From Eledone cirrhosa (Eukaryota): a stretch of 64,000 nucleotides of DNA. The stretch lies in assembly GCA_964016885.1 (NCBI GenBank), contig OZ024741.1, positions 169,384,001-169,448,000 of the forward strand, given 5' to 3'. The notes beneath the pieces are model-generated. The model was not told where the DNA came from and made no database searches. It saw only the letters and a list, made by a program, of their open reading frames with translations. Positions 1 to 64,000 of this stretch are shown piece by piece; position 1 is the stretch's first letter; the number at the start of each line of letters is the position of its first letter. The translations under genes and the position numbers were made by a program.

Positions 1-500
1 CCAAGCTAGCTGACAAACAGTGTGATTTTCACCCTGGACACAGCTCAGCAATAGGTCTTTGAGAAATAATAGGAGTCTTGCCATGAGGTGCATGCTTATT
101 CTGTAGTCCTTGAAAAGGCACTTGACCCCATTCCATGGGACCTGTTGTGGAAGCTTTTGTAGGAGCAAGGAAACGATGGACAGCTTTTTGTTGCTCTGAT
201 GTTTATGTATAAATACAGATTATTATTATTTGTGTTCAGTCAAAACCATTCAATGTGGGTGTCAGACTCTGCCAATGATGCATACTGTCACCTCCCCTAT
301 TCATAATCTTCATGAGCTGGTCTGACATGTGCAGCCAGGCTGGAAATGGTATCAAACCTGGCAGGTGTAGGATCAGATGACTGGAATTTGCAGACGACAT
401 GGTAGTACATAACTAACCAGGTGATCTCTGACATACATTGGATAGGTTTGCTACTGGGTGCTGCATGGCAGGAATGAAAACTAAGACGCTTCTCCTCTCA
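1..500 (+). pseudogene. Decayed RTE-like non-LTR reverse transcriptase fragment
   Basis: Broken frames give RT motifs (LEKALD, SKPFNVGV..LCQ, ILSPPLFIIFM, LEFADDMV) with stops and frameshifts. Confidence 0.65.
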
Positions 501-525
501 AGGAGGCCTCCACAGAACATTCTAC

Positions 526-581
<56 letters not shown>

Positions 582-596
582 GAAGAAGAAGAAGAT
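526..596. repeat. (GAT)n(GAA)n microsatellite
   Basis: Directly visible; source of the poly-D and poly-S ORFs. Confidence 0.95.
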
Positions 597-695
597 ACCA
601 CACAACCTTTAATATTATCAGAACATCAGAACATAATATACAATACAGCCTTTAATACTACCACAGCATGGTAATATACCACACAAACCCTTGTG

Positions 696-1335
696 GGGTG
701 GCTGAATTGGTAGATTGTTAGACAAAATGCCATTCAAATATTTGTTCTGGTTCTTTACATCCTGAGTTCAAATCCTGCTGAGGTCAACTTTCCCTTTCAT
801 CCCTCTCCAGGGTCAATCAGCCAAGTACTAGGGTTGATTTAACCCTTTAGCATTTACATTACTCAATATTTACTATTTTATTTTCATTGTAACAGCTTTA
901 CTTCCCATAATTATCTCACATAATATCGAATCTATGAGATTTTGATATTATTTATTTTGAGAACAATACCTTAACATCAGTATGTACAGTCGGTTACATC
1001 TGGTTTGAAGAGAAAGAGGTGAGAAAATTCTGACCGGATACAGCTGTTTTAATGTTTTAGCATTTAAACTGACCATATCTGGCCAGAATTCTCTTACCTC
1101 TTTCTAGTCAAACCAGCTGTAACTGGCCACTCATACTGATGTTAAGGTATCTTTCTCAAAATAAATAATATCAAAATCTCATAGATTTGATATGATGTGA
1201 GATAATTATGTGAGATAAAGCCTTTACCGTGAAAATACAATAGTATATATAGAATAATGTAAATGCTAAAGGGTTAATCAACTTTGTCCTTCCTTTAAAT
1301 TTGCTGGCCTTGTGCCTAAATTAGAAATCCATATT
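696..1335 (+). mobile_element. Old tRNA-derived SINE split by a MITE
   Basis: A box tggctgaattgg, B box gagttcaaatcc and core ctttcatcc lie before 840; tail ttgctggccttgtgcctaaa resumes after 1277. Confidence 0.75.
843..1273. mobile_element. Palindromic piggyBac-like MITE
   Basis: TTAA at 839-842 and 1274-1277; ends CCCTTTAGCATTTACATTA and TAATGTAAATGCTAAAGGG; the halves are imperfect inverted repeats of about 200 bp. Confidence 0.85.
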
Positions 1336-1610
1336 ACCACAGAACCTACTAATATGTCATGCAATTCACCCCAGACTATTTCATACACAAGACAAAAAAA
1401 ACCTTTGCAGAATAGGTTTCATTAGCTTCTGCACTTTAATATTCTCCATTGATATAGATTGTTATTAAATAAAATCTACTACTCTGTTAATTATCATTAT
1501 CAGTTAAGACTCACTACTCTACTTATTAACACTATAAGATACCACCTACTACTCTGTAAATACCAGCTTCCCTAGATGAATAATTGACTAGCAGCCGGAA
1601 ACTGATTATA

Positions 1611-1652
1611 TCTGTGTGTGTGTGCACAAGTGTGTGTATGTGAATGTATATA

Positions 1653-1686
<34 letters not shown>

Positions 1687-1719
1687 CACTAAAACACACA
1701 AACACACACATATACACAT

Positions 1720-1774
<55 letters not shown>
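1611..1774. repeat. Compound (TG)/(TA)/(CA) microsatellite
   Basis: Directly visible. Confidence 0.95.
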
Positions 1775-1777
<3 letters not shown>

Positions 1778-1859
1778 ATAATAATAAATTTGAAGACTAA
1801 AATCCAAAGAGGGCTCGATAAGGACAAATATATATCAAATATATAAGAACCGTAGAGCA

Positions 1860-2475
1860 AATATTTATTAAAATAACAGATTAAAGTTTAAGCAAAGAAT
1901 CGCTGCTTTCACCCTTAATGGGATCTTCTGAAACTAACAAAGTCAATCTGTGAACACGGAAGTGAATATTTCAAAAAACATTGCAACTGGAGGAAGACAG
2001 GAAGACGATACTTTGGTTCCTTATCCTTATAGTAGTATACTCTGCTCTGCGCGAGCATTGAGTGCTCAACCGGCATACTGCCTACAGATGTTTTCCTAGT
2101 TAGAATTTTAGTCTACGACTTCAGTTATACCATTTACGTGGTTTTGTTTTTGCGTGCTATTGTTCTCCCCGGTGCACATATGACATATTATCTTCGTTTT
2201 TTCCGTTCATTGCCAGAGAACGTCTCTATAAACCACCTAATAGATATATTAGTCTACGACTTCTTTTATACCATACACGTGGTTTTGTCTTTGCGTGTAA
2301 TTGTTTTTCACCGCTCCAAATAATGACGTATTATATTCGTTTTTTCCCGTTCTTTGCAACGTTTTTTGAAATATTCACTTCCGTGTTCACAGATTGACTT
2401 TGTTAGTTTCAGAAGATCCCGTTAAGGGTGAAAGCAGCGATTCTTTGCTTAAACTTTAATCTGTTATTTTAATAA

Positions 2476-2478
<3 letters not shown>
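1860..2478. repeat. Inverted repeat of about 125 bp per arm (1860-1986 and 2354-2478), possible Penelope-like pLTR
   Basis: Arms are near-perfect reverse complements; they contain a degenerate hammerhead motif; related sequence recurs near 13100-13315. Confidence 0.75.
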
Positions 2479-2506
<28 letters not shown>

Positions 2507-3572
2507 TATAGATACATCAAAAATGCGTCTGTAGGCGGTATGCCGGTTGAGCACTCGATGCTCGCGCAGAGCAGAGTATACTACTATAAGGATAAGGTAC
2601 AAGGATTCAGTGTTGCATCATAACATATTTAATAACATATTACATATGTTTCACTATCGATCAACTCGAGGCAAGATCTATTATAGATCGAATCTGACTC
2701 TGTAATCGAAAGGTTGTATACATTTTTTCATTTTTTTTTATTTTTGATTATTGCTTCCACATATATATATGTGGACCCACACGAGAGGAAAGACATATGT
2801 ATGATGTGACATTATATCATCACTTTTATTTCATTTTATTTTATTTTTAAATATTTACTGTATTCACCTTTATATTCATGGAAACTGTATATATATGTAT
2901 GTATGTGTATATATGTATATATATATAGCAAAGGGCAAAGGAGCTCTTAAGAGTCAATGGCCATCCAAAATCACCGGGAGAGATGACCCCTTAGCCTTTG
3001 TCAAGGCAGAATTCTAGGAGAAGGAAAACTCTGATATAACACCTGCAACCCTGATGGTATCCAATGATGTTGACTTGTTCTTCTTTTTGGTAAATATCAT
3101 CTTGGTTAAGAGAGTGGGACTGGCTTTGTGCAGTGCCTTTGCTCACTATAAAAGCTTCACAGCACAGGCATTGCTTTATATCTGGAGATCTCTCTGCACT
3201 TGTCCTCACATGGTACCATGGGCCCAGCACTATGTGTCAATAATTGTCACAAGTGTAGTGTTTGTACCAGAGTTTTCAAGTCGCTGGCTGGACTAAAAAG
3301 TCTCACTCGTTCAGCGCTTCGGTAGGGGTTCTCCTACATGGATATAAAGTAGTGGCCATACTCGAAAACGAGTTGGCAGCCACCATATATATATATATAT
3401 AACGAAGGAAATGTGGTAAGGAACCAGGTGGACCATAACGCACCAAAGTACTCAATACTTAGGGTAGTAGAGTGGGTAATAGGAACGAGTAGGACCCTGA
3501 CGGCTGAGCTCAAGCCGTTTCGACGGCTAATTCTGAGTCCAGAATTAGCTGTCGAAACGGCTTGGGCTCGTT

Positions 3573-3574
<2 letters not shown>

Positions 3575-3637
<63 letters not shown>

Positions 3638-3766
3638 ATGCATATGTGTGTATATATGATGTGTGTGTGTGTGTGTGTGTATGCATATGTGTGTATATAT
3701 GATGTGTGTGTGTATATATAGGTATGTATGTTTGAACAGGTGTATATATGTGTATGTATGTGTGTC

Positions 3767-3845
<79 letters not shown>
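3575..3845. repeat. Compound (TA)/(TG) microsatellite
   Basis: Directly visible. Confidence 0.95.
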
Positions 3846-3847
<2 letters not shown>

Positions 3848-4010
3848 GATAACAAATTATCATTATAGGTAATGCAGTTAGAGGTTGTGAGTACTCTGTA
3901 TTGTGTATAGTTTTAACGTACGCCGTTGTTTGACTCAACAAGAGGTTTCCTTAGTTATGTAGCGAGTTCGCGGGAATTCCTATGCGGGGCATTCTTGGAG
4001 TAATAATAGT

Positions 4011-4197
4011 TGTTTCTACTTTAGGCACAAGGCCAGCAATTACCCAGTGCATTACTGGTACTTTATTTTATCGACCCCGTAAGGATGAAAGGCAAAGTCA
4101 ACCTCGGCGGGATTTGAACTCAGACCGTAAAGGGACGTAACTCCATGCTGGAAAGCATGGCGTCCGACCCTCCACCGATACTGCCAACCCACCGCCC
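4011..4197 (-). mobile_element. Full-length tRNA-derived SINE with 16-bp TSD
   Basis: A box tggcagtatcgg, B box gagttcaaatcc, core gcctttcatccttacggggtcgataaaataaagtaccag (resembles a Meta-type SINE domain); TSD ttggagtaataatagt at 3995-4010 and 4200-4215. Confidence 0.9.
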
Positions 4198-4474
4198 TAT
4201 TGGAGTAATAATAGTGAAAGAGTGAAGAATAACATGGTCAACAGTACAAAAAGGGTTTTATTTACAGCATTAACAATTATTTCATTGATTAGGTATGTCT
4301 AAAGGCTACTAATCACTCGAAGTTGTGTCATTCGACCTTAAATACAGTGTATGCCTAATCAAATCATCGGAATAACTCAACTGAGTTATTCCAAAGCATA
4401 TGTATATATATATATATTTATATATATATATACAATATATTAATAAATGGAAACTATATTTATAAAACTATAAT

Positions 4475-4540
4475 TATTTTATTATATATATTTCAAGGGC
4501 AACCAGGGCAAATTTTGGTGCGCTTTCATCAGATAAAATA
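4475..4540 (-). ncRNA. Minimal type I hammerhead ribozyme, inverted copy of 4600-4665
   Basis: Reverse complement reads TATTTTAT-CTGATGA-hairpin-GAAATATATAT-A-ATAAAATA. Confidence 0.75.
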
Positions 4541-4599
4541 CAAATTTGTTTTATAAACATACCCGCATAAAGACAACCTTAACAGTTGAGGTTCGCTTG

Positions 4600-4665
4600 T
4601 ATTTTATCTGATGAAAGCGCACCAAAATTTGCCTTGGTTGCCCTTGAAATATATATAATAAAATA
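4600..4665 (+). ncRNA. Minimal type I hammerhead ribozyme, Penelope-like type
   Basis: Stem I TATTTTAT/ATAAAATA, CTGATGA 4608-4614, stem II 4615-4645, GAAA 4646-4649, palindromic stem III ATATATAT, AUA cleavage triplet. Confidence 0.78.
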
Positions 4666-4946
4666 ATTATGGTTTTATAAATATAGTTTCCATTTATTAA
4701 TATATTGAATATTTACTCCTCTAAACTGTTGAGTGCTTTATATCAGTTATAAAAATGTTTAAGCTTGTTGAATCCCAACAAATTAAATATAACCTCTGCA
4801 TATATATATATGAGAGAGAGAGATATGGGTGTTCATTTATCTACTTATTTATATATGGATGTATGGGTGTACACGTGTATTTGTGTGGATGTACACATAT
4901 GGGCGGGTATACATATATGTCCGTGTCGATTTACATACATATATAT

Positions 4947-5199
4947 GTTTACTCAGCTGTAGAAATGAGATGATAGGACTGGGGTCCCTATCATTCCACT
5001 GCAAAGTGGTCATGGAGGTGCCACGGCAAAAAAGCACCCAGCCCACACTGTAAAGTGGTCGTGGAGGCGCCACGGAAAAAAAAAGCACCCAGCACTCACT
5101 GTAAATGAGGTTGGTGTTAGGAGGGGCATCCAGCTGTAGAAATCAAGACAGAATTAGTTCCCGTCTCACCCTTGCAAGCAGGGTAAAAGCGGACCTAAA

Positions 5200-5229
<30 letters not shown>
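4947..5229 (+). mobile_element. SINE/RTE-derived 3' end with (GAT)n tail
   Basis: Shares ggcatccagctgtagaaatcaag and the GAT tail with the RTE 3' ends at 10.6 and 14 kb and with the repeat at 30.4 kb. Confidence 0.7.
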
Positions 5230-5231
<2 letters not shown>

Positions 5232-5573
5232 ATGTATGTATATATGTGTGTGTCTGCGTATGTGTACAAATGTGTCTGTATGTGTGTGTGTGTATATATA
5301 TGTGTGTATATGTATGTATATGTGGAGATATTAGTGGTATATGAACATTAAATCTAGCAGTGAATGACAGGCCAATGATATCCCACGCCTAAACGCACAC
5401 GAAAACTTGACCAGAGGACAGACAGCCGCCACCCCGAAGATAGAATGATGATGATGATGATGAGATAATTGAACCAATGAACCGGCCTAAAATAACATGA
5501 TGTTAATATGTGCTGTAGATGGCTAATAGCTGTAGATTTGAACACACAGAATCGGAGACGAACTCATATATCA

Positions 5574-5667
5574 AGCATATCTGATGACCTTTCGATTACA
5601 GAGTCAGGTTCAATCTATAATAGATCTTGCCTCGAGCATATCGATAGAGAAACATATGTAATATGTT
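5574..5667 (+). ncRNA. Type I hammerhead ribozyme with long stem II
   Basis: Stem I AGCATAT/ATATGTT, CTGATGA 5581-5587, about 60-nt hairpin, GAAA 5649-5652, palindromic ACATATGT, GUA triplet; first stem II pair is mismatched. Confidence 0.65.
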
Positions 5668-6269
5668 ATTAAATATGTTATGATGCAACACTGAATCCTT
5701 GTTCCTTATCCTTATAGTATATATATATATATATACATATATCATACACACATATATGTATATATATATTTTTTATTATGTAAATTTTGTATATCTAATG
5801 ATATATGGTATGTTTACAAATAAACATTTGGAAAGCCTTCTAGCTATGAATATTGAAAAGCTGACGGCTAGTGCTGTCTAGTGGATTCCAGCAGAAGTAG
5901 CGGGGAACAACTGCCAACACATTTCTGGTTCTACTATCATTAGAACAGTGCTTCCCCTGCACTCTGCTGGAACTTGAAATAGGTGAAAATATATAGCTTT
6001 TTCGCCTATGTAGATGGGCTGATTAGCTTCATTGTATATGGAGCTGTCAAGCTGGCTCAGCTTGAAAGTAGAATTAAAGTTTTTGCTCCATTGTTTCTTT
6101 TGTCAGTTTTTTGGTCATTGGTGATGGTGCTGTTGTTCGCAATCCTGCCTAAATTGGTACTAGGCGCAGTTTAAGCTGCGCTCACATGACAACTGGCTTA
6201 ACATAAATGAGCGTATTCCATGTTTTTTCAGAAAATTTTTTTTTTTTAAATATAAAGTTCAAAGGGACA

Positions 6270-7048
6270 AGAACAATTAGCATCAAAGTGAAAGCAGAAA
6301 CCTCTGCATAGCAAATATGTGGCCCATAGCAAACAAGCTGATGTTGACCAAAAGCACCCCCATCATTGGCTATGTAGCTCAGAGCTAAAAGCAGAGAGTG
6401 AAGGCTTCATCTTAGCTGCCCAAGATCAAAGCTTACTGACACGGGATTAGCAGTCCAATATGCTGAGAAATGGAGTAAATCCAAAGTGCCAATTCTGCAA
6501 TGTTGAGGTTGAAACAGTGGACCACTTAGTAAAGTTTTTCCCCAGTAGAGTACAAATATAGACATGACAAAGTTGGCCAATATCTACACTGGGTAATATG
6601 TTGGCATTAGAAAATCAAAGCTGCTGACATGTGGTACAATCATCTCCCTGAGGCTGTAACTGAAGGAGAAAAAGTAACAATTCTTTGGGACTTTCCTGTA
6701 CATACTGACCAAACCATAAAAGCTAATAGACCAATAGACCTGATATCATTGTAAAAGACCAACATAGCAAGGTCTGTTTACTGATTTATATGAGCATCCC
6801 ATGTGATCACAATATCGCGGCAAAAGAATTTGACAAGCTACGAAAATATAAAGATTTTCTAATTGAAATCAAAAAAATGTAGCACCTCAAGGCCGTTACA
6901 ATACCAGTGATTGTGGGAGTACTGGGAATGATCAAGAAAGGGACAGAGCAGTATTTGAGAATGATCCCTGGTTTACCCTCTCTGCAAGCAGTCCAAAAAA
7001 TTATTTTGACTGGTACTGCACATATATTGAGAAGAGCACTATCTTGTA
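6270..7048 (+). pseudogene. 3' fragment of an RLE-type non-LTR element (R4/Dong-like)
   Basis: Broken frames give EGFILAAQDQSL, CQFC..ETVDHL, YRHDKV, ILWDF, RPDIIV and VIVGVLG..TAHILRRAL (zinc knuckle plus PD-D nuclease region). Confidence 0.8.
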
Positions 7049-7261
7049 AGAATGATATCCCTCCATGTTTGTATGTATGGATTTGTGTGTGTGTGTGCGC
7101 GCGCGCATGTGTGTGCGCGCATGTGTGTGTATATGTATATATTTGTGTGAGTATATATGTATGTGTACATGCAAAGCATGTATGTGTACATGCAAAGCAT
7201 GGCGTCCGACCCTCTACCGATACTGCCAATCCACCACCTTAATGATAATAATAATGATAAT

Positions 7262-9240
7262 GTTTTCTTTATTAACCACAAGGGTTGACATAAAGTATTA
7301 AGGACAGAACAGACGATACAATGCAGGTTTCTGCATGTAAAAACAAACATAAAACAAAAACAAAGGATGTAAAAAAAGAACCAAAGAAAATTCCCCAATA
7401 GGGGTCAGACTTCCACTTGTGGAGAAAGCCCACAAATCGCCACTGTCACCCTGACCACCACAGCAAGTACCCCCTCCCAAGTGTCCTACTTCTGAGGCAC
7501 ATGCTCAGAGCCGACGCATTCATTCGGGCCATTCTCGCCACTTTCACCCCCCTTTGAACAAAGTGGTTGGAAAGCAGCACATCCCTCTCTACCCTGATCT
7601 TCCTCTTTAAGAGAAACTGGAAGAAGTTAATCAGGGTGTTTCCGAAGAGAACAGTGCGCATCTTCAGTCCTTTCAGATGCGTTCACCATACAACTTCTTT
7701 CACCATGGCCACCAGACAGACAAAAACAGCCTGCCCTTCCTGACTAAAGAAGGGCAATGGGGCAATCTTGACAATGGACACAGTTGATAGTCGGATCCGT
7801 CCTACATGTGACAACAGTATTCAACATAAATTCTCAAATGAGCGATGCTCCTACACTGGATGACTACATGCACTTCCATGACTATATAGTTTATTTCAAA
7901 CCAGGCTAGGAATTTTAGGAAGTTGTCCATGGGCCCTAGACCAAAAGTCCTGCTGAAGAGAATTGCTAGTTGATTTTTGTTGATGCCCAGAGTTTCCCGA
8001 AGAACGTTGTTCTTTTATCAATCACTAACCCTCTTTAGAAGGCCGAGGTGGAGTTTCTAATTGTAGTGCTTGATTGGCTGAGGGCTATAAGTGCTTGAAG
8101 ACATTTTAGCCTCCAAATGCTCCTCCTTGGTCTCTGCTCAACCTAGGACTGCAGCTTTGTCAAAGAGATGATCTGGGAAAGACGTGCCTAGCAAATGGTG
8201 ACCACACCTGTTCACCATTCAGGAAAAGCTGGACATGTCATAACCTCAGTATATATCTGCGCATCATCAGCTATGGCATGCCCTATCCTCCATGCAGCTA
8301 GCAGATGGACTGCCTCACCAGTGAAATCTGTCCTTTCTACAAGAAAGGACGCGATGTATGAGTTCACTACTTCCACCCGACCTTTCAGGTATAGCTTCTT
8401 CTTGGTCCATTTCTAGGTGAGTATGGTCACCCTGCTCATCACCTCATCTCAGTTTTTGTCCGTCTGGAAGTCCAGACCAATCCAGACCCTGAACAATTTA
8501 ATCGATCCATCCATCAGGCGGCTGACAATACTGTTGAATGGCACGCACCTACCTCTCCAGGTGCCAAGCCACAGGGTCATCTTTGCTCCTACCACTACCT
8601 TGTATTCTCTCAGAGCAGTGCCAATCACCTTGATGTGTTTAGCACTTGACACCACTAAAGTGATATCATCAGCATAAGCTGACACAGTTTTCCTTCATCT
8701 TAGTTCACACAGGATGCCTCTCAACGTCTCCAGTGTGTGCAGTAATGGCTCTAGAGTCAATACATACAACAGGTACAAGAGGGGACAAACTTGGGGAACC
8801 GAGCACATGATGTCGAATGGTTCCAAAACGTGACCATTCACTCTCACCGCAGAGCAGATATCGATATGTATTGCAGCGATCCACTCTCTGAAAATGGGCC
8901 CAAAGCCGGCTGCTCTGAGGACTACCACCAGGTATCAATGGTCGACCCTATCAAATGCTTTTGATTGATCTATGTGCCAGGTTCCTTAGCTACTCCCTCC
9001 ATGATGCATTGCATGGGGTGGAGATTGTCATGGATGGATCTGTTTGGAATAGTGCATGTCTGCATCTCTCCCACCAGGCTCCCAATGACAAGTACCAACC
9101 TCGACTCTAACACCTTGGCCATAATTTTAAACTCTGCATTCAGTAGAGTTATGGGCCTGAAATTATTTGCATTGTCTCCCATGTTCAGGTCCTTTCTCAG
9201 CAGTACCATTGCTTCTCAGTTCACAGAACTGGGAATTTCA
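7262..9240 (-). mobile_element. 5'-truncated, decayed Tx1-like LINE of the (ATT)-associated family
   Basis: Fragments NFRPITLLNAE, SAYADDIT and LINFFQF match ORF2 at 47.4-50.8 kb; 3' end cttgtggttaataaagaaaac followed by degenerate (ATT)n at 7241-7261. Confidence 0.88.
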
Positions 9241-9990
9241 ATGAGACAACCTGCTAAAAGCCACAGATCAGGTTTGTGGTTGGAGCAAGGTCCTAGCAAA
9301 ATGGAGGGCAAGGTGATAATAGAATGATAGTGTTGTTATCGACCCTATCATTCCATAAAAGCAAAAGGACAAGCCTGGGAAGACTGGAGGAAATGGTGAA
9401 ACAGAGAGCAATACCAAATAGATAGAAGAGAGGCCAAGCACCAGATATACTTAGCAAGAGGAGAAACAGAAAAGAAGTTTGCACATGCTCTATGGTTTGA
9501 AGATCAGACAATGTGTTAGAGAAAATTGAGACTTGGTAGGAGAAAAGTGTGTCTGGAATGATTGTGGAGCACTCTCTCTGGCTGATGACAAAAAGAAAGA
9601 GGTATGGAAAGCCTACTACAATAGACTGATGTGTGAAGAGAATAAATGGGACAATGAGAGCTTACTCCATGTATACCCAACTGAAGGACCAGCCATAAAA
9701 GTTGACAGTGGGGAGATAGAAAAAAAACAAATAAGAATATGTAGGTAGAGAAGGCAGCTAGACTATCCAGTATACTTGCCAAGAAGCTAATACTATCTGA
9801 AATGGTATGTTGTGAGCTACTCAAATTCATATTTAATCAAGTAGTGCAGCATAGTGTCATACCCAGCAATATTATTGTAAACTGCTGCAAGGGCAAAAGA
9901 GATGCCCTGGAGAGAAGTAACTGCAGAGGCATCAAGCTAATGAACCAGGTAATGAAAGTTACTAAAAATGTTATAGCTGACAAATCTAGT
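9240..9990 (+). pseudogene. RTE-clade LINE ORF fragment
   Basis: VGEKCV.ND, KKEVWKAYYNRL and KGKRDALERSNCRGIKL; homologous to 15001-15706. Confidence 0.75.
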
Positions 9991-10638
9991 TTTTGACATT
10001 TCTTACTCTGACTTCACTTAGAATATTATACTAAACCTGCATTTTCCAATTAACAGTCCACATTCACCCAAACCACATCTTGTGACAGATCATAACAACA
10101 GACAACCCGCTCCACTAAAAAGATGTTCAGAGATTTATTGCAAAAAATGATGATATACTATGATATATTTAATTTATTTACAAATTTGTATAATACTGTG
10201 GTTCTTTAAGGTGCAATAATGCACATCTCTTAGATCTGCACTAGTTGACCTTAATATTAGCACTGTCCTGACTACTGATATTATTTATATTAGAACTATA
10301 TAATTTTTTCTTCTTCACACAAAAGTTTCACACATTTACATATCTCAGACATTCATCAATGTTCTTCTGTTTAAAGATCAGCAAATATCAATATCCCTGA
10401 ATAAAGCATGGACTATGTTATCGCACCATCACATGCATTGACTTTATCATATATCCAACAGCTTGGGGAAAAGAAGAAAAAAATTACCCTTTCACCCTTA
10501 GAACTAACAAACAGTTGTACTGTGTACTGTTGCAACATTGAAAGTAAAACTTATTAAAACTGTTAAAACAAATTACAGTATTAGGGCAGATAATGTTTTC
10601 TATATTTCTGAATATATATATATAAATATGTGGGTGTG

Positions 10639-11293
10639 TCATCATCATCACCGTTTTACGTCCGTTCTTCCACGCTAGCATGGGTTAGACGGGTTGTCCT
10701 GTTGTGGGCAGTGTCTGGTCGGCTGACCATGCCTTGCTCATACAGGAACTGATTTGGCTTGATTTCTACAGCTGGATGCCCTTCCTAACACCAACCTCAT
10801 TTACAGTGAGTGCTGGGTGCTTTTTCGTGGCGCCTACACGTCCACTTTACAGTGTGGGCTGGGTGCTTTTTTGCCGTGGCACCTCCACGACCACCTTGCG
10901 GTGGGGGGGGACATATTGTTTATATGCTTCAGCATGTACCCATGGGAGGTCGGGTACCCTGTATTACTGCGTGACGCCAGAAGTCACGGTCGTGTGTCAT
11001 TGACTTTGAGAGGTGTAGTTGGGTAAGGTCGGCTTTTATCACCTCATCCCAAGTCATCTTGGGTCTCCCCACTCCGCGGTTTCCATCAACTTCTAGTGCT
11101 CTGCACCTTTTTATGCCGCTGTCATCCTTCATACGCATCACATGTCCATACCAGCGTAACCGCCTCTCCTGCACGCAGCATTTGATTCCTCTTATGCTCA
11201 GTCTCTCTCTCAATTCCTTTATGCTTTGTCGTTCACGTATATTACTGTTACACATCCATTGGAGCATGCAGGCTTCGTTTCTCTCTAATCTAC
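10639..11293 (-). mobile_element. RTE-clade LINE 3' end
   Basis: ORF 10929-11267 has ERRLRWYGHVMRM and RGVGRPKMTW; 3' UTR ends in a (GAT)n tail. Confidence 0.88.
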
Positions 11294-11332
11294 GTAATAT
11301 ATGTATACAAACATATATATATCCTTTTCATT

Positions 11333-11870
11333 GCGGTGGATTGGCAGTATCGGTAGAGGGTCGGACGCCATGCTTTCCAGCATAGTTACGTCCCTTTACG
11401 ATCTGTGTTCAAATCCCGCCGAGGTTGACTTTGCCTTTCATCCTTACGGGGTCGATAAAATAAAGTACCAGTAATGCACTGGATAATTGCTGGCCTTGTG
11501 CCTAAAGTAGAAACAATTATTAATCCGAGGTTAACTTTGCCTTTCATCCTTACGGGGACGATAAAATAAAGTACCAGTAATGCACTGGGATAATTACTGG
11601 CCTTGTGCCTAAAGTAGAAACAATTATTAATATAAATATATGAAAGGGCGGTGGATTGGAAGTATCGGTAAAGAGTCGAACGCCATGCTTTTCAGCATAG
11701 AGTTACGGCTCTTTATAATCTGTTTTCATATCCCGCCAAGGTAAACTTTGCCTTTCATCCTTACGGGGTCAATAAAATAAAGCACCAGTCACGCACTGGG
11801 GTCAATTAAATCGACTTTCCCCTTCCCCATAATTGCTGGCCTTGTGCCTATATCAGAAATCATTATTAAT
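11333..11870 (+). mobile_element. Cluster of three tandem SINEs (full, 3' half, full)
   Basis: Same family as 4011-4197 at about 11333-11522, 11524-11630 and 11645-11870. Confidence 0.88.
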
Positions 11871-11929
11871 ATATATATATATATTAATAATAAAAAGGAC
11901 GATTTGTTATGTCTTCATTATGTTTATTG

Positions 11930-12020
11930 AGTAGTGATGTACATTTCGCTATTGATCAGCTCAAGGCTCAATCTGTATCGATCTGGCCTGACTCTGGAAT
12001 CAAAAGTTCGTCAGACTTCT
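11930..12020 (-). ncRNA. Type I hammerhead ribozyme with long stem II, homolog of 5574-5667
   Basis: Minus strand reads AGAAGT-CTGACGA-hairpin-GAAATGTACAT-C-ACTACT. Confidence 0.62.
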
Positions 12021-12054
12021 GTTACAATCCTTAAATATATATATATATACACAT

Positions 12055-12615
12055 CATTTAACATTCATTTTTCCATGCTTGCAAGGGTTAGACAAGTTGT
12101 CACATTATGAGAAAAGTCAGGTCAGGTGACCAGGTCATGTTCAAATGGATTTGTATTTTGGCTTGCTTTCTATGGATGAATGCCCTTCCTAACGCTAACC
12201 ATGTTACAGAGTGGACTGGGTGCTTTTTGCTCTTCTACCCAACACAACCACCTTACAGGATGAACTGGGGGCTTTTTTCTTATGGAACCAACATGATATA
12301 CATATATAAGAGGGATCAATTAAGCTGGCGTGCTTTGATAATTGAACGGCAAAGCTATTGGTATACATGCATCATACAATCTGCTCATCATTTTGAGAGA
12401 AAAACTTTCACTCTGGCTACAGTACTTTCAGAATACTCATCTCCGCTGCTAATTTGGTTGTCCAGGTAACAGAAACTATCAACTACTTCTACTGAGCCCT
12501 CTGGGCATTTAAAGGAGCTAGTATCCTATGGGCTGTTGCTACTTACTGCACATTTGCAATGACCACATATAAAACCTGTGTTCTTTGCAAGCCTACCTGA
12601 AATCCCACTACTTCT
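12055..12615 (-). mobile_element. Internally deleted RTE remnant
   Basis: 3' UTR like the 10.6 kb copy joined to a coding piece matching 14860-14970. Confidence 0.6.
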
Positions 12616-13316
12616 CTCACACACACACACACATATATATATAGCATGGAAGATAGATGTTAAACGATGATGATGATATATATATATGTATGTATGTAAA
12701 AGGTAAACAGAAATAACAACATAATCAGTACAGTATATGGAAGGGATATATTAGGTTAACGCTTGATATAGCAGGAAGAGAGTCTTAACATTTCGGACAC
12801 TAGTCCTATATATTTATATATAAATGTAATCCGAATTTTTTGAATATTAATAATATTCGATTCATTTGCAATTAGGCAAATACGCCTCATTTTTTTTTTA
12901 TTATCTACTATATAAATTGGAAGTGGTCGGACGTTGTATATGTAGGTGTAGTCAGATAAACGTCGAAACGGCTTGGTGGAATGCAGCGAAAATTTACACA
13001 GTCATGCAGAATGACCCGAGGAGGCGTTGGGTCGACTTTCAAGCTACAAGCTTCCATGGTTACGGAGAAAATCGATGAAACGGGAATTTCCCATTCAAAT
13101 TGAACTGAGAGTAATCTGTGAACGCAGAAGTAAATATTTCGAGAAACGTTTCAACCGAAGGAAAACAGGAAGACGATATTTTGGTTCGTGAAGACGTTCC
13201 CTGGCAATGAACAGAAAAAAAGAGAGGATAATACGTCGTTATGTGGAGCGAGAAGAACAATTTCATGCAAAGACAAGACCGAGTTTATGGTATAAATGGA
13301 GTCGTTAGACTAATAT

Positions 13317-13959
13317 TCTATTTAAAATAACAGAATGATTTCCAGTCCCGGAGTTTAAGAATGATGTAAATAAAATTGAAAACGAAAATGACAGAGGTTA
13401 TTAAAATAGTAAAAGTAAATAATGAAGATTTAGGCCAGTACATACGTATGCCCCGACGGACATACACATACATACGCACACACAAATACATACACACCCA
13501 CAAACACACACACACGCGCGCGTATGTATAAACCTTATGCATTTCTACAGTATTTTCACCAAACTTAAGACATAGGTTACTTATGTACTCCGGATGGTCA
13601 TGGGCACTTTCATTTTGCCAGATATTGATTATAGGGCCTCCCGGCAGATAACCCCCTTTAAGCACTTCCTTGGAGTCGACTGAAGCACTGCAGTGCAATG
13701 CAACAAAACGTCATAACTTCTGGAGTTCGCAACCGATTTTCCCAAAATTTGACACATGAGCTACGTTTGTCCTACAGGTGAATGTGAACTCTCAGAATTG
13801 GCACATATTGAGTAGGGGACCCCTGGGGGCAGGAACCCTATTTTGGAAAAAGCTGATGATTTTGTAAAAGTATAGTTTCGAAGCAGCACTGAAGTATTGA
13901 CATAAATGGTATACACAACTGCTATTTAATACCCGAGCAACGCCGGGTATCTCTGCTAG
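13317..13959 (+). mobile_element. Non-autonomous Helitron (3' end clear, 5' end tentative)
   Basis: Hairpin tacccgagcaacgccgggta at 13930-13949 then CTAG|T at 13956-13960; candidate TC start at 13317. Confidence 0.6.
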
Positions 13960-13973
13960 TTTATATATATATA

Positions 13974-14985
13974 TCATCATCATCATCGTTTAACGTCTAT
14001 CTTCCACGCTAGCATGGGTTTAAACAGGAATTGTCCCACTTGAGGCAAGATTGGTTGTCTCGCGTGTATGGGACTGTCTGGTAGGTTTTCTACGGCTGGA
14101 TGCCCTTCCTAACACCAACCACGTTTACAGTGTGAACTGGGAGGTTTTTACCGTCTTACCTACACGGCCACATTACAGTGTGGACTGTGTGTTTTTTGTC
14201 GTGACACCTACACGACCTCATTTATTTAGGACTGGATGTTGTGGTACCAACATAACTTTACATCGAAAGGGGTGGTGTTGATGGGGGTGGGGGTGAGGGA
14301 GTTGGGGTAGTGGGACGGGGGGGTATATTTGATTAAGAGGTGCCTACTGACTCTAGGTTTCGCTTTGTACTTAGACAATGCGGGTCTTCTGTATTACTAC
14401 ATAGCACCAAAGATCTCGGTCCAGTGACATTGTCTTAGAGAGGTGTAAGTGTGTGAGGTCGGAATTTATCAAGTCGTCCCAGGTTTTTCTGGGTCTGCCT
14501 ACTCCGTAACTTCCGTCAATTTTGATCGCCCTGCACTTTTTTTTTTACAGCTGTCGTCTTTCATGCGCATCACGTGGCCATACCAACGTAGTCTTCTCTC
14601 GAGTAAACAGCATCTGATCCCTCTAATACCTAATTTCTCACTTAGTTCATTTATGCTTTGCTGTTCACGTATATTACTATTACACATCCAACGGAACATG
14701 CATGCTTCGTTCCTCTCCAGTCTGTGCAGATCCTCTGCACACAATGCCCATGTTTCACTGCCATGTAACATAGTTGTTCGTATGCAAGCATCATACAGTC
14801 TGCCTTTCATTTTTGGAGAGAAACCTTTAGCGGCCAAAAGTGGTATAAGCTCTCTGAACTTTTTCCATCCCATTCTGACTCTGGCTACTGTACTTTCTGA
14901 GCACCCTCCACCACTGCTGATTTTGTCACTCAGGTAACGGAAGGTGTCCACTATTTCTATAGAGCCATCTGGGCAATAGTCGTAC
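13974..14985 (-). mobile_element. RTE-clade LINE 3' part
   Basis: ORF 14499-14987 has FRYL, LYDACIRTTMLHGSETW and RRLRWYGHVMRM; (GAT)n tail. Confidence 0.9.
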
Positions 14986-15000
14986 AATAGTCGTACAATA

Positions 15001-15706
15001 TAGAGGAACAGTGGGAATTCCTGAATGTTAACCTGTTGAAGGCGACAGAAGAAATCTGTGGCTGGCGCAGACCTAAAGGCAGGAGGAGAGTAACTTGGTT
15101 GTGGAACAGTAAGGTGGAGGAGTCAATCAAGGCCAAAAAGCAGGCTTGGAAAGTATGGCGAGATGGGAGAAGTAGAGAACACTATCTAGTGGCCAGGAGG
15201 GAAGCTAGGAGACAAGTGTACTTTGCAAGAAGGGAAGCAGAGGAAATAAAGTTCAAGCATGTTCTACAACGCGAGGACCAAAAACATGAGGTGTTCGGGA
15301 TTGCTAGGCAATGTGTCAAATAAAACCGTGATATTGTCGGGGAGAAGTGTGTTCATAATGATGATGGTGTACTTGCCATCACTGACGCTGATAAGAAGGT
15401 AGCTTGGAACCTATAGGCAGGAGGAGAGTAGCTTGGTGGTGGAACAGTAAGGTGGAGGAGTCAATCAAGGCCAAAAAGCAGTCTTGGAAAGTATGGTGGG
15501 ATGGGGGAAGTAGAGAACACCATCTAGTGGCCAGGAGGGAAGCTAGGAGACAAGTGTACTTTGCAAGAAGAGAAGCAGAGGAAAGAAAGTTCAAGTATGT
15601 TCTACAACGCAAGGACCAAAAACGTGAGGTGTTCATGATTGCTAGGCAATGTGATATTGTCGGGGAGAAGTGTGTCCGTAATGATGATGATGTACTTGCC
15701 ATCACT
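15001..15706 (+). mobile_element. RTE ORF fragment, tandemly duplicated, opposite strand to the adjacent RTE end
   Basis: About 15077-15383 repeats at 15415-15706 (WWNSKVEESIKAKK..VGEKCV). Confidence 0.8.

Positions 15707-15764
<58 letters not shown>
15707..15764. repeat. (GATA)n abutting the 3' end of LINE A
   Basis: Directly visible. Confidence 0.97.
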
Positions 15765-15978
15765 TTCTTTATTTACCATAAAGGCATAAAAAGAAGGGAC
15801 AAATACAAAGGGGGAGTTTACATATAATCGAGTAAAAAGGGTGTAACATGAAAATAATCGAAAATAACCTCAAAAGGGAGGGGACGTGATGGGGGTTGCA
15901 CACACCCCCGAAAAAGTGTGCAATCCTTTGCCCGGGGAGCACATGGAGAAGGTGCTCCCCTCTCCTTTACTTCTTTAC

Positions 15979-18900
15979 CTACAGGATGGTATACAGAGAA
16001 GGCCCATTTACACGAGCCATTCTCGCCACTATCACCCACCTTTCATAAAACTGCCTGTGGCCCAGCACCTCTCTCTCCATTCTTATCCTTCTTCCGAAGT
16101 GATATCGGAAGAAGTAGACCAGACTATGGCCAGAGAGGAAGTTGCCTGACCTCAGACCTTTCAATCGTGTCCACCAAACAACCTCTTTCAACATGGCTAT
16201 TACGCACAGAAAAACCGCCTTTGCTTCCTTTGTGAAGAGGGGAGGCGGTTTGATTGTCATCACGGACTCGGCGGTCAATTTAATCGGCGCCACCCGCGAC
16301 AGCAGTTGTTCGGCGTAGCCCCACAGATCAGCCACGCCCGGACATTGCACCAATGCGTGCGCCACGGTTTCTTCGTGACGCACGCATCTAGGGCAAATCT
16401 TTTTTGAGGGATCCCTGCCCGGGCGCCCGTGTCTGTAGAGCCTCTCTCGAACGGGTAGGGCCCCTCGGTAGCACTGCCAGGCCAGTGACTTCTGGAAGTT
16501 GTCCATTGGTCCTGGGCCGAAAGTCCTACCGAACAGGCTGGCCAGTTCGTCTTCTTCCATGTCCAGCGACTCTCCAAGGGTGTCATCGCCCCTGCTAGCC
16601 ACCAGCCCTCTATAGAATGATGAGGTGGATTCTCCACCGATGGCCCGGCCCGCTTGCCAGAGAGCCCTGAGCGCCTGAGCACACTCAGTGTGCCAGTCTC
16701 CCAGTTTTCCGGATCTTTGCTTGACCCAGGACTGTAGCTCGGTGAGTGAGACGAGTCTCGGAAAGGCTCGTTTCACGAACGGAGCCCACACCGGTTGACC
16801 AGTGAGGAATACCTGTAGGTGCCGTAGCCTTAATGCGTGCCTACGCATCATCAACCACGGCATCCCCAGCCCTCCTTTCGAAGGTTGTTGGCAGCAGATG
16901 GATCTTCTCACCATAGGAGGACGCTTCTTCCAAAGAAATTGGAAGAGCATGCGTTCCATGGTGGTGAGTGTTTCCTTAGGGCAAGGCACGACAGTCAGGC
17001 GGTAGTAAGTGACGGACGCTATGTAAATGTTCGCCACCTCCGCCCGGCCTTTTAGGGACAGCTTACACTTGGCCCATTTCTGGGTTAGTGCAAACACCTT
17101 GTTCGTAACCTCGTTCCAGTTCTTTTCCACCTGGAGGTCCGGTCCAAACCAGACCCCAAGCAACTTTACCGGGCCCTCCGTCCAGTGTCCGACGACACCG
17201 TCAGGAGGCATCGGTTTGCCTCTCCACGTTCCGAGTTGCAGCCCGATGGATTTTTCCCGGTTCAGTTTCGCTCCTGACAACCTTTCGTACTCCTCCAGTA
17301 AGGTACCGATCGCCTCGATCTCCGAGTCGGTTGATACCATTACTGTTACGTCATCGGCGTAGGCCGACACCGCTTTGCTCAATCCTGGTTCCAGGGGGAT
17401 ACCCTGCAACAACTCCAACTTCCTCAGTAAAGGCTCGAGAGTCAATACGTACAGAAGGGAGGAGAGAGGGCACCCCTGTCGAATGGATCGTGTGATTTCG
17501 AACGGCTTCGAAAGGTAGCCGTTCACCTTGATCCTAGAACAGATGTGGTTGCTATGTAGGGCAGTGATCCAGCCTCTGAAAACAGGACCGAACCCAGCCG
17601 CCGCTAGCACCGCATCCAGGTAACCATGGTCGACCCTATCGAAGGCCTTAGACTGATCCAAGTTGATCAGGGCCCCACCGAAGCCGGGTTTGTTGCCAAC
17701 CCTCTCTATGATGTATCGCATGAGGTGGAGGTTATCGTGAATGGACCTGGATGGGATAGCACATGTCTGCGCATCTCCCACCAGGCCACCCACGACAAGC
17801 GCCAACCTCTTTGCTAACACCTTGGCCAAAATCTTTAACTCTGTGTTTAGCAGGGTTATGGGCCGAAAATTATTTATACTATCCCCCTTGTTCTCGTCCT
17901 TCCTCACCAGCGTGACTACGCCCTTGGCTACAGAACAAGGAATTCTCCCGTTCTGCTGCCAATTGCAGTAGACCGCTTCGAGGAGTTCGGAGAAGAAGAC
18001 CGGCATTGCTAAATAAAGTTCGTAAGGTATACCATCGAGACCTGGAGATTTGCGTCTGCTGCACTGGCTCAGCGCATCTCCGATCTCATCAGCCGAGATT
18101 GGTCCCTCGCAGGACTCTGCCTCTTTGTTCGAGAGACGCGGCAGACCGTCGAGGTATGGACCGAAATCCACGCCCCGGCCCGGACCCTCGCCTCCCCCGA
18201 ACAATCGGGCAAAGTGCTTTTGAAAGGCCTCGCACATCTGCTTAGGCTCCCGGATCACTCGTCCATCTTCGTCTTGCAACGACCGGATGGTGGATCGATT
18301 TCCACTTTTAGCTTCTGTCACGCGGGCCCATCCAACGGCTTTGGCCCCCTCATTACCTAGAGCACGTATTTTACTTCGAATGACGCAGCCTTCATGCTTT
18401 GCATCGAAAAACTGGTTCAAGGCCGTCCTCGATGCCAGCACTCTGGCCACATCTTCGCTCTTGATTGCCTCTTCTAATTTACCTGTTAATTCTTTCTCGT
18501 TTCTATTCCTATTGGCAGCTAACATCTTGCTATAACTTATTGATTCTGTTCTAATCTCTCTTTTGAGAGATGCCCACCATCGGTTGTTGACGATTGCACC
18601 CGTCAACCTCTCCTTAACTAATCTGCTAATCCGGTTTCTGTAAGTCTCTTTTGCCGGTAAAGACAAATTAAGTTTCCAGTAACCGGGACCCTGTCTATGT
18701 GTTTTCTCGAGATTGACCACGCAGGTCACTAATTTGTGATCCGTGTAGCCAACCGTGCGCATTTCTGGACAGCTTAATATGTCCCTATCCTTACTTCTAA
18801 CTAAGAATCTATCTAAGTACGATCTAGATTGACCACTGTGGTTTCTCCAAGTCCAGGTAGGCACAGTTGGAAAATCTAGTCGATATCTATCGACCAAGTT

Positions 18901-19416
18901 AAAACGGTCGAGTAACCCCTTGAGGCTGTTACACCCCCCTCTATTAGGACATGCTCCTGCATAGTCCCAACGTGCATCCAGGATGTCATTCCAATCCCCC
19001 GCTAGAAGCAGGGAACGCGACGTTCCCAGAAAAGTCTCCAAACGCTGGAAGAAGTCGGGCCGTTCAGCTCCGAAAGGGAAGTAGACGGCGACCAGTCTCA
19101 AGGCCGCACTTTCACTACTGCCAACGTCTAGCACCAACAAACGACCCTCCGGGTCCGAGTGCACAACCTGTACGGCAAGACCCAGGTGTTTTTGCAGCAG
19201 CACGACAACCCCACCCCCACCTCCAGGTTGACAGAGAGATGCATGCACCTCAAAGTCATCGAAGGTGGGGGCCAGCTGCCGCATGACGCTGATTCGAGTC
19301 TCACAGATAACCATTACATTTATACTACATGACCTGAGGTCATTTAGAAGCTTTGCTTGCTTCCAAGTTGAGCCCAGGCCACGTGCATTCAAACATCCTA
19401 CTCTTAACACATCCAT
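15979..19416 (-). CDS. ORF2: APE endonuclease, reverse transcriptase, C-terminal zinc finger
   Basis: NARGL, GDWN, YLDRF, TDH, WKLN, SPGLDG, FRPITLLN, KAFDRV, QGCPLS, YADD, CPRC..H..C; 1145 aa open. Confidence 0.97.
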   Translation of the reverse strand: MDVLRVGCLNARGLGSTWKQAKLLNDLRSCSINVMVICETRISVMRQLAPTFDDFEVHASLCQPGGGGGVVVLLQKHLGLAVQVVHSDPEGRLLVLDVGSSESAALRLVAVYFPFGAERPDFFQRLETFLGTSRSLLLAGDWNDILDARWDYAGACPNRGGCNSLKGLLDRFNLVDRYRLDFPTVPTWTWRNHSGQSRSYLDRFLVRSKDRDILSCPEMRTVGYTDHKLVTCVVNLEKTHRQGPGYWKLNLSLPAKETYRNRISRLVKERLTGAIVNNRWWASLKREIRTESISYSKMLAANRNRNEKELTGKLEEAIKSEDVARVLASRTALNQFFDAKHEGCVIRSKIRALGNEGAKAVGWARVTEAKSGNRSTIRSLQDEDGRVIREPKQMCEAFQKHFARLFGGGEGPGRGVDFGPYLDGLPRLSNKEAESCEGPISADEIGDALSQCSRRKSPGLDGIPYELYLAMPVFFSELLEAVYCNWQQNGRIPCSVAKGVVTLVRKDENKGDSINNFRPITLLNTELKILAKVLAKRLALVVGGLVGDAQTCAIPSRSIHDNLHLMRYIIERVGNKPGFGGALINLDQSKAFDRVDHGYLDAVLAAAGFGPVFRGWITALHSNHICSRIKVNGYLSKPFEITRSIRQGCPLSSLLYVLTLEPLLRKLELLQGIPLEPGLSKAVSAYADDVTVMVSTDSEIEAIGTLLEEYERLSGAKLNREKSIGLQLGTWRGKPMPPDGVVGHWTEGPVKLLGVWFGPDLQVEKNWNEVTNKVFALTQKWAKCKLSLKGRAEVANIYIASVTYYRLTVVPCPKETLTTMERMLFQFLWKKRPPMVRRSICCQQPSKGGLGMPWLMMRRHALRLRHLQVFLTGQPVWAPFVKRAFPRLVSLTELQSWVKQRSGKLGDWHTECAQALRALWQAGRAIGGESTSSFYRGLVASRGDDTLGESLDMEEDELASLFGRTFGPGPMDNFQKSLAWQCYRGALPVRERLYRHGRPGRDPSKKICPRCVRHEETVAHALVQCPGVADLWGYAEQLLSRVAPIKLTAESVMTIKPPPLFTKEAKAVFLCVIAMLKEVVWWTRLKGLRSGNFLSGHSLVYFFRYHFGRRIRMEREVLGHRQFYERWVIVARMARVNGPSLYTIL

Positions 19417-19449
19417 GTGGGCGGCAGAGCCAAAGGAGAGTGTAGAGAC

Positions 19450-21327
19450 CTACCTTTCCGCTTCCCGGGGTTCGGGTTGCACGACTTCCATGGGGTCGGG
19501 GGTGTTGGGTGAAGGGGTGTCTTGTGGTGGTGTGGGGTCGTCGGTGTGTGGTGGGGTTGGGGTGTTTGGAGTTGTGTTGGGGAGGGGAAGGGGAGGGGGA
19601 AAGCTTTTTAGTAGGACGCGGTTTATGGGTTTGACAGAGGGTGGTCCTACGTCCTCCTTAAAATCCTTTTTTAGTTTTTGGTAGAGGTTCATTGGGATTT
19701 TTATTAGTTTTAAATGTGGGTGGTTTTCTGGTGAAACAAAGTTTACACCTTCGGTTTGTACCGAAGGATTATTGTATATGAGTTCATTTAATTTATTATT
19801 GTTTCTGTTGATGTAAGTATAGTGTAATGTCTTTTTTTCCGATGGTGTGAGTGTTTCGAAGAGGGGAGGGGCAGGTTTGGTTTTGTTTGTTGCTGGAGGG
19901 GTGTTTTCTGTTTTGTTAGATTGTGTTGCGATTTGGGTGGGGGTTGTTTGTCCTTGTGTGTTTTGCACATGTTTTCTTTTTTTCCTTTTAATCTGTCTGA
20001 AGGACTCCGTTTCTTCCTCCGAATTCGTTGGGTTATCTTCAGTGTTGGAGGGAAGAGGTATGTTTGCTGGTAATGTTTCCGTGTTGGTTTTCTTTGTGGG
20101 GGAGATGGATGTCACTATGTTAGACTGTGTTGTGTGTTGTGTCTGCGGTGGTTGTGTTGTTTTATTGAGTGAGAGGTTGGGTGGGCCTGTATTTTGTTTT
20201 GGGGTAATGTGTTGTGACTGTTTGTGTTGTGGTGGTGTTGTGGTGTTACTGAGGGACGGGTTGGGTGGGACTGAGTTTTGTTGTTTGTTTATCTGTTGTG
20301 GTGGTGGTGGTGGAGCTGGTGTTGGTAGCAGAGTTTTCTTTTTGTTGAGTTGTGGACAAGCGGCCTTCAGGTGCCCTCTGCCTGCACAGATATGGCAGGA
20401 CGGCCTTCTCCCCTCCACGCTAATGTTTATATACCCGTGGTCCTCTAATAGGATTCTGTCGGGTATTTGGGCGATGCGTTCAGGCTTCATTTGTACTACC
20501 AGCTCTATACCTGTTCCACTGAACGCATTGCCTGTGGTTTTCCCAATGGAAATCACGTTGTCATTCACTGGATCGATGAAGCCAGCTATGAGCCAGCAGT
20601 AGTCCACATCTGGCATCATTGCATCCAGCCATATGCGTTGAGTTTTTTTTCCCATATAAGATGGATAAAAGGTGAAATTTTTCGAACGAATCGGTGACAA
20701 AGCACATTTTTTTGCCGCCGATTCGTTCTTCATGATAATTGCTAGGCTTCCATACAGTCTGTCTTTTCTTATGAAAGTTGTTTCATTCAGTACTTCTGCG
20801 AGTACTGTTTTGATATCTGCTTGAGAAGGCTGTTCAGGTTTTTTTGTACTGTTGTTGATGGTCCGAAACTTGACCGTTCGGCTTTCAATGTCTTTCGTGA
20901 ATTCTTGAGGCATTTTTACCAATAAAATACCATTCTCACCTTCACTTATGTATTGTTTTGCGTCCGTGATCCTTCGTACCACATCTGAAATGTTTTCCGC
21001 TATATAAGTCAAAGATTTCTTTGTTTTCTGTGCAAAAGAAATCTTGTCGTCTGCTTTGTTTTCTGATATGATGTTATTTTCAACTGTTATTTTTTTGTTT
21101 GTTGTCTTTGTTTGTGTTATTAGTATTGTCATGCAATTTTTCAAATTTTTTTTTTTTTCGTTGTTTTCGTCATTTAATTTTTCCTCCGCAGATTCGTCCG
21201 TTTTTATTTTCATTTTTCCTTCCTTCTCTATGACGTTAGTTGGGAAGGAAGGGAGGACTAAAGCGTGCGAGCTTACAACTCTTACCGCTGTCCCCCCACC
21301 ACTATTTTCGTTCGCTGCGTTTAACAT
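19450..21327 (-). CDS. ORF1 nucleic-acid-binding protein
   Basis: 625 aa upstream of ORF2; CHICAGRGHLKAAC zinc knuckle, P/T-rich linker, basic KRKKRK. Confidence 0.92.
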   Translation of the reverse strand: MLNAANENSGGGTAVRVVSSHALVLPSFPTNVIEKEGKMKIKTDESAEEKLNDENNEKKKNLKNCMTILITQTKTTNKKITVENNIISENKADDKISFAQKTKKSLTYIAENISDVVRRITDAKQYISEGENGILLVKMPQEFTKDIESRTVKFRTINNSTKKPEQPSQADIKTVLAEVLNETTFIRKDRLYGSLAIIMKNESAAKKCALSPIRSKNFTFYPSYMGKKTQRIWLDAMMPDVDYCWLIAGFIDPVNDNVISIGKTTGNAFSGTGIELVVQMKPERIAQIPDRILLEDHGYINISVEGRRPSCHICAGRGHLKAACPQLNKKKTLLPTPAPPPPPQQINKQQNSVPPNPSLSNTTTPPQHKQSQHITPKQNTGPPNLSLNKTTQPPQTQHTTQSNIVTSISPTKKTNTETLPANIPLPSNTEDNPTNSEEETESFRQIKRKKRKHVQNTQGQTTPTQIATQSNKTENTPPATNKTKPAPPLFETLTPSEKKTLHYTYINRNNNKLNELIYNNPSVQTEGVNFVSPENHPHLKLIKIPMNLYQKLKKDFKEDVGPPSVKPINRVLLKSFPPPLPLPNTTPNTPTPPHTDDPTPPQDTPSPNTPDPMEVVQPEPREAER

Positions 21328-21557
21328 TTCTGTTAGACGATTGAAATTTTTTACACAAAATTTTTTAAAACAGGTTTTTCACCTCTAGGAGGGGTAAAGA
21401 TGAGCTGACCCACCGCCTGACAGTTCAGACGGAGGGTCAAGCTACACAATTGTATCAAAATTAAGTTTGAACTCACAAAATTTCCTCAATAAATTTGAAC
21501 AAAACTTCTGTGCGAAGTGAATGACATCCACACTGTAGAACAGACGACAGCTAGATT

Positions 21558-21576
21558 GATAGATAGATAGATAGAT
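21558..21576. repeat. Short (GATA)n junction between copies A and B
   Basis: Directly visible. Confidence 0.9.
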
Positions 21577-21790
21577 TTCTTTATTTACCATAAAGGCATA
21601 AAAAGAAGGGACAAATACAAAGGGGGAGTTTACATATAATCGAGTAAAAAGGGTGTAACATGAAAATAATCGAAAATAACCTCAAAAGGGAGGGGACGTG
21701 ATGGGGGTTGCACACACCCCCGAAAAAGTGTGCAATCCTTTGCCCGGGGAGCACATGGAGAAGGTGCTCCCCTCTCCTTTACTTCTTTAC

Positions 21791-24700
21791 CTACAGGATG
21801 GTATACAGAGAAGGCCCATTTACACGAGCCATTCTCGCCACTATCACCCACCTTTCATAAAACTGCCTGTGGCCAAGCACCTCTCTCTCCATTCTTATCC
21901 TTCTTCCGAAGTGATATCGGAAGAAGTAGACCAGACTATGGCCAGAGAGGAAGTTGCCTGACCTCAGACCTTTCAATCGTGTCCACCAAACAACCTCTTT
22001 CAACATGGCTATTACGCACAGAAAAACCGCCTTTGCTTCCTTTGTGAAGAGGGGAGGCGGTTTGATTGTCATCACGGACTCGGCTGTCAATTTAATCGGC
22101 GCCACCCGCGACAGCAGTTGTTCGGCGTAGCCCCACAGATCAGCCACGCCCGGACATTGCACCAATGCGTGCGCCACGGTTTCTTCGTGACGCACGCATC
22201 TAGGGCAAATCTTTTTTGAGGGATCCCTGCCCGGGCGCCCGTGTCTGTAGAGCCTCTCTCGAACGGGTAGAGCCCCTCGGTAGCACTGCCAGGCCAGTGA
22301 CTTCTGGAAGTTGTCCATTGGTCCTGGGCCGAAAGTCCTACCGAACAGGCTGGCCAGTTCGTCTTCTTCCATGTCCAGCGACTCTCCAAGGGTGTCATCG
22401 CCCCTGCTAGCCACCAGCCCTCTATAGAATGATGAGGTGGATTCTCCACCGATGGCCCGGCCCGCTTGCCAGAGAGCCCTGAGCGCCTGAGCACACTCAG
22501 TGTGCCAGTCTCCCAGTTTTCCGGATCTTTGCTTGACCCAGGACTGTAGCTCGGTGAGTGAGACGAGTCTCGGAAAGGCTCGTTTCACGAACGGAGCCCA
22601 CACCGGTTGACCAGTGAGGAATACCTGTAGGTGCCGTAGCCTTAATGCGTGCCTACGCATCATCAACCACGGCATCCCCAGCCCTCCTTTCGAAGGTTGT
22701 TGGCAGCAGATGGATCTTCTCACCATAGGAGGACGCTTCTTCCAAAGAAATTGGAAGAGCATGCGTTCCATGGTGGTGAGTGTTTCCTTAGGGCAAGGCA
22801 CGACAGTCAGGCGGTAGTAAGTGACGGACGCTATGTAAATGTTCGCCACCTCCGCCCGGCCTTTTAGGGACAGCTTACACTTGGCCCATTTCTGGGTTAG
22901 TGCAAACACCTTGTTCGTAACCTCGTTCCAGTTCTTTTCCACCTGGAGGTCCGGTCCAAACCAGACCCCAAGCAACTTTACCGGGCCCTCCGTCCAGTGT
23001 CCGACGACACCATCGGGAGGCATCGGTCTGCCTCTCCACGTTCCGAGTTGCAGCCCGATGGATTTTTCCCGGTTCAGTTTCGCTCCTGACAACCTTTCGT
23101 ACTCCTCCAGTAAGGTACCGATCGCCTCGATCTCCGAGTCGGTTGATACCATTACTGTTACGTCATCGGCGTAGGCCGACACCGCTTTGCTCAATCCTGG
23201 TTCCAGGGGGATACCCTGCAACAACTCCAACTTCCTCAGTAAAGGCTCGAGAGTCAATACGTACAGAAGGGAGGAGAGAGGGCACCCCTGTCGAATGGAT
23301 CGTGTGATTTCGAACGGCTTCGAAAGGTAGCCGTTCACCTTGATCCTAGAACAGATGTGGTTGCTATGTAGGGCAGTGATCCAGCCTCTGAAAACAGGAC
23401 CGAACCCAGCCGCCGCTAGCACCGCATCCAGGTAACCATGGTCGACCCTATCGAAGGCCTTAGACTGATCCAAGTTGATCAGGGCCCCACCGAAGCCGGG
23501 TTTGTTGCCAACCCTCTCTATGATGTATCGCATGAGGTGGAGGTTATCGTGAATGGACCTGGATGGGATAGCACATGTCTGCGCATCTCCCACCAGGCCA
23601 CCCACGACAAGCGCCAACCTCTTTGCTAACACCTTGGCCAAAATCTTTAACTCTGTGTTTAGCAGGGTTATGGGCCGAAAATTATTTATACTATCCCCCT
23701 TGTTCTCGTCCTTCCTCACCAGCGTGACTACGCCCTTGGCTACAGAACAAGGAATTCTCCCGTTCTGCTGCCAATTGCAGTAGACCGCTTCGAGGAGTTC
23801 GGAGAAGAAGACCGGCATTGCTAAATAAAGTTCGTAAGGTATACCATCGAGACCTGGAGATTTGCGTCTGCTGCATTGGCTCAGCGCATCTCCGATCTCA
23901 TCAGCCGAGATTGGTCCCTCGCAGGACTCCGCCTCTTTGTTCGAGAGACGCGGCAGGCCGTCGAGGTATGGACCGAAATCCACGCCCCGGCCCGGACCCT
24001 CGCCTCCCCCGAACAATCGGGCAAAGTGCTTTTGAAAGGCCTCGCACATCTGCTTAGGCTCCCGGATCACTCGTCCATCTTCGTCTTGCAACGACCGGAT
24101 GGTGGATCGATTTCCACTTTTAGCTTCTGTCACGCGGGCCCATCCAACGGCTTTGGCCCCCTCATTACCTAGAGCACGTATTTTACTTCGAATGACGCAG
24201 CCTTCATGCTTTGCATCGAAAAACTGGTTCAAGGCCGTCCTCGATGCCAGCACTCTGGCCACATCTTCGCTCTTGATTGCCTCTTCTAATTTACCTGTTA
24301 ATTCTTTCTCGTTTCTATTCCTATTGGCAGCTAACATCTTGCTATAACTTATTGATTCTGTTCTAATCTCTCTTTTGAGAGATGCCCACCATCGGTTGTT
24401 GACGATTGCACCCGTCAACCTCTCCTTAACTAATCTGCTAATCCGGTTTCTGTAAGTCTCTTTTGCCGGTAAAGACAAATTAAGTTTCCAGTAACCGGGA
24501 CCCTGTCTATGTATTTTCTCGAGATTGACCACGCAGGTCACTAATTTGTGATCCGTGTAGCCAACCGTGCGCATTTCTGGACAGCTTAATATGTCCCTAT
24601 CCTTACTTCTAACTAAGAATCTATCTAAGTACGATCTAGATTGACCACTGTGGTTTCTCCAAGTCCAGGTAGGCACAGTTGGAAAATCTAGTCGATATCT

Positions 24701-25228
24701 ATCGACCAAGTTAAAACGGTCGAGTAACCCCTTGAGGCTGTTACACCCCCCTCTATTAGGACATGCTCCTGCATAGTCCCAACGTGCATCTAGGATGTCA
24801 TTCCAATCCCCCGCTAGAAGCAGGGAACGCGACGTTCCCAGAAAAGTCTCCAAACGCTGGAAGAAGTCGGGCCGTTCAGCTCCGAAAGGGGAGTAGACGG
24901 CGACCAGTCTCAAGGCCGCACTTTCACTACTGCCAACGTCTAGCACCAACAAACGACCCTCCGGGTCCGAGTGCACAACCTGTACGGCAAGACCCAGGTG
25001 TTTTTGCAGCAGCACGACAACCCCACCCCCACCTCCAGGTTGACAGAGAGATGCATGCACCTCAAAGTCATCGAAGGTGGGGGCCAGCTGCCGCATGACG
25101 CTGATTCGAGTCTCACAGATAACCATTACATTTATACTACATGACCTGAGGTCATTTAGAAGCTTTGCTTGCTTCCAAGTTGAGCCCAGGCCACGTGCAT
25201 TCAAACATCCTACTCTTAACACATCCAT
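21791..25228 (-). CDS. ORF2 (APE-RT-zinc finger), copy B
   Basis: 1145 aa; differs from A at AVYF/AVYS, EKT/EKI and RGK/RGR. Confidence 0.97.
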   Translation of the reverse strand: MDVLRVGCLNARGLGSTWKQAKLLNDLRSCSINVMVICETRISVMRQLAPTFDDFEVHASLCQPGGGGGVVVLLQKHLGLAVQVVHSDPEGRLLVLDVGSSESAALRLVAVYSPFGAERPDFFQRLETFLGTSRSLLLAGDWNDILDARWDYAGACPNRGGCNSLKGLLDRFNLVDRYRLDFPTVPTWTWRNHSGQSRSYLDRFLVRSKDRDILSCPEMRTVGYTDHKLVTCVVNLEKIHRQGPGYWKLNLSLPAKETYRNRISRLVKERLTGAIVNNRWWASLKREIRTESISYSKMLAANRNRNEKELTGKLEEAIKSEDVARVLASRTALNQFFDAKHEGCVIRSKIRALGNEGAKAVGWARVTEAKSGNRSTIRSLQDEDGRVIREPKQMCEAFQKHFARLFGGGEGPGRGVDFGPYLDGLPRLSNKEAESCEGPISADEIGDALSQCSRRKSPGLDGIPYELYLAMPVFFSELLEAVYCNWQQNGRIPCSVAKGVVTLVRKDENKGDSINNFRPITLLNTELKILAKVLAKRLALVVGGLVGDAQTCAIPSRSIHDNLHLMRYIIERVGNKPGFGGALINLDQSKAFDRVDHGYLDAVLAAAGFGPVFRGWITALHSNHICSRIKVNGYLSKPFEITRSIRQGCPLSSLLYVLTLEPLLRKLELLQGIPLEPGLSKAVSAYADDVTVMVSTDSEIEAIGTLLEEYERLSGAKLNREKSIGLQLGTWRGRPMPPDGVVGHWTEGPVKLLGVWFGPDLQVEKNWNEVTNKVFALTQKWAKCKLSLKGRAEVANIYIASVTYYRLTVVPCPKETLTTMERMLFQFLWKKRPPMVRRSICCQQPSKGGLGMPWLMMRRHALRLRHLQVFLTGQPVWAPFVKRAFPRLVSLTELQSWVKQRSGKLGDWHTECAQALRALWQAGRAIGGESTSSFYRGLVASRGDDTLGESLDMEEDELASLFGRTFGPGPMDNFQKSLAWQCYRGALPVRERLYRHGRPGRDPSKKICPRCVRHEETVAHALVQCPGVADLWGYAEQLLSRVAPIKLTAESVMTIKPPPLFTKEAKAVFLCVIAMLKEVVWWTRLKGLRSGNFLSGHSLVYFFRYHFGRRIRMEREVLGHRQFYERWVIVARMARVNGPSLYTIL

Positions 25229-25261
25229 GTGGGCGGCAGAGCCAAAGGAGAGTGTAGAGAC

Positions 25262-27139
25262 CTACCTTTCCGCTTCCCGGGGTTCGGGTTGCACGACTTC
25301 CATGGGGTCGGGGGTGTTGGGTGAAGGGGTGTCTTGTGGTGGTGTGGGGTCGTCGGTGTGTGGTGGGGTTGGGGTGTTTGGAGTTGTGTTGGGGAGGGGA
25401 AGGGGAGGGGGAAAGCTTTTTAGTAGGACGCGGTTTATGGGTTTGACAGAGGGTGGTCCTACGTCCTCCTTAAAATCCTTTTTTAGTTTTTGGTAGAGGT
25501 TCATTGGGATTTTTATTAGTTTTAAATGTGGGTGGTTTTCTGATGAAACAAAGTTTACACCTTCGGTTTGTACCGAAGGATTATTGTATATGAGTTCATT
25601 TAATTTATTATTGTTTCTGTTGATGTAAGTATAGTGTAATGTCTTTTTTTCCGATGGTGTGAGTGTTTCGAAGAGGGGAGGGGCAGGTTTGGTTTTGTTT
25701 GTTGCTGGAGGGGTGTTTTCTGTTTTGTTAGATTGTGTTGCGATTTGGGTGGGGGTTGTTTGTCCTTGTGTGTTTTGCACATGTTTTCTTTTTTTCCTTT
25801 TAATCTGTCTGAAGGACTCCGTTTCTTCCTCCGAATTCGTTGGGTTATCTTCAGTGTTGGAGGGAAGAGGTATGTTTGCTGGTAATGTTTCCGTGTTGGT
25901 TTTCTTTGTGGGGGAGATGGATGTCACTATGTTAGACTGTGTTGTGTGTTGTGTCTGCGGTGGTTGTGTTGTTTTATTGAGTGAGAGGTTGGGTGGGCCT
26001 GTATTTTGTTTTGGGGTAATGTGTTGTGACTGTTTGTGTTGTGGTGGTGTTGTGGTGTTACTGAGGGACGGGTTGGGTGGGACTGAGTTTTGTTGTTTGT
26101 TTATCTGTTGTGGTGGTGGTGGTGGAGCTGGTGTTGGTAGCAGGGTTTTCTTTTTGTTGAGTTGGGGACAAGCGGCCTTCAGGTGCCCTCTGCCTGCACA
26201 GATATGGCAGGACGGCCTTCTCCCCTCCACGCTAATGTTTATATACCCGTGGTCCTCTAATAGGATTCTGTCGGGTATTTGGGCGATGCGTTCAGGCTTC
26301 ATTTGTACTACCAGCTCTATACCTGTTCCACTGAACGCATTGCCTGTGGTTTTCCCAATGGAAATCACGTTGTCATTCACTGGATCGATGAAGCCAGCTA
26401 TGAGCCAGCAGTAGTCCACATCTGGCATCATTGCATCCAGCCATATGCGTTGAGTTTTTTTCCCCATATAAGATGGATAAAAGGTGAAATTTTTCGAACG
26501 AATCGATGACAAAGCACATTTTTTTGCCGCCGATTCGTTCTTCATGATAATTGCTAGGCTTCCATACAGTCTGTCTTTTCTTATGAAAGTTGTTTCATTC
26601 AGTACTTCTGCGAGTACTGTTTTGATATCTGCTTGAGAAGGCTGTTCAGGTTTTTTTGTACTGTTGTTGATGGTCCGAAACTTGACCGTTCGGCTTTCAA
26701 TGTCTTTCGTGAATTCTTGAGGCATTTTTACCAATAAAATACCATTCTCACCTTCACTTATGTATTGTTTTGCGTCCGTGATCCTTCGTACCATATCTGA
26801 AATGTTTTCCGCTATATAAGTCAAAGATTTCTTTGTTTTCTGTGCAAAAGAAATCTTGTCGTCTGCTTTGTTTTCTGATATGATGTTATTTTCAACTGTT
26901 ATTTTTTTGTTTGTTGTCTTTGTTTGTGTTATTAGTATTGTCATGCAATTTTTCAAATTTTTTTTTTTTTCGTTGTTTTCGTCATTTAATTTTTCCTCCG
27001 CAGATTCGTCCGTTTTTATTTTCATTTTTCCTTCCTTCTCTATGACGTTAGTTGGGAAGGAAGGGAGGACTAAAGCGTGCGAGCTTACAACTCTTACCGC
27101 TGTCCCCCCACCACTATTTTCGTTCGCTGCGTTTAACAT
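25262..27139 (-). CDS. ORF1, copy B
   Basis: 625 aa with intact CCHC knuckle; three amino-acid differences from A seen. Confidence 0.92.
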   Translation of the reverse strand: MLNAANENSGGGTAVRVVSSHALVLPSFPTNVIEKEGKMKIKTDESAEEKLNDENNEKKKNLKNCMTILITQTKTTNKKITVENNIISENKADDKISFAQKTKKSLTYIAENISDMVRRITDAKQYISEGENGILLVKMPQEFTKDIESRTVKFRTINNSTKKPEQPSQADIKTVLAEVLNETTFIRKDRLYGSLAIIMKNESAAKKCALSSIRSKNFTFYPSYMGKKTQRIWLDAMMPDVDYCWLIAGFIDPVNDNVISIGKTTGNAFSGTGIELVVQMKPERIAQIPDRILLEDHGYINISVEGRRPSCHICAGRGHLKAACPQLNKKKTLLPTPAPPPPPQQINKQQNSVPPNPSLSNTTTPPQHKQSQHITPKQNTGPPNLSLNKTTQPPQTQHTTQSNIVTSISPTKKTNTETLPANIPLPSNTEDNPTNSEEETESFRQIKRKKRKHVQNTQGQTTPTQIATQSNKTENTPPATNKTKPAPPLFETLTPSEKKTLHYTYINRNNNKLNELIYNNPSVQTEGVNFVSSENHPHLKLIKIPMNLYQKLKKDFKEDVGPPSVKPINRVLLKSFPPPLPLPNTTPNTPTPPHTDDPTPPQDTPSPNTPDPMEVVQPEPREAER

Positions 27140-27369
27140 TTCTGTTAGACGATTGAAATTTTTTACACAAAATTTTTTAAAACAGGTTTTTCACCTCTAG
27201 GAGGGGTAAAGATGAGCTGACCCACCGCCTGACAGTTCAGACGGAGGGTCAAGCTACACAATTGTATCAAAATTAAGTTTGAACTCACAAAATTTCCTCA
27301 ATAAATTTGAACAAAACTTCTGTGCGAAGTGAATGACATCCACACTGTAGAACAGACGACAGCTAGATT

Positions 27370-27444
<75 letters not shown>
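27370..27444. repeat. (GATA)n abutting the 5' end of LINE B
   Basis: Directly visible. Confidence 0.97.
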
Positions 27445-27547
27445 CAATTGTATTTACATTGAATGATTTTAACATTATGATAAATGAGGTCATTCTATAT
27501 AATAGCATCAGAAATTATCGCCACACTTTCTTTTAGTTTGAATGGTC

Positions 27548-27607
<60 letters not shown>

Positions 27608-27948
27608 CATCTGGCATGATATATATAATATAATATATATAATATTGATTACCTTTTCAGCCTGAGACACAATTAAATGAAAGGATATAGTGAAAGTATT
27701 CTGACCCGACCCTCTTACTGATGACTAGTTTATTAGCGTTAGCAACAGTTCCAGGCTTAGAGTTTTCAATGACTTTTAAAGGGAGAAGATCAGATGACCA
27801 AAAACATTCTCAAAAGAACAGTTTAAGGTGGAGAGCGGAGACAGAAAGGATAGAAGAAGAAGAAAAGTGGCTTGTGACAGAGATGGATGGAGGGAGGTGG
27901 TAAACTGCACCACCCTGCAACTTCCCCCCTCCTCACAAGACCATAGAG

Positions 27949-28277
27949 CAGAGGTTCTCAAAATGGGCGCTACCACATTGAGAAGGGCATTGAGAAGGTC
28001 CAGAGGGGTGCTGGGGCCTAAAGGGGCAGAGATGATATAATAGTATATTAAATATTAAATGATACATATTATATATAAATATAGTAAAATAATAATATAA
28101 TATTTATTTATACATGGTATATATTATATTATTTGTATATAAATAAACAATTTTATTTATTATATATTATTTACAATTTGCGTGTTGGTAGGTCTCTCTG
28201 GACATAAGGGTGGGGTGCTAGGGTATTGCGTGGCTGGGGGGGGGGGGACAGCGGTCCCAAAAGTTTGAGAGCCTCAG
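27949..28277. mobile_element. hAT-type MITE
   Basis: TIRs CAGAGGTTCTCAAA and TTTGAGAGCCTCAG; 8-bp TSD CCATAGAG at 27941-27948 and 28278-28285. Confidence 0.88.
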
Positions 28278-28460
28278 CCATAGAGGAACTCGAGATCAGT
28301 AACAGTAACGTGTAATTCAAAAGATGTTAATGTATTTATCTCCCTTGAATCATTGCAGTTTAAGGGGAATAATCTCTTCTGAAATCTTTGTAGTTAAAGG
28401 GAAATTATCTTGAATATTCTCGTTTGTGAAATCTGATGTAATCTTGGTGTTTGAAGACAT

Positions 28461-28725
28461 ATGGCTTAGTGCTTAGAGTGTTCTATTCCATGTATCCTTG
28501 AGCAAGACACTTTATTTCAAATTGCTCCAGCGCCTTCAGCTGGCAGAAATGTGTTGTACCTGTATTCAAAGGGCCAAACTCATCACACTCTGTATCAGCA
28601 CTGTAAATCTGAATTGCCCTGACAACTATGACATAGCCTCTTGCTTCTCAATTTCACGAGCAGCCTATTCCATTGATCAAACAGCTAGAGCACTAGTCGT
28701 CTAAACCGATGGCAGTCCAACAACA
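28461..28725 (+). mobile_element. Decayed SINE of a second family
   Basis: A-box-like tggcttagtgcttag and ccttgagcaagacacttta motif, also seen on the minus strand near 30680. Confidence 0.55.
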
Positions 28726-28809
28726 GTCTTAATGTTTAATTATTTTTTAAGTGTAACTGAGGTTGTTCTTTAGCCTCATGTTAGCCCTGACTGAAAAGAT
28801 TTGTGATCA

Positions 28810-29982
28810 AAGGAGCAAAGTGTCTAATGCCCCCAAGAGCTTTTTATTTGTCACAAATGTTGTATGTAGCTGTCAAAATGCACAAACACTTAGGTAAAAT
28901 TGGATTGTGGGACATTTATACCTATATACAAGCAAAGAAACATTCTTTGCTTGGTTTATTTAATTTTTATTGTGTAAATAATAATAAAAAATGCATGGTG
29001 CTTAATGCATCCACCCCCCTTTTTTCCCTTCAGATGGTACAACATTATAAGACGAAGACTGAGGGTGGCAGGAAAAACTATGCAAATAGTCAGGAAATGG
29101 CTGATACCTAAAACCCAGTAATGAAGAAGGAGATGTCTGTTAACCAAGCAGCCAAATACGTTGGTGTTTGTAAGAAGTCTCTTCTGAGGAGAGCCAAAAA
29201 AGAAATTGCAATCAATTCACATGTGCGAAGGACATGCACTTTATCCTCTTTGGACATGCACTTTATCCTCTTTGGATATGAACTTTGAAGTTCACAGAAT
29301 GCTTGAAACTTTTAGTGGATAGGGGATGGGGCTTCAGCAAGGCTGAGGTTAAGGATCTGGTTCGGGATTTGTGTACATATCATTGTATGGAGACCCCCTT
29401 CACAAACAATCACCCAGACCTTGATTGGTTGGATGGATTTTTACGATGTTACCCATCTATTGCTCGCCGCAAGAGAGAACAGCTGAGCTCAGCTAGGAGC
29501 TGTGCACAAATCCTGAGGTTGAGAAGGCCTAGTTTGATTTATTAGACAAGAAACTTTCATAGGCAGGAGTGAAGGGTTTGCCTGAACAAATATTCAATGA
29601 ATTGTGTTGGTCTCCATTGCACTCCAGAGGAGATGGAAAGGAGGAATGGATGTGTGATAACTGCACCCAATAGGCCTAAATTGGAACTAAAACATTACGA
29701 ATTTGAGACTTGAGACAGGGGGCTAATGCCTCGAATGTGTGGATAATAGTCTCTACTTTAAAGGTCACTGCTTTAAAATAAATTATGTATTTTTTTCAAT
29801 AAATTTGCTGTAGTTTATTGACAACAATGTGTTAGTTTGTTCTGTTTAGCTTTCCCTCCTATGGCTGAAAAAAAAAAAAAAAAAAAAAGTGTAGAGTTTA
29901 ATGCCCCCATTTGCCTTAATGTATTTATTGTAGTGTGGTGGAGCTTAATGCCCCCTGGGGCTTAATGCCCCTGTTTGCCCTA
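28810..29982 (+). mobile_element. Internally deleted pogo/Tigger-like DNA transposon
   Basis: Broken HTH-psq and CENP-B-like frames (MSVNQAAKY, GWGFSK..DWLDGFLR, PEQIFN) jumping to a WMCDNC end; subterminal ttaatgcccc repeats at both ends. Confidence 0.7.
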
Positions 29983-30084
29983 TCACAGACTGGTCTAGTG
30001 CTTTACTTCTTTAGGCACTAAACCAGCCAAAATCACATTTATTGAAATGTTCAAATTTAGATTTAAAGATTAGTCTGAAAATTC

Positions 30085-30287
30085 ATGGCAGTATCAGTAG
30101 AGCGTCAGACACCATGCTTTGCAGCATAGAGTTACGGCCCTTTACGATCTGAGTTCAAGGTTAACTTTGCCTTTCATCCTTACGGGGCCGATAAAATAAA
30201 GTACCTGTCACGGACTGGGGTCGATTTAATCGACTTTCCCCTCCCCCAAAATTGCTGGCCTTGTGCCTATATAAGAAACCATTATTA
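30085..30287 (+). mobile_element. tRNA-derived SINE
   Basis: Same family as 4011-4197. Confidence 0.85.
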
Positions 30288-30435
30288 AGTTGAAAGTTAG
30301 CTATTTCACTAAACTACTCATAATTATTGATTACTTTAATAATTAAAACACAAAGGTAGTATATTCTTGTTTAGAAATGTGGTCACAAAAGTGTTAAATA
30401 AATGCCAATGCTAAAAAAATGTTTGTAAATCATTT

Positions 30436-30715
30436 CATCATCATCATTTCATTTTACGTCCGCTTTTTCCCTACTTGCAAGGGTGGGACGGGAACTGATT
30501 CTGGCTTGATTTCTACAGCTGGATGCCCTTCCTAACACCAACCTCATTTACAGTGAATGCTGGGTGCTTTTATGCCATGGCACCTCCGTGACCACTTTGC
30601 AGTGGAATGATATGGACCCCAGTCCCTATCCTCTCATTTCTACAGCTGAGTAAACGGGAGCAATGTGAAATAAAGTGTCTTGCTCAAGGAAACAACACAA
30701 CACCTGGTCTGAGAT
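30436..30715 (-). mobile_element. SINE with RTE-derived tail
   Basis: Reverse-complement homolog of 4947-5229 with extra upstream ccttgagcaagacact domain. Confidence 0.7.
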
Positions 30716-30756
30716 GTGTTGTTTACTAGATTAATCTAGTAATTATTTTTTCCACC

Positions 30757-31194
30757 CTGTGGCGTTCGAGATGTTTGGTGGAGTTGGGCCACCAACGACA
30801 ACGTTCTTGTCATCACTGGTGGCTCACCTTACTGAGGTGTCATGTGATGCCTGTGAGCAGTGCCGGATTTAGGACAAATGAGGCCCTGTGCTAGTTAAGT
30901 TATGAGGTCCCTTACTTGGGCCCTGAAGGAGGTAAAAAATGTTTGGCAGGAACAGGGGCCATCCTGATCAACGGGGCCCTGTGCTTAAGCACAATGGTAA
31001 ATCCGGCACAGCCTGTGAGGGCACATGCTTGTTTCAGCACCTTAGCCTCACCATCACCAGTGGCAATGCTGTGAGCGTATTGGCTTGTCTCAAAGTGTTT
31101 AGTTAACCCTTATGATGTGATGTGCGATCGATTGTCGCACTTAGTGGCGAATTGGTGGTCGTTTTTGATTTTGCTTCTCCTACCATTTTTTCTT

Positions 31195-31237
<43 letters not shown>

Positions 31238-31795
31238 GTGTTGTCAACGACGACTGTGGCGTTCAAGACGTTTGAGGGAGTTTAGCCACTAACTGCCAGG
31301 TTCTTGTCTTAACTGGCGGCTCGCCTAACCGAGGTAACAGATGACGTTCGTGAAGGCACATGGCTGTTCCAGCGCATCAGCCTTGCCATCACCCGAGGTA
31401 ACGCTGCGAGCGTGCTGGCTTGCCTCAAAAATTATTAGAGAGGTTTCCCACTGCTCCTCACGATATCGTTATCTTTTGTACTGTTAGCGGCTAGTTTGTT
31501 CACCCCGCCTGCCTTTTGTCGTATGTGATTCTAGGCGTGTGTATTACCTGCTTGTGTGTGTGTGTGTGTGTGTGATTCTTTTTTCCTTTCCCTTTTCTTT
31601 TTTTTCTTTTTTTATTTGTAACATTATGATGACGGTTATGTTGACAAATTTGTAATGTTACTTATGTATATATTTAAAACGACATAATATTTGTAATGTT
31701 CTACTGAACGAATTGCGAGCAATGTATAATGTTATTTACGCATTTGTAATGTTATTTAATTTCAATAAAATTAATTCACAGAAAAAAATAATAAA
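30757..31795 (+). mobile_element. Two 3' fragments of a CRE-like RLE non-LTR element (about 30757-31095 and 31255-31795)
   Basis: Translate to VAFE.FG..WLFQRISLAITRGNAASVLACL; the second has a T-rich UTR, AATAAA and an A run. Confidence 0.6.
30858..31011. mobile_element. hAT-type MITE nested in the CRE-like fragment
   Basis: TIRs CAGTGCCGGATTTA and TAAATCCGGCACAG; 8-bp TSD CCTGTGAG at 30850-30857 and 31012-31019. Confidence 0.88.
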
Positions 31796-32050
31796 CATTT
31801 GAAAATTGAATGTGCAGATGCCCAAATTTCCCCATTCAGTGGGCTTGTAAGCCCCGATTATAGTCTATTTTATTTAGTAAAAAATACGGTGAAATCTTAT
31901 AATTCAATTTTCAAATTCCGTTTGCCGTCTTCTCAAACACACGTATTTTCTTGATTAAAAATTTATTTTAATTTAAACGCTAATTCTATTAATTTATACA
32001 TCGGAAAGTTTCCTATCAAATCCGACAAACGTATTCAGTAATATTATTTC

Positions 32051-32372
32051 CAAATCCCGCCGAGGTTAACTTTGCCTTTCATCCTTACGGGGTCGATAAA
32101 ATAAAGTACCAGTAATGTACTGCGTAAGTGCCTAAAATAGAAACAATTATTTCCATATTTAAATAATTGTACCATATTTAAATAATTGTCTCTACTTTAG
32201 GCACAAGGCCAGCAATTAACCAGTGCATTACTGGTACTTTATTTTATCGACCCCGTAAGGATGAAAGGCAAAGTCAACCTCGACGGGATTTGAACTCAGA
32301 TCGTAAAGGGACGTAACTATGCTGGAATGCATGGCATCCGACCCTCTACCGATACTGCCAATCCACCGCCCC
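32051..32372. mobile_element. Tail-to-tail SINE pair (plus 3' half 32051-32150; minus full 32183-32372)
   Basis: Same family as 4011-4197. Confidence 0.85.
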
Positions 32373-32670
32373 TTTAATAACAGTTTAATTTCTCTTCGAT
32401 CGAAAAACATTTACAAGTTATAATAGTGAACAAGGAATTACCTCCCTTGAATAAAACTTTTTGTAGATTTGAAAATATAATTTCAAAATAAAGTCTAATG
32501 AAAAAAGAATTCAGACATAATTTTAAAACATTCATAAGGAAAACAATTAAAAAAAGAAAGAAATGAGAAAAATTAAAGAAAATTTAAAAGATAAACTAAA
32601 AAGAAAAAGAAAGATCAGGTATAGAATTTTAAAAAATATATATATATATAGTTTAAATATAAAATACAAC

Positions 32671-32833
32671 ATACTTACCTGGCACAAGGGTTAGCCATGA
32701 TCCGCTAGGTGGTTCTCCCAGAGTGAGGCTCTTCCATTGCACTTCGGTTGGGTTGACCTTTGCGATCGCCCCAAATGTGGGTGAATCGGGTGCACTATTT
32801 CGAAGTGTGGAGTCTGTGTTCGCGCTCACCCCG
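32671..32833 (+). ncRNA. U1: U1 snRNA copy 1, most diverged
   Basis: ATACTTACCTGG start, ATTGCAC loop, UUCG SL4; Sm site ATTTCGA and several stem mismatches. Confidence 0.85.
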
Positions 32834-34196
32834 TAAAATAATTAAAAAAACAGACTTTTACGTTAATAGTTAAAATTATTTTTCTCTATCTCTCATACAA
32901 CATACCTTATCCTTACAGATTTATTTATTTTCCAATCTCTTACACAACCTTCTCCTATTCGTGCAGTCCTGACGTAATTCTTCGATGCCCTCTCAACTTT
33001 TATTCGTTCACTCACCACGCCGGCATATCATACACTAACACACCATTTCAGCGGCTCTTGCCTACCTTTTCCAACACACATGCATCGTCCCTTCTATTTT
33101 CAATTAACAACAACTACCTTCATTCTATGTCAATTCATCCGCAATCACTCTTACCTTTCACACTTCTCTTCCAACATACACCCAACCGTCTATCGTATAT
33201 CTGAGTAATTAACCTCATAGAAACAACACTTAAATTTACCTCCTCTCACACATAACCTACATTATATGGAGAAAGATATCTGCCATTTTCACTCTTAGTA
33301 TATCTTTCATCATACCACTGGCCAGCTACCACCATAACTTCGATCTTCCGACGTGGAAGAGGCTCCTATCAGAAGAAATCATCAGGCTAGATCCAGAAAC
33401 GATCTTATCTTATTTGTCGTCTAGCCTTCGGTCTCACGCCAGTTGGATTTAGCCGTCAAATCTCTCTAGTCATTCTTTCCTTATACATTCTAAACACACC
33501 TTCCTACTACCAGAGTGGTGATCTTCCGATTCAGAAAATTCGCTGCTCTACCTGTAGCCACTCCCTCATCTCCAAGCTACACATCCAATCGTCTAAGCTT
33601 ATTCCAAACGCTTGTAAATCTACATTTATAAATCAATACAACAAATAATTTACTTCACCGCACACACAGAGACATATATTACTAGCAAATGACTTATACA
33701 TATGGAACTTGTGAGCATGAGATATCTCTAACAGGTCGCATCTTGAACTCAATCAAACAATCTAGCCCATACTATTATGGAAAGACGGCGGGCAGTGATG
33801 ATATGGAATTTTAGGGTTTTCTTCAGCACAGAGATTGTTTTAGTGTCACTTGCATTTAAAATTTCATTATCTTCGTTATCCAATTCTCAGTAGTAAGAAC
33901 TTGATAAATATTCATTACAACAGTTAAACCAACTTCATTAAAGTATGATGTTGCTGTAGGTGTGTGTATTAAATGCAACTAGATAAAGTCTGATATAGTA
34001 GATAGATTCTTGTGAACTATCTCTATAAGTTAACCGTTAAAGACACACATACATATCAATTTCCGTCATTCATCTATCTGCTGGAAACAACGTTGATATT
34101 TCACTCAACTAACAGCCTCTCTCGTGGAAAAGGAAAAATGGTGATAAATACTTTTCTACAAGATTGTGATAGTAGTTAATGCTGAAAACAAATGTT

Positions 34197-34235
34197 GAAT
34201 TATTTCCCTTGACTAATACAACATAGTAGATTTGA
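34197..34235 (+). promoter_or_regulatory. Candidate distal sequence element, present in every unit
   Basis: gaattatttcccttga..gtagatttgaa at about -255 to -220 is also kept in the otherwise different upstream region of copy 1 (32432-32473). Confidence 0.4.
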
Positions 34236-34453
34236 AGGCGTAAGTTAAGATGTTGTTAAATTGAAAAAGTTTGAATAAAGAAGAATAATTTTGAAAGTAA
34301 AGAGTAGTGAATAAGTGCGTAAATAAAATAATTTGCAAGTTGTATTGTTTTTTGTATTGTGGAATTAAATTTTCAGTAGTTGTTGATGGTATAAAGTCAG
34401 TAGATCTTTGGTAAGTATAATGTTATATGAAGAAAGTGAATATGGTGTCTAGC

Positions 34454-34616
34454 ATACTTACCTGGCACAGGAGTTAACCATGATCCGCTAGGTGGTTCTC
34501 CCAGAGTGAGGCTCTTCCATTGCACTCCGGTTGGGTTGACCTTTGCGATCGCCCCAAATGTGGGCGATTCGGGTGCGCTATTTCTAAGTGTGGGGTCTAC
34601 GTTCGCGCTCACCCTG
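34454..34616 (+). ncRNA. U1: U1 snRNA copy 2
   Basis: 163 nt, colinear with metazoan U1; SL2 loop ATTGCACTCC. Confidence 0.92.
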
Positions 34617-36259
34617 CAAATTAATTAAAAAAACAGACTTTTACATTAATAATTAAAATTATTTTTCTCTATTCTTTCACACAATCCACTTATACCTATT
34701 CTCTCATACAACCTAACTTTTCAGATTTATTTATATTCCAACTCCCTGATAAAACCTTTTCCTATTCATGCAATCCTCACCTAACTCTTCTCTGCACTCT
34801 CAACTCTTGCCCACGCCGGCATATCATACACTAACATACCATTTCAGCGGCTCTTGCCTACATTTTCCAACACACATGCATCGTCCCTTCTATTTTCAAA
34901 TAACAACATCTACCTTCATTCTATTTCAATTAATCCGCAATCATTCTTACCTTTCACACTTCTCTTCCAACATACATCCAACCGTCTATCGTATATCTGA
35001 GTAATTATGCTCATAGAAACAACACTTAAATTTACTTCAACTTCACCCTGCTCTCACACATAACCTACATTATATGGAGAAAGATATCTGCCATTTTCAC
35101 TCTTATTATATCTTTCATCATACCACTGGCCAACTAAACCATAATTTCGATCTTCCGACGTGGAAGAGGCTTCTATAAGAAGAAACTGTCACCAAATCAT
35201 CAGGCTAGATCCAGAAACGATCTTATCTTATTTGTCATCTAGCCTTCGGTCTCACGCCGGGTCGATTTAGCCGTCAAATATCTCTAGTCATTCTTTCCTT
35301 ATACATTCTAAACACACCTTCCTACTACCAGAGTGGTGATCTTCCGATTCAGAAAATTCGCTGCTCTACCTGTAGCCACTCCAAGCTACACATCCAATCG
35401 ACTAAGCTTATTCCAAACGCTTGTAAATCTACATTTACAAATCAATACAACAAATAATTTACTTCAGTGCACACACACAGACATATATTACTAGCCAATG
35501 GCTTATATATGGAGCTTGTGAGCGTGAGATATCTCTAACAGGTCGCATCTTGAGCTCAATCAAACAATCTAGCCCATACTATTATGGAAAGAGGGCGTGC
35601 AGTGATGATATGGATTTTTAGGGTTTTCTTCAGTACAGAGATTGTTTAGTGATTTAAAATTTCATTATCTTCATTATCCACTTCATAGTAGTGAGAACTT
35701 GGTAAATATTTATTACAACAGTTAAACCAACTTCATTAAAGTATGATGTTGCTGTAGGTGTGTGTATAACAAGCAACTAGATAAAGTCTGATATAGTAGA
35801 TAGATTGTTGTAAACTATCTCTATAAGTTAACCGTGAATGACACACACACATATCAATTTGCGTTATTCATCGATCTGCTGGAAACAACGTTGATATTTC
35901 TCTCAACTAACAGCCTCTCTCCTGGAAGAAGGAAAAAACGGTGATAAATACCTTTCATCAAGTTTGTGATAGTAGTTCAAGCTAAAAATAAATGTTGAAT
36001 TATTTCCCTTGACTAATACAAAATAGTAGATTTGAAGGCGTAAGTAAAGATAGTTTAGTTGTTAAATTGATAAAGTTTGAATAAAGAAGAAGAATTTTGA
36101 AAGTCAAGAGTAGTGAATAAGTGGGTAAATAAAATAATTTACAAGATGTATTGTTTTTTCTATTGTGGAATTAAATTTTCAGTAGTTGTTGATGGTATAA
36201 ACTCAGTAGATCTTTTGTAAGTATAATGTTATATGAAGAAAGTGAATATGGCGTCTAAC

Positions 36260-36422
36260 ATACTTACCTGGCACAGGAGCTAACCACGATCAGCTAGGTG
36301 GTTCTCCCAGAGTGAGGCCCTTCCATTGCACTGCGGTTGGGTTGACCTTTGCGATCGCCCCAAATGTGGGCGACTCGGGTGTGCTATTTCTAAGTGTGGG
36401 GTCTGCGTTCGCGCTCACCCCG
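36260..36422 (+). ncRNA. U1: U1 snRNA copy 3
   Basis: 163 nt; SL1 loop GATCAGCTAG. Confidence 0.92.
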
Positions 36423-36516
36423 AAAATATCAAAAAACAGACTATTAATAATTATTGTTCTCTGTTCTTACGCACTATCCACTTACACTCAACAGCTCATA
36501 CAACCTACCCTTCATT

Positions 36517-36649
36517 GGCCCTTGCCAGTCTGAGTTCAAATCCCGCCAAAGTTAACGTTGCCTTTCATCCTTATGGGGTCGATAAAATAAAGTACCAGTA
36601 ATATACCAGATGTTTTGCTGGCCTTGTGCCAAAAGTAGAAACAATTATT
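36517..36649 (+). mobile_element. 5'-truncated SINE in the spacer, duplicated at 40236-40368
   Basis: B box, core and tail of the SINE family. Confidence 0.8.
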
Positions 36650-38193
36650 TATTTACGCTTAAAACTCCCAGACACAACCTTTTCCTATTTATGCAATCAT
36701 GACCTAACTCTTCTCTGCACTCTCAACTGTTGCTCCTTCACTCACCACGCCGGCATATCATACACTGACATAACATTTCAGCGGCTCTTGCCTACCTTTT
36801 CCAACACACATGCATCGTCCCTTCTATTTTCAATTAACAACAACTACCTTCATTCTATTTCAATTTATCCGCAATCACACTTCTCTTCCAACATACACCC
36901 AACAGTCTATCGTATATCTGAGTAATCCACCTCATAGAAACAACATTTACATTTACCTCAACTTCACCCTGCTCTCACACATAACCTACATTAAATGGCG
37001 AAAGATATCTGCCATTTTCACTCTTAGTATATCTTTCATCATACCACTGGCCAGCTACCACCATAACTTCGATCTTCCAACGTGGAAGAGGCTCCTATCA
37101 GAAGAAACTGTCACCAAATCATCAGGCTAGATCCAGAAACGATCTTATCTTATTTGTCGTCTAGCCTTTCGTCTCACGCCGGTTCGATTTAGCCGTCAAA
37201 TCTCTCTAGTCATTCTTTCCTTATACATTCTAAACACGCCTTCCTACTACCAGAGTGGTGATCTTCCAATTCAGAAAATTCGCTGCTCTACCTGTAGCCA
37301 CTCCCTCATCTCCAAGCTACACATCCAATCGTCTAAGCTTATTCCAAACGCTTGTAAATCTACATTTATAAATCAATACAACAAATAATTTACTTCACCG
37401 CACACACAGAGACATATATTACTAGCAAATGACTTATACATATGGAACTTGTGAGCATGAGATATCTCTAACAGGTCGCATCTTGAACTCAATCAAACAA
37501 TCTAGCCCATACTATTATGGAAAGACGGCGGGCAGTGATGATATGGAATTTTAGGGTTTTCTTCAGCACAGAGATTGTTTTAGTGTCACTTGCATTTAAA
37601 ATTTCATTATCTTCGTTATCCAATTCTCAGTAGTAAGAACTTGATAAATATTTATTACAACAGTTAAACCAACTTCATTAAAGTATGATGTTGCTGTAGG
37701 TGTGTGTATAACATGCAACTAGATAAAGTCTGATATAGTAGATAGATTGTTGTGAACTATCTCTATAAGTTAACCGTTAAAGACACACATACATATCAAT
37801 TTCCGTCATTCATCTATCTGCTGGAAACAACGTTGATATTTCACTCAACTAACAGCCTCTCTCGTGGAAAAGGAAAAATGGTGATAAATACTTTTCTACA
37901 AGATTGTGATAGTAGTTAATGCTGAAAACAAATGTTGAATTATTTCCCTTGACTAATACAACATAGTAGATTTGAAGGCGTAAGTTAAGATGTTGTTAAA
38001 TTGAAAAAGTTTGAATAAAGAAGAATAATTTTGAAAGGAAAGAGTAGTGAATAAGTGCGTAAATAAAATAATTTGCAAGTTGTATTGTTTTTTGTATTGT
38101 GGAATTAAATTTTCAGTAGTTGTTGATGGTATAAAGTCAGTAGATCTTTGGTAAGTATAATGTTATATGAAGAAAGTGAATATGGTGTCTAGC

Positions 38194-38356
38194 ATACTTA
38201 CCTGGCACAGGAGTTAACCATGATCCGCTAGGTGGTTCTCCCAGAGTGAGGCTCTTCCATTGCACTCCGGTTGGGTTGACCTTTGCGATCGCCCCAAATG
38301 TGGGCGATTCGGGTGCGCTATTTCTAAGTGTGGGGTCTGCGTTCGCGCTCACCCTG
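38194..38356 (+). ncRNA. U1: U1 snRNA copy 4
   Basis: 163 nt; nearly identical to copy 2. Confidence 0.92.
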
Positions 38357-40000
38357 CAAATTAATTAAAAAAACAGACTTTTACATTAATAATTAAAATT
38401 ATTTTTCTCTATTCTTTCACACAATCCACTTATACCTATTCTCTCATACAACCTAACTTTTCAGATTTATTTATATTCCAACTCCCTGATAAAACCTTTT
38501 CCTATTCATGCAATCCTCACCTAACTCTTCTCTGCACTCTCAACTCTTGCCCACGCCGGCATATCATACACTAACACACCATTTCACCGGCTCTTGCCTA
38601 CATTTTCCAACACACATGCATCGTCCCTTCTATTTTCAAATAACAACATCTACCTTCATTCTATTTCAATTAATCCGCAATCACTCTTACCTTTCACACT
38701 TCTCTTCCAACATACATCCAACCGTCTATCGTATATCTGAGTAATTAAGCTCATAGAAACAACACTTAAATTTACTTCAACTTCACCCTGCTCTCACACA
38801 TAACCTACATTATATGGAGAAAGATGTCTGCCATTTTCACTCTTATTATATCTTTCATCATACCACTGGCCAGCTACCACCATAACTTCGATCTTCCGAC
38901 GTGGAAGAGGCTTCTATAAGAAGAAACTGTCACCAAATCATCAGGCTAGATCCAGAAACGATCTTATCTTATTTGTCATCTAGCCTTCGGTCTCACGCCG
39001 GGTCGATTTAGCCGTCAAATATCTCTAGTCATTCTTTCCTTATACATTCTAAACACACCTTCCTACTACCAGAGTGGTGATCTTCCGATTCAGAAAATTC
39101 GCTGCTCTACCTGTAGCCACTCCAAGCTACACATCCAATCGACTAAGCTTATTCCAAACGCTTGTAAATCTACATTTACAAATCAATACAACAAATAATT
39201 TACTTCAGTGCACACACACAGACATATATTACTAGCCAATGGCTTATATATGGAGCTTGTGAGCGTGAGATATCTCTAACAGGTCGCATCTTGAGCTCAA
39301 TCAAACAATCTAGCCCATACTATTATGGAAAGAGGGCGTGCAGTGATGATATGGATTTTTAGGGTTTTCTTCAGTACAGAGATTGTTTAGTGATTTAAAA
39401 TTTCATTATCTTCATTATCCACTTCATAGTAGTGAGAACTTGGTAAATATTTATTACAACAGTTAAACCAACTTCATTAAAGTATTATGTTGCTGTAGGT
39501 GTGTGTATAACAAGCAACTAGATAAAGTCTGATATAGTAGATAGATTGTTGTGAACTATCTCTATAAGTTAACCGTGAATGACACACACACATATCAATT
39601 TGCGTTATTCATCGATCTGCTGGAAACAACGTTGATATTTCTCTCAACTAACAGCCTCTCTCCTGGAAGAAGGAAAAAACGGTGATAAATACCTTTCATC
39701 AAGTTTGTGATAGTAGTTCAAGCTAAAAATAAATGTTGAATTATTTCCCTTGACTAATACAAAATAGTAGATTTGAAGGCGTAAGTAAAGATAGTTTAGT
39801 TGTTAAATTGATAAAGTTTGAATAAAGAAGAAGAATTTTGAAAGTAAAGAGTAGTGAATAAGTGGGTAAATAAAATAATTTGCAAGATGTATTGTTTTTT
39901 CTATTGTGGAATTAAATTTTCAGTAGTTGTTGATGGTATAAACTCAGTAGATCTTTTGTAAGTATAATGTTATATGAAGAAAGTGAATATGGCGTCTAGC

Positions 40001-40140
40001 ATACTTACCTGGCACAGGAGCTAACCACGATCAGCTAGGTGGTTCTCCCAGAGTGAGGCCCTTCCATTGCGATCGCCCCAAATGTGGGCGACTCGGGTGT
40101 GCTATTTCTAAGTGTGGGGTCTGCGTTCGCGCTCACCCCG
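40001..40140 (+). pseudogene. U1: U1 copy 5 with 23-nt deletion in stem-loop 2
   Basis: Reads ccattgcgatcg; deletion between two TTGC copies. Confidence 0.88.
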
Positions 40141-41483
40141 TAAAATATCAAAAAACAGACTATTAATAATTATTGTTCTCTGTTCTTACGCACTATCCAC
40201 TTACACTCAACAGCCCATACAACCTACCCTTCATTGGCCCTTGCCAGTCTGAGTTCAAATCCCGCCAAAGTTAACGTTGCCTTTCATCCTTATGGGGTCG
40301 ATAAAATAAAGTACCAGTAATATACCAGATGTTTTGCTGGCCTTGTGCCAAAAGTAGAAACAATTATTTATTTACGCTTAAAACTCCCAGACACAACCTT
40401 TTCCTATTTATGCAATCATGACCTAACTCTTCTCTGCACTCTCAACTGTTGCTCCTTCACTCACCACGCCGGCATATCATACACTGACATAACATTTCAG
40501 CGGCTCTTGCCTACCTTTTCCAACACACATGCATCGTCCCTTCTATTTTCAATTAACAACAACTACCTTCATTCTATTTCAATTTATCCGCAATCACACT
40601 TCTCTTCCAACATACACCCAACCGTCTATCGTATATCTGAGTAATCCACCTCATAGAAACAACACTTACATTTACCTCAACTTCACCCTGCTCTCACACA
40701 TAACCTACATTAAATGGCGAAAGATATCTGCCATTTTCACTCTTAGTATATCTTTCATCATACCACTGGCTAGCTACCACCATAACTTCGATCTTCCGAC
40801 GTGGAAGAGGCTCCTATCAGAAGAAACTGTCACCAAATCATCAGGCTAGATACAGAAACGATCTTATCTTATTTGTCGTCTAGCCTTTCGTCTCACGCCG
40901 GTTCGATTTAGCCGTCAAATCTCTCTAGTCATTCTTTCCTTATACATTCTAAACACACCTATCTACTACCAGAGTGGTGATCTTCCGATTCAGAAAATTC
41001 GCTGCTCTACCTGTACCCACTCCCTCATCTCCAAGCTACACATCCAATCGACCAAGCTTATTCCAAACGCTTGTAAATCTACATTTACAAATCAATACAA
41101 CAAACAATTTACTTCAGCGAACACACACAGACATATATTACTAGCAAATCACTTATATATGGAACTTGTGAGCATGTGATATCTCTAACAGGTCGCATCT
41201 TGAACTCAATCAAACAATCTAGCCTATACTAATATGGAAAGAGGACGTGCAATGATGATATGGATTTTTAGGCTTTTCTTAAGCACAGAGATTGTTTTAG
41301 TGTCACTTGGATTTAAAATTTAATTATCTTTATTATCCACTTCTCAGTAGTGAGAATTGATAAATATTTATTACAACACTTAAACCAACTTCATTAAAGT
41401 ATTATGTTGCTGTAGGTGTGTGTATAACATGCAACTAGATAAAGTCTGATATAGTAGATAGATTCTTGTGAAATATCTATATA

Positions 41484-42303
41484 CAAGTGCACCACCATGC
41501 ATTTTGGGAGTAAAAACCCAGCGTCCACATACTCCCTCCACAGCACTAATATCAAGAAGTCTTCTTGTGAACGTGACCTGGACATTGCGGTCAGCAGCGA
41601 TTTGCGTTGGACGAAGCACGTCTCTAAAATTGTCAAGAGGGCCGAGGGTGTCTTAACATCACTCAGCAAGACCTTTGTCAGCCGCTCTCCTGCTATCTAT
41701 TTAAGGCTGTACATGGCTATGGTGCGGCCACAATTAGAATTTGCATCGCCAGTCTGGGACCCCTAGCTTGCTCAGAACATTGACCGCCTGGAAACTGTTC
41801 GGAGACGTGCAACCAAGCGAATACCCTCCATCAGGCATCTACCATACTCTGAGCGCCTTGCTTCCCTGGGCATGGATACATTGAAGCTCCGACGCCTGGC
41901 AACTGACTTGGTGAACACCGACAAAATTGTTAACCATCTTGCCAACAACAACCCTGAGTAGCTTTTTGATTTCCATGTGTCTAACACACGTGGGCATGCC
42001 CACAAAATCTGAAAACAGTACAGTTCCCATGACTTTCGGAAACATTTTTTCAAGCTCAGAGTTGCTGAAGCATGTAACAAACTACCTGCGTCGGTTGTTA
42101 GCTGTCGAGACACTGGATCCTTTAAGGCCTCCATGCTTCCCGAGATTCGCCAACACTACACCTAATGTCCCCCTTCCCTCTCCATACACATACACACATG
42201 TATATCATGACTCAAACACTATTCCCTTCCCTGACATTTGTGTATTATTCTATGTACTATACATGCACCTTTGACGAGTTGTAGTGCACCTGAGCACTTT
42301 ACA

Positions 42304-42335
<32 letters not shown>
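41484..42335 (+). mobile_element. 5'-truncated CR1-clade LINE with (ATT)n tail, unit 5
   Basis: KCTTMHFG..CERDL..LYMAMVRP.LEFASPVW.P; absent from units 1-4. Confidence 0.88.
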
Positions 42336-42339
<4 letters not shown>

Positions 42340-42784
42340 AATTAACCGTGAGAGACACTAAAGACACACACACAAATCTCAATTTGCGTTATTCATCGAT
42401 CTGCTGGAAACAACGTTGATATTTGTCTCAACTAACAGCCTCTCTCCTGGAAGAAGGAAAAAACGGTGATAATTACTTTTCTGCAAGTTTGTGATAGTAG
42501 TTAATGCTAAAAGCAAATGTTGAATTATTTCCCTTGACTAATACAAGATAGTAGATTTGAAGGCGTAAGTAAAGATAGTTTAGTTGTTAAATTGATAAAG
42601 TTTGTATAAAGAAGAATAACTTTGAAAGTAAAGAGTAGTGAATAAGTGTATAAATAAAATAATTTGCAAGTTGTATTGTTTTTTGTATTGTGGAATTAAA
42701 CTTTCAGTAGTTGTTGATGGTATAAAGTCAGTAGATCTTTTGTAAGTATAATGTTATATGAAGAAAGTGGTTATGGTGTCTAGC

Positions 42785-42947
42785 ATACTTACCTGGCACA
42801 GGGGTTAACCATGATCCGCTAGGTGGTTCTCCCAGAGTGAGGCTCTTCCATTGCACTGCGGTTGGGTTGACATTTGCGATCGCCCCAAATGTGGGCGACT
42901 CGGGTGCGCTATTTCTAAGTGTGGGGTTTGCGTTCGCGCTCACCTCT
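42785..42947 (+). ncRNA. U1: U1 snRNA copy 6
   Basis: 163 nt; private substitutions in SL2 and SL4. Confidence 0.88.
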
Positions 42948-42989
42948 TAAAATATTCAAAAAGACAGACTTTTTACCATTATTAAATTA

Positions 42990-43086
42990 TTAACTTTGCC
43001 TTTCATCCTTACAGGGTCGATAAAATAAAGTACCAGTAATGCACTGGATAATTGCTGGCCTTGTGCCTAAAGTAGAAACAATTATT
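42990..43086 (+). mobile_element. 5'-truncated SINE
   Basis: Core and tail, flanked by duplicated attattaaattat. Confidence 0.8.
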
Positions 43087-44231
43087 AAATTATAATTATC
43101 TTTCTCTATTCTTTCACACATTCCACTTTACTCATTCTCTCATACAACCTAACTTTTCAGATTTATTTCTTTTACAAACTCCCTCATACCACCTTTTCCT
43201 ATTCATGCAATCCTCACCTAACTCTTCTCTGCACTCTCAACTCTTGCCCACGCCGGCATATCATACACTAACACACCATTTCACCGGCTCTTGCCTACCT
43301 TTTCCAACACACATGCATCGTCCCTTCTATTTTCAATTAACAACAACTACCTTCATTCTATTTCAATTCAGCCGCAATCACTCTTACCTTTCACACTTCT
43401 CTTCCAACATACACCCAACCGTCTATCGTGTATCTGAGTAATTAACCTCCTCTCACACATAACCTACATTATATGGAGAAAGATATCTGCCATTTTCACT
43501 CTTAGTATATCTTTCATCATACCACTGGCCAGCTAAATCATAACTTCCATCTTCCGACGGAGAAGAGGCTCCTATCAGAAGAAATCATCAGGCTAGATCC
43601 AGAAACGATCTTATCTTATTTGTCGTCTAGCCTTCGGTCTCACGCCAGTTGGATTTACCCGTATTATCTCTCGAGTCATTCTTTCCTTATACATTCTAAA
43701 CACACCTTCCTACTACCAGAGTGGTGATCTTCCGATTCAGAAAATTCGCTGCTCTACCTGTAGCCACTCCCTCATCTCCAAGCTACACATCCAATCGACC
43801 AAGCTTATTCCAAACGCTTGTAAATCTACATTTACAAATCAATACAACAAACAATTTACTTCAGCGAACACACACAGACATATATTACTAGCAAATCACT
43901 TATATATGGAACTTGTGAGCATGTGATATCTCTAACAGGTCGCATCTTGAACTCAATCAAACAATCTAGCCTATACTAATATGGAAAGAGGACGTGCAAT
44001 GATGATATGGATTTTTAGGCTTTTCTTAAGCACAGAGATTGTTTTAGTGTCACTTGCATTTAAAATTTAATTATCTTTATTATCCACTTCTCAGTAGTGA
44101 GAACTTGATAAATATTTATTACAACAGTTAAACCAACTTCATTAAAGTATTATGTTGCTGTAGGTGTGTGTATAACATGCAACTAGATAAACTCTGATAT
44201 AGTAGATAGATTATTGTGAAATATCTATATA

Positions 44232-45053
44232 CAAGTGCACCACCATGCATTTTGGGAGTAAAAACCCAGCGTCCACATACTCCCTCCACAGCACTAATAT
44301 TAAGAAGTCTTCTTGTGAACGTGACCTGGACATTGCGGTCAGCAGCGATTTGCGTTGGACGAAGCACGTCTCTAAAATTGTCAAGAGGACCGAGGGTGTC
44401 TTAACATCACTCAGCAAGACCTTTGTCAGCCGCTCTCCTGCTATCTATTTAAGGCTGTACATGGCTATGGTGCGGCCACACTTAGAATTTGCATCACCAG
44501 TCTGGGACCCCTAGCTTGCTCAGAACATTGACCGCCTGGAAACTGTTGAGAGACGTGCAACCAAGCGAATACCCTCCATCAGGCATCTACCATACTCTGA
44601 GCGCCTTGCTTCCCTGGGCATGGATACATTGAAGCTCCGACGCCTGGCAACTGACTTGGTAAACACCGACAAAATTGTTAACCATCTTGCCAACAACAAC
44701 CCTGAGTAGCTTTTTGATTTCCATGTGTCTAACACACGTGGGCATGCCCACAAAGTCTGAAAACAGTACAGTTCCCATGACTTTCGGAAACATTTTTTCA
44801 CGCTCAGAGTTGCTGAAGCATTTAACAAACTACCTGCATCGGTTGTTAGCTGTCGAGACACTGCATCCTTTAAGGCCTCCATGCTTCCCGAGAAGCCAAC
44901 ACTACACCTAATGTCCCCCCCTCCCTCCCTCATACACACATGTATATCATGACTCATACACTATTCACTTCTCTGACATTTGTGTTTTATTCTATCTACT
45001 ATACATGCACCTTTGACGAGTTGTAGTGCACCTGAGCACTTTACACAATAATT

Positions 45054-45085
<32 letters not shown>
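44232..45085 (+). mobile_element. CR1 fragment, unit 6; tail interrupted by LINE C
   Basis: Same junction and ORF remnant as 41484. Confidence 0.88.
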
Positions 45086-45300
45086 GAATGCCATGGTTGA
45101 CGGAGGCTCGGCTCTGTAAGGTATAGTAATTTTTAACCGTTAAAACAATTGTAAATTGTTTAAAACTTGAACCAAATTGTTGATAAAGACACCCTCCTCC
45201 TCGTGAGAGGGGTCTTTCTGTCCGTTATTTGGCCCTTCGGGGTTAAATAACCAGTTATTGGGGTTTTGTACCCAAAATTTCATTTTAAACAAAAAACAAC

Positions 45301-47397
45301 ATGGCTACGAAAAAGAAATTTCATACGTCATTCCCACTCATTCCGTCTTCTTCTTCCTCAATCATCACTACAGCAGAGAGAAGATTGTCTCTCTCCCTCC
45401 CTTCTTTAAATGTGTCTCTCTCCCTCCCTTCTCTTTCGCAAGTGACGAAAGAAAAGAAAAGTCTCGTGCAAAGCGTGCAAGGTTTCTCCACGACGACGAC
45501 GACAGCGACGAAACAGGTGTGCGGGAAATACGAAAACCCAGTTCATTCGTCTGACGTCAGGAATAATAGCAGTAGCAGCCGTAATAACAACAGCAACAGT
45601 GACAATGAAAACAACAGTAGCAGCCGCAACAGCATCACCAGCAGCATAAACAACAACAGCATTAGCAGCAGCAACACCAACAACAACCACAGCAACAGCG
45701 GCGGAGGCAGTAGTCGTAGTACCTGCAGCAACAACAAAAGTACCAGCAGCTCTGACGACAACAACAACAGCAGAGAAAAACCAATCTCATTTGCAGGTAT
45801 TGCGAAAAACTTGGAAACAATCCTCATAACAAATGAGGAATTAGAGGAAGCGAAGAAGATGGTGACAAAGAACGGACACCGAGCAATCTGCAAGGCAGCG
45901 GAAAATTTTTTCGAAACCCAAGAGCACTGTACGGTCACGTACCGTACAGTAAGTACAAAATCCCGTAGGGTGGAAAGAGCCACAGAGGCCCAAATACAAA
46001 AAGCCTTGGGGTCTGTGTGGCAGCGGAAAACGCACATCACCCGAGGCAAAAAATATGCCACCGTAGACGTACTTTTTGCCACACCCCAGGAGGCAAAGGC
46101 CCAATCAGTAGTGACCCTAAGGAGCGAGGAAATGGTGTTGGTGCCCTCCTACTGCGGGCAAAAAATTGTGAGGGTCAAACTGACCCACGTCCCCCCCGGA
46201 ATGACCCCTTCTTGGCTGGCCGCGTCTGTCCTCGTCGGAATCGAGGACAAAACAACTGTACTGCAAGTACAGAAAAAAGTAAGAGAAGATTGGGTCGGCT
46301 CCTCCATTGAGATGCTAATCCAAACCAACCAGGAGTGCATCGAAGCTATCCCGGATGTGATAGACTTCGATAACGGCACTCAACTGCCCATAAGTGTTGA
46401 GGGCAAACGCCCGAAATACTTTCGCTGTGGATCGAAGACTCACCTCAGGGCCTTCTGCAACGAGAAGACCCTGAGAAAGGAGAAAACCCCCCTCCTTCCG
46501 AATCCGGCTCCACGGCTACCAGCAACAGGACAAGCGGCAACCAGGAACGATAGGCCCGTGGCACCCATACCCACTCCACGGAAATCAAAAACAGCAGCAG
46601 CAGTGGAAATATTAACAACAACAACAGCAATACCAAATGCAGCTGCAACAGAGACTCCAGTGCAAACATCACCAACAACAACAAGTGAAAGAGTGGAGCT
46701 GGTACCCCTCCCCGACCTCACAGAATCAGACATGGAGTGTGAGGTGGGAGAGGGATGGCAAAAGGTCGTAAGAAGGCACAAACGCAGAAGCAGCGCATCG
46801 TCGCCTTTGAAAAGGGAGGAAAGAAATGAGAAAAGGGTAAAGTATACTGCAAAGAGACCCACAGCAGCAACAACACCAACACCATCACCACCCACACTAG
46901 CACCACCATCACCACCGGCGACAACCCCACCGCCAACAACACCTTCAACACCACCACCACAAGCACCAACATCGCAAACACAACAACAAAACACACACAC
47001 CCAGCAACAACGACAAGAAAATAGCAGAACCACACCCCACCCCCAGAAAAACAAATGCACGGCAATAAATACACACAACAAGAAACTAATGACTTACATA
47101 ATTGAACACACAGACATTTCACAACAGGACTACATAATACCAGCACCAATCAAAACGCCAACTAACATAAGACTGCTAAAAATAGCACAGAAACAATACA
47201 CAAACATTAAAACGAAATTCCCCAACGCAGTTGGTGATTTCAGGGACCTAGGAGGAACCATCAATCGAAGAGTATACTCAGACATTCTCTTAGAAGAGCC
47301 GACGACCAGCCGAAGGGACGATTCAACGGTCCCTTCACCAGACGATCAAGTGAAAAGGGATGTAAAAACCATCCCTCCTCTACCAAAAGTACGGTAA
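45301..47397 (+). CDS. ORF1 of LINE C
   Basis: 698 aa; N/S-rich N-terminus; knuckle YFRCGSKTHLRAFC lacks the first Cys. Confidence 0.85.
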   Translation: MATKKKFHTSFPLIPSSSSSIITTAERRLSLSLPSLNVSLSLPSLSQVTKEKKSLVQSVQGFSTTTTTATKQVCGKYENPVHSSDVRNNSSSSRNNNSNSDNENNSSSRNSITSSINNNSISSSNTNNNHSNSGGGSSRSTCSNNKSTSSSDDNNNSREKPISFAGIAKNLETILITNEELEEAKKMVTKNGHRAICKAAENFFETQEHCTVTYRTVSTKSRRVERATEAQIQKALGSVWQRKTHITRGKKYATVDVLFATPQEAKAQSVVTLRSEEMVLVPSYCGQKIVRVKLTHVPPGMTPSWLAASVLVGIEDKTTVLQVQKKVREDWVGSSIEMLIQTNQECIEAIPDVIDFDNGTQLPISVEGKRPKYFRCGSKTHLRAFCNEKTLRKEKTPLLPNPAPRLPATGQAATRNDRPVAPIPTPRKSKTAAAVEILTTTTAIPNAAATETPVQTSPTTTSERVELVPLPDLTESDMECEVGEGWQKVVRRHKRRSSASSPLKREERNEKRVKYTAKRPTAATTPTPSPPTLAPPSPPATTPPPTTPSTPPPQAPTSQTQQQNTHTQQQRQENSRTTPHPQKNKCTAINTHNKKLMTYIIEHTDISQQDYIIPAPIKTPTNIRLLKIAQKQYTNIKTKFPNAVGDFRDLGGTINRRVYSDILLEEPTTSRRDDSTVPSPDDQVKRDVKTIPPLPKVR

Positions 47398-47432
47398 GTG
47401 GTCTTTCCCATCTTTTCCACTCTATTTTAAAC

Positions 47433-50400
47433 ATGACCTCACTCAGAATAGGCAGCATAAATGCGCGTGGCTTGGGGTCGTCATGGAAGCAGGGTCACCT
47501 GCTCAACGACCTCAGGTCACTAAACATAGATGTAGTGGCCATCAGCGAGACCAGAATCTCCGAAGCACGGGCCTTCGCACCGATCTTCGGCGGCTACGAT
47601 GTGTACGCATCTCCCAGCCGTCCTGGATCCGGTGGAGGAGTTGCTGTGCTTTTTCGGAGAGGTTTGGATCTCGCCATACGGGCCATCTTCCTGGACCCAG
47701 AGGGTAAGCTGGTGGTGCTGGACGTGACCAGCGGAGACGGGCAAGCTTTCAGGCTAGTGGCCGTCTATGCCCCGACAGGAGCAGAGCAGCCTGATTTCTT
47801 CCGGCGTCTGGAGACCTTTCTTGGAACGTCCCGCTCTTTAGTGTTAGTGGGCGACTGGAACGGGATCTTAGATGCACGCTGGGACTGTGTGGGATTAGCG
47901 GATAGGGGTGGAGGGTGCAAGAGCCTCACCAACCTGGCAGGCGTTTTGAACTGTCTGACAGGTACCGATTGGATTTCCCGAATGTGCCAATGTGGACTTG
48001 GACAAACCGCATAGGGTCATCCAGATCATATCTAGATAGAGTATTTTGTAGGGAAATAGATAGGTCTAGCATAGGCTGTCCACAATTCAAGATAGTCAGC
48101 TACACGGACCACAAATTCGTGATCTGTGTGCTTGACTTAGATAGGCTTCATAGACGAGGACCCGGCTACTGGAAGCTAAACAAGTCCTTACCAGCGCGCA
48201 AGGCCTACAGAGACCGGATTAGCGAACTAGTTAAGCGGGCGTTGACAGGGGCCATCGTCAACAACAAGTGGTGGTTTGCTCTGAAAAGAGCGATTAGAAT
48301 AGAATCGTTTAGGTTTAGTAAGGCTTTAGCAATAGAGAAAAATAGAGCAGAGGGAGAACTAGTTAGAAAATTAGACGAGGCGCTTAGCAAAGGCATTGCG
48401 ACCGACGTGCTTGCGGCGAAATTGGCCCTTGACCAATTCTTCAATGCAAAGCACGAAGGCTGCGTTGTCAGAGCAAGGGTGCATGCTCTCAGACACGAGG
48501 GGACGAAAGCCGTTCAATGGGCCCGAGTGGCGGAGGCGCGTCGTGGCAACAAAGCCACGATCCGGTCTTTGGTGGACCACGACGGGCGCATGCTACTCGA
48601 TCCCGGGCAAATGTGTGAAGCTTTTCAGCGACACTTCGCTCAGCTGTTCGGGGGCAGCGGTGGGCCGGGTAGAGGGATGGACTTTAGTGTCTACCTCGAC
48701 GGACTGCCGCGGCTCTCGGCCACTGAGGCGAAGTGTTGCGAAAAGCTGATAACAGCCGCTGAAGTAAGGGAGGCAATGACTGGCTGCACAAGGGGTAAAT
48801 CGCCTGGTTTGGATGGTCTGCCCTATGAACTTTACGTACAGATGCCAGACTTGTTCGGAGGCCTCTTGGCGGACGTCTACTGCAACTGGCAACAGAACGG
48901 GATAATTCCCAGTTCTGTGAGCCGAGGAGCGGTGGCACTGCTGAGAAAGGATCCGAACAAGGGGGATAACATAGACAATTTCCGGCCCATAACTCTGCTA
49001 AACACAGAGTTTAAGATTTTGGCCAAGGTGCTAGCAAAGAGGTTGGCGCTTGTCGTTGGTGGTCTGGTGGGAGAGGCGCAGATATGCGCCATTCCCGACA
49101 GATCCATCCACGACAACCTCCACCTCATGCGATACATCGTAGAGAGGGTAGCTAGGGAACCTGGCACGGGTGGGTCCTTGATCAATTTAGATCAGTCGAA
49201 AGCTTTCGATAGGGTCGACCATCGTTACCTAGCGGCAGTCCTGAGGGCGGCTGGCTTTGGGCCCGTCTTCAGAGGCTGGATCGCTGCCATGCACAGCGAC
49301 ATCTGCTCTGTGGTGAGAGTGAACGGTCACCTGTCGGAACCGTTCAACATCATGCGCTCGGTCCGCCAAGGATGTCCCCTCTCGTCCCTCTTGTACGTAT
49401 TGACTCTCGAGCCATTACTGCACAAACTGGAGACGTTGAGGGGAGTCCCGCGCGAACTAGGATGCGGAAGATCCGTGTCAGCATATGCCGACGATGTCAC
49501 CGTAGTGGTGTCGAACGCCAAACACATCGAGGCGATCGGCACTACACTAAGAGAATACGAAGCGGTGACAGGAGCAATGATCAACCAGGAAAAGTCAGTG
49601 GGCCTGCAGCTCGGCACCTGGAGAGGCAGGTCCATGCCGTCCAACAGCGTCGTCGGACGCTGGACGGACGGACCGGTTAAATTGCTAGGGGTCTGGTTCG
49701 GTCCGGACCTCCAGACGGACAAAAACTGGGACGAGGTGACGAGCAGGGTGGCTTCTCTCACCCAGAAATGGGCGGAGAGGAAGCTATCCCTGAAAGGTCG
49801 AGCGGAGGTGGCTAACGCGTACATCGCGTCTGTCATCTGCTACCGCCTGACCGTCGTACCTTGTCCTAAGCCTCGCCTGACTGCGCTGGAGCGTTTGCTC
49901 TTTCGCTTTTTGTGGAAGGGACGTGCTCCGATGGTCAGACGGTCCATCTGTTGTCAACACCCGCTACGTGGAGGGCTGGGCATGCCGTGGCTGATGATGC
50001 GCAGCACGCGCTCAGGCTACGACATCTCCACCTCTTCCTCGACGGTGATCAGGTGTGGTCGCCGTTTGCTAGGCGCGTATTTCCCCAGCTCGTTTCCTTG
50101 ACGGAGCTGCAGTCCCGGGTCAAGCGAAGACCGAGAGGGAGCGCCTGGAGCCTGGAATGTCTTCAGGCGCTCACAGCCCTCGACCAATCGGGCAATGTGA
50201 TCGGTGGAAACTCCACCTCGGCGTTCTATAGAGGATTAGTGGAGGGTAAGAGCGACGACGTACTTGGGGAAACTCTAGGCGTCGACGAAAATCAACTAGC
50301 CAATCTCTTCGGAAGAACTTTCGGGCCGGGGCCTATGGACAATTTCCAAAAATCTCTGGCCTGGCAGTGCTACCGAGGAACCTTGCCAGTTCGGGATAAA

Positions 50401-50850
50401 CTCTACAGGCATGGAGGTGCCGTCAGCTGGGCATGTCCGAGATGCGCGCAGGGCGACGAAACCGTCCTGCACGCACTCGTCCAGTGTCCGAAAATTGCTG
50501 ACTTGTGGGTTTATGTCGAACACCTGCTGTCGCGTTTAGGACGGATCCGGCTATCATCTGAGTCCATCGTGAGGATTACCCCGCCTTCCTCCTTTAGCCG
50601 GGAAGGGCAGGCAGTTTTTATCTGTCTGGTGGCCATGGCGAAAGAGATAGTATGGTGGACACGTTTGAAAGGGCTGAAGACGAGCACTTACCTCTTCGGT
50701 GATGCCCTGATTAACTTTTTCAAATTTCATTTGCAAAGGAAAATCAGGGTAGAGAGGGAAGTGCTCTCTTCCCAGCATTTTGTTGAAAGATGGGTGAGAG
50801 AAGCAAGAATGGCCCGAGTGAATGGGCCTACTCTGAGTATATATCTGTAA
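47433..50850 (+). pseudogene. ORF2 of LINE C with two frameshifts (about 47937 and 50003)
   Basis: Three overlapping ORFs together give APE, RT (YADD) and zinc finger. Confidence 0.9.
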
Positions 50851-51582
50851 ATTAAAGGTGGAAAACTGGGAGAGGGCACTTGCCTTGGTGGTTAGGGTCA
50901 TTGTGGCTTTTTACTGGGCTTTCTCCACAAATGTCCCTCCGAAGTCTCCCCCCTTTTGGGGAATTTTTCATTGTTATTTTCATTGTTATTTTTGTTACAT
51001 CCTCTGTTTTTGTTTTTTACACGCAGAAATGCCCAATTGTACCGTCCTGCATTGTCCTGCACTGTCCTTAATGTCTACTTTATGTAAACCCTTGTGGTTA
51101 ATAAAGAAATCATTATTATTATTATTATTATTATATAAATTAACCGTGAGAGACACTAAAGACACACACACAAATCTCAATTTGCGTTATTCATCGATCT
51201 GCTGGAAACAACGTTGATATTTGTCTCAACTAACAGCCTCTCTCCTGGAAGAAGGAAAAAACGGTGATAAATACTTTTCTGCAAGTTTGTGTTAGTAGTT
51301 AATGCTAACACCAAATGTTGAATTATTTCCCTTGATTAATACAAGATAGTAGATTTGAAGGCGTAAGTAAAGATAGTTTAGTTGTTAAATTGATAAAGTT
51401 TGTATAAAGAAGAATAACTTTGAAAGTAAAGAGTAGTGAATAAGTGTATAAATAAAATAATTTGCAAGTTGTATTGTTTTTTCTATTGTGGAATTAAATT
51501 TTGAGTAGTTGTTGATGGTATAAAGTCAGTAGATCTTTTGTAAGTATAATGTTATATGAAGAAAGTGATTATGGTATCTAGC

Positions 51583-51745
51583 ATACTTACCTGGCACAGG
51601 GGTTAACCATGATCCGCTAGGTGGTTCTCCCAGAGTGAGGCTCTTCCATTGCACTGCGGTTGGGTTGACCTTTGCGATCGCCCCAAATGTGGGCGACTCG
51701 GGTGCGCTATTTCTAAGTGTGGGGTCTGCGTTCGCGCTCACCCCG
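51583..51745 (+). ncRNA. U1: U1 snRNA copy 7
   Basis: 163 nt; identical by eye to copies 8 and 9. Confidence 0.93.
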
Positions 51746-51750
51746 TAAAA

Positions 51751-51767
51751 TAATCAAAAAGACAGAC
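51751..51767 (+). terminator. Candidate snRNA 3' box; similar motif follows every copy
   Basis: taatcAAAAAGACAGAc just downstream of U1 matches the purine half of GTTYN0-3AAARRYAGA. Confidence 0.45.
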
Positions 51768-52952
51768 TTTTTACCATTATTAAATTATAATTATCTTTCT
51801 CTATTCTTTGACACATTCCACTTTACCCATTCTCTCATACAACCTAACTTTTCAGATTTATTTCTTTTACAAACTCCCTCATACAACCTTTTCCTATTCA
51901 TGCAATCCTCACCTAACTCTTCTCTGCACTCTCAACTCTTGCCCACGCCGGCATATCATACACTAACACACCATTTCACCGGCTCTTGCCTACCTTTTCC
52001 AACACACATGCATCGTCCCTTCTATTTTCAATTAACAACAACTACCTTCATTCTATTTCAATTCAGCCGCAATCACTCTTACCTTTCACACTTCTCTTCC
52101 AACATACACCCAACCGTCTATCGTATATCTGAGTAATTAACCTCATAGAAACAACACTTAAATTTACCTCCTCTCACACATAACCTACATTATATGGAGA
52201 AAGATATCTGCCATTTTCACTCTTACTATATCTTTCATCATACCACTGGCCAGCTAAATCATAACTTCCATCTTCCGACGGAGAAGAGGCACCTATCAGA
52301 AGAAATCATCAGGCTAGATCCAGAAACGATCTTATCTTATTTGTCGTCTAGCCTTCGGTCTCACGCCAGTTGGATTTACCCGTATTATCTCTCTAGTCAT
52401 TCTTTCCTTATACATTCTAAACACACCTTCCTACTACCAGAGTGGTGATCTTCCGATTCAGAAAATCCGCTGCTCTACCTGTAGCCACTCCCTCATCTCC
52501 AAGCTACACATCCAATCGACCAAGCTTATTCCAAACGCTTGTAAATCTACATTTACAAATCAATACAACAAACAATTTACTTCAGCGAACACACACAGAC
52601 ATATATTACTAGCCAATCACTTATATATGGAACTTGTGAGCATGTGATATCTCTAACAGGTCGCATCTTGAACTCAATCAAACAATCTAGCCTAAACTAA
52701 TATGGAAAGAGGACGTGCAATGATGATATGGATATTTAGGCTTTTCTTAAGCACAGAGATTGTTTTAGTGTCACTTGGATTTAAAATTTAATTATCTTTA
52801 TTATCCACTTCTCAGTAGTGAGAACTTGATAAATATTTATTACAACACTTAAACCAACTTCATTAAAGTATTATGTTGCTGTAGGTGTGTGTATAACATG
52901 CAACTAGATAAACTCTGATATAGTAGATAGATTCTTGTGAAATATCTATATA

Positions 52953-53805
52953 CAAGTGCACCACCATGCATTTTGGGAGTAAAAACCCAGCGTCCACATA
53001 CTCCCTCCACAGCACTAATATCAAGAAGTCTTCTTGTGAACGTGACCTGGACATTGCGGTCAGCAGCGATTTGCGTTGGACGAAGCACGTCTCTAAAATT
53101 GTCAAGAGGGCCGAGGGTGTCTTAACATCACTCAGCAAGACCTTTGTCAGCCGCTCTCCTGCTATCTATTTAAGGCTGTACATGGCTATGGTGCGGCCAC
53201 ACTTAGAATTTGCATCACCAGTCTGGAACCCCTAGCTTGCTCAGAACATTGACCGCCTGGAAACTGTTGAGAGACGTGCAACCAAGCGAATACCCTCCAT
53301 CAGGCATCTACCATACTCTGAGTGCCTTGCTTCCCTGGGCATGGATACATTGAAGCTCCGACGCCTGGCAACTGACTTGGTAAACACCGACAAAATTGTT
53401 AACCATCTTGCCAACAACAACCCTGAGTAGCTTTTTGATTTCCATGTGTCTAACACACGTGGGCATGCCCACAAAGTCTGAAAACAGTACAGTTCCAATG
53501 ACTTTCGGAAACATTTTTTCACGCTCAGAGTTGCTGAAGAATGTAACAAACTACCTGCATCGGTTGTTAGCTGTCGAGACACTGCATCCTTTAAGGCCTC
53601 CATGCTTCCCGAGATTCGCCAACACTACACCTAATGACCCCCCTCCTTCTCCATACACATACACACATGTATATCATGACTCATACACTATTCACTTCCC
53701 TGACATTTGTGTTTTATTCTATGTACTATACATGCACCTTTGACGAGTTGTAGTGCACCTGAGCACTTTACAAAATAATTTCATTATTATTATTATTATT
53801 ATTAT
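52953..53805 (+). mobile_element. CR1 fragment, unit 7; (ATT)n site empty
   Basis: Same as 41484. Confidence 0.88.
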
Positions 53806-54253
53806 ATAAATTAACCGTGAGAGACACTAAAGACACACACACAAATCTCAATTTGCGTTATTCATCGATCTGCTGGAAACAACGTTGATATTTGTCTCAA
53901 CTAACAGCTTCTCTCCTGGAAGAAGGAAAAAACGGTGATAAATACTTTTCTGCAAGTTTGTGATAGTAGTTAATGCTAAAAGCAAATGTTGAATTATTTC
54001 CCTTGACTAATACAAGATAGTAGATTTGAAGGCGTAAGTAAAGATAGTTTAGTTGTTAAATTGATAAAGTTTGTATAAAGAAGAATAACTTTGAAAGTAA
54101 AGAGTAGTGAATAAGTGTATAAATAAAATAATTTGCAAGTTGTATTGTTTTTTGTATTGTGGAATTAAATTTTGAGTAGTTGTTGATGGTATAAAGTCAG
54201 TAGATCTTTTGTAAGTATAATGTTATATGAAGAAAGTGATTATGGTGTCTAAC

Positions 54254-54416
54254 ATACTTACCTGGCACAGGGGTTAACCATGATCCGCTAGGTGGTTCTC
54301 CCAGAGTGAGGCTCTTCCATTGCACTGCGGTTGGGTTGACCTTTGCGATCGCCCCAAATGTGGGCGACTCGGGTGCGCTATTTCTAAGTGTGGGGTCTGC
54401 GTTCGCGCTCACCCCG
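54254..54416 (+). ncRNA. U1: U1 snRNA copy 8
   Basis: 163 nt. Confidence 0.93.
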
Positions 54417-54445
54417 TAAAATGATCAAAAAGACAGACTTTTTAC

Positions 54446-54562
54446 CTCAATTCCCGCCGAGGTTAACTTTGCCTTTCATCCTTACGGGGTCGATAAAATA
54501 AAGTACCAGTAATGTACTGGGATAATTGCTGGCCTTGTGCCAAAAAGTAGAAACAATTATTA
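54446..54562 (+). mobile_element. 5'-truncated SINE
   Basis: tcccgccgaggttaactttgcc..agaaacaattatt. Confidence 0.8.
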
Positions 54563-55732
54563 TATTATAATTATCTTTCTCTATTCTTTCACACAATCAA
54601 CTTTACACATTCTCTCATACAACCTAACTTTTCAGATTTATTTCTTTTACAAACTCCCTCATACAACCTTTTCCTATTCATGCAATCCTCACCTAACTCT
54701 TCTCTGCACTCTCAACTCTTGCCCACGCCGGCATATCATACACTAACACACCATTTCACCGGCTCTTGCCTACCTCTTCCAACACACATGCATCGTCCCT
54801 TCTATTTTCAATTAACAACAACTACCTTCATTCTATTTCAATTCAGCCGCAATCACTCTTACCTTTCACACTTCTCTTCCAACATACACCCAACCGTCTA
54901 TCGTGTATCTGAGTAATTAACCTCATAGAAACAACACTTAAATTTACCTCCTCTCACACATAACCTACATTATATGGAGAAAGATATCTGCCATTTTCAC
55001 TCTTAGTATATCTTTCATCATACCACTGGCCAGCTAAATCATAACTTCCATCTTCCGACGGAGAAGAGGCTCCTATCAGAAGAAATCATCAGGCTAGATC
55101 CAGAAACGATCTTATCTTATTTGTCGTCTAGCCTTCGGTCTCACGCCAGTTGGATTTACCCGTATTATCTCTCGAGTCATTCTTTCCTTATACATTCTAA
55201 ACACACCTTCCTACTACCAGAGTGGTGATCTTCCGATTCAGAAAATTCGCTGCTCTACCTGTAGCCACTCCCTCATCTCCAAGCTACACATCCAATCGAC
55301 CAAGCTTATTCCAAACGCTTGTAAATCTACATTTACAAATCAATACAACAAACAATTTACTTCAGCGAACACACACAGACATATATTACTAGCAAATCAC
55401 TTATATATGGAACTTGTGAGCATGTGATATCTCTAACAGGTCGCATCTTGAACTCAATCAAACAATCTAGCCTATACTAATATGGAAAGAGGACGTGCAA
55501 TGATGATATGGATTTTTAGGCTTTTCTTAAGCACAGAGATTGTTTTAGTGTCACTTGGATTTAAAATTTAATTATCTTTATTATCCACTTCTCAGTAGTG
55601 AGAACTTGATAAATATTTATTACAACAGTTAAACCAACTTCATTAAAGTATTATGTTGCTGTAGGTGTGTGTATAACATGCAACTAGATAAACTCCGATA
55701 TAGTAGATAGATTCTTGTGAAATATCTATATA

Positions 55733-56583
55733 CAAGTGCACCACCATGCATTTTGGGAGTAAAAACCCAGCGTCCACATACTCCCTCCCCGGCACTAATA
55801 TCAAGAAGTCTTCTTGTGAACGTGACCTGGACATTGCGGTCAGCAGCGATTTGCGTTGGACGAAGCACGTCTCTAAAATTGTCAAGAGGGCCGAGGGTGT
55901 CTTAACATCACTCAGCAAGACCTTTGTCAGCCGCTCTCCTGCTATCTATTTAAGGCTGTACATGGCTATGGTGCGGCCACACTTAGAATTTGCATCACCA
56001 GTCTGGGACCCCTAGCCTGCTCAGAACATTGACCGCCTGGAAACTGTTGAGAGACGTGCAACCAAGCGAATACCCTCCATCAGGCATCTACCATACTCTG
56101 AGTGCCTTGCTTCCCTGGGCATGGATACATTGAAGCTCCGACGCCTGGCAACTGACTTTGTAAACACCGACAAAATTGTTAACCATCTTGCCAACAACAA
56201 CCCTGAGTAGCTTTTTGATTTCCATGTGCCTAACACACGTGGGCATGCCCACAAAGTCTGAAAACAGTACAGTTCCCATGACTTTCGGAAACATTTTTTC
56301 ACGCTCAGAGTTGCTGAAGCATGTAACAAACTACTTGCATCGGTTGTTAGCTGTCGAGACACTGCATCCTTTAAGGCCTCCATGCTTCCCGAGATTCGCC
56401 AACACTACACCTAATGTCCCCCCTCCTTCTCCATACACATACACACATGTATATCATGACTCATACACTATTCACTTCTCTGACATTTGTGTTTTATTCT
56501 ATGTACTATACATGCACCTTTGACGAGTTGTAGTGCACCTGAGCACTTTACACAATAATTTCATTATTATTATTATTATTATT
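55733..56583 (+). mobile_element. CR1 fragment, unit 8; tail interrupted by LINE D
   Basis: Same as 41484. Confidence 0.88.
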
Positions 56584-56791
56584 GGTGACCTACGTAGTAA
56601 ATCGTATCATCGTGAGCTCCGCAAAGGTTTGTTATTTCCGTTTGTTAAAAATTGTCATTTATGGAAAATTTTATTGTTAACTGTTTATAAGCGCACATAC
56701 ATTGTTTTCCGAAAAGGACACCCAAAAAGATTGGGGCCTTGTGCCCAAAATTTAAACTTTTATTATTATCAACAAATTTCTTTGAAAAAAA

Positions 56792-58786
56792 ATGGCTAAT
56801 TCACCTCTGCACCAAACAGCTGAAAGCCTTCCTCACAAATTAACACCTCACACCGACACCACCATTGTAAATGTTACTACGTTTGCCAACACAAAAAAAT
56901 ATATAAGCAGTAGCAATATTTTAAATTTGTCTCAGGCAGACATTCATTTCCCGCCATTACCAATGACTGCAGGTGTTAAAGCCTCCACCACCACCACCAC
57001 CGCGACAACCACCACCCCCACCACCACCGCGACAACAGAAACAAAAGAAGAAAAAAATAAATTAACTCGTGATGTCGAAATGAAATCAAGCAAAATGGAC
57101 TCTTCCCCACCAAAGACGACTGACGTCACCACCACCACAACTGAAACTAAAATTAATATTAACGATAGCAACAACAACAACAATGACATTATAAAACCCC
57201 CCCTCAGTTTCGCCAGAGTAGCAAAACAATTCGAAGCATTTACGGTAACTCAGGAAGATTTAGAAAATGCCAAACAAATGGTAAAGAAAGATGGGTACAG
57301 GGTCAGCCTCACCCCACCCCCCACCCCACCTAATAAAATGTAGCATCGGCGCCTATGCACCGTGTCGTATAGAACAATAAATGTAAAATCGCGCCGAGTG
57401 GAACGGGCATCCGAGTCCCAAATCCAAAAAGCTTTGGGACATGTGTGGGCAAGAAAAACCCACATCAGACGTGGGCAAAAGTATGGAACCGTGGACGTGT
57501 TCTTTGAAACACCAGAGGAGGCTAGAGAACACTCCATGACCCCATTAAAAAGTGACGACTTCACACTCGTCCCAAGCTATTGTGGCCAGGGACTCGTAAA
57601 GATCAGGGTGACCCACGTTCCACCGGCCATCGAAATTCCCTGGCTAATAGCGGCCGTCCTCGCCGGCATCGAAGCCAACACGAAAATAATAGCAATAGCA
57701 AAAGAAAAGCAGGAAAACTGGTCCGGATCTGGGATGGAGCTCCTGATCCAAGCGGACCAAAAAAGCATTGAGGAGATCCCAGAGGTAATAGACCTCACTG
57801 ACGGCAGCCACCTCACGGTAATTGTCGAGGGCAGAAGACCTAGGTGTGTCGTTTGTGGTGAAGGAACCCACCTAAGGGCTTTCTACCCTCAGGCTAAAAG
57901 GTTGAGGCCACCTCTCCTACCCACCCCAGTGACACAACCATCAACACCACCAGTAGCAGAGATGGCAGTAACAACTGTAGCAGCAACAACAGAAGCAACT
58001 ATAACAGCAACAACCCCAGCAACAATAGCAAAACCAACACCACTACCACCACCAGCAAAACCAACACCACCACCACCCAACGCTTCAGAACTAGCACCAG
58101 CGCCTACACCATCCACCACACCACAACCAAAACTAACGGCTGTGGAGGATTTTCCACTCCCCGGCCTATCACAACTGGAGACAGATTGTGACGACGAGGA
58201 GTGGGAAACGATATCCGGAAAAAAAAAAAGAAACCAAAAAAGAAAAAATTCTCTTCCTTCCCCCTCCAAAAACAAAATACAGAGGGAAACAAATAAATTA
58301 AGAAACAAAAAAGTTAGGACAGATATGCCACCATCCACACCAGCATCACCAACCCCATCAACCCAAACACCAACACCATCACCATCATTAACCCCAGCAC
58401 CACCATCACCTACACCACAAAAGTCACCAAAATGCGAAACAGAAACAAACCCACAACAAACGCAAACAAAACAAAACAACCAAAACGATACACACTACAC
58501 AGCATTAAATTTGAACAACAAGCAATTATTACACTACATCCAACACAACACCAGCATCACAGAAAAAGACTACACAACAACCCCAAAATTCACACCACCT
58601 CCACACATACAAATCACTCGCATCACACAGAAAATGTACATGACACTAAAACAAAAATTCCCCAAAGACATCGGAGACTTCCGACAAGCACTCTCCAGGA
58701 GGATTTATAAGGACATCCTTCCTGAGGAGGCCACAAGCAGTGAAAAGGATGGAAAAACCGTCCTTCCCCTACGAGAAGTAAGGTAA
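56792..58786 (+). pseudogene. ORF1 of LINE D with in-frame stop at 57341-57343
   Basis: ORFs 56792-57343 and 57362-58786 share a frame; knuckle CVVCGEGTHLRAFY lacks the last Cys. Confidence 0.85.
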
Positions 58787-58820
58787 GTGGCCTTTCCCAT
58801 CTTTTCCACTCCTTTTCAAC

Positions 58821-61800
58821 ATGACCTCACTCAGAATAGGCAGCATAAATGCGCGTGGCTTGGGGTCGTCATGGAAGCAGGGCCACCTGCTCAACGACCT
58901 CAGGTCACTAAACATAGATGTAGTGGCCATCAGCGAGACCAGAATCTCCGAAGCACAGGCTTTCGCACCGATCTTCGACGGCTACGATGTGTACGCATCT
59001 CCCAGCTTTCCGGGATCGGGGGGGGAGGAGTTGCTGTGCTTTTTCGGAGAGGTTTGGATCTTGCCATACGGGCCATCTTCCTGGACCCAGAAGGTAAGTT
59101 GGTGGTGCTGGACGTGACCAGCGGAGACGGGCAAGCTTTCAGGTTAGTGGCCGTCTATGCCCCGACAGGAGCAGGGCGGCCTGATTTCTTCCGGCGTCTG
59201 GAGACCTTTCTTGGAACGTCCCGCTCTTTAGTGTTAGTGGGCGACTGGAACGGGATCTTAGATGCACGCTGGGATTGTGTGAGATTAGTGGATAGGGAAG
59301 GAGGGTGCAAGAGTCTCACCAACCTGCTCAGACGTTTTGAACTGTCTGACAGGTACCGAATGGATTTCCCGAATGTACCAATGTGGACTTGGACAAATCG
59401 CATAGGGTCATCCAGATCATATCTAGATAGAGTATTTTGTAGGGAAATAGATAGGTCTAGCATAGGCTGTCCACAATTCAAGATAGTCAGCTACACGGAC
59501 CACAAATTCGTGATCTGTGTGCTTGACTTAGATAGGCTTCATAGACGAGGACCCGGCTACTGGAAGCTAAACAAGTCCTTACCAGCGCGCAAGGCCTACA
59601 GAGACCGGATTAGCGAACTAGTTAAGCGGGCGTTGACAGGGGCCATCGTCAACAACAAGTGGTGGTTTGCTCTGAAAAGAGCGATTAGAATAGAATCGAT
59701 TAGGTTTAGTAAGGCTTTAGCAATAGAGAAAAATAGAGCAGAGGGAGAACTAGTTAGAAAATTAGACGAGGCGCTTAGCAAAGGCATTGCGACCGACGTG
59801 CTTGCGGCGAAATTGGCCCTTGACCAATTCTTCAATGCAAAGCACGAAGGCTGCGTTGTCAGAGCAAGGGTGCATGCTCTCAGACACGAGGGGACGAAAG
59901 CCGTTCAATGGGCCCGAGTGGCGGAGGCGCGTCGTGGCAACAAAGCCACGATCCGGTCTTTGGTGGACCACGACGGGCGCATGCTACTCGATCCCGGGAA
60001 AATGTGTGAAGCTTTTCAGCGACACTTCGCTCAACTGTTCGGGGGCAGTGGCGGGCCGGAACGAGGGATGGACTTTAGTGTCTACCTCGACGGACTGCCG
60101 CGGCTTTCGGCCACTGAGGCGGAGTGTTGCGAAAAGCCGATAACAACCGCTGAAGTACGGGATGCAATGACTAGTTGCACAAGGGGTAAATCGCCTGGTT
60201 TGGATGGTCTGCCCTATGAACTTTACGTACAAATGCCAAACTTGTTCGGAGGCCTCTTGGCGGACGTCTACTGCAACTGGCAACAGAACGGGAGAATTCC
60301 CAGCTCTGTGAGCCAAGGAGCGGTGGCGCTGCTGAGAAAGGATCCGAACAAGGGGGATAACATAGATAATTTAGGCCCATAACTCTGCTAAACACAGAGT
60401 TCAAGATTTTGGCCAAGGTGCTAGCAAAGAGGTTGGCGCTTGTCGTTGGTGGTCTGGTGGGAGAGGCACAGACATGCGCCATTCCCGACAGATCCATCCA
60501 CGACAACCTCCACCTCATGCGATACATCGTAGAGAGGGTAGCTAGGGAACCTGGCACGGGTGGGTCTTTGATCAATTTAGATCAGTCGAAAGCCTTCGAT
60601 AGGGTCGACCATCGTTACCTAGCGGCAGTCCTGAGGGCGGCTGGCTTTGGGCCCGTCTTCAGAGGCTGGATCGCTGCCATGCACAGCGACATCTGCTCTG
60701 TAGTGAGGGTGAACGGTCACCTTTCGGAACCGTTCAACATCATGCGCTCGGTCCGCCAAGGATGTCCCCTCTCGTCCCTCTTGTACGTATTGACTCTCGA
60801 GCCATTACTGCACAAACTGGAGACGTTGAGGGGGGTCCCGCGCGAATTGGATGCGGAAGATCCGTGTCAACACATCGAGGCGATCGGCACTACACTAAGA
60901 GAATACGAAGTGGTGACAGGAGCAATGATCAACCAGGAAAAGTCAGTGGGCCTGCAGCTCGGCACCTGGAGAGGCAGGTCCATGCCGTCCAAAAGCGTCG
61001 TCGGGCGCTGGACGGACGGACCGGTTAAATTGCTAGGGGTCTGGTTCGGTCCAGACTTCCAGACGGACAAAAACTGGGACGAGGTGACGGGCAGGGTGGC
61101 TTCTCTCACCCAGAAATGGGCCGAGAGGAAGCTATCCCTGAAAGGTCGAGCGGAGGTGGCGAATGAGTACATCGCATCCGTCATCTACTACCGCCTGACC
61201 GTCGTACCTTGTCCTAAGCCCCGCCTGGCTGCGCTGGAGCGTTTGCTCTTTCGCTTCTTGTGGAAGGGAGGCGCTCCGATGGTCAGGCGGTCCATCTGCT
61301 GTCAACACCCGCTACGTGGAGGGCTGGGCATGCCGTGGCTGATGATGCGCAGACACGCGCTCAGGCTACGACATCTCCACCTCTTCCTCGACGGTGATCA
61401 GGTGTGGTCGCCGTTTGCTAGACACGTTTTTTCCCCAGCTCGTCTCCTTGACGGAGCTGCAGTCCTGGGTCAAGCGAAGACCGAGAGGGAGCGCTTGGAG
61501 ACTGGAATGTCTTCAGGCGCTCACAGCCCTCGACCAATTGGGCAATGTGATCGGTGGAAACTCCACCTTGGCGTTCTATAGGGGATTAGTGGAGGGGAAG
61601 AGCGACGACGTACTTGGAGAAACTCTAGGCGTCGACGAAAATCAACTAGCCAATCTCTTCGGAAGGACTTTCGGGCCGGGGCCTATGGACAACTTCCAGA
61701 AATCCCTGGCCTGGCAGTGCTACCGAGGAGCCTTGCCAGTTCGGGATAAACTCTACAGGCATGGAGGTGCCGTCAGCCGGGCATGTCCGAGATGCACGCA

Positions 61801-62200
61801 GGGCGACGAAACCGTCCTGCACGCACTCGTCCAGTGTCCGAGCTTTGCTGACTTGTGGGTTTATGTCGAACACCTGCTGTCACGTGTAGGACGGATCCAG
61901 CTATCAGCTGAGTCCATCGTGAGGATTGCCCCACCCCCTTCCTTTAGCCGGGAAGGGCAGGCAGTTTTTATCTGTCTGGTGGCCATGGCGAAAGAGATAG
62001 TATGGTGGACACGTTTGAAAGGGCTGAAGACGAGCACTTACCTCTTCGGTGATGCCCTGATTAACTTTTTCAAATTTCATTTGAAAAGGAAAATCAGGGT
62101 AGAGAGGGAAGTGCTCTCTTCCCAGCATTTTGTTGAAAGATGGGTGAGAGAAGCAAGTATGGCCCGAATGAATGGGCCTTCTCTGAGTATGTGTCTGTAA
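58821..62200 (+). pseudogene. ORF2 of LINE D, frameshifted, YADD deleted
   Basis: Shifts near 59020, 60372 and 61430; about 41 nt missing near 60869 relative to LINE C. Confidence 0.9.
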
Positions 62201-62933
62201 ATTAAAGGTGGAAAACTGGGAGAGGGCACTTGCCTTGGTGGTCAGGGCCACTGTGTTCTTTTAATGGGCTTTCTCCACAAATGTCCCTCGGAAGTCTCCC
62301 CCCTATTGGGGAATTTTTCTTTGTTATTTTATTTCATCCTCTGTTTTCTTTTACAGGCAGAAATGCCCATTTGTACCGTCCTGTATTGTTCTGTACTGTC
62401 CTTAATGTCTACTTTATGTAAACCCTTGTGGTTAATAAAGAAAACATTATTATTATTATTATTATTATTATCATTATTATTATAATAAAATTAACCGTGA
62501 GAGACACTAAAGACACACACACAAATCTCAATTTGCATTATTCATCGATCTGCTGGAAACAACGTTGATATTTGTCTCAACTAACAGCCTCTCTCCTGGA
62601 AGAAGGAAAAAACAGTGGTAAATACTTTTCTGCAAGTTTGTGATAGTAGTTAATGCTAAAAGCAAATGTTGAATTATTTCCCTTGACTAATACAAGATAG
62701 TAGATTTGAAGGCGTAAGTAAAGATAGTTTAGTTGTTAAATTGATAAAGTTTGTATAAAGAAGAATAACTTTGAAAGTAAAGAGTATTGAATAAGTGTAT
62801 AAATAAAATAATTTGCAAGTTGTATTGTTTTTTGTATTGTGGAATTAAATTTTCAGTAGTTGTTGATGGTATAAAGTCAGTAGATCTTTTGTAAGTATAA
62901 TGTTATATGAAGAAAGTGATTATTGTATCTAGC

Positions 62934-63096
62934 ATACTTACCTGGCACAGGGGTTAACCATGATCCGCTAGGTGGTTCTCCCAGAGTGAGGCTCTTCCAT
63001 TGCACTGCGGTTGGGTTGACCTTTGCGATCGCCCCAAATGTGGGCGACTCGGGTGCGCTATTTCTAAGTGTGGGGTCTGCGTTCGCGCTCACCCCG
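62934..63096 (+). ncRNA. U1: U1 snRNA copy 9
   Basis: 163 nt. Confidence 0.93.
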
Positions 63097-64000
63097 TAAA
63101 ATAATCAAAAAGACAGAATTTTTACTATTATTAAATTATAATTATCTTTCTCTATTCTTTCACACAATCCACTTTACTCATTCTCTCATACAACCTAACT
63201 TTTCAGATTTATTTCTTTTACAAACTCCCTCATACAACCTTTTCCTATTCATGCAATCCTCACCTAACTCTTCTCTGCACTCTCAACTCTTGCCCACGCC
63301 GGCATATCATACACTAACACACCATTTCACCGGCTCTTGCCTACCTTTTCCACCACACATGCATCGTCCCTTCTATTTTCAATTAACAACAACTACCTTC
63401 ATTCTATTTCAATTCAGCCGCAATCACTCTTACCTTTCACACTTCTCTTCCAACATACACCCAACCGTCTGTCGTATATCTGAGTAATTAACCTCATAGA
63501 AACAACACTTAAATTTACCTCCTCTCACACATAACCTACATTATATGGAGAAAGATATCTGCCATTTTCACTCTTAGTATATCTTTCATCATACCACTGG
63601 CCAGCTAAATCATAACTTCCATCTTCCGACGGAGAAGACGCTCCTATCAGAAGAAATCATCAGGCTAGATCCAGAAACGATCTTATCTTATTTGTCGTCT
63701 AGCCTTCGGTCTCACGCCAGTTGGATTTACCCGTATTATCTCTCTAGTCATTCTTTTCTTATACATTCTAAACACACCTTCCTACTACCAGAGCGGTGAT
63801 CTTCCGATTCAGAAAATTCGCTGCTCTACCTGTAGCCACTCCCTCATCTCCAAGCTACACATCCAATCGACCAAGCTTATTCCAAACGCTTGTAAATCTA
63901 CATTTACAAATCAATACAACAAACAATTTACTTCAGCGTACACACACAGACATATATTACTAGCAAATCACTTATATATGGAACTTGTGAGCATGTGATA

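What the first reader, a model, noticed from the sequence alone, without database searches (positions are those of the whole stretch)
15707..27444. Intact (GATA)n-associated LINE stacked head-to-tail in its own target
Seen: two 5.8-kb copies with both ORFs open, GATA tracts at all three junctions, no poly(A) and few substitutions. The 5' end (minus aatctagctg) resembles the target repeat. Known: Tx1-clade families such as Kibi and Koshi target microsatellites. Inference: a recently active element specific for (TATC)n that regenerates its target; I do not know of a described GATA-specific family.
Basis: partly seen in the sequence, partly recalled or inferred. Interest (0 to 1): 0.72.

Follow-up and report, generated by a model that had tools for sequence, protein, structure and literature searches.

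The report
LINE retrotransposon pair in GATA repeats
Two intact, nearly identical jumping genes sit nose-to-tail inside a (GATA)n microsatellite, and close relatives in the same stretch of DNA sit in (ATT)n repeats, so this looks like a known kind of repeat-targeting retrotransposon that has moved to a new target.

Summary
Observation confirmed: two 5,796-bp L1-group LINEs (minus strand), both ORFs open, 18 substitutions and no gaps, with the window's only three (GATA)3+ tracts at the three junctions and no poly(A). Twelve of 18 differences are synonymous against 5.6 expected (P=0.002), which points to two source elements rather than a haplotype duplication. A sister family (73% RT identity) gives an internal control: it fills an (ATT)n tract in 2 of 4 U1-array units, with repeats on both sides, and 2 units are empty. 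Both families end in AATAAAGAAA(T/A)C, so the repeat probably comes from the target. Family-wide (TATC)n specificity and read support for the dimer could not be tested. Tx1-clade membership rests on anatomy, not on a referenced tree. No (TATC)n-targeting LINE turned up in the paper searches; Repbase and Dfam were not searchable. Unexplained: the ORF1 stop overlaps a conserved splice-donor consensus. Verdict: a new target variant of known microsatellite-targeting Tx1-type LINEs.

The parts
15707..15761 (-). (TATC)n tract, 55 bp, downstream of copy 1
15762..21557 (-). LINE copy 1, full length, 5,796 bp
15762..15978 (-). 3' UTR of copy 1, U-rich; AATAAA at 15768-15773; ends AATAAAGAAATC like the (ATT)n sister family; no poly(A)
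15979..19416 (-). ORF2 of copy 1, 1,145 aa: AP endonuclease (N10, E40, Y112, D142, N144, D202, D226-H227), RT (YADD at 686), C-terminal CCHC (1008-1025)
   Evidence: Pfam Exo_endo_phos, RVT_1, zf-RVT (zf-RVT just under its cut-off); best PDB match human L1 ORF2p E=3e-50; residue positions read on copy 2's protein
19417..19453 (-). ORF1 stop inside a splice-donor-like AG|GTAGGT, then a 33-nt AG-free, pyrimidine-rich spacer; function untested
19450..21327 (-). ORF1 of copy 1, 625 aa from the first ATG: predicted tandem RRM (about 151-304), one CCHC knuckle (311-324), long Pro/Thr-rich tail
   Evidence: no Pfam hit
21328..21557 (-). 5' UTR of copy 1; first 12 nt are degenerate TATC units; folds better than 200 of 200 shuffles (z -3.9, fold included 18 nt of the tract)
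21558..21573 (-). Junction tract (TATC)4, 16 bp (up to about 19 if the in-phase terminal bases are counted); an upper bound on the target-site duplication if the dimer arose by a second insertion
   Evidence: inference
21574..27369 (-). LINE copy 2, full length, 5,796 bp
21791..25228 (-). ORF2 of copy 2, 1,145 aa, open
25262..27139 (-). ORF1 of copy 2, 625 aa, open
27370..27444 (-). (TATC)n tract, 75 bp, upstream of copy 2; the one tract that cannot be a tail of either copy
45086..51111 (+). Sister LINE ATT1 (frameshifted ORF2) between (ATT)10 and (ATT)7 in a U1-array spacer; comparison locus
56584..62445 (+). Sister LINE ATT2 (broken ORFs, different 5' half) between (ATT)7 and (ATT)8 plus degenerate units in another array unit; comparison locus
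42305..42334 (+). Empty (ATT)10 site, same flanks as the filled sites
53783..53803 (+). Empty (ATT)7 site, same flanks as the filled sites

Best explanation
A recently active, autonomous Tx1-type (L1-group) LINE of a cephalopod-like lineage that inserts into (TATC)n/(GATA)n microsatellites by target-primed reverse transcription. Shown: intact ORFs and catalytic residues, tracts on both sides, two source elements. Inferred steps: (1) the AP endonuclease nicks the GATA strand inside a tract; (2) the RNA, cut shortly after the AAUAAA that lies 6 nt before the element's end, carries a few read-through UAUC units that pair with the freed primer, so no poly(A) is copied; (3) a second nick at most about 16-19 bp away duplicates part of the tract. 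Each insertion therefore leaves target on both sides, and a second copy from a slightly different source element landed four repeat units from the first.
For: 3 of 3 GATA tracts in 64 kb lie at the junctions, including the 75-bp tract at copy 2's 5' end. 12 of 18 differences are synonymous against 5.6 expected, P=0.002; ORF2 alone 9 of 12, P=0.0024. In public runs, 8 of the 18 diagnostic sites are among the 40 rows shown (845 rows hidden); at all 8 the alternative letter is the other copy's, and at 2 of them both letters are common in run X2. Sister family: 2 of 4 array units filled, with (ATT)n on both sides, and 2 empty. The two filled copies have 5' halves that barely align and 31 synonymous of 51 differing codons, so they are separate insertions at the same site. 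The families share the terminal AATAAAGAAA(T/A)C but are followed by different repeats. Known Tx1 families target (TC)n, (TTC)n, (TTCC)n and (TTTC)n (PMC4494074).
Against: Only one independent 5' tract exists for this family; other copies could not be read (no genome; the read tool skipped 21545-21589). ORF1 alone shows no significant synonymous excess (3 of 6, P=0.26). The old LINE-like fragment left of 15707 breaks at the tract and does not resume at 27445, so an empty site cannot be rebuilt and a rearrangement is possible. A third, decayed (ATT)-family copy (7240-9239) has an ATT-like tract at its 3' end but none at its 5' break. No nicking or priming step was tested.
Confidence: 0.62

Rival explanations
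1. The preference for (TATC)n is real but comes from RNA-DNA pairing of a repeat tail with any nick or break in a matching tract; the endonuclease is not sequence-specific.
For: The element's last bases and its degenerate 5' end are in phase with the repeat. For L1, nicking specificity is the main but perhaps not the only determinant, and RNA-target pairing is proposed (PMC1950540 passages).
Against: The wild-type Tx1L endonuclease nicks its target almost exclusively (PMC1950540). The sister families share a terminus but differ at 40% of endonuclease residues (142 of 236 identical), including the hairpin loop region.
Confidence: 0.15
2. Two copies inserted at separate sites and were brought together later by deletion or recombination between their GATA tracts, or by an assembly join across two loci.
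For: The left and right flanks do not read as one interrupted sequence. The junction was not testable in reads.
Against: The junction tract is only 16 bp, short for recombination or for an overlap, and about the size expected of a target-site duplication (inference). This history would still put GATA at both 5' ends.
Confidence: 0.12
3. The element inserts without target preference and makes a (TATC)n tail by slippage; the 5' tract is chance or the tail of a lost third copy.
For: RTE-clade LINEs end in short repeats and are rarely flanked by matching targets (PMC13295347 passages). The decayed sister copy has a 3' tract only.
Against: No element 3' end lies beyond 27444. No other GATA tract occurs in the window. 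The sister family has repeats on both sides and empty sites that hold the tract.
Confidence: 0.06
4. One insertion, duplicated as two haplotypes by the assembler or by unequal crossover between alleles.
For: 99.7% identity; no read spanning the junction could be examined.
Against: Alleles of one insertion should differ neutrally, but 12 of 18 changes are synonymous (P=0.002); gene conversion from other copies could mimic this. The duplication stops at the element ends and includes no flank.
Confidence: 0.05

Closest known systems
Kibi and Koshi (Tx1 clade, teleosts)
   Same: AP-endonuclease LINEs inserted into microsatellites (PMC4494074 and PMC3812793 passages).
   Different: Their targets are (TC)n and (TTC)n; here (TATC)n, with an (ATT)n sister. 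The nearest named relative here is from Argonauta hians. Kinship to Kibi/Koshi was not testable.
Crocodilian Tx1 group (Tx1-1_Crp, Tx1-2_AMi and others)
   Same: Tx1 families that prefer tetranucleotide repeats (PMC4494074 section 15).
   Different: Their targets are (TTCC)n or (TTTC)n, in reptiles; no TATC is named in the text read, and the figure and supplement were not visible.
Tx1L (Xenopus) and Tx1-1_ACar (anole)
   Same: Site-specific Tx1 elements; the Tx1L endonuclease is sequence-specific in vitro (PMC1950540).
   Different: Their targets are the Tx1D transposon and telomeric repeats.
L1-Tx1 families annotated in Octopus vulgaris
   Same: 13 recently active families and 421 insertions are listed (PMC13282606 Table 1); this family or a relative may be among them.
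   Different: The word 'target' does not occur in that paper's main text; sequences were not compared.
Dong (TAA)n elements
   Same: Same repeat as the (ATT)n sister family (PMC3812793).
   Different: Dong is an R4-clade element with a restriction-like endonuclease (recalled, no call); the window's elements encode an AP endonuclease.
Human L1
   Same: ORF2 architecture; best solved-structure match, E=3e-50 against 1e-20 to 1e-17 for R2.
   Different: L1 has a poly(A) tail, a TTTT/AA target and a type II ORF1p (the tail is recalled); here no poly(A) and an RRM-RRM-CCHC ORF1.

Membership tests
L1 group (L1 + Tx1) non-LTR retrotransposons | Two ORFs; ORF2 = N-terminal AP endonuclease + RT + C-terminal CCHC, no RNase H | tested here: met
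   best PDB match L1 ORF2p
Tx1 clade | RT groups with named Tx1 references (Tx1L, Kibi, Koshi, Keno) | not testable with these tools
   No such reference came back; the tree has none
Tx1 clade | Type I ORF1 (RRM plus CCHC), described as consistent with Tx1 in non-mammalian animals (PMC5203782) | tested here: met
   CCHC at 311-324; low-confidence model (mean pLDDT 42, mostly 50-78 in the domain) matches tandem RRMs at about E=2e-5; Atlas neighbours zf-CCHC and ZCCHC3-type RNA-binding domains
Target-specific Tx1 families | More than 20% of flanks of the family's copies are one sequence type (criterion in PMC4494074) | not testable with these tools
   No genome held; junction skipped by the read tool. 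In the window 2 of 2 copies are flanked, at one locus
Target-specific Tx1 families | Target-site duplication inside the target | tested here: inconclusive
   Hidden in the pure repeat; junction 16 bp. Sister family: 17 and 15 or more ATT units around filled sites against 10 and 7 at empty sites
Kibi / Koshi | Target (TC)n or (TTC)n | tested here: not met
   Tracts are (TATC)n
Crocodilian microsatellite Tx1 group | Target (TTCC)n or (TTTC)n | tested here: not met
   Tracts are (TATC)n
Mammalian-type L1 | Poly(A) tail and Transposase_22-type ORF1 | tested here: not met
   Longest A run 3; no Pfam hit in ORF1

The most novel reading that the evidence does not exclude
A cephalopod LINE lineage that has radiated onto different microsatellites through changes in its endonuclease, and that controls its two proteins by host splicing. 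A donor overlapping the ORF1 stop, an AG-free pyrimidine spacer and a first downstream AG in frame with ORF2 define a 51-53-nt intron whose removal would fuse ORF1 to ORF2; alternatively the donor makes an ORF1-only subgenomic RNA or serves as a U1 binding site.
Probability: 0.12. Interest if true: 0.75.

Novelty: new variant of a known kind. Interest (0 to 1): 0.45.

Why it matters
How AP-type LINE endonucleases pick microsatellites was called 'not well understood' in a 2013 review (PMC3812793). Two close relatives here (73% RT and 60% endonuclease identity, shared 3' end) appear to use different repeats, and the (TATC)n one has intact ORFs. That is a ready natural pair for separating endonuclease choice from RNA-tail pairing. 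Self-renewing targets also offer a route by which such elements stack and multiply microsatellites in repeat-rich genomes. The kind of system is known, so the gain is a new target and a tractable test case, not a new principle, unless the splice signal proves functional.

Tried and rejected
Whole-genome survey of flanks: no genome held. Reads and contigs from 4 of the 22 listed runs were laid on one permuted unit (18700-24500); the tool skipped 21545-21589, so neither the junction nor the end flanks could be read; its depths are not copy numbers. No RNA holder listed, which says nothing on expression; none of the 15 joints shown (120 hidden) matches the candidate intron. Metagenome scan: the 80 best loci are only 23-34% identical and the scan stopped at 17 of 64 parts; 9 of 80 hold some short repeat, none informative, and 0 of the 20 whose ORF2 start was reached have the donor motif. 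Viral contigs: 0 matches to the 3'-end pattern; 0 of 43 candidates confirmed. Named Tx1 references were sought without success. The tree leaves the order inside the 5-row cephalopod-like clade unresolved, so it does not show that the two window families are each other's closest kin. The 3' UTR does not fold clearly better than shuffles (z -1.6). A tail of a hidden third copy beyond 27444 was looked for and not found. Earlier findings: nothing in 5 of 5 look-ups. Kojima and Fujiwara 2004 is not held, and the supplement of PMC4494074 was not readable; either could list a TATC target.
Full report
Observation. Two copies of a 5,796-bp element lie head to tail on the minus strand (15762-21557 and 21574-27369). 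Each has an open 625-aa ORF1 and 1,145-aa ORF2. They differ at 18 of 5,794 aligned positions, with no gaps. Tracts of 55, 16 and 75 bp of (TATC)n lie at the three junctions, and they are 3 of 3 tracts with three or more such units in the 64 kb. There is no poly(A). The first 12 nt are three one-mismatch copies of TATC; about 0.0002 of background positions do as well, though the length was picked after looking.

What it is. ORF2 carries an AP endonuclease, a reverse transcriptase and a C-terminal zinc finger, with the catalytic residues in place. Its best solved relative is human L1 ORF2p (E=3e-50), far ahead of R2. ORF1 has no Pfam hit, but it has one CCHC knuckle, and a low-confidence model built on 3 sequences matches tandem RRM structures at about E=2e-5. 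That is a type I ORF1, described as consistent with the Tx1 clade in non-mammalian animals (PMC5203782, passages). The nearest named proteins are from Argonauta hians (61% identity). In an RT tree of 34 rows, this element, the sister element, the Argonauta protein and two unnamed proteins form a 100/100 clade with unresolved inner order. I infer a cephalopod host. No named Tx1 reference was retrieved, so Tx1 membership is by anatomy only.

Is the dimer real, and how did it arise? All 18 differences fall in the ORFs. Twelve are synonymous against 5.6 expected under neutrality with transitions and transversions treated apart (P=0.002). ORF2 alone gives 9 of 12 (P=0.0024); ORF1 alone gives 3 of 6 (P=0.26). 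Alleles of one insertion should differ neutrally, so the copies more likely came from two source elements; gene conversion could mimic this. Public runs of two coded organisms hold the family along its whole length (4 of 22 listed runs laid). Of the 18 diagnostic sites, 8 are among the 40 rows shown (845 hidden). At all 8 the alternative letter is the other copy's, and at 2 both letters are common in run X2. The tool skipped 21545-21589, so the junction itself remains unconfirmed by reads.

Target or tail? The 75-bp tract upstream of copy 2 cannot be a tail of either copy, and no third 3' end lies beyond it. It is, however, the only independent 5' observation. The stronger evidence is next door. 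From 32,671 to 63,097 the window holds 9 U1 snRNA genes. Four array units carry the same (ATT)n site: 2 are empty, with 10 and 7 units, and 2 are filled by a sister LINE, with 10+7 and 7+8 or more units. The sister is about 70% identical in ORF2 DNA, 73% in RT and 60% in the endonuclease (142 of 236). The two filled copies have 5' halves that align only in two short patches. Their ORF2s differ at 3.5% against 1.5% and 2.0% for their own flanks (all 12 flank pairs: 1.3-3.4%), and 31 of 51 differing codons are synonymous (P=4e-5 at a neutral share of 0.33). They are thus separate insertions into the same tract. Both families end in AATAAAGAAA(T/A)C and are then followed by different repeats. Against this reading: a third, decayed sister copy has an ATT-like tract at its 3' end but none at its 5' break, and the old LINE-like fragment left of the dimer breaks at the tract without resuming on the right.

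Mechanism. I favour target-primed reverse transcription inside the tract (0.62). The nick on the GATA strand, priming through a few read-through UAUC units after the near-terminal AAUAAA, and a second nick at most 16-19 bp away are all inferred. They account for the missing poly(A), for tracts on both sides and for stacking. Rivals: preference through RNA pairing alone (0.15), two loci joined later through their tracts (0.12), a slippage tail without preference (0.06), and a duplicated single insertion (0.05). The Tx1L endonuclease is sequence-specific in vitro, its hairpin loop alters L1 nicking when grafted, and the authors allow for extra determinants such as RNA-target pairing (PMC1950540, passages).

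An unexplained signal. In all 3 full-length element types in the window the ORF1 stop overlaps a strong splice-donor consensus (AG|GTAGGT, CG|GTAAGT, AG|GTAAGT). It is the only such site in this element and in ATT1, and 1 of 2 in ATT2; the window has 17 on both strands. The spacers are 33, 35 and 34 nt, AG-free and pyrimidine-rich, and the first AG downstream is in frame with ORF2, giving introns of 51, 53 and 52 nt. ATT1 and ATT2 share ancestry here, so they count once. A loose end in run X20 shows a further lineage with the same donor, but its intron would be only about 42 nt by my count, which is short. None of 20 distant relatives has the motif. A fusion splice would also tend to remove itself on retrotransposition, so a U1-binding or subgenomic role is as likely. 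No RNA test was possible.

Comparison and novelty. Microsatellite-targeting Tx1 families are known: Kibi (TC)n, Koshi (TTC)n and crocodilian (TTCC)n/(TTTC)n (PMC4494074, passages and section 15; supplement unreadable); a review lists further targets and no TATC (PMC3812793, passages). Tandem insertion in a target is known for Utopia (PMC4640811, passages), and telomeric Tx1-1_ACar is cited in PMC10088271 (passages). An Octopus vulgaris annotation lists 13 recently active L1-Tx1 families without using the word 'target' (PMC13282606, passages). Passages of PMC8967140, PMC13295347 and PMC8869645 showed no TATC target. Searches listed no paper naming a (TATC)n-specific LINE (22 and 23 returned 0; the other listings were judged by title, start of abstract and the passages cited). 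Searches showed no ORF1-ORF2 intron. Kojima and Fujiwara 2004 was not held, and Repbase and Dfam could not be searched, so absence from print is not established.

Verdict. A real, recently active L1-group LINE that works like Kibi and Koshi but fails their target test. It is a new variant of a known kind; interest 0.45.

Noticed in passing
window 32671-63097: Tandem array of 9 U1 snRNA genes with irregular spacers; four units share a LINE remnant followed by an (ATT)n tract.
   Followed up: partly
window 45086-51111 and 56584-62445: Two sister LINEs in the same (ATT)n site of different U1 units. Their ORF2 and 3' ends are about 95% alike but their 5' halves differ, with the switch about 45 nt before the ORF1 stop, which suggests exchange of 5' UTR/ORF1 modules.
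   Followed up: partly
window 19417-19453, 47394-47432, 58783-58820: Splice-donor consensus overlapping the ORF1 stop, followed by an AG-free pyrimidine spacer, in all three full-length element types.
   Followed up: partly
window about 51000-51035 and 62340-62370: The 3' UTRs of the (ATT) family hold a pyrimidine run ending in CAG, like a splice acceptor; the (TATC) family has no equally good one.
   Followed up: no
window 7240-9239: Decayed, 5'-broken copy of the (ATT) family on the minus strand, its 3' tract followed by what looks like a SINE head.
   Followed up: partly
window 15071-15706: Old LINE-like fragment (RTE-like by recall, not tested) with a 313-bp internal duplication at 89%; it breaks at the GATA tract.
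   Followed up: partly
window 4004-4197, 11333-11800, 32051-32371, 54447-54562: Many SINE-like copies whose ends (AGAAACAATTATT) loosely resemble the sister LINE's end plus tract; possible partners.
   Followed up: no
window 21328-21557 (-): The 5' UTR folds more stably than 200 of 200 shuffles (z -3.9), with one long GC-rich hairpin.
   Followed up: no
window 20126-20300 and 25938-26112: An 84-bp two-copy repeat inside the Pro/Thr-rich part of ORF1.
   Followed up: no
P0203 cluster: Fish (Metynnis) gene models of about 1,511 aa join a CCHC-bearing ORF1-like part to ORF2 and have neighbouring locus tags; whether the join is real or a gene-prediction product is unknown.
   Followed up: no

Follow-up and report, generated by a model that had tools for sequence, protein, structure and literature searches.

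The RNAs of long interspersed elements (LINEs) are regarded as free of introns, and strong splice sites as costly to them. In Arabidopsis, the Ty1/copia element EVD is reported to hold a conserved donor, bound by U1, towards the end of its structural gene; splicing there yields a Gag-only RNA, while U1 additionally guards the full-length RNA (PMC5580714). Human L1 has functional donors and acceptors in its RNA, and its spliced forms (SpIREs) leave genomic copies (PMC5860796). Within the Tx1 clade, Kibi and Koshi target (TC)n and (TTC)n microsatellites (PMC4494074), and L1-Tx1 families are described as active in Octopus vulgaris (PMC13282606).

We analysed a window of 64,000 nucleotides from Eledone cirrhosa containing the LINE copies A, B, C and D (Table 1). 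In copy A, ORF2 encodes an APE endonuclease, a reverse transcriptase (RT) and a zf-RVT domain (Pfam PF03372, PF00078, PF13966). The elements have a separate upstream ORF1 of 625-698 aa, lack LTRs and abut microsatellites at their ends, (ATT)n for C and D and (ATCT)n for A and B, with similar tails in several further subfamilies; a CX2CX4HX4C knuckle can be read off the A/B ORF1 sequence. Among named proteins, the closest comes from Argonauta hians, with 68% over the RT region. By their ORF2 domains, separate ORF1 and simple-repeat insertion, they belong to the microsatellite-targeting L1/Tx1 clade, an assignment made on these characters, as the RT tree held no named reference element. A preliminary description of the window had counted three divergent ORF1 types: A and C are distinct (48% of four-fold sites differ), but the ORF2s of C and D differ at only 5% of such sites, so that the window holds two lineages and not three.

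Table 1. LINE copies of the window and their predicted splice-related sites (window positions)
Feature	Position	Strand	Remarks
LINE copy C (L1/Tx1 type)	45086..51111	+	in (ATT)n tract
ORF1 of C	45301-47397	+	open
ORF2 of C	from 47433	+	frameshifts break frame
Predicted U1-type 5' splice donor, C ORF1 stop	47391..47399	+	+1 G at 47394
ORF1 stop of C (TAA)	47395-47397	+	
Inter-ORF spacer of C	47398..47432	+	35 nt, pyrimidine-rich; ends at ORF2 ATG 47433
AG of the formerly proposed C intron	47445-47446	+	53 nt from donor
Candidate 3' splice acceptor, 3'UTR of C	51007..51026	+	pyrimidine tract and CAG
LINE copy D	56584..62445	+	in (ATT)n tract; both ORFs fragmented
Predicted donor, D ORF1 stop	58780..58788	+	+1 G at 58783
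Spacer of D		+	34 nt; ORF2 ATG 58821; proposed intron 52 nt
Candidate 3'UTR acceptors of D	62337..62360	+	AG at 62355-62356 and 62359-62360
LINE copy A	15762..21557	-	in (ATCT)n tract; ORF1 (625 aa) and ORF2 (1145 aa) intact
Predicted donor, A ORF1 TAG stop	19448..19456	-	+1 G at 19453
Spacer of A		-	33 nt; ORF2 ATG 19416; proposed intron 51 nt
Candidate acceptor, ORF2 end of A	15979..15998	-	pyrimidine-rich run and TAG stop; would rebuild ORF1 Arg-stop
LINE copy B	21574..27369	-	intact; tandem twin of A, 5,812 bp away
Predicted donor, B ORF1 TAG stop	25260..25268	-	+1 G at 25265
Spacer of B		-	33 nt; ORF2 ATG 25228; proposed intron 51 nt

The preliminary description had pointed to a conserved, U1-like splice donor at the ORF1 stop, and this observation extends well beyond the window: the motif is kept in 12 subfamilies of the same genome (53 of 62 copies), across which the stop itself swaps among TAA, TGA and TAG. 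For pairing with the host's U1, the donor ranks 1-3 among about 300 GT sites in 21 of 22 elements (2/305 in C, 2/282 in D and 2/302 in A). At the subfamily level, +3 and +4 vary only between A and G. In two lineages the stop has moved 4 nt downstream while the donor has stayed (seven of eight G copies and nine of 12 F copies, among those whose frame could be followed from an ORF1 anchor). The L224 family, with 40% ORF2 identity, also has the donor, here directly following the stop, with the ORF2 ATG 13 nt further on. Overall, the +1 G lies at -5, -1 or +4 relative to the stop.

Could such a motif arise by chance and shared ancestry, with some consensus positions provided by the stop codon and the others inherited neutrally? 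We consider this unlikely. With the stop codon fixed and flanks drawn at random from the element itself, an equally strong site close to the stop appeared in 0.6-1.9% of 2,000 draws per element, a rate obtained with a threshold and a window set after seeing the data; yet against this null of about 1-2% per family the donor is found in two of nine outside families, one of which the RT tree places at a distance of about 1.1 amino-acid changes per site. It is absent from the sister family L265 and from six of seven more distant families, and a looser pattern applied to more distant L1 families gave mostly chance matches (58, versus 20 in the control). Neutral inheritance is favoured by the 31% of four-fold sites (40/127) that are also fixed on an ORF2 tree of 3.0 substitutions per four-fold site, which puts the fixation of three or four free positions at a probability of roughly 0.01-0.03, as well as by the nine of 62 copies without the motif and one family with C at +6, but it fits poorly with a motif that survives frame shifts and heavy indels in the spacer. 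The donor at the ORF1 stop is thus probably not due to chance.

The same site lies 13-47 nt upstream of an ORF2 ATG that is itself conserved with its Kozak-like, strong context, and L1 and SART1 are reported to use termination-reinitiation (PMC5972666), as would be expected if the motif were a cytoplasmic reinitiation signal with only the likeness of a splice donor. This is, however, quite improbable, given that the variation of the motif tracks U1 pairing, that its register to the stop is free and that the core of a TURBS, 30-100 nt upstream, is absent in the eight own-genome elements tested.

Regarding what the donor is joined to, the preliminary description had proposed an intron of 51-53 nt, ending at an AG in codon 5 of ORF2 and fusing both frames. 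Its coordinates all hold in C, D and A/B, with spacers of 35, 34 and 33 nt and introns of 53, 52 and 51 nt, and the codon-5 AG with an in-frame join recurs in nine of 12 subfamilies. The preservation of the frame despite three spacer phases, to which it had drawn attention, is true in the window but guaranteed by construction, because two bases of the last ORF1 codon meet the third base of an ORF2 codon whatever the spacer length. Across the subfamilies, the proposed join spans 39 to 61 nt (39-42 nt in E and K), loses the frame in subfamilies F, G and J, and is impossible in the L224 family, where the ORF1 stop precedes the donor and codon 5 has no AG; the conserved ORF2 ATG also speaks against a fusion. 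The search for intron-less retrocopies that had been suggested as a check recovered 11 imprecise deletions and no precise copy beside 7,864 unspliced ones (4,357 C/D-type and 3,507 A/B-type), although the RNA making ORF2 would be the one copied into the genome; in human L1, spliced copies amount to about 1.8% of full-length ones (PMC5860796). In contigs covering 47000-48000, from four runs of unrecorded kind, the 15 listed joints, out of 38, include none that fits the proposed intron, and the donor is crossed unspliced by two X6 contigs (run kind likewise unrecorded); as contigs drop rare forms, this weighs neither for nor against the intron. On the other grounds, the fusion intron is largely refuted, and we give it hardly any credence. 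An acceptor upstream of the ORF2 ATG, for an ORF2-only RNA or a fusion through a spacer AG, was also rejected: the AG is present in some subfamilies only, and the spacer-AG introns would be under about 40 nt and have no genomic copies.

The caveat of the same description, that the donor might splice further downstream or serve U1 protection, is the better reading. Our preferred, still tentative, explanation is that the donor removes the whole of ORF2, by splicing either to the TAG that stops ORF2 itself or to an acceptor in the 3'UTR, and gives an ORF1-only mRNA. The unspliced RNA would serve to make ORF2 from its own ATG and would also be the form copied into the genome. For most subfamilies the likely acceptor would be the ORF2 TAG, and for C and D, whose ORF2 ends in TAA, a site in the 3'UTR. 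The TAG that stops ORF2 forms a pyrimidine-rich YAG in 10 of the 11 subfamilies aligned, and C and D, devoid of this TAG, have a strong candidate acceptor in the 3'UTR. Joining donor and TAG creates an immediate stop in seven of 10 subfamilies, and in an eighth a stop that follows a single added residue. Both ORF1 phases are represented (those of H, K, M and J being assigned by homology), and of the other YAG sites in ORF2 only 2-9% give such a stop; the subfamilies being related, the seven are not independent events. The join adds 50 residues in G2 and 32 in M. In the L224 family, any splice from the donor keeps ORF1 whole and removes the ORF2 start. Two further ORF2 positions score equally well or better as shared acceptors, and the base following the ORF2 TAG could alternatively belong to a second donor-like site. 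Under the general 50-55 nt rule of nonsense-mediated decay, a junction at the stop would be expected to escape degradation. The purpose may be to supply ORF1 protein in excess of the enzyme, like the copia Gag RNA.

Genomic copies provide no trace of such splicing. The ORF1-to-3'UTR join had no match among copies of A/B-type elements, versus 3,507 unspliced, and among C/D copies altered at donor +5, 74 of 75 run into the spacer, the remaining one being a deletion that keeps the GT, in a search limited to acceptors followed by an exon without G at +5 and A at +20. Cis-preference makes the objection less weighty but does not remove it. That no spliced copy was found in any form tested is also what the main rival predicts, in which U1 would sit on the site without splicing and help an intron-less 6-kb RNA to reach full length, by blocking premature termination or through stability or export. 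The site would then be at the end of ORF1 because the spacer is the sole non-coding place in the middle of the element. The pyrimidine tract coming after the donor, the strong donor that the L224 family and L265 have shortly past the ORF2 stop, the A(A/T)TAAA found 290-400 nt upstream of the ORF2 ATG in most own-genome elements, and the precedent of EVD, where donor-bound U1 prevents premature termination (PMC5580714), are all consistent with this proposal. We nonetheless hold it to be somewhat unlikely, since ORF2 of donor-bearing elements has just 0-3 poly(A) signals to protect, G and H keep the donor without an upstream poly(A) signal, the upstream hexamer may merely encode Asn-Lys, and the stop rebuilt at the ORF2 TAG is left unexplained. 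Two other ideas were set aside: intron mimicry to escape HUSH-type silencing, as protection there outlasted deletion of the 5' splice site (PMC8770142), and the U1 genes lying nearby as functional evidence, which we take instead to reflect a shared insertion neighbourhood.

A donor of this strength, retained on the ORF1 stop despite deep divergence, implies some benefit to the element from U1 or the spliceosome. In its most complete form, which we regard as rather doubtful, the excision of ORF2 would make the whole of ORF2 an optional intron bordered by two stop codons, with splicing rebuilding the ORF1 stop and setting the ORF1p:ORF2p ratio, and with the donor kept across animal hosts; such an intron would be the non-LTR counterpart of the copia Gag RNA. 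Among titles and abstract openings from a collection with a minority of the subscription papers, none was found to describe such an arrangement.

Compared with Kibi, Koshi and the L1-Tx1 families of O. vulgaris, the elements are alike in having two ORFs, APE, RT and zf-RVT domains and microsatellite insertion, and differ from Kibi and Koshi in targeting (ATT)n and (ATCT)n instead of (TC)n and (TTC)n. A splice donor at the ORF1 stop goes unmentioned in the accessible parts of these Tx1-clade descriptions (PMC4494074, PMC13282606), and the main text of the latter contains neither 'splic' nor 'ORF1'. As in L1 and SART1, ORF2 has its own ATG shortly past the ORF1 stop (63 nt in L1), while the termination-reinitiation account of these elements, in its accessible portion, describes no donor at the stop (PMC5972666). 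The SpIRE form described for human L1 arises by a splice within the 5'UTR, and its copies are dead ends (PMC5860796); unlike SpIREs, the present donor is on the ORF1 stop, appears to be selected and leaves no copies. Like EVD, the elements have a conserved predicted U1-binding donor close to the end of the structural gene. EVD, however, is an LTR element that has a single Gag-Pol frame, splices out a short intron and is polyadenylated early; the present elements are two-ORF LINEs whose predicted intron is all of ORF2, and their copia-like short RNA is a prediction from DNA sequence. Were ORF2 to be spliced out, both LINEs and LTR elements would have arrived at one way to make more structural protein than enzyme.

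Four two-ORF LINEs of L1/Tx1 type (A to D) lie in the window, and re-reading them placed all four ORF1/ORF2 junctions where the preliminary description had located them. Their ORF2 contains APE endonuclease, RT and zf-RVT domains, and the nearest named protein belongs to Argonauta hians (RT region, 68%), which makes an octopod the likely host. The elements appear to fit the microsatellite-targeting Tx1-type LINEs of the available text of two reports (PMC4494074, PMC13282606). C and D are close kin by ORF2 sequence (difference at four-fold sites 5%, versus 48% between A and C); their ORF2 and spacer are near-identical, yet their 5'UTRs differ and their ORF1s are divergent, which suggests module exchange or fast ORF1 evolution. 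Each sits in its (ATT)n tract with a U1 gene ~470-490 nt further downstream. Elsewhere in the genome, on contig C1 (e.g., 55427323-55453264 and 56166059-56178153), many copies stand head-to-tail at ~6 kb spacing, the arrangement that re-insertion of an element into its own microsatellite tail should produce.

Features of the window, with the +1 G of the 5' splice site over the ORF1 stop where present
Feature	Positions	Strand	Donor +1	Remarks
LINE A	15762-21557	-	19453	intact tandem twin of B, in (ATCT)n tract
LINE B	21574-27369	-	25265	intact tandem twin of A, in (ATCT)n tract
LINE C	45086-51111	+	47394	damaged, in (ATT)n tract
LINE D	56584-62445	+	58783	damaged, in (ATT)n tract
C compared with D	45086-47397			
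D compared with C	56584-58786			
U1 snRNA genes	32671-63097	+		tandem cluster of nine
Shortened U1 gene	40001-40141			one of the nine
Short ORFs	41772-42134, 44520-44957, 53241-53603, 56021-56383	-		recurring in U1 repeat unit
Two ORF fragments	12107-14937			resemble pieces of other retroelements

Among the titles and abstract openings listed in the literature searched, none concerned a splice donor where a LINE ORF1 ends. A search with a degenerate ORF2 pattern yielded 2,672 matches beyond A/B and C/D, and sites were read in 30 loci and 80 fetched stretches, nearly all within the first 80 Mb of C1. The motif was present in 53 of 62 scored copies. When the ~300 GT sites of each element were ordered by pairing to the U1 5' end as encoded in the window, the junction site came out at rank 1-3 for 21 of the 22 elements. 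This bears out the earlier claim of a conserved donor at the ORF1 end. The stop within the motif varies by subfamily (TAA, TGA or TAG). Moreover, in subfamilies G (7/8 copies) and F (9/12, the remaining copies being broken upstream), ORF1 continues through the donor, translated as Gly-Glu or Gly-Lys, to a stop 4 nt later, hence the motif is no by-product of an Arg-stop ending; that it acts as a translation signal appears quite improbable. Four-fold sites accumulate 3.0 substitutions each over the ORF2 tree, yet 40 of 127 of them are invariant as well, so that this genome alone gives moderate support for conservation. One family among the unspliced A/B-type copies carries C at donor +6, and a J-type variant (L098, L099, L106, L186, L299) lacks one base before the donor, giving a third phase, set by homology only, and a stop in the spacer.

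A scan of the genome collection found tandem LINE arrays in records labelled as bacterial MAG (CAXXMW01 contigs, L223-L268; CBDHHR010000099.1, L267), their presence there most likely reflecting binned DNA of a eukaryote host. In one such distant relative, the L224 family (40% ORF2 identity, homologous ORF1, separated by ~1.1 changes per site in the RT tree), all nine distinct junction strings, which count once because the family is young, hold a perfect donor 1 base past the ORF1 stop and 13 nt ahead of the ATG. The sister family L265 has none at its ORF1 stop. Overall, 2 of 9 outside families (L201 excluded for want of a placeable ORF1 stop, L196 and L267 counted as one) show a strong donor there against a null of 0.6-1.8% each, at a post hoc threshold; a chance origin of the motif seems rather doubtful, and the donor is either old with loss in some lines or was gained more than once. 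L200, L1-like and very remote (ORF2 26% identical to that of the query), also ends ORF1 with Gly-Glu-stop on a strong donor. L224-L268 and L265 have a second strong donor directly past the ORF2 stop; in the L224 family a pyrimidine tract comes next, with a YAG 34-40 nt on, resembling a very short 3'UTR intron.

The preliminary description had proposed a 51-53 nt intron fusing ORF1 to the AG at ORF2 codon 5, in frame despite three spacer phases. The latter carries no weight, since each ORF's own frame defines the join. As the RNA making ORF2 is the RNA copied, and spliced human L1 RNAs are known to leave copies (~1.8% of full-length ones in the accessible part of PMC5860796), such an intron should leave intron-less copies. 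In the same genome, 4,357 C/D-type copies kept the unspliced spacing and the single shortened one was an imprecise deletion retaining the donor; among A/B-type subfamilies 3,507 were unspliced, none of 10 shortened copies had its ends at GT and AG, and a narrower search for shortened copies gave 0 matches. In 3 of the 12 subfamilies the join breaks the reading frame, its length would vary from 39 to 61 nt, and the ORF2 ATG and its context are conserved, ORF2 likewise starting a few residues ahead of the first endonuclease strand in seven full-length relatives. The fusion model fails, and we consider it very unlikely.

With the donor at most 5 nt from the stop, any splice keeps ORF1 essentially whole and takes away the ORF2 start. 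In 10 of the 11 subfamilies aligned, ORF2 closes with a TAG in a pyrimidine-rich stretch. After joining of the donor to this AG, ORF1 would stop immediately in A/B, E, H, I, K, G and J, and after one added residue in F, 50 in G2 and 32 in M; of the other YAG sites in ORF2, 2-9% yield an immediate stop. These subfamilies are related rather than independent, and homology is the basis for the phases assigned to H, K, M and J. C and D end ORF2 on TAA, with a strong candidate acceptor in the 3'UTR instead. Against such splicing, two internal ORF2 sites score equally well as shared acceptors, and own-genome searches found no copies spliced from the donor to the ORF2 stop or 3'UTR; few are expected, because an RNA encoding ORF1 alone supplies no ORF2 in cis.

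From these sequence comparisons we tentatively favor splicing at the donor that would yield an ORF1-only RNA, the unspliced bicistronic RNA persisting beside it. U1 binding without splicing is somewhat unlikely and can coexist with ORF1-only splicing, as in EVD. The ORF1-only arrangement would recall plant copia Gag, where, in the accessible text (PMC5580714), a spliced RNA for the structural protein only accompanies the unspliced one, the LINE case being predicted from sequence. ORF2 would then be translated from its own ATG, probably through reinitiation, the route reported for L1 in the portion available of PMC5972666.
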